DNA from: a virus
Length of the DNA stretch: 26,806 bases
IMG/VR virus record: IMGVR_UViG_3300037400_003307
Location: 1 to 26,806 of that record
Reading direction: 5' to 3' (one strand)
Under the pieces are notes generated by a model. That model was not told the origin of the DNA and did no database searches. It saw only the letters and a program-made list of their open reading frames with translations. How positions within the stretch are numbered: the first letter of the stretch is position 1; each line of letters starts with the position of its first letter. Positions 1 through 26,806 of this stretch are shown here, one piece after another. The position numbers and the translations under genes were made by a program.

Positions 1-127
1 TGATTTTGATACTGGTTTCATTGTAATCATAATTAAAGACCTCCTGACTCCTTATAAATAAGCTTCTAGTCAAGAGGTCTTTAACCTCAATAAAGTATTG
101 AAAATCCTAGTTGGTGGAGCGTACGAG
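1..127. repeat. Terminal direct repeat; identical to 26680-26806 (circular-assembly overlap). Also contains the integrase start codon region (nt 1-30 are the reverse complement of ATGATTACAATGAAACCAGTATCAAAATCA)
   Basis: Base-by-base comparison by eye: 1-127 (tgattttgatactgg...ggagcgtacgag) equals 26680-26806, an offset of 26,679. Confidence 0.9.
35..82 (-). promoter_or_regulatory. Imperfect 15-bp inverted repeat (hairpin) between the tRNA-like segment and the int start. Its 3' arm on the minus-strand RNA carries the int Shine-Dalgarno. It may also terminate or insulate tRNA read-through after integration
   Basis: AAAGACCTCcTGACT (35-49), 18 nt, AGTCAaGAGGTCTTT (68-82); 14 of 15 positions complementary. 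On the minus strand the hairpin ends ...AGTCAGGAGGTCTTTAATTATG (int ATG). The same element recurs at 26714-26761. Confidence 0.5.
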
Positions 128-180
128 GCTCGAACTCGTGACCTCCTGACTGCCAGTCAGACTACCACTAAATTGAGCTC
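112..180 (-). other. tRNA-Ala(GGC)-like 3' segment (degenerate pseudo-tRNA); putative attP core
   Basis: The reverse complement reads GGAGCTCAATTTAGTGGTAG-TCTGA CTGGCAG TCAGG AGGTC ACGAG TTCGAGC CTCGT ACGCTCC A CCA. The anticodon arm (loop CTGGCAG, anticodon GGC), the 5-nt variable loop, the T arm (TTCGAGC loop), the 3' acceptor strand with U70, discriminator A and CCA are all canonical. The D-stem 3' strand is missing and only 5 of 7 acceptor pairs form, so it is not a functional tRNA. This is typical of a phage attP that rebuilds the 3' half of a host tRNA. Confidence 0.55.
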
Positions 181-325
181 CGATCGCTTAAATTTCAACA
201 AGACAGCTTGACTGATTTAGGACTATGACCTCTTGACTCTGGGCATTATAGCATACAAATGGTTTGGAGACCAGCACAAAAATAAACCTCTGACTCAAGA
301 CGAAAGCCCTTAAATTTCAAGCATT

Positions 326-1366
326 TTATCCATTATTTTGTATTAAAGTATTAAGTTGCTTTTTAATGTAATCTATATCTTGTTTTATCTTTTCTTGGTC
401 CGTCATATAAGTTTTAGTAAAATCTAATCTCATATTTGATATCTCAATTACAGATTCCTCTGGTTGTTTTGGATATCTAGTTATCTTAACAACTCTTTGT
501 TTCTGTTTAATCCTCTTGAGCTTATCAACCAAGAAAATAGTATCGCCTAAATTAACTTCATCTCCAATAGAAGAAAGCTTTAGCTTATAACTGCATTTAG
601 GCTGTGAAAGTTCTTCAAGATATAATTCAGCAGCCTTCTTTAAATCTTCAGCATACTCATACTTTTCATCGACCCATACCTTTTCGATGTATTTGTTTGT
701 GTATGTATTGTTAGTAAGATATTTCTTTCCTCCATTAACTGAAGATATATTAAGTCCGTCTTTTCCATAAGGATAGAGGACAGTGCAATACTCATATGAA
801 GATGATTGTTTGGATAATTGTTGAAGCTTTAATTCATTTGAATAATAAGTTCCTATTTGTTTACCCATTCTACCTTGATCGTAAATAATCACCTTCTTAT
901 TTTTTGTATCAAACCAAAACTCTTGATTGTTATCTGCGGCAATGGTCTTGATCATCTCAAAGCCTGACTTATTAGCTTCTTGATATGTGATCATTGTCCT
1001 ATTTTCACTCTGATAATCAATAGACCAATCTGGAGCTTGGCTAATACAGTATTCATATCCTTGCTGTAGGTTTAGCCTATACAAGTCAAATACTTCAAAA
1101 TTGATTCCAGCCAATTCTTCATAATTAGCAATGCAGAATACTTTAAAGAAAGAGTTATCATTCATAATTACTTCTTTAATTATATAACTGTAGTCTGCGG
1201 TCTCGAGGTAGTTTTCCTCTACTAAATTGGCTAAATTTATGTCATTAACTGGGGCATAAAACTCTAGGTTTCTTGTCCCTGTGGCTAATTGTTCAATAGT
1301 ATGAATATCTTGGCAGGAATCTAAAAGCATTAAAAAACGCTTATTAGTATCATATATTTTGAACAT
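326..1366 (-). CDS. Tail-tip protein, Tal-like (phage minor structural protein / prophage-tail N-terminal region only; no C-terminal lysin or fibre extension)
   Basis: The N-terminus MFKIYDTNKRFLMLLDSCQDIHTIEQLATGTRNLEFYAPVNDINLANLVEENYLETADYSYIIKEV follows the pattern of Gram-positive siphovirus Tal N-termini. It is the last gene of the tail module and its ATG overlaps the upstream stop (TAATG). Confidence 0.6.
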   Translation of the reverse strand: MFKIYDTNKRFLMLLDSCQDIHTIEQLATGTRNLEFYAPVNDINLANLVEENYLETADYSYIIKEVIMNDNSFFKVFCIANYEELAGINFEVFDLYRLNLQQGYEYCISQAPDWSIDYQSENRTMITYQEANKSGFEMIKTIAADNNQEFWFDTKNKKVIIYDQGRMGKQIGTYYSNELKLQQLSKQSSSYEYCTVLYPYGKDGLNISSVNGGKKYLTNNTYTNKYIEKVWVDEKYEYAEDLKKAAELYLEELSQPKCSYKLKLSSIGDEVNLGDTIFLVDKLKRIKQKQRVVKITRYPKQPEESVIEISNMRLDFTKTYMTDQEKIKQDIDYIKKQLNTLIQNNG

Positions 1367-1716
1367 TAGATATACCTCGCATTGTATTCAATTGAAATAT
1401 TAGCCAATGATCCACTAGGGATTGTAATTTCATTTACTCCTGGCTGTAACTTTGGGAATTCCCATCCATTATAATGACTAAAATAATCTTGGTCATTGAG
1501 AAGGACTTGTCTGTTCTCTCCATCAATGACCAAGACATCATTAGCATGAACCCCACTTACCTCTATAGGTTCATCACTCAATCCAGTAATAGAAAGAGTG
1601 ATGAAATCTACTTGAGGAATTATAGTTACTAGGCAAGGAGCTGGAGCAGTTCCATTATTTGTAATAGTGAAACTGCTACCATTATTATCGAATTCAATTG
1701 GATAATAATTCTCCAT
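1366..1716 (-). CDS. Distal tail protein (Dit) C-terminal domain encoded as a stand-alone 116-aa protein
   Basis: FTITNNGTAPAPCLVTII...DVLVIDGENRQVLLN...WEFPKLQPGVNEITI...ISIEYNARYI matches the characteristic C-terminal half of Sipho_tail/Dit proteins (N.G.a.P.i.i ... d.l.iD.e...v..n ... fp.L.pG.N.i ... ry). It has its own strong RBS (GGGAGG, 5 nt before the ATG), 11 nt after the giant ORF stop. Confidence 0.65.
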   Translation of the reverse strand: MENYYPIEFDNNGSSFTITNNGTAPAPCLVTIIPQVDFITLSITGLSDEPIEVSGVHANDVLVIDGENRQVLLNDQDYFSHYNGWEFPKLQPGVNEITIPSGSLANISIEYNARYI

Positions 1717-1727
1717 ATTTGCCTCCC

Positions 1728-4700
1728 TTATTCAACTATTGATAAGTTATTAGCTGTTTTCTTAAGCCAACCTATACCAGTATAAATCCAATCATGATCT
1801 GCATACATTACTGAAATAGCTGTAATTCTATCTCCATAATGATATTGATCAATCAAGTAATTATTATCCTCTATTGGATACTGGTAATAATTTGTATTAA
1901 CTGCTACAACATAATTAGTTCCATCTTCAACGGTTCTCTTATGTGTATTAGAATATGGAATCCAACCTTCACCAGTAAAGTATGCGGCAGGAGTTCCATC
2001 ATTAGTATAAGAAGCTGTGCAATAAGAAGTTAATACCATTGGATCTGTGCCATAATCAATTTCACTACCAACATTTTGGAAATATGGATCTTTTTCGCAA
2101 CGAATTATTTGTCCATTAATGGATCTGATACCAATAGTTTGCTTTTCAAATGTATAACTTATACTTTCTACTGCATATCCAGAAGTAATAATAGTAGCAT
2201 TATTTTCTGGAAGCCATTGATCTCCTGTATATAACCAACTACCTGATACTAAATTACTTTGCGGATCAGCATATCTTAAAACAGGAATTATTGTATTTTG
2301 ACGAATAGTTCTTACTCTATCTGCATAAGTATCTGGCCAATTATAAGTTTGAGTATCTGTAGAAATTTTATAAATTGAATTTATAGTTTCATACTCAAAT
2401 TCTTTATTGGCAAAATAATTGTATGCATTATTTTCATTAATTTCTTGGTTTCTCAAGAAAATTAAATCTTTACCATCTCTAGTTGGTTGAAGAGTTCCAG
2501 AATAAGAACTACTTGGTTTAATAGCTCCATCTGTTAATCTATAACTTCTAGCAAAATCTCCAGTTAATAAATCAAATAATCCATTATCTGGCATTCTTTC
2601 CTCTTGACCATTCCAATTGTATCTCACTCCTTTTGGAACTGGAACCCAATAGTGAATCATCATAAAGTTTTCATAAGCTATATTGTCATAAATAATACCT
2701 GATAAGTGTTGATAATCATCAGAACCTCCAATAACACTATTGGAGTATGGGTCTGCGGTCATTAGATATCTATCCGCACTACCTCTACCTAATGCATATC
2801 CTTTTAAGTTAGTATTATCATACATACGTAACCAATCTGAATCATACATAGATTGAGCTTGATCTTTTAATAAATAATATCTAGGTTCTTTATTAAGATA
2901 TTCATTTCCAATTCCAAGAACTAAAGTAGGACTTGATCTAAAGTTAGAAAATGTGTAGAAATAACTATCTCCAACTTCTGGATTATCTAATAAAGTTTGA
3001 ATATTACCACCTCTAGTATCCCAAGTTTTAATATAAGGCGGTATATAACCAGTAACATGTGTATTAGCAGCTTCATTATAAAGATCAGTTAACCAGTAGA
3101 AACTACCATTCCAAGATTTACTATAATAATATGAATCTTCAGAAGTGTCTAAAGTATCACTTGTTTTAACAAATGCTTTAGTAATTTCTCCTGAAGTATA
3201 AATATCGTAAATTGGATGTTCTGTATATTCTCCTGGTTCAAAATAATTATATGTTCCTGCCATATTAATACTTATTCCACGATTCTTAATATAATGAGTT
3301 TCATTACTACCTCCAGTATAATGAATAGTGTAATAAGTGCCTAAATAATTAGGCTGATTCCATAGCTTATAAGTATTAGGATCAAATGGTGGATATACAA
3401 CATATTGTGTTCCACATCTGACTAATTCATTAAAAGTAAATTTAATATTATCTTTATTCCAAGGTCTTGGATTCCAAAGATAAACACCATCGCCAAAGCC
3501 TAAAGGTTTATATAAATTTTTATCAAATCCAAAATAATCCCATGTTAAAGTTAATTCAGTATCTCTATAAAGAGTTGGTTCAATATCAACTGTAATAGTT
3601 CCACCATACTCTGAAATCAATTCATAATAAGCAGTATCTAAAGCTCTAACATAACCTACAATTGTAGTATCATTACAGTCTTGAACTGGATAAAATTGTT
3701 GCGTCATTTCTCCAGTAATACGTAAAACAGTTTTACCATCGCAATCATAATTAGTAACTGATTGTGAAGAATCATCTGGTTCAGAATAAATAACTAAATA
3801 ATGAGGATCAACTGTCTTACGAGTTTTTAAATATCCATAGTCAATTTGTTCTTCCTGTTGCCAAGAAGTTTCTATGAATTTATCCCAATCTGGGTTCCAA
3901 TCTGATATTGAACAAGTAAATGCGGCAGTGCCTAAAAGATTTACTGGAATAGTTTGATACTGATAATATTTGCAAGTATAACTATAAATTGTTTCAGGAT
4001 ATACAAACTCAATTTCATGTAAATCTGAAAGATTCGCATAAGATAAAGTAAGTTCTGGAACTGAAGCTTGATTATGGAATCTCAATTTATACTGCTGTGG
4101 ATATATTCCAACAGAAGATAAGGTAGGGTCTGAAAAATCAACTTCATCTAAATGAATTACATCAATTCCTAATCCATTATAAAGTTTACCTGCTTGATTA
4201 AATGAAATATCTTCATTCTTAATCCAACTATCTTGTGCTGGACAATAACACCATAACCTATCTATAGTCATTTTAGTTATTGTAATTTCAGAACCAAAAG
4301 GAATAGTAGCTGTTTCTTGATCAGCTACATCATAATCTGGATTCTGACCTGGACCAGTAACAGGATCAGTTTGGTTTAATAAAATCCATCCTGCTTGGTA
4401 TTCATCAAGTCTACCCCATCCATTCCTTTCTTCAGTAATAGTGTAATTATCATTTTCAATAATCATTGCTAAAGTTGGGAACTTGCGGGCTGGGCCTCTG
4501 TGGATACCAGCAAACTTATTTCTAACATACACTTGATAAGGAATGAAGTAGTCATAATCTTCATCCTCATATAAGGCTGTATGATAGTGGTTGTAATATT
4601 TAATAGCTCCATTTGGATTTAATACAACCGCATCTAAATCACAATCTAAATAGTTAGGACTATCTTCATTGACTGTAATTAAAGTATCATCATAAGCTCC

Positions 4701-7700
4701 TTGTCTATAATATTCTACATATAATAAATTTGGAGCTTCTTGTTTAGTTAATTTATCATATACAACAATTGGTGATGGAGCATCAATGAATGCTTCTATA
4801 TCATCATTTTCAATTATTGATTCATCAAATACTAATCTTCCATGAGCAAAGTCTTCATCATAGAATAAGTCAACGTCTATACCAAGATCATCTAAAGAAG
4901 TAGCATTTTGAATATCTTCTAATGAATAGAATATATCTCTAGAACCCACTCTTACATTATCTTTGTAATAAACAACTGTCTTTGTGAAGTTTCTTAACTT
5001 ATAATAAATATTCATTGCTCCCATCTCGTAGATGTTTGCAAGTGTCATATTTTGGAAGCTTAAATCAGTATCTAAATCTAATAATCCATCTAAATGGAAA
5101 TCATCAGGTTTATAATCATTAAATTGAAGAATATCTTCAATCTCTTCATTTGATTCATTATACCAAGTAGGAACATTTACAAATTGATTTGTAATAAATG
5201 AGTTATCATAATCATAATAGTTAGCTACTGTTTTACCATAGATAGTTGGATCTGGAATACAATTAAGCGGTAATACTTCATTTGCCTCAATATTTTGCAC
5301 TACATGAACTGCAGAAGTTTGAGGACCTAAATAACTATCATATGTATAACTTCCACCTTTATTACTATTTCCAAAGAATATTTCAGTAACTAAATCAAAT
5401 AATCCATTAGCTGGCATTACATAATCATAAATTTGATCTCCTTCAGCTACTGGAATAAGATTTCTTACCAATCTATCTTGATCATAAATCTTAATACCCC
5501 AAATTGCACAACCTGTCATTTGCGGGAAAGCTGGAGCTTGGAAACTAGCATAAAGAATATTTCTAGTTTGAGATTTTGTTTCAAAGATTGGTTGACCACT
5601 TCCATCTGTTCCTGTCATTACTAGAGAAGTAGTAGTTACAGATGTTGAAAAATCGTGATCATATGGATTTCCTAATGCATGACTAGAAAGATTCATACTA
5701 CCAGAAACACCAAGATAAGGCATTACCGTTGGATTAAACGGCATGATATTTACATTACCTGTATCAGGATTTGTAGTTTGGAATAATGATAATGTTCCTT
5801 TTGGCTGACAAATATTTTCAAATAATGGATTATCTTCTGATTCATCAAAATTATATACAGTAGGAGTATTGCTATCTCCATCTCTCCACTCTGAACCATA
5901 ACTATTATAAGCGTCAAGAATCATTGTATATGGATTACCACAAGCAGTTCTTTGTCTAGTTGTTCCACCAGTGGCTCTATTTATACACCAGTTAGGAATA
6001 TGATCACATTCTGGAAGATTCTTTAATATTTGAGATTCTACATCGGTTACATAATATGAATTAATATTTTCTTCATCCGTTCTAGTAAATCCATAATTAC
6101 TATAAGCTTTAATAACATTATAGTTATCATCATAATCACTATATTTACCTTTTCTATAAACGGCTTGAATACCTGTAAATCTTAATTTTGGCTGTCCAGA
6201 AATTACTGTAGCAGCATCTCCTGCTCTATAATAAGCTTGTCCATCAATTGTTTGTGGGCCAGCAGCTGTATATACATAACCACCAGCTTCTGGAACTCTA
6301 CATCTAAATGCAAAACATCCAGAAGAAGAAGGACTTATAGCAGATCCTCTAGGAGTTCCATTTGCAGAAGCAGAAATACTAATTCCACCCCTATCTCCTT
6401 CTTCAGTTCCTAAATAAGCTTCACCTAAAGCTCCATAGTAACCGAAGAAATAAGTATAAGCAAAATCTTGATACATATATTGTGCTGTATTAGTTCCAAT
6501 ACCCCAAGGTCTTGCATAACCTTTTAACTCAACTCTTAATCTGCTTATATCTTTTGGTTTGTATCCTAAATCAATATAAGGAATTTTTCCTCCATAAAAA
6601 CGATCGCTTCCATGAATATCATTAAAGTAATCTTCATCATTAACTTCACCCCAATAAAGAACCTTTTGTTCATATGATAAAGATTCTGGATCATGAGGTT
6701 GAGTCATTTCTTCATAAACTATTGCTACTTCTTCAATTGCGGCCAAGTCAGCAAATGTAGAATATGATGTAGAACTATTTTGAATCTGTCCACCATTACA
6801 ATTTGCAGGTTTATATTTATTAACATATCCATTAGGAATAGTATCAAGAATATAAATTGCAACTCCTGGTTCAAAGTCATCTATATTAATTCCCCAAGTG
6901 GTAGAAGCAATAAGATTTTCAGTATTGACAGAGTTTTTATAATAATTTACATCTAAATAAACCGTATCTACTAGATATACAATGGTATACATTTCTTTAA
7001 GTTTACTTGGATTATCAATCCTTTCATCCATCTCATACCACTGATATGGTTCACCATCTTTATAATAATTAGCTGGTTTATGAAGATTTTTATTTATATA
7101 AAAATCAATATATTCGCCATCTCTAAATTGAGTTTCATCGAATGTTAAAACTTCAGAAGCTATAGTTTCATAAGTTCTAATTCCATAAACTTTTTTAATA
7201 TAGCGAATAATTGTTGTATATGTTTCAAGCTCTCTGTCTGCTGCTTTATAAACAATCTCATATGGAGAATGATCAACAACTCTAGTAAGAGAAACTTTTG
7301 TGCCAGGATATTCGAAATCTGTCTCGAACCCCTCTGGCTTATATTTATTAATACGAACTATATCTCCAAAAGTAGGAGCTTGATAGAAATCTCTTTCGGA
7401 GATTCCAATAGTTTCTTCTTCGATAAGTGTTCTAACACCAACATTATTTTCAGTGTAATATTTAACAGTAATTGTATTAGCTTGTTCTGGATAAACAACT
7501 GTATAAACGGCATTGTTCATATTGTCGAAATCCCAAACTAAAGTAGAAGCATCTACAATTTCACCAGGTTTATAGTATGATGGTTGATATAAATCAATTT
7601 GGAACTTTTCATAAGGATCAAATATTTGATCAACAAAGTCACTTGCTCTAAAATAATAAGCAACACTTTGCATGAAAGTTTCACCCTTATAATAATTTAC

Positions 7701-10589
7701 ATAGCAATGACCGATCTTATGATCTAAATTAGTATCAGTATATCTTTCATCATCTCTAATATTAAAACTGTTTTGTCCAGTAGCATCCTCAAAGAAAGTG
7801 CCTGTAATTTTATCATATAAGCAATTTGAAGGAGCAACTTGATCACCAATCTTATCATAGAACTGAACTGGAATATAATCTCTAATTAAAGTTCCATTAT
7901 AATAGATACGACAACTATAAATACCAATACCAGCTAAACCATCTTCATATGTTCCACCATTATTATTAGCAAACAAATATAATGGATAAGGCATCTGTGC
8001 GGCCTCGCTTGCCATTGTGTTACTATAAGTGAAGACCGCAGTAGAATAACCAGGTCTTTCAATAGCATAAATACCAGAATTTGCTGAAAAACCAATTGCA
8101 GCATCTTCAGTTTGAACCAAAGTGTCAGAATAAAGTCCTGCTTTTGCTTCATATGTATTCACACCTGTAAGATTCTCACCATATTGTGTCTGGTTGTTAA
8201 ATCTCATAAAATATGATCCTAATATTGAACTAGAACCAAATAAATAACCATAACCTGCATTTACATTGTGTAAAGGAGCATCCTCATCTACTCTTTCGCA
8301 CTCCATTACTACAGTTAATTTGCTCATATCTTCAACTGAAACACCAGTATTAATATAAGCATGATTCATTGTCCAATTAGGATGCAAAGATTCATAATCA
8401 CCTAAATCATTATGTTCAAGGAAAAGGAATCTATGTGGATAATCTAAATCTCCACCTGGTTCCATAACAGTTTCATAAACTACATTTAAACTTGTTAAAT
8501 TTCTTAATGATTCAAAATTAACAGGTCCATGATACTGAAGTTCGCCATCATCACAATAACTAGGTTTATATGCATTTATATTAAATCCTAAATCATATAA
8601 AGTTGTATCAACCGTAAAATCAATAACCTTATATGATATTGAACTACTTCCAATCCAATTTAAATCATCTACATCATCTGTATAATATCTAACTGGAGTG
8701 ATAAAAGTAGAAGCCATATAAACTACTGTATAATTTGATTCAATTTCATCAAATGTGAGAAGGGCAGTTGAACTATAACCATCTAAAATACCATTCTCAT
8801 AGTAATCTGGCTTATAAAGATTCATATTAAATACATCTTTAAGTCTAATACCATTTATAGTATCAGCTTCATTAATAGTAATGATTGATGTATTAATTGT
8901 TGCAAAAGTAGAAGATAACTCTTGCTTATATTTTAAAATAATATTTTTTGTGCGGGCAGCTACTATTTCCTCAAAATAAATGAGAATAGGAGAAGCTTGA
9001 GTCAAACCCGCTAGTGTTACAGGGCCATCATATGAAAGAAGAGCGTCAAATTGAAAACCTTCTGGTCTATAACTAGAAATTGGAATAATATCACTTAATA
9101 CTGGATCTCCAATAAAATCTAACGCATTAATAGTAAGTTCTGTTACTACAGGTTCTTCATCTGGCACATGGTATTGAACCTGAATAGTATAATCAATTGG
9201 TTCATAATAAACCTGTAATACTCCACTAGAAATAACAGCATCATAACTATCATAAATACTGCTATTATACAAAACTCCATTCTGATACTCTGAAGTATGA
9301 TATTTATTTAAATCTAAATTAATATCAGAAAGATCAAAACTTTCTTCGTATGATTCTTTATAAACAGTTGAAAGTGTAGTTGTAGATAATCTATACCAGC
9401 CTGGATAAACTCCAATATAATATTCTACAAAAACAATATTCGTAGATTTAGCATATTTAATTTCATAACTAGATTCTACGCCGTCATAATCAACCAATTC
9501 TGTAGCACTGTGATCTTCAATATAACCTTCATTGTAGTATGTTGCTGTTGGTCTATAAGCATTTACATTAAGAATTTCTCCAAGAGTCATTCCATCTGTA
9601 AAATCACTTTGTTTAAATACTTTTGTAGTAGCTCCAACAGTGGAGAAAGAACCATTATCGTCTTCTTTTTTATAAGTTACGGTTACATTTTTAGTTAAAT
9701 CGTTTTCCAATCTATCATAAAAAACATAAATTGGACTTACAGCTAATAAGTTTTCTACAGTTAAAGCTCCTGTAAAAGCTATTCTGCCAAGATAACCTTC
9801 TGGCTTATAACTTTTAATATCAACTAATTGTCCAATAGACTGAATGTTCTGTAACTGCGGATAAGTAAACTGAATATTGTTAGTAAACATATCCTGATAA
9901 ACACCAGTGCCGTTATCCATGTAATAATTAATAGTTAAGTTATAAGCTATAGGAGCATAATTAATAATAAGAGTTCCTAATGACTGTAAGTTTTCATAAG
10001 TAATTTCTCTGCCGCCAAGATTTGTAGCAATACCTTCTTGATAATAATTAGGTCTATACTTATTTGTTTCAATACCTATAGAAGCTAATGTATTATTAGT
10101 ATCCTCAAACATTGCTGCTCGAATAGTAACACTATCAGTTGATAATAAAGTTGTTGAGTTCTGATAATATAAAAGAGTTAGTTTAAAACTGCTTGTATAA
10201 TTTGCATCAGTTGTGTAAACCTCTCTTTCACCTTTTGCATAATCAGAAGTAAAACTATAATCAACTATAAAATTACCATTCTTTAATCTTCTTGGACTAG
10301 CAGAACCAATCATACTAACATCAAAATAATAATCTAGATCATCAAACTTTAATGTAGCTTTCTTAAGCATATTAGTAAGTTTGCTAATTCTTAAGAAAGC
10401 ATCATCTTCGTCTTGAGCAAGCACTAAAAAAGACAGTTTAATGTTTTTAAAACTGTCTTGCTGTCTTATATAAGTTGGTTGAATATCTCCATCTAACCAA
10501 GCTTCTTTTGTGCTTACTTGATTACTTGAAATGACTCTATCATATAATTTAATGCCGAGACTGCTTAATTCAATATTATTAATTAACAT
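1728..10589 (-). CDS. Giant (2,953 aa) modular tail-tip adhesin: Dit N-terminal ring domain fused to ~14 beta-rich ~83-aa repeats, three lectin/jelly-roll-like modules and ~6 SH3b-like modules
   Basis: Uninterrupted 8,862-nt ORF. The ATG is preceded by GAGGAGG and overlaps the upstream stop (TAATG). aa 1-125 resemble the Dit N-domain (LSSLGIKL..., DDLDYYFDV..., GNFIVDYSFTSDYAKG). The recurring [NS]xY[KR]P..[YF] motif and the SH3b-like GW...GW(I/L) motifs are detailed in the findings. Confidence 0.85.
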   Translation of the reverse strand: MLINNIELSSLGIKLYDRVISSNQVSTKEAWLDGDIQPTYIRQQDSFKNIKLSFLVLAQDEDDAFLRISKLTNMLKKATLKFDDLDYYFDVSMIGSASPRRLKNGNFIVDYSFTSDYAKGEREVYTTDANYTSSFKLTLLYYQNSTTLLSTDSVTIRAAMFEDTNNTLASIGIETNKYRPNYYQEGIATNLGGREITYENLQSLGTLIINYAPIAYNLTINYYMDNGTGVYQDMFTNNIQFTYPQLQNIQSIGQLVDIKSYKPEGYLGRIAFTGALTVENLLAVSPIYVFYDRLENDLTKNVTVTYKKEDDNGSFSTVGATTKVFKQSDFTDGMTLGEILNVNAYRPTATYYNEGYIEDHSATELVDYDGVESSYEIKYAKSTNIVFVEYYIGVYPGWYRLSTTTLSTVYKESYEESFDLSDINLDLNKYHTSEYQNGVLYNSSIYDSYDAVISSGVLQVYYEPIDYTIQVQYHVPDEEPVVTELTINALDFIGDPVLSDIIPISSYRPEGFQFDALLSYDGPVTLAGLTQASPILIYFEEIVAARTKNIILKYKQELSSTFATINTSIITINEADTINGIRLKDVFNMNLYKPDYYENGILDGYSSTALLTFDEIESNYTVVYMASTFITPVRYYTDDVDDLNWIGSSSISYKVIDFTVDTTLYDLGFNINAYKPSYCDDGELQYHGPVNFESLRNLTSLNVVYETVMEPGGDLDYPHRFLFLEHNDLGDYESLHPNWTMNHAYINTGVSVEDMSKLTVVMECERVDEDAPLHNVNAGYGYLFGSSSILGSYFMRFNNQTQYGENLTGVNTYEAKAGLYSDTLVQTEDAAIGFSANSGIYAIERPGYSTAVFTYSNTMASEAAQMPYPLYLFANNNGGTYEDGLAGIGIYSCRIYYNGTLIRDYIPVQFYDKIGDQVAPSNCLYDKITGTFFEDATGQNSFNIRDDERYTDTNLDHKIGHCYVNYYKGETFMQSVAYYFRASDFVDQIFDPYEKFQIDLYQPSYYKPGEIVDASTLVWDFDNMNNAVYTVVYPEQANTITVKYYTENNVGVRTLIEEETIGISERDFYQAPTFGDIVRINKYKPEGFETDFEYPGTKVSLTRVVDHSPYEIVYKAADRELETYTTIIRYIKKVYGIRTYETIASEVLTFDETQFRDGEYIDFYINKNLHKPANYYKDGEPYQWYEMDERIDNPSKLKEMYTIVYLVDTVYLDVNYYKNSVNTENLIASTTWGINIDDFEPGVAIYILDTIPNGYVNKYKPANCNGGQIQNSSTSYSTFADLAAIEEVAIVYEEMTQPHDPESLSYEQKVLYWGEVNDEDYFNDIHGSDRFYGGKIPYIDLGYKPKDISRLRVELKGYARPWGIGTNTAQYMYQDFAYTYFFGYYGALGEAYLGTEEGDRGGISISASANGTPRGSAISPSSSGCFAFRCRVPEAGGYVYTAAGPQTIDGQAYYRAGDAATVISGQPKLRFTGIQAVYRKGKYSDYDDNYNVIKAYSNYGFTRTDEENINSYYVTDVESQILKNLPECDHIPNWCINRATGGTTRQRTACGNPYTMILDAYNSYGSEWRDGDSNTPTVYNFDESEDNPLFENICQPKGTLSLFQTTNPDTGNVNIMPFNPTVMPYLGVSGSMNLSSHALGNPYDHDFSTSVTTTSLVMTGTDGSGQPIFETKSQTRNILYASFQAPAFPQMTGCAIWGIKIYDQDRLVRNLIPVAEGDQIYDYVMPANGLFDLVTEIFFGNSNKGGSYTYDSYLGPQTSAVHVVQNIEANEVLPLNCIPDPTIYGKTVANYYDYDNSFITNQFVNVPTWYNESNEEIEDILQFNDYKPDDFHLDGLLDLDTDLSFQNMTLANIYEMGAMNIYYKLRNFTKTVVYYKDNVRVGSRDIFYSLEDIQNATSLDDLGIDVDLFYDEDFAHGRLVFDESIIENDDIEAFIDAPSPIVVYDKLTKQEAPNLLYVEYYRQGAYDDTLITVNEDSPNYLDCDLDAVVLNPNGAIKYYNHYHTALYEDEDYDYFIPYQVYVRNKFAGIHRGPARKFPTLAMIIENDNYTITEERNGWGRLDEYQAGWILLNQTDPVTGPGQNPDYDVADQETATIPFGSEITITKMTIDRLWCYCPAQDSWIKNEDISFNQAGKLYNGLGIDVIHLDEVDFSDPTLSSVGIYPQQYKLRFHNQASVPELTLSYANLSDLHEIEFVYPETIYSYTCKYYQYQTIPVNLLGTAAFTCSISDWNPDWDKFIETSWQQEEQIDYGYLKTRKTVDPHYLVIYSEPDDSSQSVTNYDCDGKTVLRITGEMTQQFYPVQDCNDTTIVGYVRALDTAYYELISEYGGTITVDIEPTLYRDTELTLTWDYFGFDKNLYKPLGFGDGVYLWNPRPWNKDNIKFTFNELVRCGTQYVVYPPFDPNTYKLWNQPNYLGTYYTIHYTGGSNETHYIKNRGISINMAGTYNYFEPGEYTEHPIYDIYTSGEITKAFVKTSDTLDTSEDSYYYSKSWNGSFYWLTDLYNEAANTHVTGYIPPYIKTWDTRGGNIQTLLDNPEVGDSYFYTFSNFRSSPTLVLGIGNEYLNKEPRYYLLKDQAQSMYDSDWLRMYDNTNLKGYALGRGSADRYLMTADPYSNSVIGGSDDYQHLSGIIYDNIAYENFMMIHYWVPVPKGVRYNWNGQEERMPDNGLFDLLTGDFARSYRLTDGAIKPSSSYSGTLQPTRDGKDLIFLRNQEINENNAYNYFANKEFEYETINSIYKISTDTQTYNWPDTYADRVRTIRQNTIIPVLRYADPQSNLVSGSWLYTGDQWLPENNATIITSGYAVESISYTFEKQTIGIRSINGQIIRCEKDPYFQNVGSEIDYGTDPMVLTSYCTASYTNDGTPAAYFTGEGWIPYSNTHKRTVEDGTNYVVAVNTNYYQYPIEDNNYLIDQYHYGDRITAISVMYADHDWIYTGIGWLKKTANNLSIVE

Positions 10590-10831
10590 TAATAGCCTCC
10601 TCTTTGGTTTTTTAAAGCTAATTCATTTGATATACCTTCAATTGACATTCCTTCAGTTGATGAATCATTAATATAAGCTTGATTTGCAATATAAGCATTC
10701 ATTTGATTTTCATTAAACCCCATATTATTAGATAATTCATGAACAGAATTTAATAAATCTGTTCCTGCGGATAAATTTTCAGAAGGATATAAACTTTTTC
10801 TTTCAAGTTCTTGACTTATATTTTCTTCCAC
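10589..10831 (-). CDS. Hypothetical 80-aa protein in the position normally held by the tape measure gene (GTG start)
   Basis: GTG start at 10831, 9 nt after AAGGAGG. Its stop overlaps the giant ORF's ATG (TAATG). No recognisable motif. Confidence 0.5.
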   Translation of the reverse strand: MEENISQELERKSLYPSENLSAGTDLLNSVHELSNNMGFNENQMNAYIANQAYINDSSTEGMSIEGISNELALKNQRGGY

Positions 10832-10835
10832 AATA

Positions 10836-11348
10836 TTAATCCTCCTTAATATTTAAAGATTGAAAAGTTAATTTTCTTTCTTCACTACTTCCAATTTGAT
10901 ACCCTTTATCTTCAATTAGCCTAATATCAGCTTTTAAATTATTTCTTTGCTTTAAAGCAATTAAAAAAAGATTTGCATCAATTTCTTTTCTTCGTTTAAA
11001 ACCTTCATATGCCATATTTATATCTTGAAGTGTCATTTGATAAAAATCACAAGGAGCTATACCCATTTCTCCAACGATTCTGGTGTATAGCTCCTCGATT
11101 TCTATAGGAGTTTTTGAAAGAAAATTATGATTTATATAATTATCAAGCAAATTTATTTCAGATTCAGAACACTTATTAAGAAGTGCTTTTACATCTTGAA
11201 ATGTCATATTTGGTTGATCTGTAATGAAACCAGAAAAATAAATTAATAATTTTTCATCTTCATCTAAATATAACAAATCATTAAACATTATTAGCCCTTT
11301 AAGCCCAAAACGGAAACTATATATAGCACCGTCTTTGCTTAAAATCAT
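10836..11348 (-). CDS. Tail assembly chaperone (gpG-like), putative
   Basis: Lies immediately downstream of the major tail protein with an ATGA overlap. Size, acidic character and the motif ...GIAPCDFYQMTLQDINMAYEGFKRRKE... are typical of Gram-positive siphovirus chaperones. Confidence 0.5.
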   Translation of the reverse strand: MILSKDGAIYSFRFGLKGLIMFNDLLYLDEDEKLLIYFSGFITDQPNMTFQDVKALLNKCSESEINLLDNYINHNFLSKTPIEIEELYTRIVGEMGIAPCDFYQMTLQDINMAYEGFKRRKEIDANLFLIALKQRNNLKADIRLIEDKGYQIGSSEERKLTFQSLNIKED

Positions 11349-11734
11349 ATTATATTTAATTCTCCATTTCCTAATAACTGCATATTATATTTAAATTGCC
11401 CGTTATATCCAGCAGATACAGGGAAATTAGTTATAATTGCATTACCTTTATATTTTTTATTATTAATTCTAACTTCAACCTCAATGTCAGCATTATTCAT
11501 AAAAGCTTCTTCCAAAAGGTCATAAGATTTAGAATTAATTATATATAACCCAGAACATGCAATACTCCAAGTTTTTAAGCCTGACAATCTTTCTTGCCAG
11601 TCTCCATTAATTTGATTAGTAATATCAATAGCAGAGGCAGAGCGATTCAGACTAATATTTTGCTGTCCTGCAACAGCTTTATCATTTATATAAAGGATTA
11701 CATCAATCCCCTGTCTGACTTGTTGTTTCATCAT
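11345..11734 (-). CDS. Major tail (tube) protein, TP901-1/phi13-like, putative
   Basis: 129 aa, located between the tail-terminator-like gene and the chaperone. The pattern ...GLKTWSIACSGLYI...FKYNMQLLGNGEL fits. RBS GAGGAGG. Confidence 0.55.
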   Translation of the reverse strand: MMKQQVRQGIDVILYINDKAVAGQQNISLNRSASAIDITNQINGDWQERLSGLKTWSIACSGLYIINSKSYDLLEEAFMNNADIEVEVRINNKKYKGNAIITNFPVSAGYNGQFKYNMQLLGNGELNII

Positions 11735-12122
11735 CTTCCTCCTCTAATAATCCAGAAGTAAGAATAAATCTATAAGAAAGCACTCCATGTTTGCGGACAG
11801 GACCTGTTTCTTTATCGCCCAGAACAACCATACTGTTTAAGCCAGCTGCGGTGATTTCTGGACACGTTGCCCGCAAATCTTGTAGATGATTTAATATATC
11901 TTCATTAATAAGAATTATTTCTTTCTCACCATTATATTGGGAAAATACATCTACAATGATTGTAACAATATCATATCTTATATCAAAACTTACTGCTGAT
12001 TGATATCCTCCAGTTCTTATCATTATCCAAGGAAAATTTTCTTGATAAGTTCCATTATCAGTGCAGTTATATCCTAGATTTTTAATCAACTGAAGGAATT
12101 GAGTTTTAATTTTTTCTAACAT
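11703..12122 (-). CDS. Tail terminator / tail completion protein, putative
   Basis: 139 aa directly upstream of the major tail protein. The pattern ...NFPWIMIRTGG...VDVFSQYNGEKE... resembles tail-terminator or minor-capsid-type proteins. RBS GGGGAGG. It overlaps the next gene by 32 nt. Confidence 0.45.
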   Translation of the reverse strand: MLEKIKTQFLQLIKNLGYNCTDNGTYQENFPWIMIRTGGYQSAVSFDIRYDIVTIIVDVFSQYNGEKEIILINEDILNHLQDLRATCPEITAAGLNSMVVLGDKETGPVRKHGVLSYRFILTSGLLEEEDDETTSQTGD

Positions 12123-12125
12123 AGA

Positions 12126-12323
12126 TTAATCCTCCCCAGGAGCATCAACTAATTTATAATTCTCAATTGTATCAAATTTACTCAAGAACAACACATTAGC
12201 ATAAAGATGCTCTTGTTCTTCAGTTTTATTACCTTCTTCATCTATGATTGTTGCAGTATGAGGCTCGGCCCAATCATAAACCTTGCCCTCTGGAGCCTCG
12301 AATTTAATAACTCTAGTTCCCAT
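12126..12323 (-). CDS. Hypothetical protein (65 aa)
   Basis: ATG with AAGGAG upstream, tightly packed in the operon. No motif recognised. Confidence 0.5.
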   Translation of the reverse strand: MGTRVIKFEAPEGKVYDWAEPHTATIIDEEGNKTEEQEHLYANVLFLSKFDTIENYKLVDAPGED

Positions 12324-12337
12324 TTTTATAAATCTCC

Positions 12338-13000
12338 TTATGTAATTATAACGTTTGGCGTATATACAAAACCACCGCCACCACCAGATCCAGCTTTTTC
12401 AATTCTATCGACTCTTTCAGAAAAACTTTGACCTACCATAACTTGAACTGTTGTAGTAATAAATGCAGTTATAAAAGAGGCTACTATAGCTCCTGCCATA
12501 GCTGCTAATGAACCACCTATGCCCATAGCGCCAGGTAATCCTTGAGCATTTAATCCTGCTTGAGCATTTCCATATTTATCTGCTTGTTGAGCGGCTAAAG
12601 CTTGAGCTTGTTGTTCCATAGCCTCTTCTTCTGCCAATATTTGTTCTTCTAATTGAGCGTCTTCTTCAGCTTGACTCCATAAAGGTTCTGCTGCGGCCAA
12701 AGCTTCTTCTAATGCTGGAGTAAAATAAGGTTGTGCAGCTTGACACCAAGTCCCATATTCTGGATACTGCGCATATTCACAATCAGTTTCCACCTCACAA
12801 AATGAATTGCCATCAGTATCTGCGCTCAATGTTGATTGTAAATATCCAGTATCTACTGGAACAAGATCATCTGCTACAGATAAAAAAGTATCTACAAATA
12901 CATCACAACCTGGACCATAATCTGGACGCACATTATATGTTTCAGTAGCTTCAATATAACCAAAGTCACTTATTACATCAAAACTTGCGTATAAACCCAT
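12338..13000 (-). CDS. HK97 gp10-like head-tail joining protein with an unusual C-terminal acidic coiled-coil plus Gly-rich hydrophobic extension
   Basis: LVPVDTGYLQSTL is the hallmark gp10-family motif (PVDTG.L..S). aa ~100-145 are an E/A/Q-rich helix. aa ~150-190 (GAMGIGGSLAAMAGAIVASFITAFITTTVQVMVG) are hydrophobic and Gly-rich, followed by GSGGGGG. Confidence 0.6.
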   Translation of the reverse strand: MGLYASFDVISDFGYIEATETYNVRPDYGPGCDVFVDTFLSVADDLVPVDTGYLQSTLSADTDGNSFCEVETDCEYAQYPEYGTWCQAAQPYFTPALEEALAAAEPLWSQAEEDAQLEEQILAEEEAMEQQAQALAAQQADKYGNAQAGLNAQGLPGAMGIGGSLAAMAGAIVASFITAFITTTVQVMVGQSFSERVDRIEKAGSGGGGGFVYTPNVIIT

Positions 13001-13680
13001 TATATCTTTTCCTTATATATACAAAACAAATACGTCTGTTCAGAAGCACCATATAACCCATACCAAGAAGATGCATTTGCTGGTTTTAAAGTTATTGTTG
13101 TTGATGATCCTCCAACACTAACTGTCATATTTATATTTGATCCACCTTTAACTTTAGTAACAGTTCCATTATCATATTTATATATGGCCAATGGAGACGC
13201 TGGAGTTCCACTAGGATAAGTTGCAGAACCACTACTTCCTAATGAAACTGGAGTGCATACTAAATAAAAATAATATGAAGCTTTAGGCAATGTAAAAGTC
13301 ATAGAAGCTGAAGTGCTTTTTGATGTAAATGTTCTATAATAAAAACTTCCTTTTCTTACTGCACCGTCTTTCCATGAATAAATATCCATTGCTGGACCTT
13401 CATAAGTTCCTTTTACCCCCAAAATATTAACATTCTTTTTTATTTTAGATTCAACGATATCTGAATCAGATACTTTAGCTGTAGCATAATTTGTAACATC
13501 TATTGTATCCATGCTTGTAATATATTTCATTCCACTTGGAGTAATACCACCACCTGTTGTAATTCCATTTACTGCAGTAGCCATTTCAGCCACCGTCATA
13601 GTGTCACTATCTCCAGTTTTAGCTCTTATAGCATCACCAAGAGCAGTTAAGTCACTAGTATTTTCTAAACTATATGCCAT
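13000..13680 (-). CDS. Hypothetical structural (fibre-associated) protein
   Basis: N-terminal LTALGDAIRAKTGDSDTMTVAEMATAV is a motif I associate with phage fibre or receptor-binding accessory proteins. TAATG coupling on both sides. Confidence 0.4.
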   Translation of the reverse strand: MAYSLENTSDLTALGDAIRAKTGDSDTMTVAEMATAVNGITTGGGITPSGMKYITSMDTIDVTNYATAKVSDSDIVESKIKKNVNILGVKGTYEGPAMDIYSWKDGAVRKGSFYYRTFTSKSTSASMTFTLPKASYYFYLVCTPVSLGSSGSATYPSGTPASPLAIYKYDNGTVTKVKGGSNINMTVSVGGSSTTITLKPANASSWYGLYGASEQTYLFCIYKEKI

Positions 13681-14081
13681 TAATAACTACCTCCTACTGT
13701 TACAGATTCCCAACTATAAATTGGGGTTAAATTAACTCCAGAAAGAGTGCATTTTAAAAAATATGTTCCAGCATTAGATGGAGCAGAAGGAAGACCAGTT
13801 ACTGTCGATCTAATTTCATTATTAGCATCTATACTAATACCAGTTCCAGCACTATATGTTGTATCAGTATCAGTAGCTGAAATAACGCCATTGCTAATGG
13901 TTATAGAAGAACCATCAACTTTAACTCCTCCAAGAGTAGAAGTAGAAGCGGTAGGCAGACTATATTGAGAAGGCATATTTGTATTAATATACTGCTTAAT
14001 TAACCGAGCAAATCTTTCAAGCCCTCTTCCATCAATATAAATGTTGTCATATTGACTTCCTATACCTTGTTCTCCTGCCAT
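13680..14081 (-). CDS. Fibre-like protein (133 aa)
   Basis: STLGGVKVDGSSITISNGVISA and YSAGTGISID motifs are typical of phage fibre shafts. The second motif recurs in the 537-aa fibre. Confidence 0.5.
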   Translation of the reverse strand: MAGEQGIGSQYDNIYIDGRGLERFARLIKQYINTNMPSQYSLPTASTSTLGGVKVDGSSITISNGVISATDTDTTYSAGTGISIDANNEIRSTVTGLPSAPSNAGTYFLKCTLSGVNLTPIYSWESVTVGGSY

Positions 14082-14100
14082 AATAATCCTCCTTCCTCAA

Positions 14101-14637
14101 TTAAGAAGCTGATGCAGCACTCCAAATTGAATCAATTTCAGAATTAGTAAGGGTGTCAATAGACATAGAAGTATCTCCAATAATCTCCCAAGCATTATTA
14201 ACATAAGCATATTCTGTATATACTTGATTAGTTCCAGAAGTAGATTTAGGAACTAAATAGATTTTTGAAGTTGAAATATTACTTGAAGGTAATGTTTGAA
14301 CTATTTCAAAACTAAAGGTTCCAATACCACTAATTGCAGATGTAATATCTGACATTGTAGCAACCTTATTTGAAGATGCATTATAAGCTGTATTAAATAC
14401 CAAAGTGTCTTGCTTTCCACTTACGTCTGGAATATCGCTCATTGTAGCTACTTTATTAGTAGATGAATCATAAGCTGTATTAAAAACAAGAGCATCTTGC
14501 TTACTAGCTAAAGCACTAGCATCAGCCTTACTGGCTAAATCACTTGTGCTTGCCTTACCAGCTAAAGCAGTTTTAATCAAACTACTAAAATAAACTAATT
14601 TATCACCAGTTAAAACTTTATTATCATATGTTGCCAT
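14101..14637 (-). CDS. Fibre-like protein with a 29-aa tandem repeat
   Basis: KQDALVFNTAYDSSTNKVATMSDIPDVSG / KQDTLVFNTAYNASSNKVATMSDITSAISG (nt ~14329-14502). It shares the IVQ.LP...IY.V...Y.EY.Y.N.AWE.IG module and the C-terminal LTNS(D/E)I..IW motif with the 537-aa ORF. Confidence 0.55.
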   Translation of the reverse strand: MATYDNKVLTGDKLVYFSSLIKTALAGKASTSDLASKADASALASKQDALVFNTAYDSSTNKVATMSDIPDVSGKQDTLVFNTAYNASSNKVATMSDITSAISGIGTFSFEIVQTLPSSNISTSKIYLVPKSTSGTNQVYTEYAYVNNAWEIIGDTSMSIDTLTNSEIDSIWSAASAS

Positions 14638-14649
14638 AATAAAATCTCC

Positions 14650-16263
14650 TTATTCGTTTTCCCAAATAGCAAGAATATCACTATTTGTTAAATATTCGAT
14701 ATCACTATTAATAGTGTCATTTGTAATTGAAATACCTGTTCCTGCAGAAAGAGTTGGAGGAAGTTGTCCCATTGTAGCTGCATCCATAGCATTTTCTCCA
14801 ACAGCACCTAAAGTAAGCTTTCCAGCTAACCATTCATTACCAGACCAGTCTAATGTGCGGGCATTAGATCTATTATTATCAGAATCTCCATTACCTACTA
14901 CTTCAATATGAGGTCCTCTCGCACTTAAATGAGATGAAGAATATGTAGTTCCATTATCTTCTGCGATATTATACTCACCAAAAACATGTTGAGATCTAAC
15001 ATATGTTACTGTTCCTTGTCCTTCTGTGTGCGAATAATACCCTCCAGATAGTGTCTCGCATCCTTCAGCATGTGAATAATTTCCATTTGCATAGCTTCTA
15101 GAACCTTCTGCATGAGCTCCTATTGCTTGAGCTCTAGTCGCATGTCCTTCAGAATGTGCATAGGCACTAGTAGCCGCTGTTCCATTTCCTTCAGCATGAG
15201 AAGAAATTCCAGAAGCATTAGAACCATCTCCTTGAGCAAAAGCTTTTTGACCTGTAGCTGTAGTATTATAGCCAATTGCCATAGAATTTTTACCCAATTT
15301 ATCAACAGCTCTGTGTTCATCATTGGCGCCAATACTTCTCAAACTACCTTCAGCTGAACCATTAACTAAATTAGTAGCAGTAGAATAACCACTCAAATCA
15401 ATAGCAGTGCTTCCAATAGTCTCCCAAGCTCCATTAATATACATATATTCATCATATATGTTGCTTGAAAGACCAGTGCCAGCTACAAAATAAATTGTAT
15501 TTGAATCTCCAGTAGTAGGAAGTTCTTGAACAATTTCAGTGTTAAAAGAAGTAATATTTCCAACAGCAGCTGCAATTAAAGAATTAACTTCTGTAGTTGT
15601 AGTTGCTCCCACTTCTTGAGCAGTATATGTTGGCTTTTCTGCGGCCTTGGCCCAACTAGGAACAGTGGGATCAGTCTCTGTGAAAGAATCTAATTTAGCA
15701 TTCCAATTACTAATATCTTGTTGTGTAATACCTGCTGCAGGTGCTGTGCTTGCAATTGCACCTACTTCAGAAGCCGTATATTCTGGTTTAGCAGGCTGTT
15801 TCGCCCAATTAGGCACTGTAGGATCTGTTTCAGTAAAAGAAGTCAAATAACCAGCATCATTATTAAATGCACTTACATCAGTAGGCACTGTAGGAATAGT
15901 TGGTTTATCTGAAAGATCAGTATAACTTCCACTTGTAGCCACAGTTGCTAGACTACTAGAGTCAGCCTTGGCCGCAATCACTTCACTTACAGCTCTATTG
16001 TCTTGTTCAGACATAGTTATAGTAGAAGCGTATATATCTACAGCAATGCCTGGATCTCCTTTTGGTCCTTGTGGTCCTCTTGGGCCTTGAGGTCCTCGTT
16101 CTCCTTGATCGCCCTTATCTCCCTTATCACCTTTTGGACCTCTTATAGGATCGGATAAAGTAGCTTCAATCGTAGGAGGAGGTGTAAGAGATGCTTCTAA
16201 TTCAGGGCCATCAAAATCAAGAACAGGATTTTGAAAATCAAGTTCATAAATTTCATTAGCCAT
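14650..16263 (-). CDS. Collagen-like fibre protein with YadA-head-like (SHAEG) repeats
   Basis: Ten G-X-Y triplets, GPKGDKGDKGDQGERGPQGPRGPQGPKGDPG (nt 16048-16140). VSAFNNDAGYLT motif. A 28-aa repeat SFTETDPTVP(N/S)WAK..(A/E)KP.YTA.EVGA occurs twice (15757-15840 and 15604-15687). Serial S.A.G / SHAEG / SHSEG / AHAEG / SHTEG repeats at nt ~15004-15291. Confidence 0.75.
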   Translation of the reverse strand: MANEIYELDFQNPVLDFDGPELEASLTPPPTIEATLSDPIRGPKGDKGDKGDQGERGPQGPRGPQGPKGDPGIAVDIYASTITMSEQDNRAVSEVIAAKADSSSLATVATSGSYTDLSDKPTIPTVPTDVSAFNNDAGYLTSFTETDPTVPNWAKQPAKPEYTASEVGAIASTAPAAGITQQDISNWNAKLDSFTETDPTVPSWAKAAEKPTYTAQEVGATTTTEVNSLIAAAVGNITSFNTEIVQELPTTGDSNTIYFVAGTGLSSNIYDEYMYINGAWETIGSTAIDLSGYSTATNLVNGSAEGSLRSIGANDEHRAVDKLGKNSMAIGYNTTATGQKAFAQGDGSNASGISSHAEGNGTAATSAYAHSEGHATRAQAIGAHAEGSRSYANGNYSHAEGCETLSGGYYSHTEGQGTVTYVRSQHVFGEYNIAEDNGTTYSSSHLSARGPHIEVVGNGDSDNNRSNARTLDWSGNEWLAGKLTLGAVGENAMDAATMGQLPPTLSAGTGISITNDTINSDIEYLTNSDILAIWENE

Positions 16264-16592
16264 TAGTATGTTACCCCTCCCAATACATTGAATTTATAAG
16301 GACCGATAACGGTGTCTACTCTTCCATCAGCAGTATTAATTTGAATATCATAGTAATACTTACCTACTGGAATATCTGTATCTTCACTAGTCAGAACAAT
16401 TGCAGCACCATTACTTTGAAACTCTGTAATTACTTTTTGGATTTTTGGCTCTGGATTTTCTAATTCTGTATTAACAGTAAAATAAACCACATCGCCCTCT
16501 CCCAAAGAGTAATTATCTAACTTAAAACCAAAACCACCAGTATCTTTTGCAACAATACTCATAGCTTTGGTTTCACTATCGTATTTAAGCAT
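16263..16592 (-). CDS. Small Ig-like / beta-sandwich structural protein, putative (decoration or fibre anchor)
   Basis: GKYYYDIQINTADGRVDTVIGPYKFNVLGGVT has an Ig-like pattern. I prefer the ATG at 16592 (AAGGAGG 6 nt upstream) to the track's 16610 start, which overlaps the upstream gene. Confidence 0.4.
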   Translation of the reverse strand: MLKYDSETKAMSIVAKDTGGFGFKLDNYSLGEGDVVYFTVNTELENPEPKIQKVITEFQSNGAAIVLTSEDTDIPVGKYYYDIQINTADGRVDTVIGPYKFNVLGGVTY

Positions 16593-16602
16593 AATTACCT
16601 CC

Positions 16603-16905
16603 TTATTCATTTACTTCCATAAGGACGGAAAAATATTCATTACCATTTTTAACTTGTCTCATGACTTTAAACATTTTGCCAGAATAGATATATCTAGCAT
16701 AAATATATTCATCAAGTTTTACGCTGGTAACAACGTGTAATAACATTTGTTCTTTAACTCCATATTGAGTTAAATCTTTAAATGTTGTATTGATTGAAAC
16801 ATGAGCTACTATCTGCTCTTTAAGCTCTGTAGAAACAGAATTGCCGCCCATCTCATCTTCGATAGGGGTTACTATGACCCTTTGTAATGTGTCTCTTTTG
16901 ATCAT
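16603..16905 (-). CDS. Head closure / head-tail adaptor protein, putative
   Basis: 100 aa following the connector gene with an ATGA overlap. ...YIYSGKMFKVMRQVKNGNEYFSVLMEV fits the adaptor-family C-terminus. Confidence 0.5.
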   Translation of the reverse strand: MIKRDTLQRVIVTPIEDEMGGNSVSTELKEQIVAHVSINTTFKDLTQYGVKEQMLLHVVTSVKLDEYIYARYIYSGKMFKVMRQVKNGNEYFSVLMEVNE

Positions 16906-17195
16906 AGCATTTTCACCTTTCTGTGTTTGTTCAATAACTTTACTACCTTTGCGCTGTAAAAATCTGTATAAGAAGCTGATACACCAGATGTGCTTTGACT
17001 AACAGCTCCTTCGCTTCCCATTCTGTTATATCTCTCAATAACCATTTGAATTACAACAAAATCAAGCTTGTCGGAGTATTCTTCTAAATTACAATAGGTA
17101 TAAGCTTCTTCTTTGCACAAAGCAATTAACATCACAAGGAGTTCGTCGCTATCATCATTTGTTAGATTAAGCAACATTTTAATTTTTTCTAACAT
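16902..17195 (-). CDS. gp6-like head-tail connector protein
   Basis: MLEKIKMLLNLTNDDSDELLVMLIALCKEEAYTYCN is the classic N-terminal pattern of Phage_connect_1 proteins. It is the first gene after the capsid gene. Confidence 0.6.
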   Translation of the reverse strand: MLEKIKMLLNLTNDDSDELLVMLIALCKEEAYTYCNLEEYSDKLDFVVIQMVIERYNRMGSEGAVSQSTSGVSASYTDFYSAKVVKLLNKHRKVKML

Positions 17196-17212
17196 TAAGA
17201 ATCCTCCTTAAC

Positions 17213-17255
17213 AAAAAAAAGGGCTTAACTTGCCCATATAGACAAGCAAGCCCCC
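17213..17255 (-). terminator. Rho-independent terminator/attenuator downstream of the major capsid gene
   Basis: Minus-strand RNA GGGCTT-g-CTTG tctatatggg CAAG-tt-AAGCCC followed by T8. It sits between the capsid stop (17281) and the next RBS (17203-17209). Confidence 0.7.
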
Positions 17256-17280
17256 TTGAAATATGTCTCTAAAACTTAAA

Positions 17281-18228
17281 TTAAGCCTTTGTGTAATAAG
17301 TCTTATCAGCATCAACAGTAGTATCAGCAGATAATACATAAATACCATTTACGAATTCAAACCATCCAGAAGTCTTTGGATTAGATGCAGAATAACCTAC
17401 ACCTTCAGGATCAACTTCTGTATAAGGATTTTCAGTAGAAACAAGCTTCATAGCTTTATCAGCATTTGTTAAAGCAATAACCTTAACATTTCTTCCATAA
17501 ATAGTGTTCTTTCTCTTATTAGCGTCTCTTTCCTGTTCGATTTCAACGCCCTTCTTAACGAAGCAAGTAACAGCTTCGCTTGTAGCAAGATAAGCTGTTC
17601 CAGAAGCAACCGCATCAGTAGGGAAGAGCGGAACACCTGCAATAGCACCAATAGCACCAGTTCTTACGAAGTCTTCTGTATAAGAAAGAAGATTCTTAAG
17701 AGCTTTCTGATATTTAGCTACGTCCTTACGAGCGATAAGTAAGAAAAGACCTTCATTTCTTTCTTTTGGAAGTGCGGAAATAGCTTCAACAATTCCATCG
17801 AAGTCAAACGCAAATCCAAACTGAACTCTTGGAGCCTTATCAAATTCTGCAACAACTTTAGTTGTAATATCATTTGTAAGCTGCTCACTTAAATGCTCAA
17901 TAGCCTTATCAACTGCTGTTGGGTCATTCATTTGCTGTTCGTCGAAGTAAGGAACTCTACCTTGAGTTGTAGTTACTTCATACTCTTCAGTTGTGTAGAA
18001 AGCACCGATATCGCCAGTGTTACCTTCGCCCATATCAAGATCTTCTACATCTCCAGAACCATGGTAAGTATGAATTTCAATCTTCATACCAGGCTGTGCT
18101 GAAAGAGAATAATCAGTTGTAATGAACTGATTCATATCGAGAGCAGTAATAAGTTGCTCTTCAAGTTTTTCCTCTAAAATCTTGTTATCAAAAACAAGAA
18201 GAGTTGCTGTATCATATTTACTAGCCAT
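17281..18228 (-). CDS. Major capsid protein (HK97 fold, probably N4-gp56/DUF4355-partnered type)
   Basis: 315 aa immediately after a DUF4355-like scaffold gene and followed by a terminator. AAGGAGG RBS. Called on position, size and composition. Confidence 0.7.
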   Translation of the reverse strand: MASKYDTATLLVFDNKILEEKLEEQLITALDMNQFITTDYSLSAQPGMKIEIHTYHGSGDVEDLDMGEGNTGDIGAFYTTEEYEVTTTQGRVPYFDEQQMNDPTAVDKAIEHLSEQLTNDITTKVVAEFDKAPRVQFGFAFDFDGIVEAISALPKERNEGLFLLIARKDVAKYQKALKNLLSYTEDFVRTGAIGAIAGVPLFPTDAVASGTAYLATSEAVTCFVKKGVEIEQERDANKRKNTIYGRNVKVIALTNADKAMKLVSTENPYTEVDPEGVGYSASNPKTSGWFEFVNGIYVLSADTTVDADKTYYTKA

Positions 18229-18242
18229 TTTTAATAGCCTCC

Positions 18243-18824
18243 TTATTTTGTTCTTAATTGATTATATAATTCAGGATTAGACTGCTGTAATGAGGCTCTT
18301 TGCGCAATACTTAATTTCTTAAAATCATCTTGTGTCATACCTTTCTGTTGAACCATTCCTGTCTTTGGAGATGGCGCAGAAATTTTTCTTGAAACCTCAT
18401 CCGCTACCGCAGCTTTAAACATCTTTTCAAATGTTGTAATATTCTCCATCATAGTCTCTGCATCGTCAGCCACAATATAATCAACGAATTCTACAGGGAT
18501 TTCTCTTTTAGCCATAATTTTTGTGGCTTCCAGCTTATTTTGAGCTATGGTGAATTCTCTTTCTCTTTGCTCTAATTCTTGGAGTCTTTGATTATATTCA
18601 TAATCTTTTCTTTGACTTTCATCCATAGACTTTAATTTTTCAGCCTCGGCCATCTTGTTTTCAAATTCTTTCTGTTGTTTCTTTAATGCTTGAGAAACTC
18701 TCCTATCAGCTTCTGACTGTAATAAAGCCTGGACTTCTGATTCGGTATAAGTTTTCTCGGTATCAACCGCCCCTAACTCTTGAGTTGCAGTTTCTTGAAC
18801 AGAACCCTTAACTTCTTCTGCCAT
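18243..18824 (-). CDS. Capsid scaffolding protein (DUF4355-like)
   Basis: 193 aa, highly charged coiled-coil (EADRRVSQALKKQQKEFENKMAEAEKLK...), directly upstream of the capsid gene. Confidence 0.65.
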   Translation of the reverse strand: MAEEVKGSVQETATQELGAVDTEKTYTESEVQALLQSEADRRVSQALKKQQKEFENKMAEAEKLKSMDESQRKDYEYNQRLQELEQREREFTIAQNKLEATKIMAKREIPVEFVDYIVADDAETMMENITTFEKMFKAAVADEVSRKISAPSPKTGMVQQKGMTQDDFKKLSIAQRASLQQSNPELYNQLRTK

Positions 18825-18921
18825 ATTATTTTCCTCCTAAAATTAATAAGATGCCCTCAAATGAGTTCATCCCTTCTACTAAATTGGAAAATAATAAGAG
18901 CAAAATAAATCGTTTTTGCCC

Positions 18922-19809
18922 TTAATCATTTACCATTTCTAATTCTACTTCTACTTCAATTTCTTCATCTGCCACTTCTTCATAAGCTATATAGCTACAA
19001 GCACAATTTGGATGATATGGTGGAAGTTCATCTCCTAATTCTGCATCTCTTAAAGGGATTACCTCTCCAACATAATCAGTGCAAATTTGCCCACAAGCAG
19101 CATCACCAACAATTTCAATATATACAATTCCCATATTTAAATATGCGGCTTTGGTTGCCTGCGACCACATGGCAACTGTTTCGGTCTTTATTAATCTAGC
19201 CGCATCATAAGCCAAAGAACCAGTAAGTTTTCTCCAAGCTTGCACCATCCAATCATACCCTTTACCTTCTTTAATTCCTTTTTCTAAAACAAAGTTAAGT
19301 TTAGACTGAAATTGAGCAACGTGCCCATATAATCTTTGACTGTATAACTTACCATCTTGACACCAAGGAATTGGTAAAATATTGCTAGTAAAATAAGTAT
19401 CTGTAATTTTTACAGGCACTTCTTTTCTTAATATTTGAGCTTGGGGGATATATGGTTCAAATAATTGATAAGTTCTAGTCATTGAATTTGTATAAGTTCT
19501 TTGCATAGAACTACCAATTAATGAAGTCATAGCTATCATTATTGTTCCAGCTAAAACTCCCCACAACTCATTCTCTTGTTTTAAGATTTCTTGATAAACT
19601 CTAGGATGATCTCTCAAATTAGTTGGTTCACCCAAAATCAATTCTTCATCTTCTTCGAATTCATCAAATAATTCTTCAAAATCATCAACAAGTTCCTCGA
19701 AAAAATCATATAGAAGATTGTCAATTATGACCTGATCCTCATAAGCATCTTCCAAAAGAGAAAGAAGCATTTCTGCGGTTGGGTCTTCTAATTCTCGGAA
19801 CCTATTCAT
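18922..19809 (-). CDS. Minor head protein, SPP1 gp7 / Mu F family
   Basis: C-terminal ELPPYHPNCACS is the hallmark (PP.HPNC.C) of the family. It lies downstream of the portal gene. Confidence 0.75.
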   Translation of the reverse strand: MNRFRELEDPTAEMLLSLLEDAYEDQVIIDNLLYDFFEELVDDFEELFDEFEEDEELILGEPTNLRDHPRVYQEILKQENELWGVLAGTIMIAMTSLIGSSMQRTYTNSMTRTYQLFEPYIPQAQILRKEVPVKITDTYFTSNILPIPWCQDGKLYSQRLYGHVAQFQSKLNFVLEKGIKEGKGYDWMVQAWRKLTGSLAYDAARLIKTETVAMWSQATKAAYLNMGIVYIEIVGDAACGQICTDYVGEVIPLRDAELGDELPPYHPNCACSYIAYEEVADEEIEVEVELEMVND

Positions 19810-19820
19810 AATACCTCCAT

Positions 19821-19849
19821 AAAAAAAGAGCCTATATACAAATAGGCCC
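19821..19849 (-). terminator. Weak intrinsic terminator/attenuator upstream of the MuF-like gene
   Basis: Minus-strand GGCCTAT ttgtat ATAGGCT (7 bp including one G-U pair) followed by C and T7. Confidence 0.35.
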
Positions 19850-19890
19850 TTAAGTGTATATAAAATAGCTGCATTAGCTATCCGATCTAA

Positions 19891-20133
19891 TTAATCCCAC
19901 AAAAGTGGTGGAGTCGAATTAACATCAGCTCCCTCAAAAATGTTATTTCGAACTTCCTCTGCCAACGAACTAGCTGCAATATCAGATTGGTCTAAATTAT
20001 TTGTAACCCATTCTAAACCACGATACATTCCTAAACAAAACCACATCATATTATCGTCTTGTTTTGCTCCAAAATATTTTGCTGCTTGAGTAGCTAATTC
20101 TTGGTTTTTAATAATTTGTGCTTTTCTTTTCAT
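19891..20133 (-). CDS. Hypothetical protein (80 aa)
   Basis: ORF between the portal and MuF-like genes. Weak RBS (AAAGGA). No motif recognised. Confidence 0.45.
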   Translation of the reverse strand: MKRKAQIIKNQELATQAAKYFGAKQDDNMMWFCLGMYRGLEWVTNNLDQSDIAASSLAEEVRNNIFEGADVNSTPPLLWD

Positions 20134-20187
20134 TACTCATCCTTTCTTCCCTTCCCAACAATATTATACAAAAAAATTTTTTGTAAA

Positions 20188-21573
20188 TCAATTTTTGGTA
20201 TTTTCCTGGTCTTCCTCTTCTTCAGCCTTTTCCATAGCTTTAGTTTTATAACCATTAGGATCCGCTTGGAAGAAAGGAGAAAGTTCTTTATCTTCTTCTT
20301 TTTGCTTTTTAACTTTATCTAATTCTGATTCAACGTCTTCTACAAACGGAATTTGAGCTAATAAAGTTTCATCAGATACAAGTCCTTCTAAAGATTTAAC
20401 CATACTAGCAATATCTAAAATATTTGATGGGATATTTCTAGTGAAGATAATATCAATATCTCTCCAATCAAAACTCCCTCCCAAAAGAGAAGTAATTTGA
20501 GATATTAATTCAAATCTTTGCTGAAGTCCTTTCTTAAATTTTCTTTCTTTAATAGAAACTAAATTTTCAGTTCCTAAAAGTTTAAATTTAATAGCAACTC
20601 CAGAAGCATTAGAAGAAAATTCTTTATCGGCTAGATTAGGACATTTCGCAAATTTATGAATATCTGCGTCTAATCTAACTTTCATATTTTCAACAGTGGA
20701 ATCATCGGTCTGCTTAACGAGCCATTCCGCACTCGTCCCTTCATCCATTAAAAGAACTCTTTTCTCTTTCATTTCTCTAATATCTTCAGCATCTGCGGTA
20801 AAGCCATAAAGAGCTAAATAGCAGTCTGTAAAATATTCAAAATCATTAAGAGAATTGGATTCCATTTTATCATAAGCATCAATTAAACTAATAACCTTCT
20901 CGAAGTCTCCTGTTTGATCCTCATTGTTTTCATAAATGGCTACTGGAACCATATTGAAATAATGAGGATATTCTTCCAGAAGAACAAAAGAAGTCATTCC
21001 AGCTAAATTGTTACCTGCCATATATCTGCGGACAGACTTGGCATCTATAATCTCAATAATAGTATAATCCTTATCTTCGAAGTAGTTATAATCATCATAA
21101 TATCTAATAACAGCAATTAAATTTTCTTCAATTGTTTTATCATAGATAGGAATTACTTCTTGAGGATTAAGTCTCTTAAACCTTAATTGGTTTTCACTTA
21201 TATACAATTGCTCAAAAGCTACTCCATATATTGAAGCATCTTTTGCCAATTCAGAATTTTCATCAGCTTCATCATTATATTCAAAAATCATATTTAAACT
21301 ATCTAACAAAGTCTTATCCTGGCAATTATAAGTAATTGGTTCCCCAATAAAATAACCAACCAATGTGTCAGTAATATAACTGGCATAAGAATTAGCTATT
21401 TTATTATTAGGTTTGGTAGGATCGTTCATAACACGGTTTTTAATATCATTCTCTGTTCGATAATACCTTTCCAATTTCTGTAATCGAGGTAAGACTGTCA
21501 TTCTATGATTATTAACAATTCGTTTAATGACGCTTTCAGTAAGTTCTTCAACGCTATTGAGCGTAATCATCAT
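20188..21573 (-). CDS. Portal protein (SPP1 gp6-like)
   Basis: 461 aa immediately after TerL. ...NNKIANSYASYITDTLVGYFIGEPITY... matches the SPP1-family portal N-terminal motif. Acidic C-terminus. Confidence 0.8.
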   Translation of the reverse strand: MMITLNSVEELTESVIKRIVNNHRMTVLPRLQKLERYYRTENDIKNRVMNDPTKPNNKIANSYASYITDTLVGYFIGEPITYNCQDKTLLDSLNMIFEYNDEADENSELAKDASIYGVAFEQLYISENQLRFKRLNPQEVIPIYDKTIEENLIAVIRYYDDYNYFEDKDYTIIEIIDAKSVRRYMAGNNLAGMTSFVLLEEYPHYFNMVPVAIYENNEDQTGDFEKVISLIDAYDKMESNSLNDFEYFTDCYLALYGFTADAEDIREMKEKRVLLMDEGTSAEWLVKQTDDSTVENMKVRLDADIHKFAKCPNLADKEFSSNASGVAIKFKLLGTENLVSIKERKFKKGLQQRFELISQITSLLGGSFDWRDIDIIFTRNIPSNILDIASMVKSLEGLVSDETLLAQIPFVEDVESELDKVKKQKEEDKELSPFFQADPNGYKTKAMEKAEEEEDQENTKN

Positions 21574-21584
21574 TAACCTCCTTA

Positions 21585-22826
21585 TTAGAACAATAAATCT
21601 TTATCCATTGATTTCAGTTGTATTCTTGCATCAAGACATTGAAGTGAATATCTCAAAGCATCAAGATAATGGTTAAATTCATCTATAGGCTCATTAATAT
21701 ATTCATTAGTATTCTTATCTTTTTTCCAGGAGTAGTTCTCAAGTTCTTCTTTCAAACATCTGCAACTAGGATGCACAATAAGTTCATATTGTTGCACCTT
21801 TTGGATACCTTGCAAAATAGAACCTTTTCCTTTTGCACAAGGGCGAATGCGGTCAATGCCCGATCTTTTGATCTCGTCTATAGATTTCTGTTCAGCGGAA
21901 TCTGCCATAATAATACTTTTTGCAAAACCCATTTCTCTAATTCGATCTGCAATCGCATCATTTAAATAACCAGTGCCGCCCCACTCTCTACAGATGTAAA
22001 TCCTTTGTTCTTCTGGAACCATCACAGAATAAACAAAAGCAGTTGGGTCATTAGTGTATCCGAAGTCCAGCCCGCACATAGATTGACCTTTAATATTACT
22101 TGGATCAAAATCCATAACTTGCCAATTGTTATAAACTAACTTATCAAGAGAACCAAACTCTCCAAGAGCATAAATCTTGTAATAAACAGGATTAGTCTTT
22201 TTCATTTGGAGTAAAGACTCAATATACTCTTCAGGTAAGAATCTGTTATCCTGATAATTAGTATGAACAATCTTCACTGACTTCCTAAAATCCAGAAGGT
22301 CAGGATTATCTTGGAAGAATTGTAAGTAACACCAATTCGCTTTTGAAACTGGGTTAAAAGAAAGAACTATCTGTTGGTTTGCGGCCTTTGGGTCTCGGAT
22401 TCTTAAGTTCACCTGTGAAAAATCATCTAAAGTAAACTCGGTAGCCTCCTCAAGCCAAGCATCAGTCAAACCAGTAATAGACTTAATCTTCTCTGGGTCA
22501 TCCAAACCCATACAAAGAAATTGACTTCCATTAGGCAAAGTAATAGTAAAATCAGTTCTATTAATCCTGCAGTGGTTAATAATACCAAACTGAATTAAAG
22601 TATCCAGAAGCAGTTGAAATGTAGATGCTTTAGTAGTTCTATTAACTTTCCTTAACACTAATATTTTTCTCTTGTCTTTTAATGCTTTATACACTAATCT
22701 TTGGGCAATAAAAAAACTCTTTCCAGAGCCAGCCCCACCATAAAAAACAATTATTCTAGTGCTATAATCTTCTAGGTATGGTAGATAGCACTCATTAAAT
22801 ATGTTTTTATGAATATTTAATCTCAT
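21585..22826 (-). CDS. terL: Terminase large subunit (PBSX/XtmB, Terminase_3-like)
   Basis: Walker A in FYGGAGSGKSFF. 413 aa. Its ATG overlaps the upstream stop (ATGA) and the portal gene follows. Confidence 0.85.
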   Translation of the reverse strand: MRLNIHKNIFNECYLPYLEDYSTRIIVFYGGAGSGKSFFIAQRLVYKALKDKRKILVLRKVNRTTKASTFQLLLDTLIQFGIINHCRINRTDFTITLPNGSQFLCMGLDDPEKIKSITGLTDAWLEEATEFTLDDFSQVNLRIRDPKAANQQIVLSFNPVSKANWCYLQFFQDNPDLLDFRKSVKIVHTNYQDNRFLPEEYIESLLQMKKTNPVYYKIYALGEFGSLDKLVYNNWQVMDFDPSNIKGQSMCGLDFGYTNDPTAFVYSVMVPEEQRIYICREWGGTGYLNDAIADRIREMGFAKSIIMADSAEQKSIDEIKRSGIDRIRPCAKGKGSILQGIQKVQQYELIVHPSCRCLKEELENYSWKKDKNTNEYINEPIDEFNHYLDALRYSLQCLDARIQLKSMDKDLLF

Positions 22827-23050
22827 AGGAACAATACATTACCGTGTTGCACCAAGAGAGCACGAAGTAAAAATGCGGTTCGGAGGTCAATATCTCTTCC
22901 AAGAGCAAAGGCCTCTTTGACTTCTTCTTCGTTGTCTGGGTCTACTTGATAATCAATACTTCTTAATTCCATAAGGCATTTAGAAAATTCATTACCAGCT
23001 TCACCAGCTTTCTTATAAGCTTCTTCTATTTGTTTTTTAATCTCTTCCAT
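22823..23050 (-). CDS. Hypothetical protein (75 aa) between terS and terL
   Basis: ORF coupled to terL by an ATGA overlap. No motif recognised. Confidence 0.45.
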   Translation of the reverse strand: MEEIKKQIEEAYKKAGEAGNEFSKCLMELRSIDYQVDPDNEEEVKEAFALGRDIDLRTAFLLRALLVQHGNVLFL

Positions 23051-23060
23051 AAATAACTCT

Positions 23061-23426
23061 TTAGTCCTCCACTAATTGAACTTCAATCGTATCTTTATTT
23101 TCTGTCTTAACAGTTTGTAAAGATAAGTTGCGCGAAAGCAGGTCCAGAGCTTTTATCTTCGAGTTCAAAGGAAGGTTTTCACCAGGTTCTCCGAACGCAA
23201 TTTTCGCAATTTCTTCCATAACTCGCATAGCATCAATATTAAGAGCTTCATAAGTTTCTTGTCTTCTTTGCTCTATGTATTCTTTGATGTCTGGCCTGCG
23301 AAGCAAATCATAACAGTATGTAGGATCTTTAGTCTTATTAGAACCATAAACAGTAAAATAAGCCTGTCTCGCATTCATACCATTACTCAAATAAGTATCA
23401 GCAAAGAGTTGGTGTTTTTTAGTCAT
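23061..23426 (-). CDS. terS: Terminase small subunit (Terminase_2 / P27-like)
   Basis: LFADTYLSNGMNARQAYFTVYGSNKTKDPTYCYDLLRRPDIKEYI matches the N-terminal HTH pattern of P27-family TerS. AAGGAGGG RBS. Confidence 0.75.
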   Translation of the reverse strand: MTKKHQLFADTYLSNGMNARQAYFTVYGSNKTKDPTYCYDLLRRPDIKEYIEQRRQETYEALNIDAMRVMEEIAKIAFGEPGENLPLNSKIKALDLLSRNLSLQTVKTENKDTIEVQLVED

Positions 23427-23487
23427 AGCTCAACCCTCCTTTGTTAATACTGGTCTCCATTTAGTAATAAAAAAAAATCCTGCGAAA

Positions 23488-23937
23488 TTATTTAGAATCG
23501 GCCATAATCTCATCTAAAGTAATTGTTTTTGCAGTTCTTTGTATCTTATATCCTTTATAATTCTCTTCTTTTGGTATTTGATAGTTTAAAGGCGGCATAT
23601 ATTTCCTTATTAACTCTCCTTCTTTAATACCAATTTCTTCTTGAATCTTTTCTTCATCTATCTCTTTAGCTTTATATAATAAGTCAAACTCAACAATCAT
23701 TTTTCTTCCAACAGCCTCTCTTATTACATCATACTTGTGTGAGTGATACTCTCTTATTGATTGATCTGTTAAGTTCATTATATGAAAAGCAATTCTTGTT
23801 TTAACATCATTAGACTTACCTATATAAACCATTTTCCCTCCAATAGAGATAGAATATATTCCTGCACAGTTATATTTGCCAGGAGCTAAAGCTTCTATAG
23901 CATCTATCTGTGCTTGATAAACTTTTTGATTATACAT
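23488..23937 (-). CDS. GIY-YIG nuclease (free-standing homing-endonuclease-like)
   Basis: GIYSISIGGKMVYIGKSNDVKTRIAFH supplies the GIY and YIG motifs plus the conserved Arg. GELIRKYMPPLN supplies the conserved Glu and Asn. Confidence 0.75.
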   Translation of the reverse strand: MYNQKVYQAQIDAIEALAPGKYNCAGIYSISIGGKMVYIGKSNDVKTRIAFHIMNLTDQSIREYHSHKYDVIREAVGRKMIVEFDLLYKAKEIDEEKIQEEIGIKEGELIRKYMPPLNYQIPKEENYKGYKIQRTAKTITLDEIMADSK

Positions 23938-23957
23938 TCTTTCTCCTTTTGGTTGCG

Positions 23958-24042
23958 GGCAGGGGAAAAGTTCTATAGAGGGATTTTTAAAAACGAGCGA
24001 AGCGAAGTTTTTAAAAAGACCGATAAACCCTCCCCAACTGCC
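23958..24042 (-). promoter_or_regulatory. Multi-tiered inverted-repeat element in the 5' region of the GIY-YIG/packaging operon
   Basis: Perfect 11-bp IR TTTTTAAAAAC (23984-23994) / GTTTTTAAAAA (24007-24017) around GAGCGAAGCGAA. The flanking pairings GAGGG (23978-23982)/CCCTC (24028-24032) and GGCAGGGGA (23958-23966)/TCCCC-aa-CTGCC (24031-42) partly exclude each other. The arms are locally GC-rich in AT-rich DNA. Confidence 0.5.
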
Positions 24043-24115
24043 TCTTTATATATAAAAATTAGGACATATACTTTAATCCACTTTGTCCAACTTACAGAAA
24101 ATTATTTTTCCTCAT

Positions 24116-24142
24116 AAAAAAAGACACAGTCTTACAGTGTCT
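24116..24142 (-). terminator. Rho-independent terminator after the RHH gene
   Basis: Minus-strand AGACACTGT aag ACTGTGTCT (one mismatch) followed by T7 (A7 at 24116-24122 on the plus strand). Confidence 0.6.
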
Positions 24143-24172
24143 GACAAATAGCATCTATAACCAAGCCCGCAA

Positions 24173-24364
24173 CTATTCAGGTAGACCTGGTTTCTTTCCT
24201 TTCTTAATATCATCTTTCTCTTCAAGATTATAAGTCTTTTTAAGAGCTATACGGATTAAATTAGATACAGTCATTCCTCTCTCCTGGACATATTCACAAA
24301 CTGTATCATAAAACTCTTCCGTGCATTTCATCCCAAGAGTCTTTCTTAAATATTTATTCTCCAT
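24173..24364 (-). CDS. Ribbon-helix-helix (CopG/Arc-like) DNA-binding protein, putative
   Basis: KTLGMKCTEEFYDTVCEYVQERGMTVSNLIRIALKK fits a beta-strand, helix, helix pattern (..s.s.liR.Al). GGAGG RBS. It overlaps the HNH gene end by 11 nt. Confidence 0.5.
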   Translation of the reverse strand: MENKYLRKTLGMKCTEEFYDTVCEYVQERGMTVSNLIRIALKKTYNLEEKDDIKKGKKPGLPE

Positions 24365-24854
24365 TTACAAACCTCCATTTATATCCTTGTGTTGACATTG
24401 CCTTTCCATTGCAACACATTGAGATTCTTGTCTTTTCTGCGCCAGTTTGTCTAGAAGCTTCACTAATAGAAGGATAAGTCGCTACAACTACTCCTTGTTT
24501 AGTTAATTGCTCTACTGGTTTACTTCTTTTTAAAGCGGATCTTTGACTCCCAGTTCCATATCTAATATTTTCTAATTTAGAGCACCAACAAAGATTACTT
24601 AAATTGTTATTTGTCTTGCACTCATCAAGATGATTCACCTCTAAATCTTCCATTCCTTCTACTGGATTAAATGTTTCTAAAACTAATCTATGCACTCTTC
24701 TCTGGTCTTTGTGATAATCAACAACCAGTCCCACTTTTAAATAACCATGAGTATCTCCCCAAGGTTTTAAAAATTTATTTCTTCTGTAACTCCAAACTTG
24801 TCCTTCTTCGGTAACGGCATATAACCCCTCATAACCTTTAATATCTTTTAGCAT
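24354..24854 (-). CDS. HNH homing endonuclease (NUMOD4 + HNH_3 + C-terminal IENR/NUMOD1-like HTH)
   Basis: IKGYEGLYAVTEEGQVWS is the NUMOD4 motif. HRLVLETF...VNHLDECKTNNNLSNLCW is the HNH core. SISEASRQTGAEKTRISMCCNGK...GYKWRF is the HTH module. The track start at 24875 is a TTG. I prefer the ATG at 24854, which has AAGGAG 8 nt upstream. Confidence 0.8.
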   Translation of the reverse strand: MLKDIKGYEGLYAVTEEGQVWSYRRNKFLKPWGDTHGYLKVGLVVDYHKDQRRVHRLVLETFNPVEGMEDLEVNHLDECKTNNNLSNLCWCSKLENIRYGTGSQRSALKRSKPVEQLTKQGVVVATYPSISEASRQTGAEKTRISMCCNGKAMSTQGYKWRFVNGE

Positions 24855-24973
24855 TTGTCTTTTCTCCTTTTTCAAAAAAAATTTTTTTCGAGAGTTTTCC
24901 TCTCACTAAAACTTGAAAAGTGGAAAAGATCGCCAAATCGGTTTTGTCCAAAAAGTTAGAAAAATTTTTAGAT

Positions 24974-25008
24974 AAAAAAAAGAGTTGAACTCATAAGAAT
25001 TCAACTCT
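24974..25008 (-). terminator. Strong minus-strand intrinsic terminator inside the control region, upstream of the HNH gene
   Basis: Minus-strand AGAGTTGAA ttcttatgag TTCAACTCT followed by T8. It is not terminator-like on the plus strand. Confidence 0.65.
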
Positions 25009-25296
25009 AGATTGAAAGGATGAATAGCAAATGTCTAATATATTATTTAGATCATCTGGTGTCTAGTGAAATAATGCCTGAAAAAATGTAAATCTTATTT
25101 CACATAAGTATATAGAAACAACAATAGATAAATTATCAATTTATGTCCCAGCTAATTTAATTTTCTTATACTTATGTGAAAGAGAGTAAAAGGAGTATAT
25201 AATCATTCTTTCATCTCATTTCAAAAATATTTTACAAAAAATTTTTTTCAAAGTCAAACAACCGATCAGCTTAACAGGCCTGGCCGCATACTCATT

Positions 25297-25325
25297 TTGA
25301 TTTTTAAAAAAATTTTTAGTATAAT
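25297..25325 (+). promoter_or_regulatory. Sigma-70-type promoter for a leaderless transcript of the 60-aa ORF
   Basis: TTGATT (25297-25302), 17 nt, TATAAT (25320-25325). The ATG at 25332 lies 7 nt after the -10 box and has no Shine-Dalgarno. Confidence 0.45.
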
Positions 25326-25331
25326 ATAAAT

Positions 25332-25514
25332 ATGAAATACAGAGAGATGAGGAATCAAGAAAATATTCGGGTTAGGCTGGGTCCCGATTATGTGGAATTA
25401 TCTATAAAAGATGAAAGAAAGTGTTTAACTAAACGCTTTAGCTATGAACAATTAAAACAAATTTCAGATAGGCAGATTTTGTTAAATTCCTTACTAGAAG
25501 AGTGGAATAAATAA
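25332..25514 (+). CDS. Hypothetical 60-aa protein (possibly leaderless; candidate regulator)
   Basis: The ORF is framed by the promoter above and by an intrinsic terminator that overlaps its last codons. Confidence 0.45.
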   Translation: MKYREMRNQENIRVRLGPDYVELSIKDERKCLTKRFSYEQLKQISDRQILLNSLLEEWNK

Positions 25515-25529
25515 TTTCCACTCTTTTTT
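25500..25529 (+). terminator. Rho-independent terminator of the 60-aa ORF
   Basis: GAGTGGAA (25500-25507) taaataat TTCCACTC (25516-25523) followed by T6. Confidence 0.7.
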
Positions 25530-25589
25530 ATTGCTTCTTTTCTTCTTCTGGATTACAATTAGATTACTATTCCAGAAGGAGGCAATACT

Positions 25590-25778
25590 ATGAAAATCAC
25601 ATTAGATCTTGATACCAACATTATCACAGTCCCAAAGAACTATTTTAAAATCATTGATAAGCAGAATGAGCTCATCACAAAGATGGGTGGAGAGAAGGTT
25701 AAACCTCTCGATCTCATCCAGAAGTCATTCGAAATAGCAATGTCTGACACAGATAAATATCTTCACACCAGACAATAA
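25590..25778 (+). CDS. Hypothetical 62-aa protein
   Basis: ATG 7 nt after AAGGAGG (25576-25582), followed by a hairpin terminator. No motif recognised. Confidence 0.55.
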   Translation: MKITLDLDTNIITVPKNYFKIIDKQNELITKMGGEKVKPLDLIQKSFEIAMSDTDKYLHTRQ

Positions 25779-25780
25779 AA

Positions 25781-25809
25781 AAAGACCCAGCTATCAAAGT
25801 TGGGTCTTT
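25781..25809. terminator. Hairpin terminator between convergent genes (strong for int on the minus strand, weaker for the plus strand)
   Basis: AAAGACCCA (25781-25789), 11-nt loop, TGGGTCTTT (25801-25809). On the minus strand it is followed by a U-rich run (TTTTTTTATTG). It starts 4 nt after the int stop. Confidence 0.7.
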
Positions 25810-25812
25810 AAT

Positions 25813-26709
25813 CTATATTAAGTTTTGTAATGGAGATAAAGAGTCATAATTCTTCATCAATTCAGTATCGTAAATGCGGCAATAGTGTTTTGTCATATCA
25901 AGAGTCGAATGGCCCAAGATTCTTTGTAGATCAAATGCGTTTCCACCTGCCCGCAAATACCTTTCAGCAAATGAATGCCTAAACAAATGAATTGAAGTCT
26001 TTTCAACACCTCTTTTTCTGTTGTATCTTCGAATGGCTTCAGACAAACCATTCTCTGTCATTTGTTCTTCATTCTCTTTTGGAAAGAGAAAATCAGTTTG
26101 AGAGCCTCCTCTTACCTTTAAATAATCCTTCAATATTTTCTTCATCTCCTGGCACAAAGGCACAATTTGAGAAGAACCATTCTTTGTATGTCTATAACTT
26201 ATTATCCCTTCATCCAGATTGATATCTTGAACTCTTATATTGCGGATAGTAGCAGCTCTGCAACCAGAGTTAAGCAATAGATTAATGATGACCCAATTCC
26301 TATATTCACAGAAAGTGCAAGTTTTCCGATCGGGTCTCTTTAAAAGCTTAACAAGTTCTTCATCAGTGTAAGTTGTTTTGATTGACTCCTGGCCTTTATA
26401 TTTCTTGATTTTAAGATCGGTTAATCCTTCATCATTACACCAAGAAAGAAAAGATTGGAGTGTTGCTGTGTAGCTTCTAATTGAATTAGGAGACAAACCC
26501 CTATTTCTCAAAGTAAGAACAATATTTTCTAAATCTCTTTTGGAAAGCTCTTCAATTTGCTTTTCCACAGCTAATTCCTTGCTAATTGTATGGAACTGCT
26601 GTGAATATGTCTGAAGAGTTTTATTCCTTATTCCATTTGCTCTTTTAGAGTTAATAAAATCTTCAAAAGTTTCCTCGACTGATTTTGATACTGGTTTCAT
26701 TGTAATCAT
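25813..26709 (-). CDS. int: Tyrosine site-specific integrase (XerC/D-like phage integrase family)
   Basis: SAM-like N-domain (TFEDFINSKRANGIRNKTLQTYSQQF). Catalytic signature SGCRAATIRN (Arg), HLFRHSFAERY (H-x-x-R), LGHSTLDMTKHY (His/Tyr). It sits next to the tRNA-like attP. GGAGG RBS. Confidence 0.9.
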   Translation of the reverse strand: MITMKPVSKSVEETFEDFINSKRANGIRNKTLQTYSQQFHTISKELAVEKQIEELSKRDLENIVLTLRNRGLSPNSIRSYTATLQSFLSWCNDEGLTDLKIKKYKGQESIKTTYTDEELVKLLKRPDRKTCTFCEYRNWVIINLLLNSGCRAATIRNIRVQDINLDEGIISYRHTKNGSSQIVPLCQEMKKILKDYLKVRGGSQTDFLFPKENEEQMTENGLSEAIRRYNRKRGVEKTSIHLFRHSFAERYLRAGGNAFDLQRILGHSTLDMTKHYCRIYDTELMKNYDSLSPLQNLI

Positions 26710-26806
26710 AATTAAAGACCTCCTGACTCCTTATAAATAAGCTTCTAGTCAAGAGGTCTTTAACCTCAATAAAGTATTGAAAATCCTAGTTGGTGGAGCG
26801 TACGAG
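26680..26806. repeat. Second copy of the 127-nt terminal overlap (equals nt 1-127)
   Basis: Identical by eye to nt 1-127. Confidence 0.9.

Follow-up and report, generated by a model that had tools for sequence, protein, structure and literature searches.

A distal tail protein divided between two genes, one of them with a giant extension, in a lineage of small siphophages

Gene organization of the locus

The window, by which is meant the whole 26,806-nucleotide stretch of DNA analysed here, comes from a small rumen phage. The genome is a complete circle of 26.7 kb from a temperate phage, all genes lie on the minus strand, and the structural genes are intact and tightly packed (Table 1). The most conspicuous of them is a giant gene for a protein of 2,953 aa, which takes up 33% of the genome. 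It is part of the order small ORF, Dit-N fusion, Dit-C, Tal, the counterpart of the canonical triad of tape measure protein (TMP), distal tail protein (Dit), and Tal. Directly downstream of the two Dit genes lies the Tal-like gene; its start and the stop of the 116-aa Dit-C gene overlap, and its product has the N-terminal structural domain of such proteins (Pfam Prophage_tail, residues 101–319, E 9e-34). On the upstream side, the place where a tape measure gene would be expected is occupied by just an 80-aa ORF whose C-terminal motif resembles that of a TMP. The 170-aa ORF that precedes it has no family match in Pfam or PHROG, and its homologues of 79–148 aa occupy the same position in relatives.

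No tRNA is found in the window by ARAGORN or Rfam; the 3' part of a tRNA-like sequence can be seen by eye, and this att-like fragment matches Mogibacterium/Anaerovoracaceae metagenome-assembled genomes. A wall-less, Mollicutes-type host was entertained to account for the absence of a lysin and a tape measure, and was dropped because of that match. Dit-C peptide patterns retrieved no prophage from the GTDB species-representative genomes.

Table 1. Features of the tail region and their basis (window coordinates)
Feature	Position	Strand	Basis
Tal-like tail tip protein, 346 aa, structural N-terminal part only	326..1366	-	PF06605 Prophage_tail; tail protein PHROGs
Stand-alone Dit C-terminal (galectin-type) domain protein, 116 aa	1366..1716	-	PF22768; PHROG 33; canonical-Dit HMM
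11-nt spacer GGGAGGCAAAT with Shine-Dalgarno sequence for the downstream gene	1717..1727	-	direct reading
Giant gene, 2,953 aa, Dit N-terminal ring domain + ~2,800-aa extension	1728..10589	-	ORF list, translation
Variable C-terminal ~550 aa of giant protein (aa ~2400–2953), presumed distal receptor-contacting tip	1731..3392	-	conservation profile
Most conserved extension module, giant aa ~709–950, all-beta, possibly ConA-like lectin jelly-roll	7740..8465	-	conservation profile; motifs
Dit N-terminal (ring/belt) domain, giant aa 1–136	10182..10589	-	canonical-Dit HMM, BLASTP, AlphaFold2 model + Foldseek
80-aa ORF in tape-measure position, candidate vestigial tape measure	10589..10831	-	position; C-terminal motif; profile
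170-aa protein, tail-chaperone position	10836..11348	-	position; homologues at the same position in relatives
Tail tube protein, 129 aa	11345..11734	-	PF06199 E 7e-21; PHROG 1407 major tail protein
Tail terminator, 139 aa	11703..12122	-	PHROG 176 E 2.8e-7
Collagen-like protein, 537 aa, upstream of neck genes	14650-16263	-	matches tail-fibre families

The two parts of the distal tail protein

The first ~125–136 residues of the giant protein are a Dit ring domain, as an earlier sequence-only reading of this DNA had proposed. The signal is weak in library profiles and strong with closer relatives. PHROG 33 is matched weakly (positions 41–184, E 0.004); there is no match in Pfam, none for the domain profile among PDB sequences, and none by tblastn in GenBank phages, and a word-indexed search returns only contig-truncated fragments of the same family. 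In an HMM built from 17 canonical Dits of ~230 aa, by contrast, aa 1–136 cover positions 1–136 (E 1.8e-43), and by BLASTP aa 1–118 align with aa 1–117 of the unsplit 230-aa Dit of a related locus, L023 (35% identity, E 2e-23), whose neighbours are a 727-aa TMP and a gene in the Tal position. Structure prediction agrees: the best Foldseek matches of an AlphaFold2 model of the N-piece (pLDDT 73.5) are solved Dits or tail-tip chains, namely the monocin tip (9j1k_K), TP901-1 (4v96), SPP1 (2x8k), and 80alpha (6v8i), with TM-scores of ~0.5–0.6 when normalised to the query. Residues 1–136 thus carry the tail-tube-like split barrel and belt of a Dit ring domain.

The next gene encodes a complete Dit outer (galectin-type) domain as a 116-aa polypeptide of its own, with its own ribosome-binding site. 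The protein matches the 'SPP1_Dit, siphovirus-type tail component C-terminal domain' family over positions 1–97 of 97 (E 7.8e-12, 45.7 bits, gathering cut-off 25 bits) and PHROG 33 'distal tail protein Dit' over positions 174–278 (E 6e-21), so that the Dit C-domain signature indeed fills the ORF, as had been claimed. It also aligns with the unsplit Dit of L023 by BLASTP, and its galectin domain is uninterrupted in the canonical-Dit HMM, where it covers positions 128–232 (E 4e-31). Among PDB sequences its profile finds sub-threshold matches only (SPP1 gp19.1, E 0.55). There are 156 homologues, and the 120 listed are all 114–122 aa long and carry the same Pfam domain. The dN/dS of the C-piece is 0.13 against the locus L008 and 0.25 against L013, and pN is well below pS in every pair, which indicates purifying selection. 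Six residues of the N-terminal segment equivalent to the linker, Y4, Y5, P6, I7, F9, and D10 (the YYPIEF segment), are invariant or nearly so.

Since the two proteins cover HMM positions 1–136 and 128–232, the two genes tile one Dit that is broken at its inter-domain linker (canonical positions ~128–136); the suggestion that they are halves of one canonical Dit is thereby borne out. The overlap of ~9 positions (DANYTSSFK in the giant protein, NNGSSFTIT in the C-piece) is a weak hint of a duplicated linker or first strand, and an hhalign comparison of the N-piece and C-piece profiles gives no significant match, with no shared docking element, duplicated linker, or duplicated first strand. The giant ORF carries no C-domain in cis: it ends in TAA and the domain lies whole in the next gene. 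Lambda gpM has been read as a Dit that lacks this domain in cis, so its absence in cis is compatible with Dit function.

At the junction in the window, the giant ORF ends in TCA ATA GTT GAA TAA (stop at 1728–1730). The ATG of the 116-aa ORF sits +14 nt from the T of this TAA, in the -1 frame, and a TGA within GT[T GA]A closes that frame 15 nt before the ATG. The sequence of the junction has no slippery site. These details, and the stop, spacer, and Shine-Dalgarno sequence between the ORFs, were reproduced on the minus strand as first read.

The extension of the giant protein

The whole giant protein has no match in Pfam, PHROG, or PDB sequences, and a self-BLAST for repeats finds nothing at E <= 1e-3. 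Most of aa 1–2200 shows 40–70% column identity among relatives, two short poorly conserved stretches aside. Motifs like those of the best conserved module recur near aa 1694–1740 and 2632–2680. A model of aa 660–1000, which spans this module, is all beta at low confidence (AlphaFold2, pLDDT 60.7), and its Foldseek matches are only non-significant ones of lectin or jelly-roll type (E >= 0.04). In the last ~550 residues column identity is only 15–30% and indels are many. This being the most variable part, a free distal tip fits better than an insert that returns to the ring. The place of the extension also differs from that in evolved Dits: it follows canonical position ~136, before the galectin body, and the chain ends there. 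Position, architecture, and variability together suggest a putative adhesin.

Relatives and the history of the split

The same gene pair is present in 20 of 20 related loci, where the giant homologues are colinear and, where complete, 2,844–3,294 aa long. Such recurrence, with the many homologues of the 116-aa protein, lies well outside what chance would give. The clade with this layout consists of diverse phages of ~20–27 kb. Across Dit-N homologues in general, the C-domain is in cis in 66 of 68 proteins of 220–262 aa; it is missing in cis from 25 of 27 proteins of 451–1,100 aa and from all nine above 1,100 aa. More distant homologues that have 364–569 aa and the C-domain in cis are perhaps evolved Dits of the ordinary kind.

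Three sister loci (L059, L060, and L061; proteins P0182–P0231) resemble the window in gene order (tube, two small ORFs, Dit-N fusion, Dit-C-containing protein, Tal of ~340 aa), in the fusion junction, and in small genome size, and L060 has an integrase. They differ in the size and make-up of the parts. Their Dit-N is fused to only ~350–930 extra residues, giving proteins of 468–1,054 aa, again with no C-domain in cis; the extensions carry adhesin-type repeats of the Pfam family Flg_new_2; and the Dit-C is the C-terminal half of a separate 214–222-aa protein with an extra N-terminal domain. The sister fusions align with the giant protein through aa 1–180, beyond the Dit-N domain. Such a shared junction argues that fusion and split are the older events and that the extension grew afterwards, so the Dit split probably predates growth of the extension to ~2,800 aa. 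The sequence-only reading had the opposite order, an insertion of ~2,800 aa followed by fission, and this order is not supported, because the sister lineages are already split with their much shorter extensions.

A candidate reduced tape measure

TMP families find no match among the ORFs of the 26.7-kb genome. The 80-aa ORF starts at a GTG behind an AAGGAGG ribosome-binding site of its own, and its TAA stop and the ATG of the giant gene overlap; a G/GT-type frameshift joining the 170-aa and 80-aa ORFs is unlikely, given this separate initiation site. Its C-terminus, ..NELALKNQRGGY, fits the family motif ..MNxIGLEVQRxGG. In a targeted search of 480 ORFs, a profile of the small proteins matches the L062 tape measure at its C-terminus (E 3.9e-7); this is a genuine TMP, encoded upstream of the closest canonical Dit. 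A database search with this profile gives at least 120 homologues, and those listed are all 28–81 aa long with no long TMP among them; the link to a tape measure therefore rests on the targeted search and the motif. From these it seems that the clade has shrunk its tail-length ruler to ~80 residues.

As a rule of thumb, a tape measure corresponds to ~1.5 Å of tail tube per residue. It is possible, though doubtful, that these are siphovirus-derived phages nearly without a long tail, with a TMP cut to its last ~50–85 residues, a tube of a few rings, six arms of ~3,000 residues that extend the Dit ring covalently and give the phage its reach to the host surface, and a galectin domain re-attached in trans. 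If true, this would be a previously undescribed tail-tip architecture and a route from long-tailed to stubby-tailed virions.

Alternative explanations

The split could be only apparent if frameshifting or stop-codon readthrough joined both ORFs into one 'evolved Dit' with a huge insertion. The genes are adjacent, they are in frame in six loci, and TAG is reassigned in many relatives, so unusual decoding exists in the clade. However, TAG is the only recoded codon and never ends the giant gene, whose stop is TAA in the window and in 19 of the 20 related loci and TGA once. In-frame pairs are separated by two stop triplets (TAA TAA or TAA TAG); in the window the upstream TGA closes the downstream frame. 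Most relatives have a GGAGG-like motif just 5' of the downstream ATG, in a spacer of 11–22 nt (the motif is GGGGG in L006, L007, and L014; L011 and L016 have no spacer), and the Dit-N fusion and Dit-C genes of the sister locus L059 are set apart by a hairpin and a gene for 59 aa. The spacer ranges from 0 to 22 nt among the 20 loci and the frame offset may be 0, 1, or 2, which excludes both recoding and sequencing error. Joined translation is thus very improbable, and the earlier call of two separate polypeptides stands. A single metagenome-type contig could also be suspected of a sequencing or assembly artefact, or of a recent inactivating mutation in a decaying prophage. This merits practically no credence: the same split is seen at 50–95% identity in assemblies made independently from many samples and persists at ~50%, purifying selection acts on the C-piece, and the genome is a closed circle in which the structural genes are intact and tightly packed. 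The split of Dit over two genes is accordingly real and conserved.

What the two products do is a separate matter. The 116-aa protein might now be independent of a ring-only Dit, serving as an adaptor between the giant arms and Tal, a separate carbohydrate-binding decoration, or a non-virion assembly factor. Lambda gpM has been read, from HHpred, as a Dit of the ring domain alone (PMC7291167), so a ring probably functions without the outer domain and the C-piece may have a different role. The sister Dit-C, with its extra N-terminal domain, appears to evolve in its own right, and hhalign gave no docking signal between the pieces. Against this, the C-piece gene keeps its place between the Dit-N gene and Tal, it is tightly coupled to the giant gene, both are conserved, and the near-invariance of its YYPIEF segment is what a canonical ring contact would lead one to expect. 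Independence is unlikely on balance. The giant protein, for its part, could be a non-adhesin that stands in for the tape measure in setting tail length, or that delivers an effector or enzyme, with Dit-N as a mere anchor. It does occupy the place of TMP and Dit in a genome where a normal TMP is missing, and its body is without annotated domains. Yet TMPs are long and alpha-helical, whereas the modelled module is all beta and the sister extensions have bead-like adhesin repeats; a ring domain at the start of the chain implies outward projection, whereas the tube lumen is the place of a TMP; hypervariability of the C-terminal tip recalls receptor-binding proteins; and the TMP C-terminal motif is kept in a separate protein of 51–86 aa. 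Such a role is improbable.

Proposed organization of the tail tip

The reading we prefer, and consider likely, is a heritable two-gene siphophage distal tail protein with a giant arm and a galectin domain joined in trans. Six copies of the N-domain would form the usual hexameric ring below the tail tube, each bearing an arm of ~2,800 residues at the ring periphery, the usual site of the galectin domain. Such an arm would consist of bead-like beta modules (InlB B-repeat-like in the sister lineages), lectin-like jelly-rolls, and a fast-evolving tip, and it may be the host-adhesion device of the phage, since no separate receptor-binding protein is encoded downstream of the short Tal. The collagen-like protein is the only other fibre-like candidate. 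As the two genes are presumably co-transcribed and are 11 nt apart, the 116-aa domain would be made in step with the giant protein, and it could enter the tip complex without a covalent bond, the likeliest attachment being that of its YYPIEF segment to the ring periphery. Dit outer domains are located at the ring periphery and make no contact with each other (PMC7291167). Assembly of the C-domain in trans with the ring is plausible. A single split, in the common ancestor of the clade, would have come first, and growth of the arm from a few hundred to ~3,000 residues later.

Dit is a conserved hub for siphophage host-recognition devices. To our knowledge, its variation is of two kinds: the outer domain is lost or exchanged, or small modules are inserted into it. 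A lineage with a genetically split hub and a ring-borne fibre that takes a third of the genome would represent an adhesion device built by a new route. Such a lineage would offer a natural test of whether a galectin domain can dock in trans and, with its candidate vestigial tape measure, a tractable case for the co-evolution of tail length and tail-tip architecture. There is also a lesson for annotation: the databases searched give no functional name to the giant ORFs or their 115-aa neighbours, and genes of the TAG-recoded relatives are broken up by the standard code.

Comparison with known systems

Canonical Dits (SPP1 gp19.1, TP901-1 ORF46, p2 ORF15, and 80alpha Dit) have the same two domains in the same order, upstream of Tal. 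The window divides these domains over two polypeptides, adds the extension to the ring domain, and has upstream what seems to be a tape measure of only ~80 aa. In evolved Dits (Lactobacillus J-1/PL-1, lactococcal 936/P335, and streptococcal phages), as in the window, Dit is a scaffold for peripheral host-binding modules (PMC7291167). These proteins differ in having one or two carbohydrate-binding modules in galectin loops of a single chain, typically of ~400–700 aa; here the addition follows the linker, is 5–10 times larger, and belongs to a chain that ends without a galectin domain. Lambda gpM, read as ring-only, and T5 pb9, with an OB-fold, indicate that a ring domain can work without a covalent galectin domain (PMC7291167). 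In contrast to the window, these phages have no separate galectin gene, no giant extension, and full-length tape measures. The L-shaped fibres of T5 and the side tail fibres of lambda are, like the proposed arms, long structures that radiate from the tail tip and make the initial host contact, but each is a protein of its own that docks on a collar or adaptor protein, not a covalent extension of Dit.

Two genes that together encode one distal tail protein

All genes of the window lie on the minus strand. The sequence-only reading described the junction between the giant gene and the gene for the 116-aa protein correctly in every sequence-level statement (the ORFs, the TAA, the 11-nt spacer, the -1 frame, and the upstream TGA). 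The ATG of the 116-aa ORF is in frame -1 relative to the giant ORF, and its frame is shut 15 nt upstream of the ATG by a TGA within GT[T GA]A. By its Pfam match, the 346-aa protein downstream is assigned as a minimal Tal, the tail tip protein encoded 3' of the distal tail protein (Dit).

Features of the window and their positions
Feature	Position	Strand	Description
Terminal identity	1-127; 26680-26806		identical bases
tRNA-like stretch	~112-170	-	resembles 3' part of tRNA-Ala(GGC)
346-aa ORF	326..1366	-	minimal Tal; PF06605 match at E 9e-34
116-aa ORF	1366..1716	-	stop overlaps start of 346-aa ORF
Spacer	1717-1727	-	exactly 11 nt, GGGAGGCAAAT; between giant stop and ATG of 116-aa ORF
Giant ORF	1728..10589	-	2,953 aa; end reads S-I-V-E-TAA
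Small ORF	10589-10831	-	80 aa; immediately 5' of giant gene
Neck protein ORF	12338-13000	-	220 aa; HK97 gp10-like
Fibre-like cluster	13000-16263	-	ORFs of 537, 178, 133, and 226 aa
Integrase gene	25813-26709	-

The same reading placed a Dit N-terminal domain (Dit-N) at the start of the giant ORF and took the whole 116-aa ORF to be the C-terminal domain (Dit-C), and both assignments hold. Over its full length, the Pfam profile PF22768 (SPP1_Dit C-terminal domain) matches the 116-aa protein with a score that exceeds the curated cut-off (E 7.8e-12), and PHROG 33 'distal tail protein Dit' matches it through profile positions 174-278 at E 6e-21. In tblastn it aligns with the last ~100 residues of typical ~230-aa Dits; one of these is the Dit of Clostridium phage phiSM101, encoded after the tape measure. 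Library profiles give only a weak signal for the giant N-terminus (positions 41-184 of PHROG 33, E 0.004; no match in Pfam), and therefore three further tests were used: BLASTP, a canonical-Dit profile, and AlphaFold2. L023, an IMG/VR relative, has an unsplit 230-aa Dit directly 3' of a 727-aa tape measure; residues 1-117 of this Dit correspond to aa 1-118 of the giant protein (35% identity, E 2e-23) and residues 130-230 with aa 14-116 of the 116-aa protein (40% identity, E 1e-22). In a profile of 17 canonical Dits (232 positions), positions 1-136 correspond to giant aa 1-136 (E 1.8e-43) and positions 128-232 to aa 11-116 of the 116-aa protein (E 4e-31). The AlphaFold2 model of giant aa 1-140 (pLDDT 73.5) has solved Dits and tail-tip proteins as its best PDB neighbours, namely monocin 9j1k_K, TP901-1 4v96, SPP1 2x8k, and 80alpha 6v8i, then Bxb1 and p2. 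In these alignments, the two genes tile one Dit, with the break inside the inter-domain linker.

Conservation of the split

A search with the 116-aa protein gave 156 homologues at E <= 1e-3, and the 120 listed are 114-122 aa long with PF22768 present and 59-95% identity, on contigs typically of 24-29 kb. Across 20 related loci, the upstream gene encodes 2,844-3,294 aa where complete and stops at TAA in 19 loci and at TGA in one; the spacer between the two genes is 0-22 nt, and an SD-like motif lies just 5' of the Dit-C ATG in most. The reading-frame offset between the genes varies by locus (0, 1, or 2), and in-frame loci have two stop triplets between them. For the 116-aa protein, dN/dS is 0.13 and 0.25 against two related loci (L008 and L013, respectively), and pN is well below pS in every pair compared, which points to purifying selection. 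The conserved split, the stops, the spacers, the varying offsets, and the selection therefore rule out programmed recoding, sequencing error, and pseudogenisation as general explanations, and this comparison of homologues shows that the split is real. The varying offsets and double stops also bear out the earlier proposal of two separate polypeptides made without recoding.

History of the split and the extension

The Dit-N profile, searched by HMMER through the whole set of 1.84 billion representative proteins, hit 162 of them, and the 150 listed were scored with the Dit-C profile. Among these, the C-domain is present in cis in 66/68 proteins of 220-262 aa, in 2/27 of 451-1,100 aa, and in 0/9 above 1,100 aa. 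The 451-1,100-aa group represents sister lineages with unchanged gene order, L059 (679 aa), L060 (1,054 aa), and L061 (468 aa), in which the Dit-N fusion is followed by a 214-222-aa protein, Dit-C-like in its C-terminal half, and then by a ~340-aa Tal. The extensions of these fusions contain Flg_new_2 (divergent InlB B-repeat) domains, and their alignment with the giant protein spans aa 1-180, past the ring domain. Because this homology extends beyond the ring domain in short fusions that already have a separate Dit-C protein, the junction of the fusion and the separated C-domain appear to be ancestral to the wider clade, and the ~2,800-aa body appears to be a later expansion. It had been proposed from the sequence that ~2,800 aa were inserted and that the gene was then fissioned; the sister fusions, only 468-1,054 aa long and already accompanied by a separate Dit-C, speak against this order. 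The original event may have been an insertion plus a stop, or the 3' half may have been replaced while a second C-domain copy was retained. At 5320-5424 of L059, the Dit-N fusion gene and the Dit-C-containing gene have between them a perfect hairpin that resembles a terminator (GGAACAGTTTCTG...CAGAAACTGTTCC), together with a gene for 59 aa.

The giant body and a proposed tail tip

The giant gene makes up 33% of the genome. Its body has no match in Pfam, PHROG, or PDB sequences and no internal repeats detectable by BLAST. Twelve full-length homologues are colinear: identity per column is mostly 40-70% over aa 1-2200, except in two short stretches of poor conservation, and only 15-30%, with many indels, over the last ~550 aa, a pattern suggestive of a distal receptor-binding tip. 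The best-conserved module, aa ~709-950, is modelled with low confidence as all-beta, and its structural neighbours are non-significant and of lectin/jelly-roll type only.

The analysis establishes what each domain is, that the two are translated as separate units, how the genes are ordered, that the arrangement is conserved, and that the tip of the giant protein is variable. A proposed assembly of the tail tip is as follows. The ring domain would form the usual hexamer, so that six giant arms would radiate from the site normally held by the galectin domain. The arms could serve as the adhesion device, because no receptor-binding gene lies 3' of the short Tal; the sole other fibre-like candidate is a collagen-like 537-aa protein that has matches to tail-fibre families and is encoded 5' of the neck genes. 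The 116-aa domain would be co-expressed with the giant protein and join the tip non-covalently, and its contact may be the nearly invariant N-terminal YYPIEF segment, which corresponds to the canonical linker. According to a review of Dit structures, the outer domains of Dit are peripheral and make no mutual contact (PMC7291167), which supports the peripheral outer site in this putative geometry. The 116-aa protein might instead have gained an independent role, for which there is room in that lambda gpM is read by HHpred as a Dit with the ring domain alone (PMC7291167); we consider this unlikely and favour a domain that returns to the tip.

A candidate vestigial tape measure

Pfam/PHROG-type family searches recognise no tape measure in the complete genome. 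The small ORF 5' of the giant gene has counterparts of 51-86 aa in relatives, and these small proteins have a common C-terminal motif (..MNxIGLEVQRxGG) that corresponds to the C-terminal end of the genuine tape measure 5' of the closest canonical Dit, in the relative L062 (..KDSMDYFMNKLALAVQRG). Against 480 six-frame ORFs, the small-protein profile ranks the L062 tape-measure ORF best (E 3.9e-7) and the L023 tape-measure C-terminus second, the latter not significant. A database search with the profile gave 226 proteins at E <= 10, of which the 120 listed are all 28-81 aa; among those listed and the relatives examined, homologues are 28-86 aa. With moderate confidence, we take the 80-aa ORF to be what remains of a tape measure, which would imply a very short tube.

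Genome content, code usage, and host

The 127-base terminal identity reflects the overlapping ends of a circular assembly, which makes the window a complete circular genome of 26,679 bp. It encodes an integrase, a repressor-like protein, HNH and other nucleases, TerS, TerL, portal, minor head protein, scaffold, and capsid, together with connectors, a collagen-like fibre protein, neck, terminator, and tube, then the tail tip set. Endolysin/lysin, holin, and DNA replication genes are not recognisable in the complete 26.7-kb genome, the probable host being Gram-positive; the element might draw on functions of its host or of a helper, or such genes may be too divergent for detection.

The fibre-like cluster lies between the head-tail connector genes and the neck/tail genes, and its products could form fibres on the head or the neck. 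In the 537-aa protein, aa ~40-75 make up a collagen-like G-x-y stretch; this protein and the 178-aa protein have PHROG 24103 in common. The 220-aa neck protein carries a C-terminal extension, unusual for its family, in which a hydrophobic segment is rich in Gly/Ala and an acidic stretch is rich in Ala/Gln, the latter resembling a coiled coil on visual inspection.

Many close relatives (L003, L004, L006, L007, L011, L014-L022) have 5-33 in-frame TAG codons per giant gene. TAGs also occur in their Dit-C gene, and translation with the standard code (table 11) breaks these genes up. Gln accounts for 24% of residues at TAG positions in non-recoded homologues versus 3.4% background, so TAG is read as Gln (code 15) in these relatives. 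The search for a suppressor tRNA in 16 related loci was negative. The window has no in-frame TAG; its 28 ORFs stop at TAA (21), TGA (5), and TAG (2), the last only in the integrase and a 63-aa repressor-like gene.

The tRNA-like stretch by the integrase gene, not called by ARAGORN or Rfam, is probably the attP core. Exact copies of a 38-nt part of it are present in 35 ruminant-gut MAGs, most of them assigned to Mogibacterium, Anaerovoracaceae, or 'uncultured Clostridiales', which suggests the host and the integration site. In a Mogibacterium MAG (L026, JAFWNE010000034.1), the tRNA-derived att-like sequence occurs twice on a single host contig, at 364-401 and 6018-6055, 5.6 kb apart; these copies may mark a small element integrated at the same site.

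Comparison with known Dits

The split Dit system is widespread in ruminant-gut metagenomes. No close relative was found among GenBank phages, and the literature searched reports neither a split Dit nor a fusion of the Dit ring to a fibre. Among known forms, canonical Dits and 'evolved' Dits come closest. Evolved Dits are single chains with carbohydrate-binding modules inserted in galectin loops (PMC7291167); the split system differs in that it does not place modules in the galectin loops of one chain.

Follow-up and report, generated by a model that had tools for sequence, protein, structure and literature searches.

This locus raises the question of what a single gene that fills one third of a phage genome might be for. 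The window (the whole stretch of DNA analysed, 26,806 nt, positions 1 to 26,806 of IMG/VR virus record IMGVR_UViG_3300037400_003307) ends in a perfect 127-nt terminal repeat (1–127 = 26680–26806), and its minus strand carries, from 1728 to 10589, an ORF of 2,953 codons that starts with ATG and encodes a 337-kDa protein (P0001, hereafter the giant protein). Its 8,862 nt amount to 33.2% of the 26,679 nt of unique sequence, in agreement with an earlier description made without database searches (the sequence-only reading), and the two signals listed there, a GAGGAGG ribosome-binding site (7 nt before the ATG) and a TAATG in which the stop codon of an upstream 80-aa ORF overlaps the start, are both seen. 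Given the base composition of the strand, 2,953 codons would stay free of stops by chance with a probability of ~1e-112; 195 and 465 stops interrupt the strand's two remaining frames. Homologues form more than 230 clusters at 90% identity (2,829–3,033 aa, 48–84% identity) and lie on independent contigs of ~24–28 kb with the same gene order, in assemblies from JGI, ENA and Logan. The giant ORF is a real single gene: the suspicion that it might be chimeric or contain stops is answered by the uninterrupted frame and by these clusters of intact homologues on separate contigs.

The giant protein, which is rich in Tyr, Thr, Asp and Asn (pI 4.39), matches as a whole nothing in Pfam, PHROGs or NCBIfam. 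Against the full set of PDB sequences, neither phmmer nor a 65-sequence profile gave a match, even with the threshold relaxed to E 10, and searches of 50,697 GenBank phage records (megablast with the window, tblastn with the protein) gave no match. The explanation that fits best, to which we assign a probability of about 0.72, is that the ring domain of a distal tail protein (Dit) carries an arm of ~2,820 aa, that the Dit gene has undergone fission, and that the arms are the main host-recognition device.

The N-terminal part was examined by AF2 modelling, Foldseek and profile search. The model of aa 1–130 (10200–10589, minus strand) shows a long β-hairpin (13–30/40–56), a helix (61–75) and a β-sandwich. 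The seven best Foldseek matches in the PDB are all tail-tip or baseplate structures (probability 1.00), the sources of the top matches being monocin, p2, 80alpha, TP901-1, GTA and Douge; chains of 6tba and 9d93 are also among the fold matches. When 1.84 billion representatives were searched with a profile of this domain, 165 matches were obtained, 72 of them 200–260 aa long. In the five matches of 230–242 aa with a Pfam hit that were sampled, PF22768 is located at ~138–242, and these five proteins, along with P0172, match phrog_33 and phrog_202 (‘Dit’). On its own, the segment spanning aa 3–126 of the giant protein matches positions 41–170 of phrog_33 (E 0.004); aa 1–160 have no match in Pfam, PF05709 included. 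As judged from the model and the profiles, aa 1–130 are a genuine N-terminal ring (‘belt’) domain of a Dit. The assignment of aa 1–125 to a Dit N-domain by the sequence-only reading is thus borne out by the Foldseek ranks, the profile links and the phrog_33 match, Dit-like hits to this segment having been obtained at the level of both fold and profile.

The other half of the Dit is encoded next door. A 116-aa ORF (1366–1716, minus strand) matches PF22768 (SPP1_Dit) over positions 1–97 of 97 (E 7.8e-12, above the curated cut-off) and phrog_33 (Dit) at positions 174–278 (E 6e-21), i.e. the giant N-domain and the 116-aa ORF together tile phrog_33 (41–170 and 174–278, respectively). In the giant protein itself, Pfam detects no PF22768. 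The unsplit relative P0144 (236 aa) is matched by the N-domain profile (E 1.5e-29) and, over its residues 132–236, by an HMM of the 116-aa family (E 2.9e-30). Since the 116-aa neighbour corresponds to a stand-alone C-terminal, galectin-type domain (Dit-C), the Dit gene is split in two; the comparison indicates that an ancestral gene of ~235 codons underwent fission and that the ring-domain gene then carries the extension. The galectin-type domain is a compact protein of its own, and the additions come straight after the ring domain. This order, the giant gene and then the Dit-C gene, is kept in L001, L002, L007, L010 and L012. It is probably also that of smaller relatives, as suggested by a 220-aa ORF of L021, which matches positions 175–275 of phrog_33 (E 0.004), and by the matches of L022 and L003 to the HMM of the 116-aa family (E 1e-5 and 1e-4). 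In the window, the Dit-C gene has its own ribosome-binding site (GGGAGG) and lies 11 nt past the stop of the giant gene in a different frame; the gap is 18 nt, in frame, in L001 and 17 nt in L007. Programmed frameshifting or readthrough from the giant gene into the Dit-C gene was rejected because the frame relation varies and because a separate start codon is present in every Dit-C gene.

Around the split Dit, the tail locus reads, in order, tube, 170-aa ORF, 80-aa ORF, giant gene, Dit-C and Tal, followed by the integrase. The major tail (tube) protein (129 aa, 11345–11734) matches PF06199 (Phage_tail_2, E 7.4e-21) and phrog_1407, and the 346-aa Tal (326–1366) matches PF06605 (Prophage_tail, E 9.4e-34) and TIGR01665 (E 2.4e-23); this Tal consists of the structural N-terminal part only and bears no extension. 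The giant gene had been placed between the chaperone genes and the Tal gene. Tal is indeed nearby, but the Dit-C gene intervenes, and the ‘chaperones’ match no family. They are the 170-aa ORF (10836–11348), a candidate tail assembly chaperone with just 12 homologues, all unannotated, and the 80-aa ORF (10589–10831), a candidate mini tape measure or chaperone with counterparts of 51–61 aa in L001, L003, L021 and L022 (all these genes are on the minus strand). The idea that the two form a G/GT frameshift chaperone pair is unsupported: the 80-aa ORF starts independently, at a GTG preceded by AAGGAGG, and neither ORF matches a family.

No tape measure protein (TMP) was recognised in the window, where only the 170- and 80-aa ORFs lie upstream of the giant gene, and this lack is no less odd than the giant gene itself. 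The window encodes a set of head, connector, tube, terminator, Dit, Tal and terminase proteins; it contains no separate receptor-binding protein (RBP) gene after Tal, no recognisable lysin, no tRNA gene and no replication gene, and a hydrophobicity scan of it disclosed no convincing small holin-like membrane protein.

How is the arm built? Most of its length alternates between tandem spacer repeats and globular modules. Array 1 (aa 131–708, 8466–10199, minus strand) comprises seven tandem ~84-aa repeats (HMM E 1e-19 to 1e-31), in each of which a central loop closes with an N-x-Y-[KR]-P motif. An HMM trained on these first seven units only recovered the units of array 2 (aa 956–1295, 6705–7724, minus strand), namely 961–1036, 1034–1117, 1120–1203 and 1208–1295 (E 2e-7, 3e-16, 1e-5 and 4e-10), and those of array 3 (aa 1780–1947, 4749–5252, minus strand), namely 1784–1866 and 1864–1947 (E 5e-8 and 1e-5), the second of which has a degenerate motif (DLFYD). 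It also gave weak matches at ~2131–2200 and 2304–2402. With profiles of windows along the protein, these delineate, within aa 2131–2402 (3384–4199, minus strand), a weak repeat (2131–2200) and a last repeat (2199–2242 plus 2330–2402) interrupted by an insertion of SH3b type. The total is 14–15 diverged units, mutually only ~24% identical; on 200 shuffled copies of the protein, the HMM produced 9 weak matches altogether. Representatives of other 50%-identity clusters have 13–15 units at conserved positions. Both the count of about 14 repeats and the [NS]xY[KR]P motif positions given by the sequence-only reading are therefore right, the latter within one residue.

The resemblance of these repeats to MucBP or Flg_new, by contrast, failed every sequence test. 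None of 78 units matches MucBP (PF06458), Flg_new (PF09479) or Flg_new_2 (PF18998) at E values up to 1, single units show no recurrent Pfam family, and a 78-unit profile searched against the PDB gave only chance-level matches (actin-capping protein, E 0.05). In hhalign, the giant repeats and the Flg_new_2 units present in relatives are linked with a probability of 0.1%. Membership in these families was consequently rejected at the sequence level; most likely, the repeats are old, diverged, β-rich spacers.

The three large globular modules announced by the sequence-only reading are real, and profiles of windows along the protein show them to be paralogous to each other. Module 1 (aa 709–955, 7725–8465, minus strand) is the best-conserved part of the giant protein (68–85% identity to P0001 among 122 homologues) and includes His, Asp and Glu residues that do not vary. 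Its AF2 model is all-β (pTM 0.62) and of low confidence (pLDDT 58.8). Foldseek matched this low-confidence model to galectins, coronavirus S domain 0, LamG and GH16 structures of the PDB (E 3e-3 to 0.09), galectins and other lectins superposing best (TMt ~0.5), and in BFVD to proteins of uncultured phages (E down to 7e-9) and to LamG-like and ConA-like proteins. At the sequence level (Pfam; profile against PDB sequences), no match to lectin families was found. Because of the pLDDT value and of PDB matches at E 3e-3 or worse, we consider a ConA/LamG/galectin-like β-sandwich fold as probable, not proven. Module 2 (aa 1296–1779, 5253–6704, minus strand), which has a variable patch at aa 1500–1550, is paralogous to module 1 but contains insertions: a profile of aa 701–770 matches 1288–1353, and one of aa 876–945 matches 1691–1747 (E 3e-14). 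Module 3 (~2403–2700) is a paralogue of both, its residues 2626–2695 matching 890–935 (E 1e-5) and 1690–1741 (E 5e-6); together with the C-terminal ~250 aa, which show weak internal self-repeats, it makes up aa 2403–2953 (1731–3383, minus strand). There, identity among homologues is 13–45%, with many gaps. Overall, aa 1–2240 are conserved and aa 2250–2953 (~700 aa) hypervariable or swapped between relatives; many homologues cover just 71–76% of the giant query.

As for the ‘about six’ SH3b-like modules that had been proposed, one is supported. Residues ~2244–2330 (3600–3860, minus strand), inside the last repeat, align with segments of two homologues that match Pfam SH3_3 (PF08239), namely 2340–2396 of P0037 (E 1.9e-14) and 2379–2434 of P0042 (E 2e-8). 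P0001 itself has no SH3_3 match, and the insertion is missing from about three quarters of the homologues (gap fraction 0.73). The remaining modules have no profile link: an HMM of the insertion found no second copy in the giant protein, and hhalign linked it neither to aa 1948–2135 nor to aa 2700–2953. Aa 1948–2130 (4200–4748, minus strand), proposed as an SH3b-like pair, are a highly conserved region with 72–77% identity across the family and were likewise not connected by hhalign to the SH3_3-type segment.

Relatives place the giant protein in a series. Mid-size proteins (P0145, 679 aa; P0155, 831 aa; P0161, 1,054 aa) have a homologous Dit N-domain (E 1e-23 to 1e-28). P0155 consists of this domain, one NKYKP unit, one module whose C-terminal motif is the same as in the giant protein, three Flg_new_2 repeats and a C-terminal domain. 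Such smaller relatives, with arms of 600–1,054 aa, come from genomes down to ~19.6 kb (P0161 is on a 19.6-kb contig) that have the layout of the window: in L022, L003 and L021, a separate ORF with a Dit-C-like end is followed by a Tal of ~340 aa, and no gene of TMP size is present. The one smaller locus that is complete contains neither an RBP gene nor a recognisable lysin. In classical relatives, Dit is directly preceded by a gene of TMP size (at least 959 or 482 aa), and a long Tal is followed by an 807-aa protein; an amidase is present as well. The graded series from the unsplit 236-aa protein through 600–1,054 aa to ~2,900 aa is a record of the growth of an adhesion device. Some relatives are recoded (TAG=Gln or TGA=Trp), and one complete TAG-recoded contig (25.7 kb) has no tRNA gene; if a recoded member truly lacks a suppressor tRNA, it would need either hosts whose code is altered or a recoded helper phage that co-infects them.

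All siphophage tail tips are organised around Dit as their hub. By analogy with solved Dit rings, six copies of the N-domain would assemble into a ring that joins the last tube ring to the Tal trimer, and six flexible 337-kDa arms would radiate from the tail tip, reaching several tens of nanometres if extended. Such a hexamer with six adhesin arms is reasonable to infer, and its most likely function would be multivalent binding of host surface glycans or cell wall. The swappable C-terminal part might then provide specificity and the conserved modules general affinity, with a cell-wall-binding role for the SH3b-type domain. Because Tal is short and no separate receptor-binding gene follows it, the arms are the leading candidate for main host recognition, and the arm apparently replaces the usual RBP. 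Note that, with no recognised TMP, tail assembly may depart from the canonical Dit–Tal–TMP initiation complex on which the idea of a hexamer rests. A 537-aa collagen/YadA-head-like fibre, encoded in the window among neighbouring variable genes (13000–16263), may be another adhesin; the arms need not be the sole receptor-binding device.

Other explanations of the giant gene have to be weighed against the Dit-arm one. That it results from misassembly, i.e. a repeat-driven mis-join or collapsed repeats, comes to mind for a repetitive protein encoded on a metagenome contig, and yet we give this almost no credence: there are no DNA-level repeats within the gene, the units are too diverged (~24% identity), and the same length and domain order recur in the >230 clusters of independent assemblies, down to 48% identity, with 13–15 units in place in other 50%-identity clusters. 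It is very improbable, if slightly less so, that the ORF is or includes a TMP. It does fill the usual TMP slot, being preceded by the tube gene and two small ORFs; classical relatives have their TMP-sized gene at this place, and the genome offers no other TMP candidate. However, it begins with a Dit ring domain, as do the 600–1,054-aa proteins that fill the slot in smaller relatives, and it matches no TMP family; both models (aa 1–130 and module 1) are β-rich, and its Tyr/Thr/Asn/Asp-rich sequence, which contains repeats and lectin-like modules, shows neither the hydrophobic segments nor the long helices typical of TMPs. At 1.5 Å per residue, moreover, 2,953 aa would specify a tail of ~440 nm.

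An arm that is mainly enzymatic, i.e. an array of depolymerases or glycosidases degrading capsule or cell-wall polysaccharide, is unlikely, though better founded. ConA-like folds also include glycoside hydrolases, and GH16 glucanases (3axd, 1zm1) are among the fold matches of module 1, as is a GH16 domain protein in BFVD, where the best match is a protein named GDSL-like lipase/acylhydrolase. That module 1 is the most conserved part and has invariant His, Asp and Glu residues would suit an enzyme, as would a genome with no recognisable lysin. Against this, no hydrolase was matched in Pfam, NCBIfam, PHROG or PDB sequences, it is galectins and lectins that superpose best, the model is of low confidence, and the GDSL name probably belongs to another domain of that 677-aa protein. 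Comparably unlikely is a non-autonomous satellite or helper-dependent particle, for which the giant protein would ensure, for example, broad, sticky attachment, while a helper would supply the TMP, lysis and perhaps replication functions, as well as the suppressor tRNA in recoded relatives. This would account for the missing TMP, lysin, holin-like protein and replication gene of the window and for the recoded relatives, including the tRNA-less 25.7-kb contig; in addition, among the homologues retrieved, the giant protein occurred on no contig longer than 28 kb, and two peptide-pattern scans of 185,579 GTDB species genomes found no copy of it. The complete set of head, connector, tube, terminator, Dit, Tal and terminase genes is, however, unlike known satellites, unrecognised small ORFs could serve lysis or TMP roles, and one relative has a weak match to a replication-initiator or DnaD-like gene. 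This alternative concerns lifestyle and is compatible with a Dit ring bearing arms.

Carrying the Dit-arm explanation further, we tentatively suggest, as a conjecture with the odds against it, that these 19–27-kb elements form an undescribed siphovirus-derived lineage without a conventional TMP, a separate RBP or a recognisable lysis cassette. In this lineage, with its standard-code, TAG=Gln and TGA=Trp versions, host recognition would be concentrated in a fissioned Dit with six tentacle-like lectin arms, perhaps longer than the tail, grown stepwise by module accretion (600→1,000→3,000 aa). The arm family, one of uncultured phages, is abundant in metagenomes, comes without a recognisable TMP or lysin and spans three genetic codes; these features recommend it for isolation and cryo-EM, and it is predicted to be a source of new glycan-binding modules.

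The sequence-only reading knew of no parallel at such a scale, and this held for the GenBank phages and the literature searched, in which we found no Dit of comparable size; nor did the literature yield anything relevant on TMP-less siphophages or giant Dits. The closest known systems are the evolved Dits (evoDits), in which loops of the galectin domain hold one or two inserted carbohydrate-binding modules, or CBMs (PMC7291167); these CBMs attach to polysaccharides of the host and help the phage to adsorb (PMC7291167, PMC9863714). Like the evoDits of Lactobacillus phage J-1, dairy streptococcal cos/pac phages, lactococcal 936 phages and Bacillus phage Deep-Purple (Gp28), the giant protein would combine a Dit ring with β-sandwich modules at the tail tip (probably lectin-like here), and its gene likewise has Tal as a neighbour. 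In evoDits, however, a single polypeptide contains the CBMs within its galectin domain, whereas here that domain is a separate 116-aa gene product and it is the ring domain that is extended, by 2,820 aa (14–15 repeats, three lectin-like modules, an SH3b domain and a variable end); a further difference is that this phage has no separate RBP. The giant gene is thus an extreme variant of an evolved Dit, produced by fission and by an arm on the ring domain, a different and far more extreme route to host affinity than one or two inserted CBMs.

Dits that are ring-only or otherwise extended are known, such as lambda gpM and T5 pb9 (OB-fold) (PMC7291167). Together with the 134-aa chain of RcGTA (6tba) and the 671-aa chains of mycobacteriophage Bxb1 (9d93), they have a ring domain with no galectin domain or with other appendages; among the records examined, none has so large an appendage or an adjoining stand-alone galectin-type gene. 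The arms of P0145, P0155 and P0161 are 3–5 times shorter than that of the giant protein and contain Flg_new_2 (InlB B-repeat) units, which the latter lacks. Finally, the arm recalls bacterial adhesins of the MucBP and InlB B-repeat/Flg_new types, in which strings of ~70–90-aa β-rich spacers hold binding modules far from the anchor. The likeness in sequence is superficial (V-x-Y-Y ... Y-K-P-x-G-Y ... V-x-Y), with no family match, and the anchor differs, being the cell wall in the bacterial adhesins and a phage tail ring in the giant protein.

The window is a circularly assembled genome of 26,679 nt with a perfect terminal overlap of 127 nt, and all its convincingly assigned genes lie on the minus strand. 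The sequence-only reading had assigned one third of it to a single uninterrupted minus-strand gene of 2,953 codons, which both frame statistics and homologues bear out. Indeed, this ORF (1728..10589(-)) accounts for 33.2% of the genome; GAGGAGG stands before its start codon, which shares the sequence TAATG with the stop of the ORF upstream. Given the composition of the strand, the chance of an open frame this long is ~1e-112, and the other two frames of that strand contain 195 and 465 stops. No DNA-level repeats were found within the gene. A protein search returned more than 230 clusters of homologues at E <= 0.001 (2,829–3,033 aa and 48–84% identity among the 120 clusters listed), carried by contigs of ~11–28 kb from independent JGI, ENA and Logan assemblies, and the start is fixed by M1, I3 and N4, which are invariant across homologues. 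Mis-assembly of the giant ORF is, for practical purposes, excluded. Its product is an acidic protein (337 kDa, pI 4.39) rich in Tyr, Thr, Asp and Asn.

Residues 1–125 had been likened to the ring-forming N-domain of a siphophage distal tail protein (Dit), and this likeness is supported by fold and, independently, by sequence. An AlphaFold2 model of residues 1–215 (mean pLDDT 76.9) displays a long beta-hairpin (13–30/40–56), a helix (61–75) and a beta-sandwich. When this model was compared with the PDB by Foldseek, the top-ranked chains came from the monocin tip, the baseplates of lactococcal phage p2, 80alpha, TP901-1 and Douge, and the GTA virion, with a Bxb1 tail-tip chain at rank 10; the tail-tip and baseplate matches, Bxb1 included, had probabilities of 0.98–1.00. 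Tube, terminator and Hcp relatives ranked lower, as expected for members of the fold superfamily to which the Dit ring domain belongs. A search of 1.84 billion representative proteins with a profile of residues 1–132 yielded 165 matches, 72 of which are 200–260 aa long. Among six sampled matches of 230–242 aa, five carry PF22768 ('SPP1_Dit, C-terminal domain') in their second half, and all six are matched by the PHROG Dit families phrog_33 and phrog_202, four of them near full length. The giant N-domain alone matches positions 41–170 of phrog_33 (E 0.004). As judged from the predicted fold and these profile relatives, the giant protein begins with a Dit ring domain.

The remainder of Dit, the galectin-type domain, lies directly downstream. 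A 116-aa ORF (1366–1716(-)) matches PF22768 end to end (E 7.8e-12, above the Pfam cut-off) and positions 174–278 of phrog_33, i.e. the part just after that matched by the giant N-domain. It has its own ribosome-binding site (GGGAGG) and lies 11 nt past the giant stop codon, in another frame. P0144, an unsplit relative of 236 aa, acts at the sequence level as a 'Rosetta stone' joining both halves: its residues 4–122 match the giant N-domain profile (E 1.5e-29) and its residues 132–236 match an HMM of the stand-alone 116–118-aa proteins (E 2.9e-30). Judged by these alignments, the Dit gene is split in two, the ring domain residing on the giant gene and the galectin-type domain on a separate one, an arrangement overlooked in the sequence-only reading. 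The split order is kept in relatives wherever the region is readable (loci L001, L002, L007, L010 and L012). The gap and frame relation between the two genes differ among loci, which argues against programmed readthrough or frameshifting.

Within the same clade, smaller relatives keep the layout of the window with shorter arms. P0145 (679 aa; locus L022, 3280–5319) is preceded by the tube gene and ORFs of 79 and 51 aa, and followed by ORFs of 59 and 214 aa and a 339-aa gene for Tal, the tail protein encoded after Dit. P0155 (831 aa; L003, 4668–7163) lies between the tube gene with ORFs of 88 and 58 aa and a Dit-C-like ORF cut at the contig end. P0161 (1,054 aa; L021, 10001–13165, on a 19.6-kb contig) follows the tube gene and ORFs of 90 and 57 aa, and precedes a 220-aa ORF and a 339-aa Tal gene; the difference in genome size, 19.6 versus 26.7 kb, comes mostly from the arm gene alone. 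Proteins with this ring domain form a size series of 236 (P0144, unsplit), 600–1,054 and ~2,900 aa. Where relatives carry an ordinary, unsplit Dit, its gene is directly preceded by one of tape-measure size (at least 959 or 482 aa) and followed by a long Tal; one such relative encodes, farther downstream, an 807-aa protein and an amidase as well.

Beyond the ring domain, the ~14 diverged repeats of ~83 aa proposed earlier were recovered as 14–15 units of ~84 aa. Trained on the first seven units only, an HMM detected four further units at residues 956–1295, two at 1780–1947 and weaker ones at ~2131–2200 and 2304–2402, in agreement with sliding family profiles. Pairwise identity among units is only ~24%, and their number (13–15) and positions are kept in divergent family members, so that the array appears, from this conservation, to be old rather than a product of recent slippage. 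In model A, the AlphaFold2 model of residues 1–215, the unit is predicted to run beta-beta-long loop-helix-beta. The suggested MucBP or Flg_new style was not borne out: none of 78 units has a recurrent Pfam family, no sequence relative of the unit was found in the PDB, and profile comparison with the Flg_new_2 units of relatives showed no similarity. The mid-size arm proteins (P0145, P0155 and P0161) contain one to four such Pfam Flg_new_2 (InlB B-repeat) units.

The three large globular modules expected amid the repeats were found (residues 709–955, 1296–1779 and ~2403–2700) and are paralogous, with common starts and a common C-terminal motif; a module of P0155 ends in the same motif. No other stretch of the giant protein is as conserved as module 1. 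Its AlphaFold2 model is all-beta and of low confidence (pLDDT 58.8, pTM 0.62). The matches of this model in the PDB (E 3e-3 to 0.09) are to galectins, coronavirus spike domain 0, LamG, clostridial neurotoxin Hc and GH16 glucanases, and those in BFVD (to E 7e-9) to uncultured-phage, 'LamG-like jellyroll' and 'ConA-like lectin/glucanase' proteins, which makes a ConA-like lectin fold probable. From some six SH3b-like modules proposed earlier, one could be substantiated, a domain at residues ~2244–2330 that is inserted in the last repeat and aligns with Pfam SH3_3 stretches of two homologues; no link to it was found for the others. This insertion is missing from most family members. Residues 1–2240 are conserved, while residues 2250–2953 are hypervariable and swapped among relatives. 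A conserved body with an exchanged end is the usual signature of a receptor-binding end, and the sequence pattern of residues 2250–2953 is of this kind.

The best-supported reading is that the ring domain would form the canonical tail-tip hexamer, with the tube on one side and the Tal trimer on the other, each chain leaving the ring at residue ~130 and running on as a long segmented arm. Six arms would present 18 lectin-like modules and six variable ends, with SH3b-type domains in some members, and could attach multivalently to glycans on the host surface or to the cell wall, standing in for a receptor-binding protein, whose gene was not recognized after Tal in the window. The ring probably still bears the separately encoded galectin-type domain. 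Chief among the functional alternatives is an enzymatic one, in which the conserved modules would degrade glycans instead of binding them as lectins; it fits their fold class but lacks any sequence match. A tape measure role for the giant protein is rejected because the protein starts like a Dit, is rich in beta structure and has smaller homologues in a graded series.

The giant protein would work like the known evolved Dits. These are single chains whose galectin domain has one or two carbohydrate-binding modules inserted in it, with an accessory part in adsorption (PMC7291167, PMC9863714). By contrast, the giant protein carries its additions C-terminal to the ring domain, has its galectin-type domain on a separate gene and is several-fold larger; it thus falls outside the structural definition of an evolved Dit. 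No description of such a protein was found in the GenBank phage collection or in the literature searched.

In the direction of transcription, the minus-strand genes begin with the integrase (25813–26709), small regulators (among them an HTH protein), an HNH endonuclease and a second endonuclease, which form the non-structural part. These are followed by TerS, TerL, portal, minor head protein, scaffold and major capsid protein, a head-tail adaptor with two small ORFs, a fibre cluster, an HK97-gp10-like neck protein, the tail terminator, a 129-aa tube protein, ORFs of 170 and 80 aa and, last, the giant gene, Dit-C and the 346-aa Tal. No tape measure protein was recognizable in the whole genome, nor in L001, L003, L021 or L022. 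The 170- and 80-aa ORFs alone separate the tube gene from the giant gene (tube gene and both ORFs, 10589–11734); their counterparts in relatives measure 88–163 and 51–61 aa, and the 51–80-aa ORF might be a candidate miniature tape measure, implying a very short tail. The 220-aa neck protein (12338–13000(-)) has a C-terminal extension, kept in a 192-aa counterpart in L003, in which an acidic coiled-coil-like stretch precedes a Gly-rich hydrophobic segment (residues ~162–200). This segment is the only membrane-like one among the convincing genes, and the extension resembles hydrophobic segments of tape measure or ejection proteins. The fibre cluster (13000–16263(-)), between the connector and neck genes, is made up of a 537-aa protein containing a stretch of collagen triple helix together with YadA-head-like repeats, and of three variable ORFs of 178, 133 and 226 aa, the first containing a 75-nt direct repeat (14341–14415/14428–14502, 80% identical). 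The cluster, whose content differs in L001, L002 and L021, provides a second adhesin candidate, perhaps a fibre of the head or neck.

No endolysin or replication gene was recognized in the window, nor was any small membrane protein resembling a holin seen. When 185,579 GTDB species genomes (one per species) were scanned twice by peptide pattern, no copy of the giant gene was retrieved, despite the integrase, and the longest contig carrying it among the 120 clusters listed is 28,054 nt, none being host-sized. Together with the lack of a recognized tape measure or lysis gene, these facts make dependence on a helper possible.

In several IMG/VR relatives (L010, L012, L015, L016 and L017, homologue from locus position 10001), the giant gene is broken only by TAG, with 9 to 35 in-frame codons per locus at invariant Gln columns. 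In L014 (also from position 10001), it is broken only by TGA, at six codons, three of them at invariant Trp columns. L001, L007 and the window, where all three stop codons are in use, follow the standard code, so that one small phage family spans three genetic codes. Neither ARAGORN nor Rfam detected a tRNA gene in the complete TAG-recoded contig IMGVR_UViG_3300021254_000014 (L019 and L020, 25,718 nt); this genome therefore has no suppressor tRNA of its own, and its TAG codons must be decoded as Gln by the host or a co-infecting element. In L001, other small genes and a 240-aa protein with weak replication-initiator or DnaD-like matches take the place of the integrase (20368–22985).

Follow-up and report, generated by a model that had tools for sequence, protein, structure and literature searches.

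The 80-aa ORF at positions 10589-10831 (minus strand) of the viral DNA analysed here is, on a case that we consider somewhat better than even, a drastically shortened tape measure protein (TMP), which would nucleate a tail no longer than one or two tube rings. By the window we mean the whole stretch of DNA analysed, 26,806 nt of the IMG/VR record IMGVR_UViG_3300037400_003307. A miniature ruler had been one option in the initial annotation, and we favour it because the ORF has a motif in common with TMPs, occupies the TMP slot, is coupled to Dit, is accompanied by a chaperone that has kept its T domain and varies in length from 50 to 188 aa across its clade. The part of that option that concerns tail length, a stub of 10-15 nm, is something that we infer from these genes.

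The first 127 nt of the window (1-127) are identical to the last 127 (26680-26806), and the window is therefore a whole circular element, with a unique length of 26,679 bp. This makes the absence of a TMP a stronger claim than the initial annotation could make. It had seen no other TMP in the window and, indeed, no ORF of the complete circular element matches a TMP family, while the giant ORF next to the slot contains no helix-rich or hydrophobic stretch (helix-favouring residues reach at most 50% in any 50-aa segment, with a mean of 29%). All of the ORFs listed there were present at their coordinates on the minus strand. The DNA has a GC content of about 28%, and the small genome consists almost exclusively of structural genes. 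A tyrosine integrase (25813-26709, minus strand; PF00589, E 3.5e-32; phrog_1) is separated from the Tal gene by a degenerate tRNA-like segment (115-181, minus strand) that scores 25.2 bits with the Rfam tRNA model, below its gathering score of 29, and ARAGORN found no tRNA; this segment is probably the core of the attachment site.

The arrangement around the slot is that of a clade. More than 250 homologs of Tal, the tail tip protein, measure about 340 aa, and in about two dozen loci of such short-Tal relatives, with Tal identities from 93% down to 32%, the slot lies on the contig. In all of them the gene order is constant: tube protein, chaperone, an ORF of 50-87 aa, a giant of about 2,900 aa, a separate Dit C-domain and Tal. 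In the deepest branch, L079, the slot ORF encodes a helical protein of 188 aa. The initial annotation had suggested looking for this order in related contigs, and its presence in every short-Tal relative with the slot on the contig led us to reject a deletion in a single defective prophage, because the layout is fixed across a deep and abundant clade. In the canonical relatives Tal measures 571-1,941 aa, and the ORF chains of about 30 of their loci contain, in nearly all cases, a TMP of 550-2,105 aa followed by a one-piece Dit of 224-308 aa; among 61 long-Tal IMG/VR loci, with three truncated contigs set aside, the largest upstream ORF has a median length of 952 aa. The closest canonical relative that we found, L059 (IMGVR_UViG_3300035495_000042), carries homologs of the tube protein, the terminator, the neck protein, a 65-aa ORF and a fibre-like protein in a similar order and resembles the window in its chaperone T domain, its Dit and its same-family Tal. 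It differs in its TMP of 986 aa, in its G and T parts, which occupy separate ORFs with an AAAAAAA slip site, in a Dit that is a single piece of 238 aa, and in the lengths of Tal (713 aa) and of the neck protein (108 aa).

In the window and in all relatives examined, the slot ORF lies between the tail assembly chaperone and Dit. It begins with GTG, 8 nt downstream of a Shine-Dalgarno sequence, AAGGAGGA (10840-10847, minus strand), read directly in the sequence, and its TAA stop runs into the ATG of the giant gene (TAATG). For its own start, the giant gene has a Shine-Dalgarno sequence, GGAGG (10596-10600, minus strand), that falls within the last codons of the slot ORF and encodes the G-G of its ...QRGGY end, an arrangement common to all relatives. 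The slot protein is translationally coupled to the Dit giant, and its last four or five residues are also constrained at the nucleotide level because this Shine-Dalgarno sequence overlaps them. Since stops make up about 8% of random codons at this GC content, an open frame of 80 codons is unlikely to have arisen by chance (about 0.1% by our own estimate).

The overlap with the Shine-Dalgarno sequence could also be read as the mark of a decaying remnant, a non-functional ORF kept open solely by the ribosome-binding site of the giant gene that lies within it. The slot protein indeed diverges strongly, with 33-37% identity where Tal has 93% and the chaperone 71%, and evolves much faster than its neighbours. 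Such decay is nevertheless very improbable. The ORF has its own ribosome-binding site, it is open in all 190 proteins recovered in a search for homologs (all of 50-87 aa, none longer), and the complete contigs of the clade cluster at 24-27 kb. In addition, synonymous codon changes occur within the N-terminal motif of the family, MxYNELLNK, and within the residues that precede the Shine-Dalgarno sequence, yet both are conserved, and therefore selection acts at the protein level. Both terminal motifs are conserved, with a variable, low-complexity and fast-evolving middle. The AlphaFold model is all-helical and non-globular, with four helices, at a low-confidence pLDDT of 61. TMPs are long, mostly helical and extended; the slot protein is predicted to be helical and non-globular, yet measures just 50-87 aa across the family. 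No Pfam or PHROG profile matched the 80-aa protein or its relatives at E-values up to 1, BLAST against the L059 TMP returned nothing, and the protein has no hydrophobic segment (Kyte-Doolittle maximum -0.08), Gly-rich segment or lytic domain.

The link with TMPs comes from the extreme C-terminus. The slot protein ends in ...LLNKIGLEVQRQGG and the TMPs of long-Tal relatives in ...FMNKLGLVLQRA, for instance ...ISNELAIRSRRRR in L026 and ...DYFMNKLGLVLQRA in L059. When the C-termini of 360 genes were compared in an anchored BLOSUM test, TMPs took the top three places for both variants of the motif (p = 1e-5 and 4e-5), and the test gave p = 4e-4 and 3e-4 when the residues encoded by the Shine-Dalgarno sequence were left out. 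With an HMM built on the last 24 aa of 46 TMPs, among which some outgroup TMPs are close relatives of each other, the slot ORF ranks first among the 331 six-frame ORFs of the window, and slot ORFs take ranks one to four among 4,174 ORFs of the family loci, at a modest best E-value of 0.002. The C-termini of the slot proteins and of the TMPs also align end to end in hhalign (P = 3e-4, probability 39%). The motif in common spans only 10-14 residues, the last of which coincide with the Shine-Dalgarno sequence of the following gene, and the 188-aa slot protein of L079 does not end in it. At the N-terminus we found no convincing similarity to TMPs (p = 0.09 for the common motif and an uncorrected 0.02 for the motif of the window). 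Taken as sequence evidence, these results suggest, with moderate confidence, that the C-terminus of the slot protein is homologous to that of TMPs from phages with a homologous Dit and Tal. In solved siphophage tails the extreme C-terminus of the TMP sits inside the Dit/Tal cavity.

Upstream of the slot, the tail assembly chaperone (10836-11348, minus strand; 170 aa) is an in-frame fusion of a G-like and a T-like part. Its AlphaFold model (pLDDT 82.7) has phage tail assembly proteins as top Foldseek matches (E 8e-5), residues 87-168 match the T ORF of L059 (37.5% identity, E 3e-15), and Pfam gives weak matches to TAC_12 and TAC_6, with no other family match of its own. In L059 a -1 frameshift after the slip site joins the T ORF to the G part, whereas here the single ORF spans both parts and contains no programmed -1 frameshift; the ORF that follows the chaperone is not in a constant frame relative to it (+1, +1, -1, +1). 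By predicted fold and by sequence similarity to known chaperones, we conclude that this chaperone is real and carries a T domain. The major tail (tube) protein (11345-11734, minus strand; 129 aa) belongs to PF06199 (E 7e-21) and phrog_1407 (E 9e-28) and is 37.5% identical to that of L059 (E 2e-36). The 139-aa tail terminator, or tail completion protein (11703-12122, minus strand; phrog_176, E 3e-7; weak PF11367), also has a homolog there (E 2e-10).

Downstream of the slot, the ORF that the initial annotation had called a Dit-like giant (1728-10589, minus strand; 2,953 aa) is a Dit only in part. Its residues 1-135 form the Dit N-terminal domain, matching residues 1-136 of the 238-aa L059 Dit (38% identity, E 7e-23) and positions 41-183 of phrog_33 (E 2e-3). 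The galectin-like Dit C-terminal domain is encoded by a separate 116-aa ORF (1366-1716, minus strand; PF22768, E 8e-12; phrog_33 positions 174-278, E 6e-21) that matches residues 131-238 of the L059 Dit (E 2e-10) and is separate in all relatives of the clade. A usual Dit has both domains in one polypeptide of about 230-260 aa; here about 2,800 aa lie between them, made of beta-rich modules, at least 12 of which are marked by a YKPxxY signature, and Pfam found no match in this remainder. Evolved Dits of Lactobacillus and Lactococcus phages carry carbohydrate-binding insertions and are similar in having a receptor-binding-type insertion added to Dit; they differ from the Dit of the window in the length of the insertion and in its split gene, with the C-domain as its own polypeptide. 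Tal (326-1366, minus strand; 346 aa; PF06605, E 9e-34) is reduced to its N-terminal structural domain.

The neck protein (12338-13000, minus strand), which is HK97 gp10-like (Neck1) and matches PF04883 and phrog_5 in its N-terminal part, had been described as TMP-like in its C-terminal half. This character proved real and conserved in six relatives: an extension of about 110 aa comprises an acidic coiled coil, a Gly-rich stretch, the only transmembrane-like helix of the genome (its highest Kyte-Doolittle maximum, 1.93 at residue 163) and a conserved ...VIIT end, and it is missing from the L059 homolog. The gain of this coiled-coil and transmembrane extension in exactly this clade fits another reading, in which the slot protein derives from a TMP but has lost the ruler function and acts only as an initiator or plug docking in Dit/Tal. 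Tube length would then be set by a fixed stoichiometry, by the neck extension, if it projects down the channel, or by an external scaffold formed by the giant Dit arms. The low-complexity middle between conserved ends points the same way, as does the variation from 50 to 87 aa with no visible matching change in other tail genes, and the SPP1 tube protein can self-polymerise without partners (PMC8718954). But a variable spacer between two conserved ends also fits a ruler, the T-domain chaperone that has been kept serves TMP-guided tube growth in known systems, and the data place neither the neck extension nor the Dit arms along the tube. We consider a plug with no ruler function rather unlikely.

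A dependence on other phages was also considered. The element could be a satellite, with a co-resident helper phage supplying the full-length TMP, lysis and, for recoded members, TAG decoding, and with the 80-aa protein as an accessory or adaptor. In the window we found neither an endolysin nor a clear holin, nearly all genes of the small genome are structural, and no locus of the TAG-recoded relatives contains a suppressor tRNA, including one contig covered end to end, which hints at dependence on another phage that could supply more. However, the element has its own chaperone, tube protein, terminator, Dit and Tal, all of which a foreign TMP would have to fit, the slot protein itself bears the C-terminal docking motif of TMPs, and relatives have either an integrase or a Rep-like protein of their own, the latter with iteron-like repeats. 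In known satellites, structural genes have been lost, not retained almost in full. Most virion genes are missing from PICI, capsid-forming PICI and P4-like elements; the element here encodes a near-full virion set (terminase, portal, scaffold, capsid, connectors, tube, chaperone, Dit and Tal). We regard the satellite origin as improbable.

Compared with siphophage TMPs (lambda gpH, SPP1 gp18 and the TP901-1 TMP), the candidate miniature ruler is alike in its slot between a G/GT-type chaperone and Dit, its coupling to Dit, its predicted helical, non-globular nature and its extreme C-terminal motif, which is that of TMPs with homologous Dit and Tal. It is unlike them in its length, 50-87 aa against 550-2,105 aa in relatives, and in having no hydrophobic or Gly-rich segments, no lytic domain and no match to a TMP profile; its chaperone fuses G and T in frame, where theirs is a frameshift pair. 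RcGTA is the shortest characterised case, with a 216-aa TMP (Rcc01694) and five tube rings (PMC7296036; PMC8718954), and its authors place the protein midway between a TMP and the tail needle of podoviruses (PMC7296036). Both systems would combine a short ruler with a short non-contractile tail, predicted here from the genes alone, but the slot protein is 2.5 to 4 times shorter again, and the element, which packages its own genome, occurs widely as circular contigs of about 26 kb. The RcGTA tube protein presumably belongs to the same Pfam family as the tube protein here. The elements also recall, by description only, the stop-codon-recoded gut phages called 'Topaz' (22 +/- 3 kb, 24-kb circles, TAG recoded; Borges et al., bioRxiv 10.1101/2021.08.26.457843), which have small genomes, TAG recoding in structural genes, an integrase adjoining a tRNA attachment site and a Firmicute (Oscillospiraceae) host. 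In its text, that paper says nothing of a TMP that is absent or miniature (bioRxiv 10.1101/2021.08.26.457843).

In siphophages, the initiator complex consists of the TMP, its chaperones, Dit and the tip proteins, and the growing tube is extended along the TMP (review PMC8718954). With respect to L059, the clade would have lost the whole TMP but a short helical protein with the extreme C-terminal motif. A trimer of the slot protein, held by the fused G-T chaperone, may nucleate a Tal trimer and a hexamer of the Dit N-domain. The tube protein would then polymerise as far as the slot protein reaches, 8-13 nm or one or two rings above Dit; in lambda, the ruler scales at about 0.15 nm per residue. 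The terminator would cap the tube, the stub would join the head, and on infection the slot protein would be expelled as a channel plug. Receptor binding, and perhaps wall penetration, would have shifted to the six 2,800-aa arms inserted in Dit and, more speculatively, the C-terminal extension of the neck protein may have taken over the membrane-active hydrophobic segment of a normal TMP.

In conclusion, it is a serious possibility, although we place it a little short of even, that this deep and abundant clade, made up of temperate elements, turned a siphovirus tail into a stub with a ruler of 50-87 residues, which would be the smallest TMP known. It would have retained the tube protein, terminator, chaperone, Dit and Tal, with host recognition shifted to six 2,800-aa Dit arms and the membrane-active segment to the neck protein. 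If true, these elements would stand naturally midway between the long-tailed and the short-tailed virion form and would test, in nature, how short a ruler can become before the mechanism fails.

The window carries an exact 127-nt terminal overlap (nucleotides 1-127 are identical to 26680-26806) and thus represents a complete circular contig of 26,679 bp, with all substantial genes on the minus strand. By family searches, the gene order starts with an integrase (25813-26709), followed by two homing-type endonucleases (HNH/NUMOD4, 24354-24875; GIY-YIG-like, 23488-23937) directly upstream of the small terminase, then the small and large terminase, portal, Mu-F-like minor head protein, scaffold and capsid genes, a head-tail adaptor and two small connectors. 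Four fibre-like genes (13000-16263), which may encode head or neck fibres, lie between the head-completion and neck genes; one of their products has 537 aa with a collagen repeat and a YadA-head-like repeat. Next come a gp10-like neck protein (12338-13000), a 65-aa ORF, the tail terminator (11703-12122), the tube protein (11345-11734), a 170-aa protein (10836-11348), an 80-aa ORF (10589-10831), a giant ORF of 2,953 aa (1728-10589), a 116-aa ORF (1366-1716) and the tail tip protein Tal (346 aa, 326-1366). The giant gene alone occupies one third of the circle. Between Tal and the integrase lies a degenerate tRNA-like segment (115-181) that scores 25.2 bits in Rfam, under the threshold, and that ARAGORN does not call; it is probably an attachment core that restores the 3' end of a host tRNA. 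No endolysin or clear holin was recognisable in the whole genome. After the portal gene, the related loci L011 (16692-16931) and L014 encode a 72-79-aa protein with two hydrophobic helices that could be a holin; the window ORF in this position (19891-20133) is not hydrophobic.

The initial annotation had placed the 80-aa ORF where a tape measure protein (TMP) gene is expected and had seen no such gene elsewhere. Its coordinates and gene order proved correct when the ORFs were re-checked, and no protein encoded by the complete circular genome matched a TMP family. The sole transmembrane-like segment of the genome is, as had been suspected, in the C-terminal extension of the neck protein. The 80-aa ORF has a GTG start 8 nt downstream of AAGGAGGA and terminates in TAATG, overlapping the start of the giant gene. 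A TMP hidden in the giant ORF was rejected, since we found no helix-rich or hydrophobic region in it and its N-terminus is the N-domain of a distal tail protein (Dit). A TMP outside the window was also rejected, as the circular contig is complete and the gene content is unchanged in relatives of 24-27 kb. Likewise, an alternative genetic code does not merge the ORFs of the window, which have no in-frame stops, though relatives read TAG as Gln. Searches of the region against phage genomes by blastn, and of viral contigs with the 170-aa tail assembly chaperone as a single protein, returned nothing useful.

The 170-aa protein had no significant Pfam or PHROG match of its own at default cut-offs, and its profile retrieved nothing useful from PDB sequences. 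Its AlphaFold model (pLDDT 82.7) matched phage tail assembly proteins in Foldseek, including GT-type products (E 8e-5), and several homologs weakly matched Pfam TAC_12 and TAC_6. We also considered whether the 80-aa ORF could be the T part of a G-T frameshift product; this was rejected on three grounds: the frame of the ORF with respect to the chaperone varies from relative to relative, the ORF is served by a ribosome-binding site of its own, and the 170-aa ORF already contains the T domain. Further downstream, residues 1-135 of the giant and the 116-aa ORF, the Dit N-domain and C-domain respectively, match adjoining parts of a PHROG Dit profile (positions 41-183 and 174-278) as well as the two halves of a one-piece Dit in the canonical sister phage L059, indicating that Dit is split by an insertion of ~2,800 aa and a stop codon. 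The inserted part is built of beta-rich modules, carries a YKPxxY signature at least 12 times and has no Pfam match; a stop, a ribosome-binding site and then the separate C-domain come after it, and the split is kept in all relatives.

L059 (IMGVR_UViG_3300035495_000042 in IMG/VR, 20 kb) has clear homologs of the window's tube protein (E 2e-36), terminator, neck protein, 65-aa ORF and one fibre-like protein. Relative to this phage, the clade, whose Tal is short, shows five linked changes. The TMP of L059 has 986 aa, whereas the slot protein of the clade has 50-87 aa. The chaperone of L059 (5570-6195) is a textbook pair, with a 107-aa G ORF ending just past an AAAAAAA run and a T ORF in the -1 frame; in the clade it is one in-frame ORF, and residues 87-168 of the window protein match the L059 T ORF (E 3e-15). 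Dit is a single piece of 238 aa in L059 but split with a 2,800-aa insert in the clade, Tal decreases from 713 to ~340 aa, and the neck protein, 108 aa without extension in L059, reaches ~200-220 aa. The clade-specific neck extension (residues ~105-220 of the protein at 12338-13000) is composed of an acidic coiled coil, a Gly-rich stretch and a transmembrane-like helix and ends in a conserved ...VIIT. In lambda, many copies of G coat the long TMP, and the rare GT product joins the TMP to the tube protein; loss of the chaperone frameshift fits a very short client. The initiator complex has been reviewed (PMC8718954).

Tal homologs numbered more than 250 matches, all of ~340 aa, and chaperone and Tal homologs came from metagenome contigs reaching at most about 25-27 kb; the clade is common in metagenomes. 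The order tube, chaperone, small ORF, giant, Dit C-domain and Tal was found in every fetched locus with the region on the contig, with family sizes of 160-188 aa for the chaperone, 2,844-3,182 aa for the giant and 115-134 aa for the Dit C-domain. A scan of IMG/VR, followed by automated ORF chains, separated the loci cleanly into two groups. The giant and a separate Dit C-domain were present in 18 of 18 short-Tal loci (Tal identity from 93% down to 32%), and wherever the slot was on the contig its ORF had 51-76 aa, except in L079, the deepest member, whose slot (226-792) encodes a helical protein of 188 aa, rich in K, R, E and Q and intermediate in size between the family's 50-87-aa proteins and normal TMPs. 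Among 61 long-Tal loci the largest upstream ORF had a median of 952 aa, the sole exceptions being three contigs cut off near Tal. Clostridia and Bacilli prophages from GTDB genomes and a GenBank phage contig carried TMPs of 550-2,105 aa and, where examined, a one-piece Dit of 224-308 aa. A scan of GTDB species genomes yielded no close integrated copy of the element (best Tal identity 35%).

A profile search with the small proteins recovered 190 family members, all of 50-87 aa and most often of 55-56 aa, with no long protein among them. When the 80-aa protein was the sole query of an exhaustive phmmer search, the matches were the query, a single true homolog and two long proteins of repetitive sequence, which were discounted. 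A one-off deletion in a defective prophage, named initially as a finding that would refute the proposal, was rejected on the conservation across the clade. That the slot ORF is a decaying remnant of a TMP gene is contradicted by the conservation across the 190 recovered proteins, and we regard this explanation as very improbable.

Descent of the small protein from a TMP was evaluated at its C-terminus. In the family alignment the N-terminus has a conserved motif MxYNELLNKxS (DLLNSVHEL in the window's subgroup), the middle is variable and rich in S, A, K and T, and the C-terminus is conserved as TTSTLLNKIGLEVQRQGG in the family and ISNELALKNQRGGY in the window. The Shine-Dalgarno of the giant gene overlaps the final four or five residues; upstream of this overlap the residues stay the same while their codons change synonymously. 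The same kind of motif ends the TMPs of the outgroup loci L026 (...ISNELAIRSRRRR), L017 (...LSNNTALKTRRMR) and L018 (...DYMLNQAALVTQRRRG) and of L059, the closest canonical relative found (...DYFMNKLGLVLQRA); the 188-aa slot protein of L079 does not end in it. When the C-termini of 360 gene-like ORFs were scored by anchored BLOSUM, TMPs took the top three ranks with either motif variant (Mann-Whitney p = 1e-5 and 4e-5; p = 4e-4 and 3e-4 without the Shine-Dalgarno-encoded residues). An HMM of the last 24 aa of 46 non-redundant outgroup TMPs ranked the slot ORF first of 331 six-frame ORFs in the window (E 0.075) and slot ORFs first to fourth of 4,174 ORFs from 15 family loci (best E 0.002), with the alignment at the C-terminal end in each case. 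By hhalign, the family profile and the TMP C-termini profile aligned end to end over their final 27 columns (P = 3e-4, probability 39%). With so short a motif, every single test gives modest support; taken jointly, and along with gene position, they argue coherently for descent of the small ORF from a TMP.

Other comparisons were less informative. The N-terminal motifs did not convincingly resemble those of TMPs. Outgroup ORFs were searched with a profile of the C-terminal 20 aa of the family, which had no power, and BLAST of the neck extension and small proteins against outgroup proteins gave nothing useful. AlphaFold modelled the small protein as four helices without a globular fold, at low confidence. 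The 80-aa protein departs from a TMP in length, profile match and hydrophobic segments; since it is nevertheless most TMP-like in its presumed working, we name it a TMP-derived miniature and not a standard TMP.

We also weighed whether a helper phage supplies a full TMP, as would suit the lack of recognisable lysis genes in the window and the TAG-recoded relatives without any suppressor tRNA. However, the element encodes a chaperone of its own as well as a slot protein that bears the motif, and relatives have a Rep-like protein, with two winged-helix domains, encoded beside iteron-like repeats, so that we consider a helper distinctly unlikely. The Rep-like protein, of 210-236 aa, occurs in relatives without integrase (L011, 12140-13115; L014, 12221-12853) and is followed there by ~four copies of the iteron-like repeat AAAAT(T)ATCAAGTTACG, an arrangement that suggests plasmid-like replication; at this position the window instead has the integrase and the tRNA-like attachment segment. 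TAG is a sense codon in most relatives, each locus having 28-47 in-frame TAGs, which the source proteins show as Gln (loci listed as recoding: L002, L003, L005-L009, L014, L015, L042-L057 and L079), while the standard code is listed for the window, L001, L010, L011, L041 and L044. None of the loci yielded a suppressor tRNA, not even a 26.6-kb contig with end-to-end coverage.

Control of tail length by a protein ruler is a classic example of measurement at the molecular level, and to our knowledge the TMP has at least ~200 residues in all characterised long non-contractile tails. Three options had been proposed for the window: a miniature ruler, assembly without a ruler, or a TMP provided in trans. 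The observation behind them is confirmed and extended here; of the options, the first is the best and is partly supported, by the shared C-terminal motif and the slot position. Gene content, its conservation, the shared motif and the fused chaperone are the observed components of the mechanism. A trimer of the small protein would nucleate Tal and the ring of Dit N-domains, and growth of the tube would stop where the reach of the small protein ends. At 0.15 nm per residue, 55-87 aa would span ~8-13 nm, which, with a ring thickness of ~3.8-4 nm (38.3 A in RcGTA; PMC8718954), would leave room for Dit and one or two tube rings; the same scaling would give about five rings for the 188-aa protein of L079. 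The shortest tail of this type to have been characterised is that of RcGTA, in which a 216-aa TMP fills five tube rings and Dit (PMC8718954, PMC7296036); the RcGTA authors noted that this TMP resembles a podovirus tail needle (PMC7296036). More speculatively, the neck extension might supply a membrane-active function lost by the shrunken TMP. The small protein might also act as a plug only, keeping the docking function while no longer measuring; the gene data do not separate such a plug from a ruler, and we hold the plug to be clearly the less probable of the two.

Going by published description, the clade may correspond to the 'Topaz' recoded gut phages, whose genomes measure 22 +/- 3 kb, recode TAG and carry an integrase with a tRNA attachment site, and whose host belongs to the Oscillospiraceae (Borges et al., bioRxiv 10.1101/2021.08.26.457843). 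The text of that paper does not discuss the TMP (bioRxiv 10.1101/2021.08.26.457843). When the literature was searched by phrase, no account turned up of a siphovirus-type tail module whose TMP is miniature or absent; as these searches were limited, they support novelty weakly.

In conclusion, an abundant clade, known here from its genes, presents a surprising and testable feature, beside further oddities such as a Dit that is both giant and split, and recoded TAG with no suppressor tRNA. The 50-87-aa remnant, the 188-aa intermediate and the 986-aa TMP of the sister phage form a natural length series that could test the lower limit of the ruler model. Because the chaperone frameshift is lost in the clade, it could reveal the purpose of this frameshift, and it could show a route from a long-tailed to a short-tailed virion.
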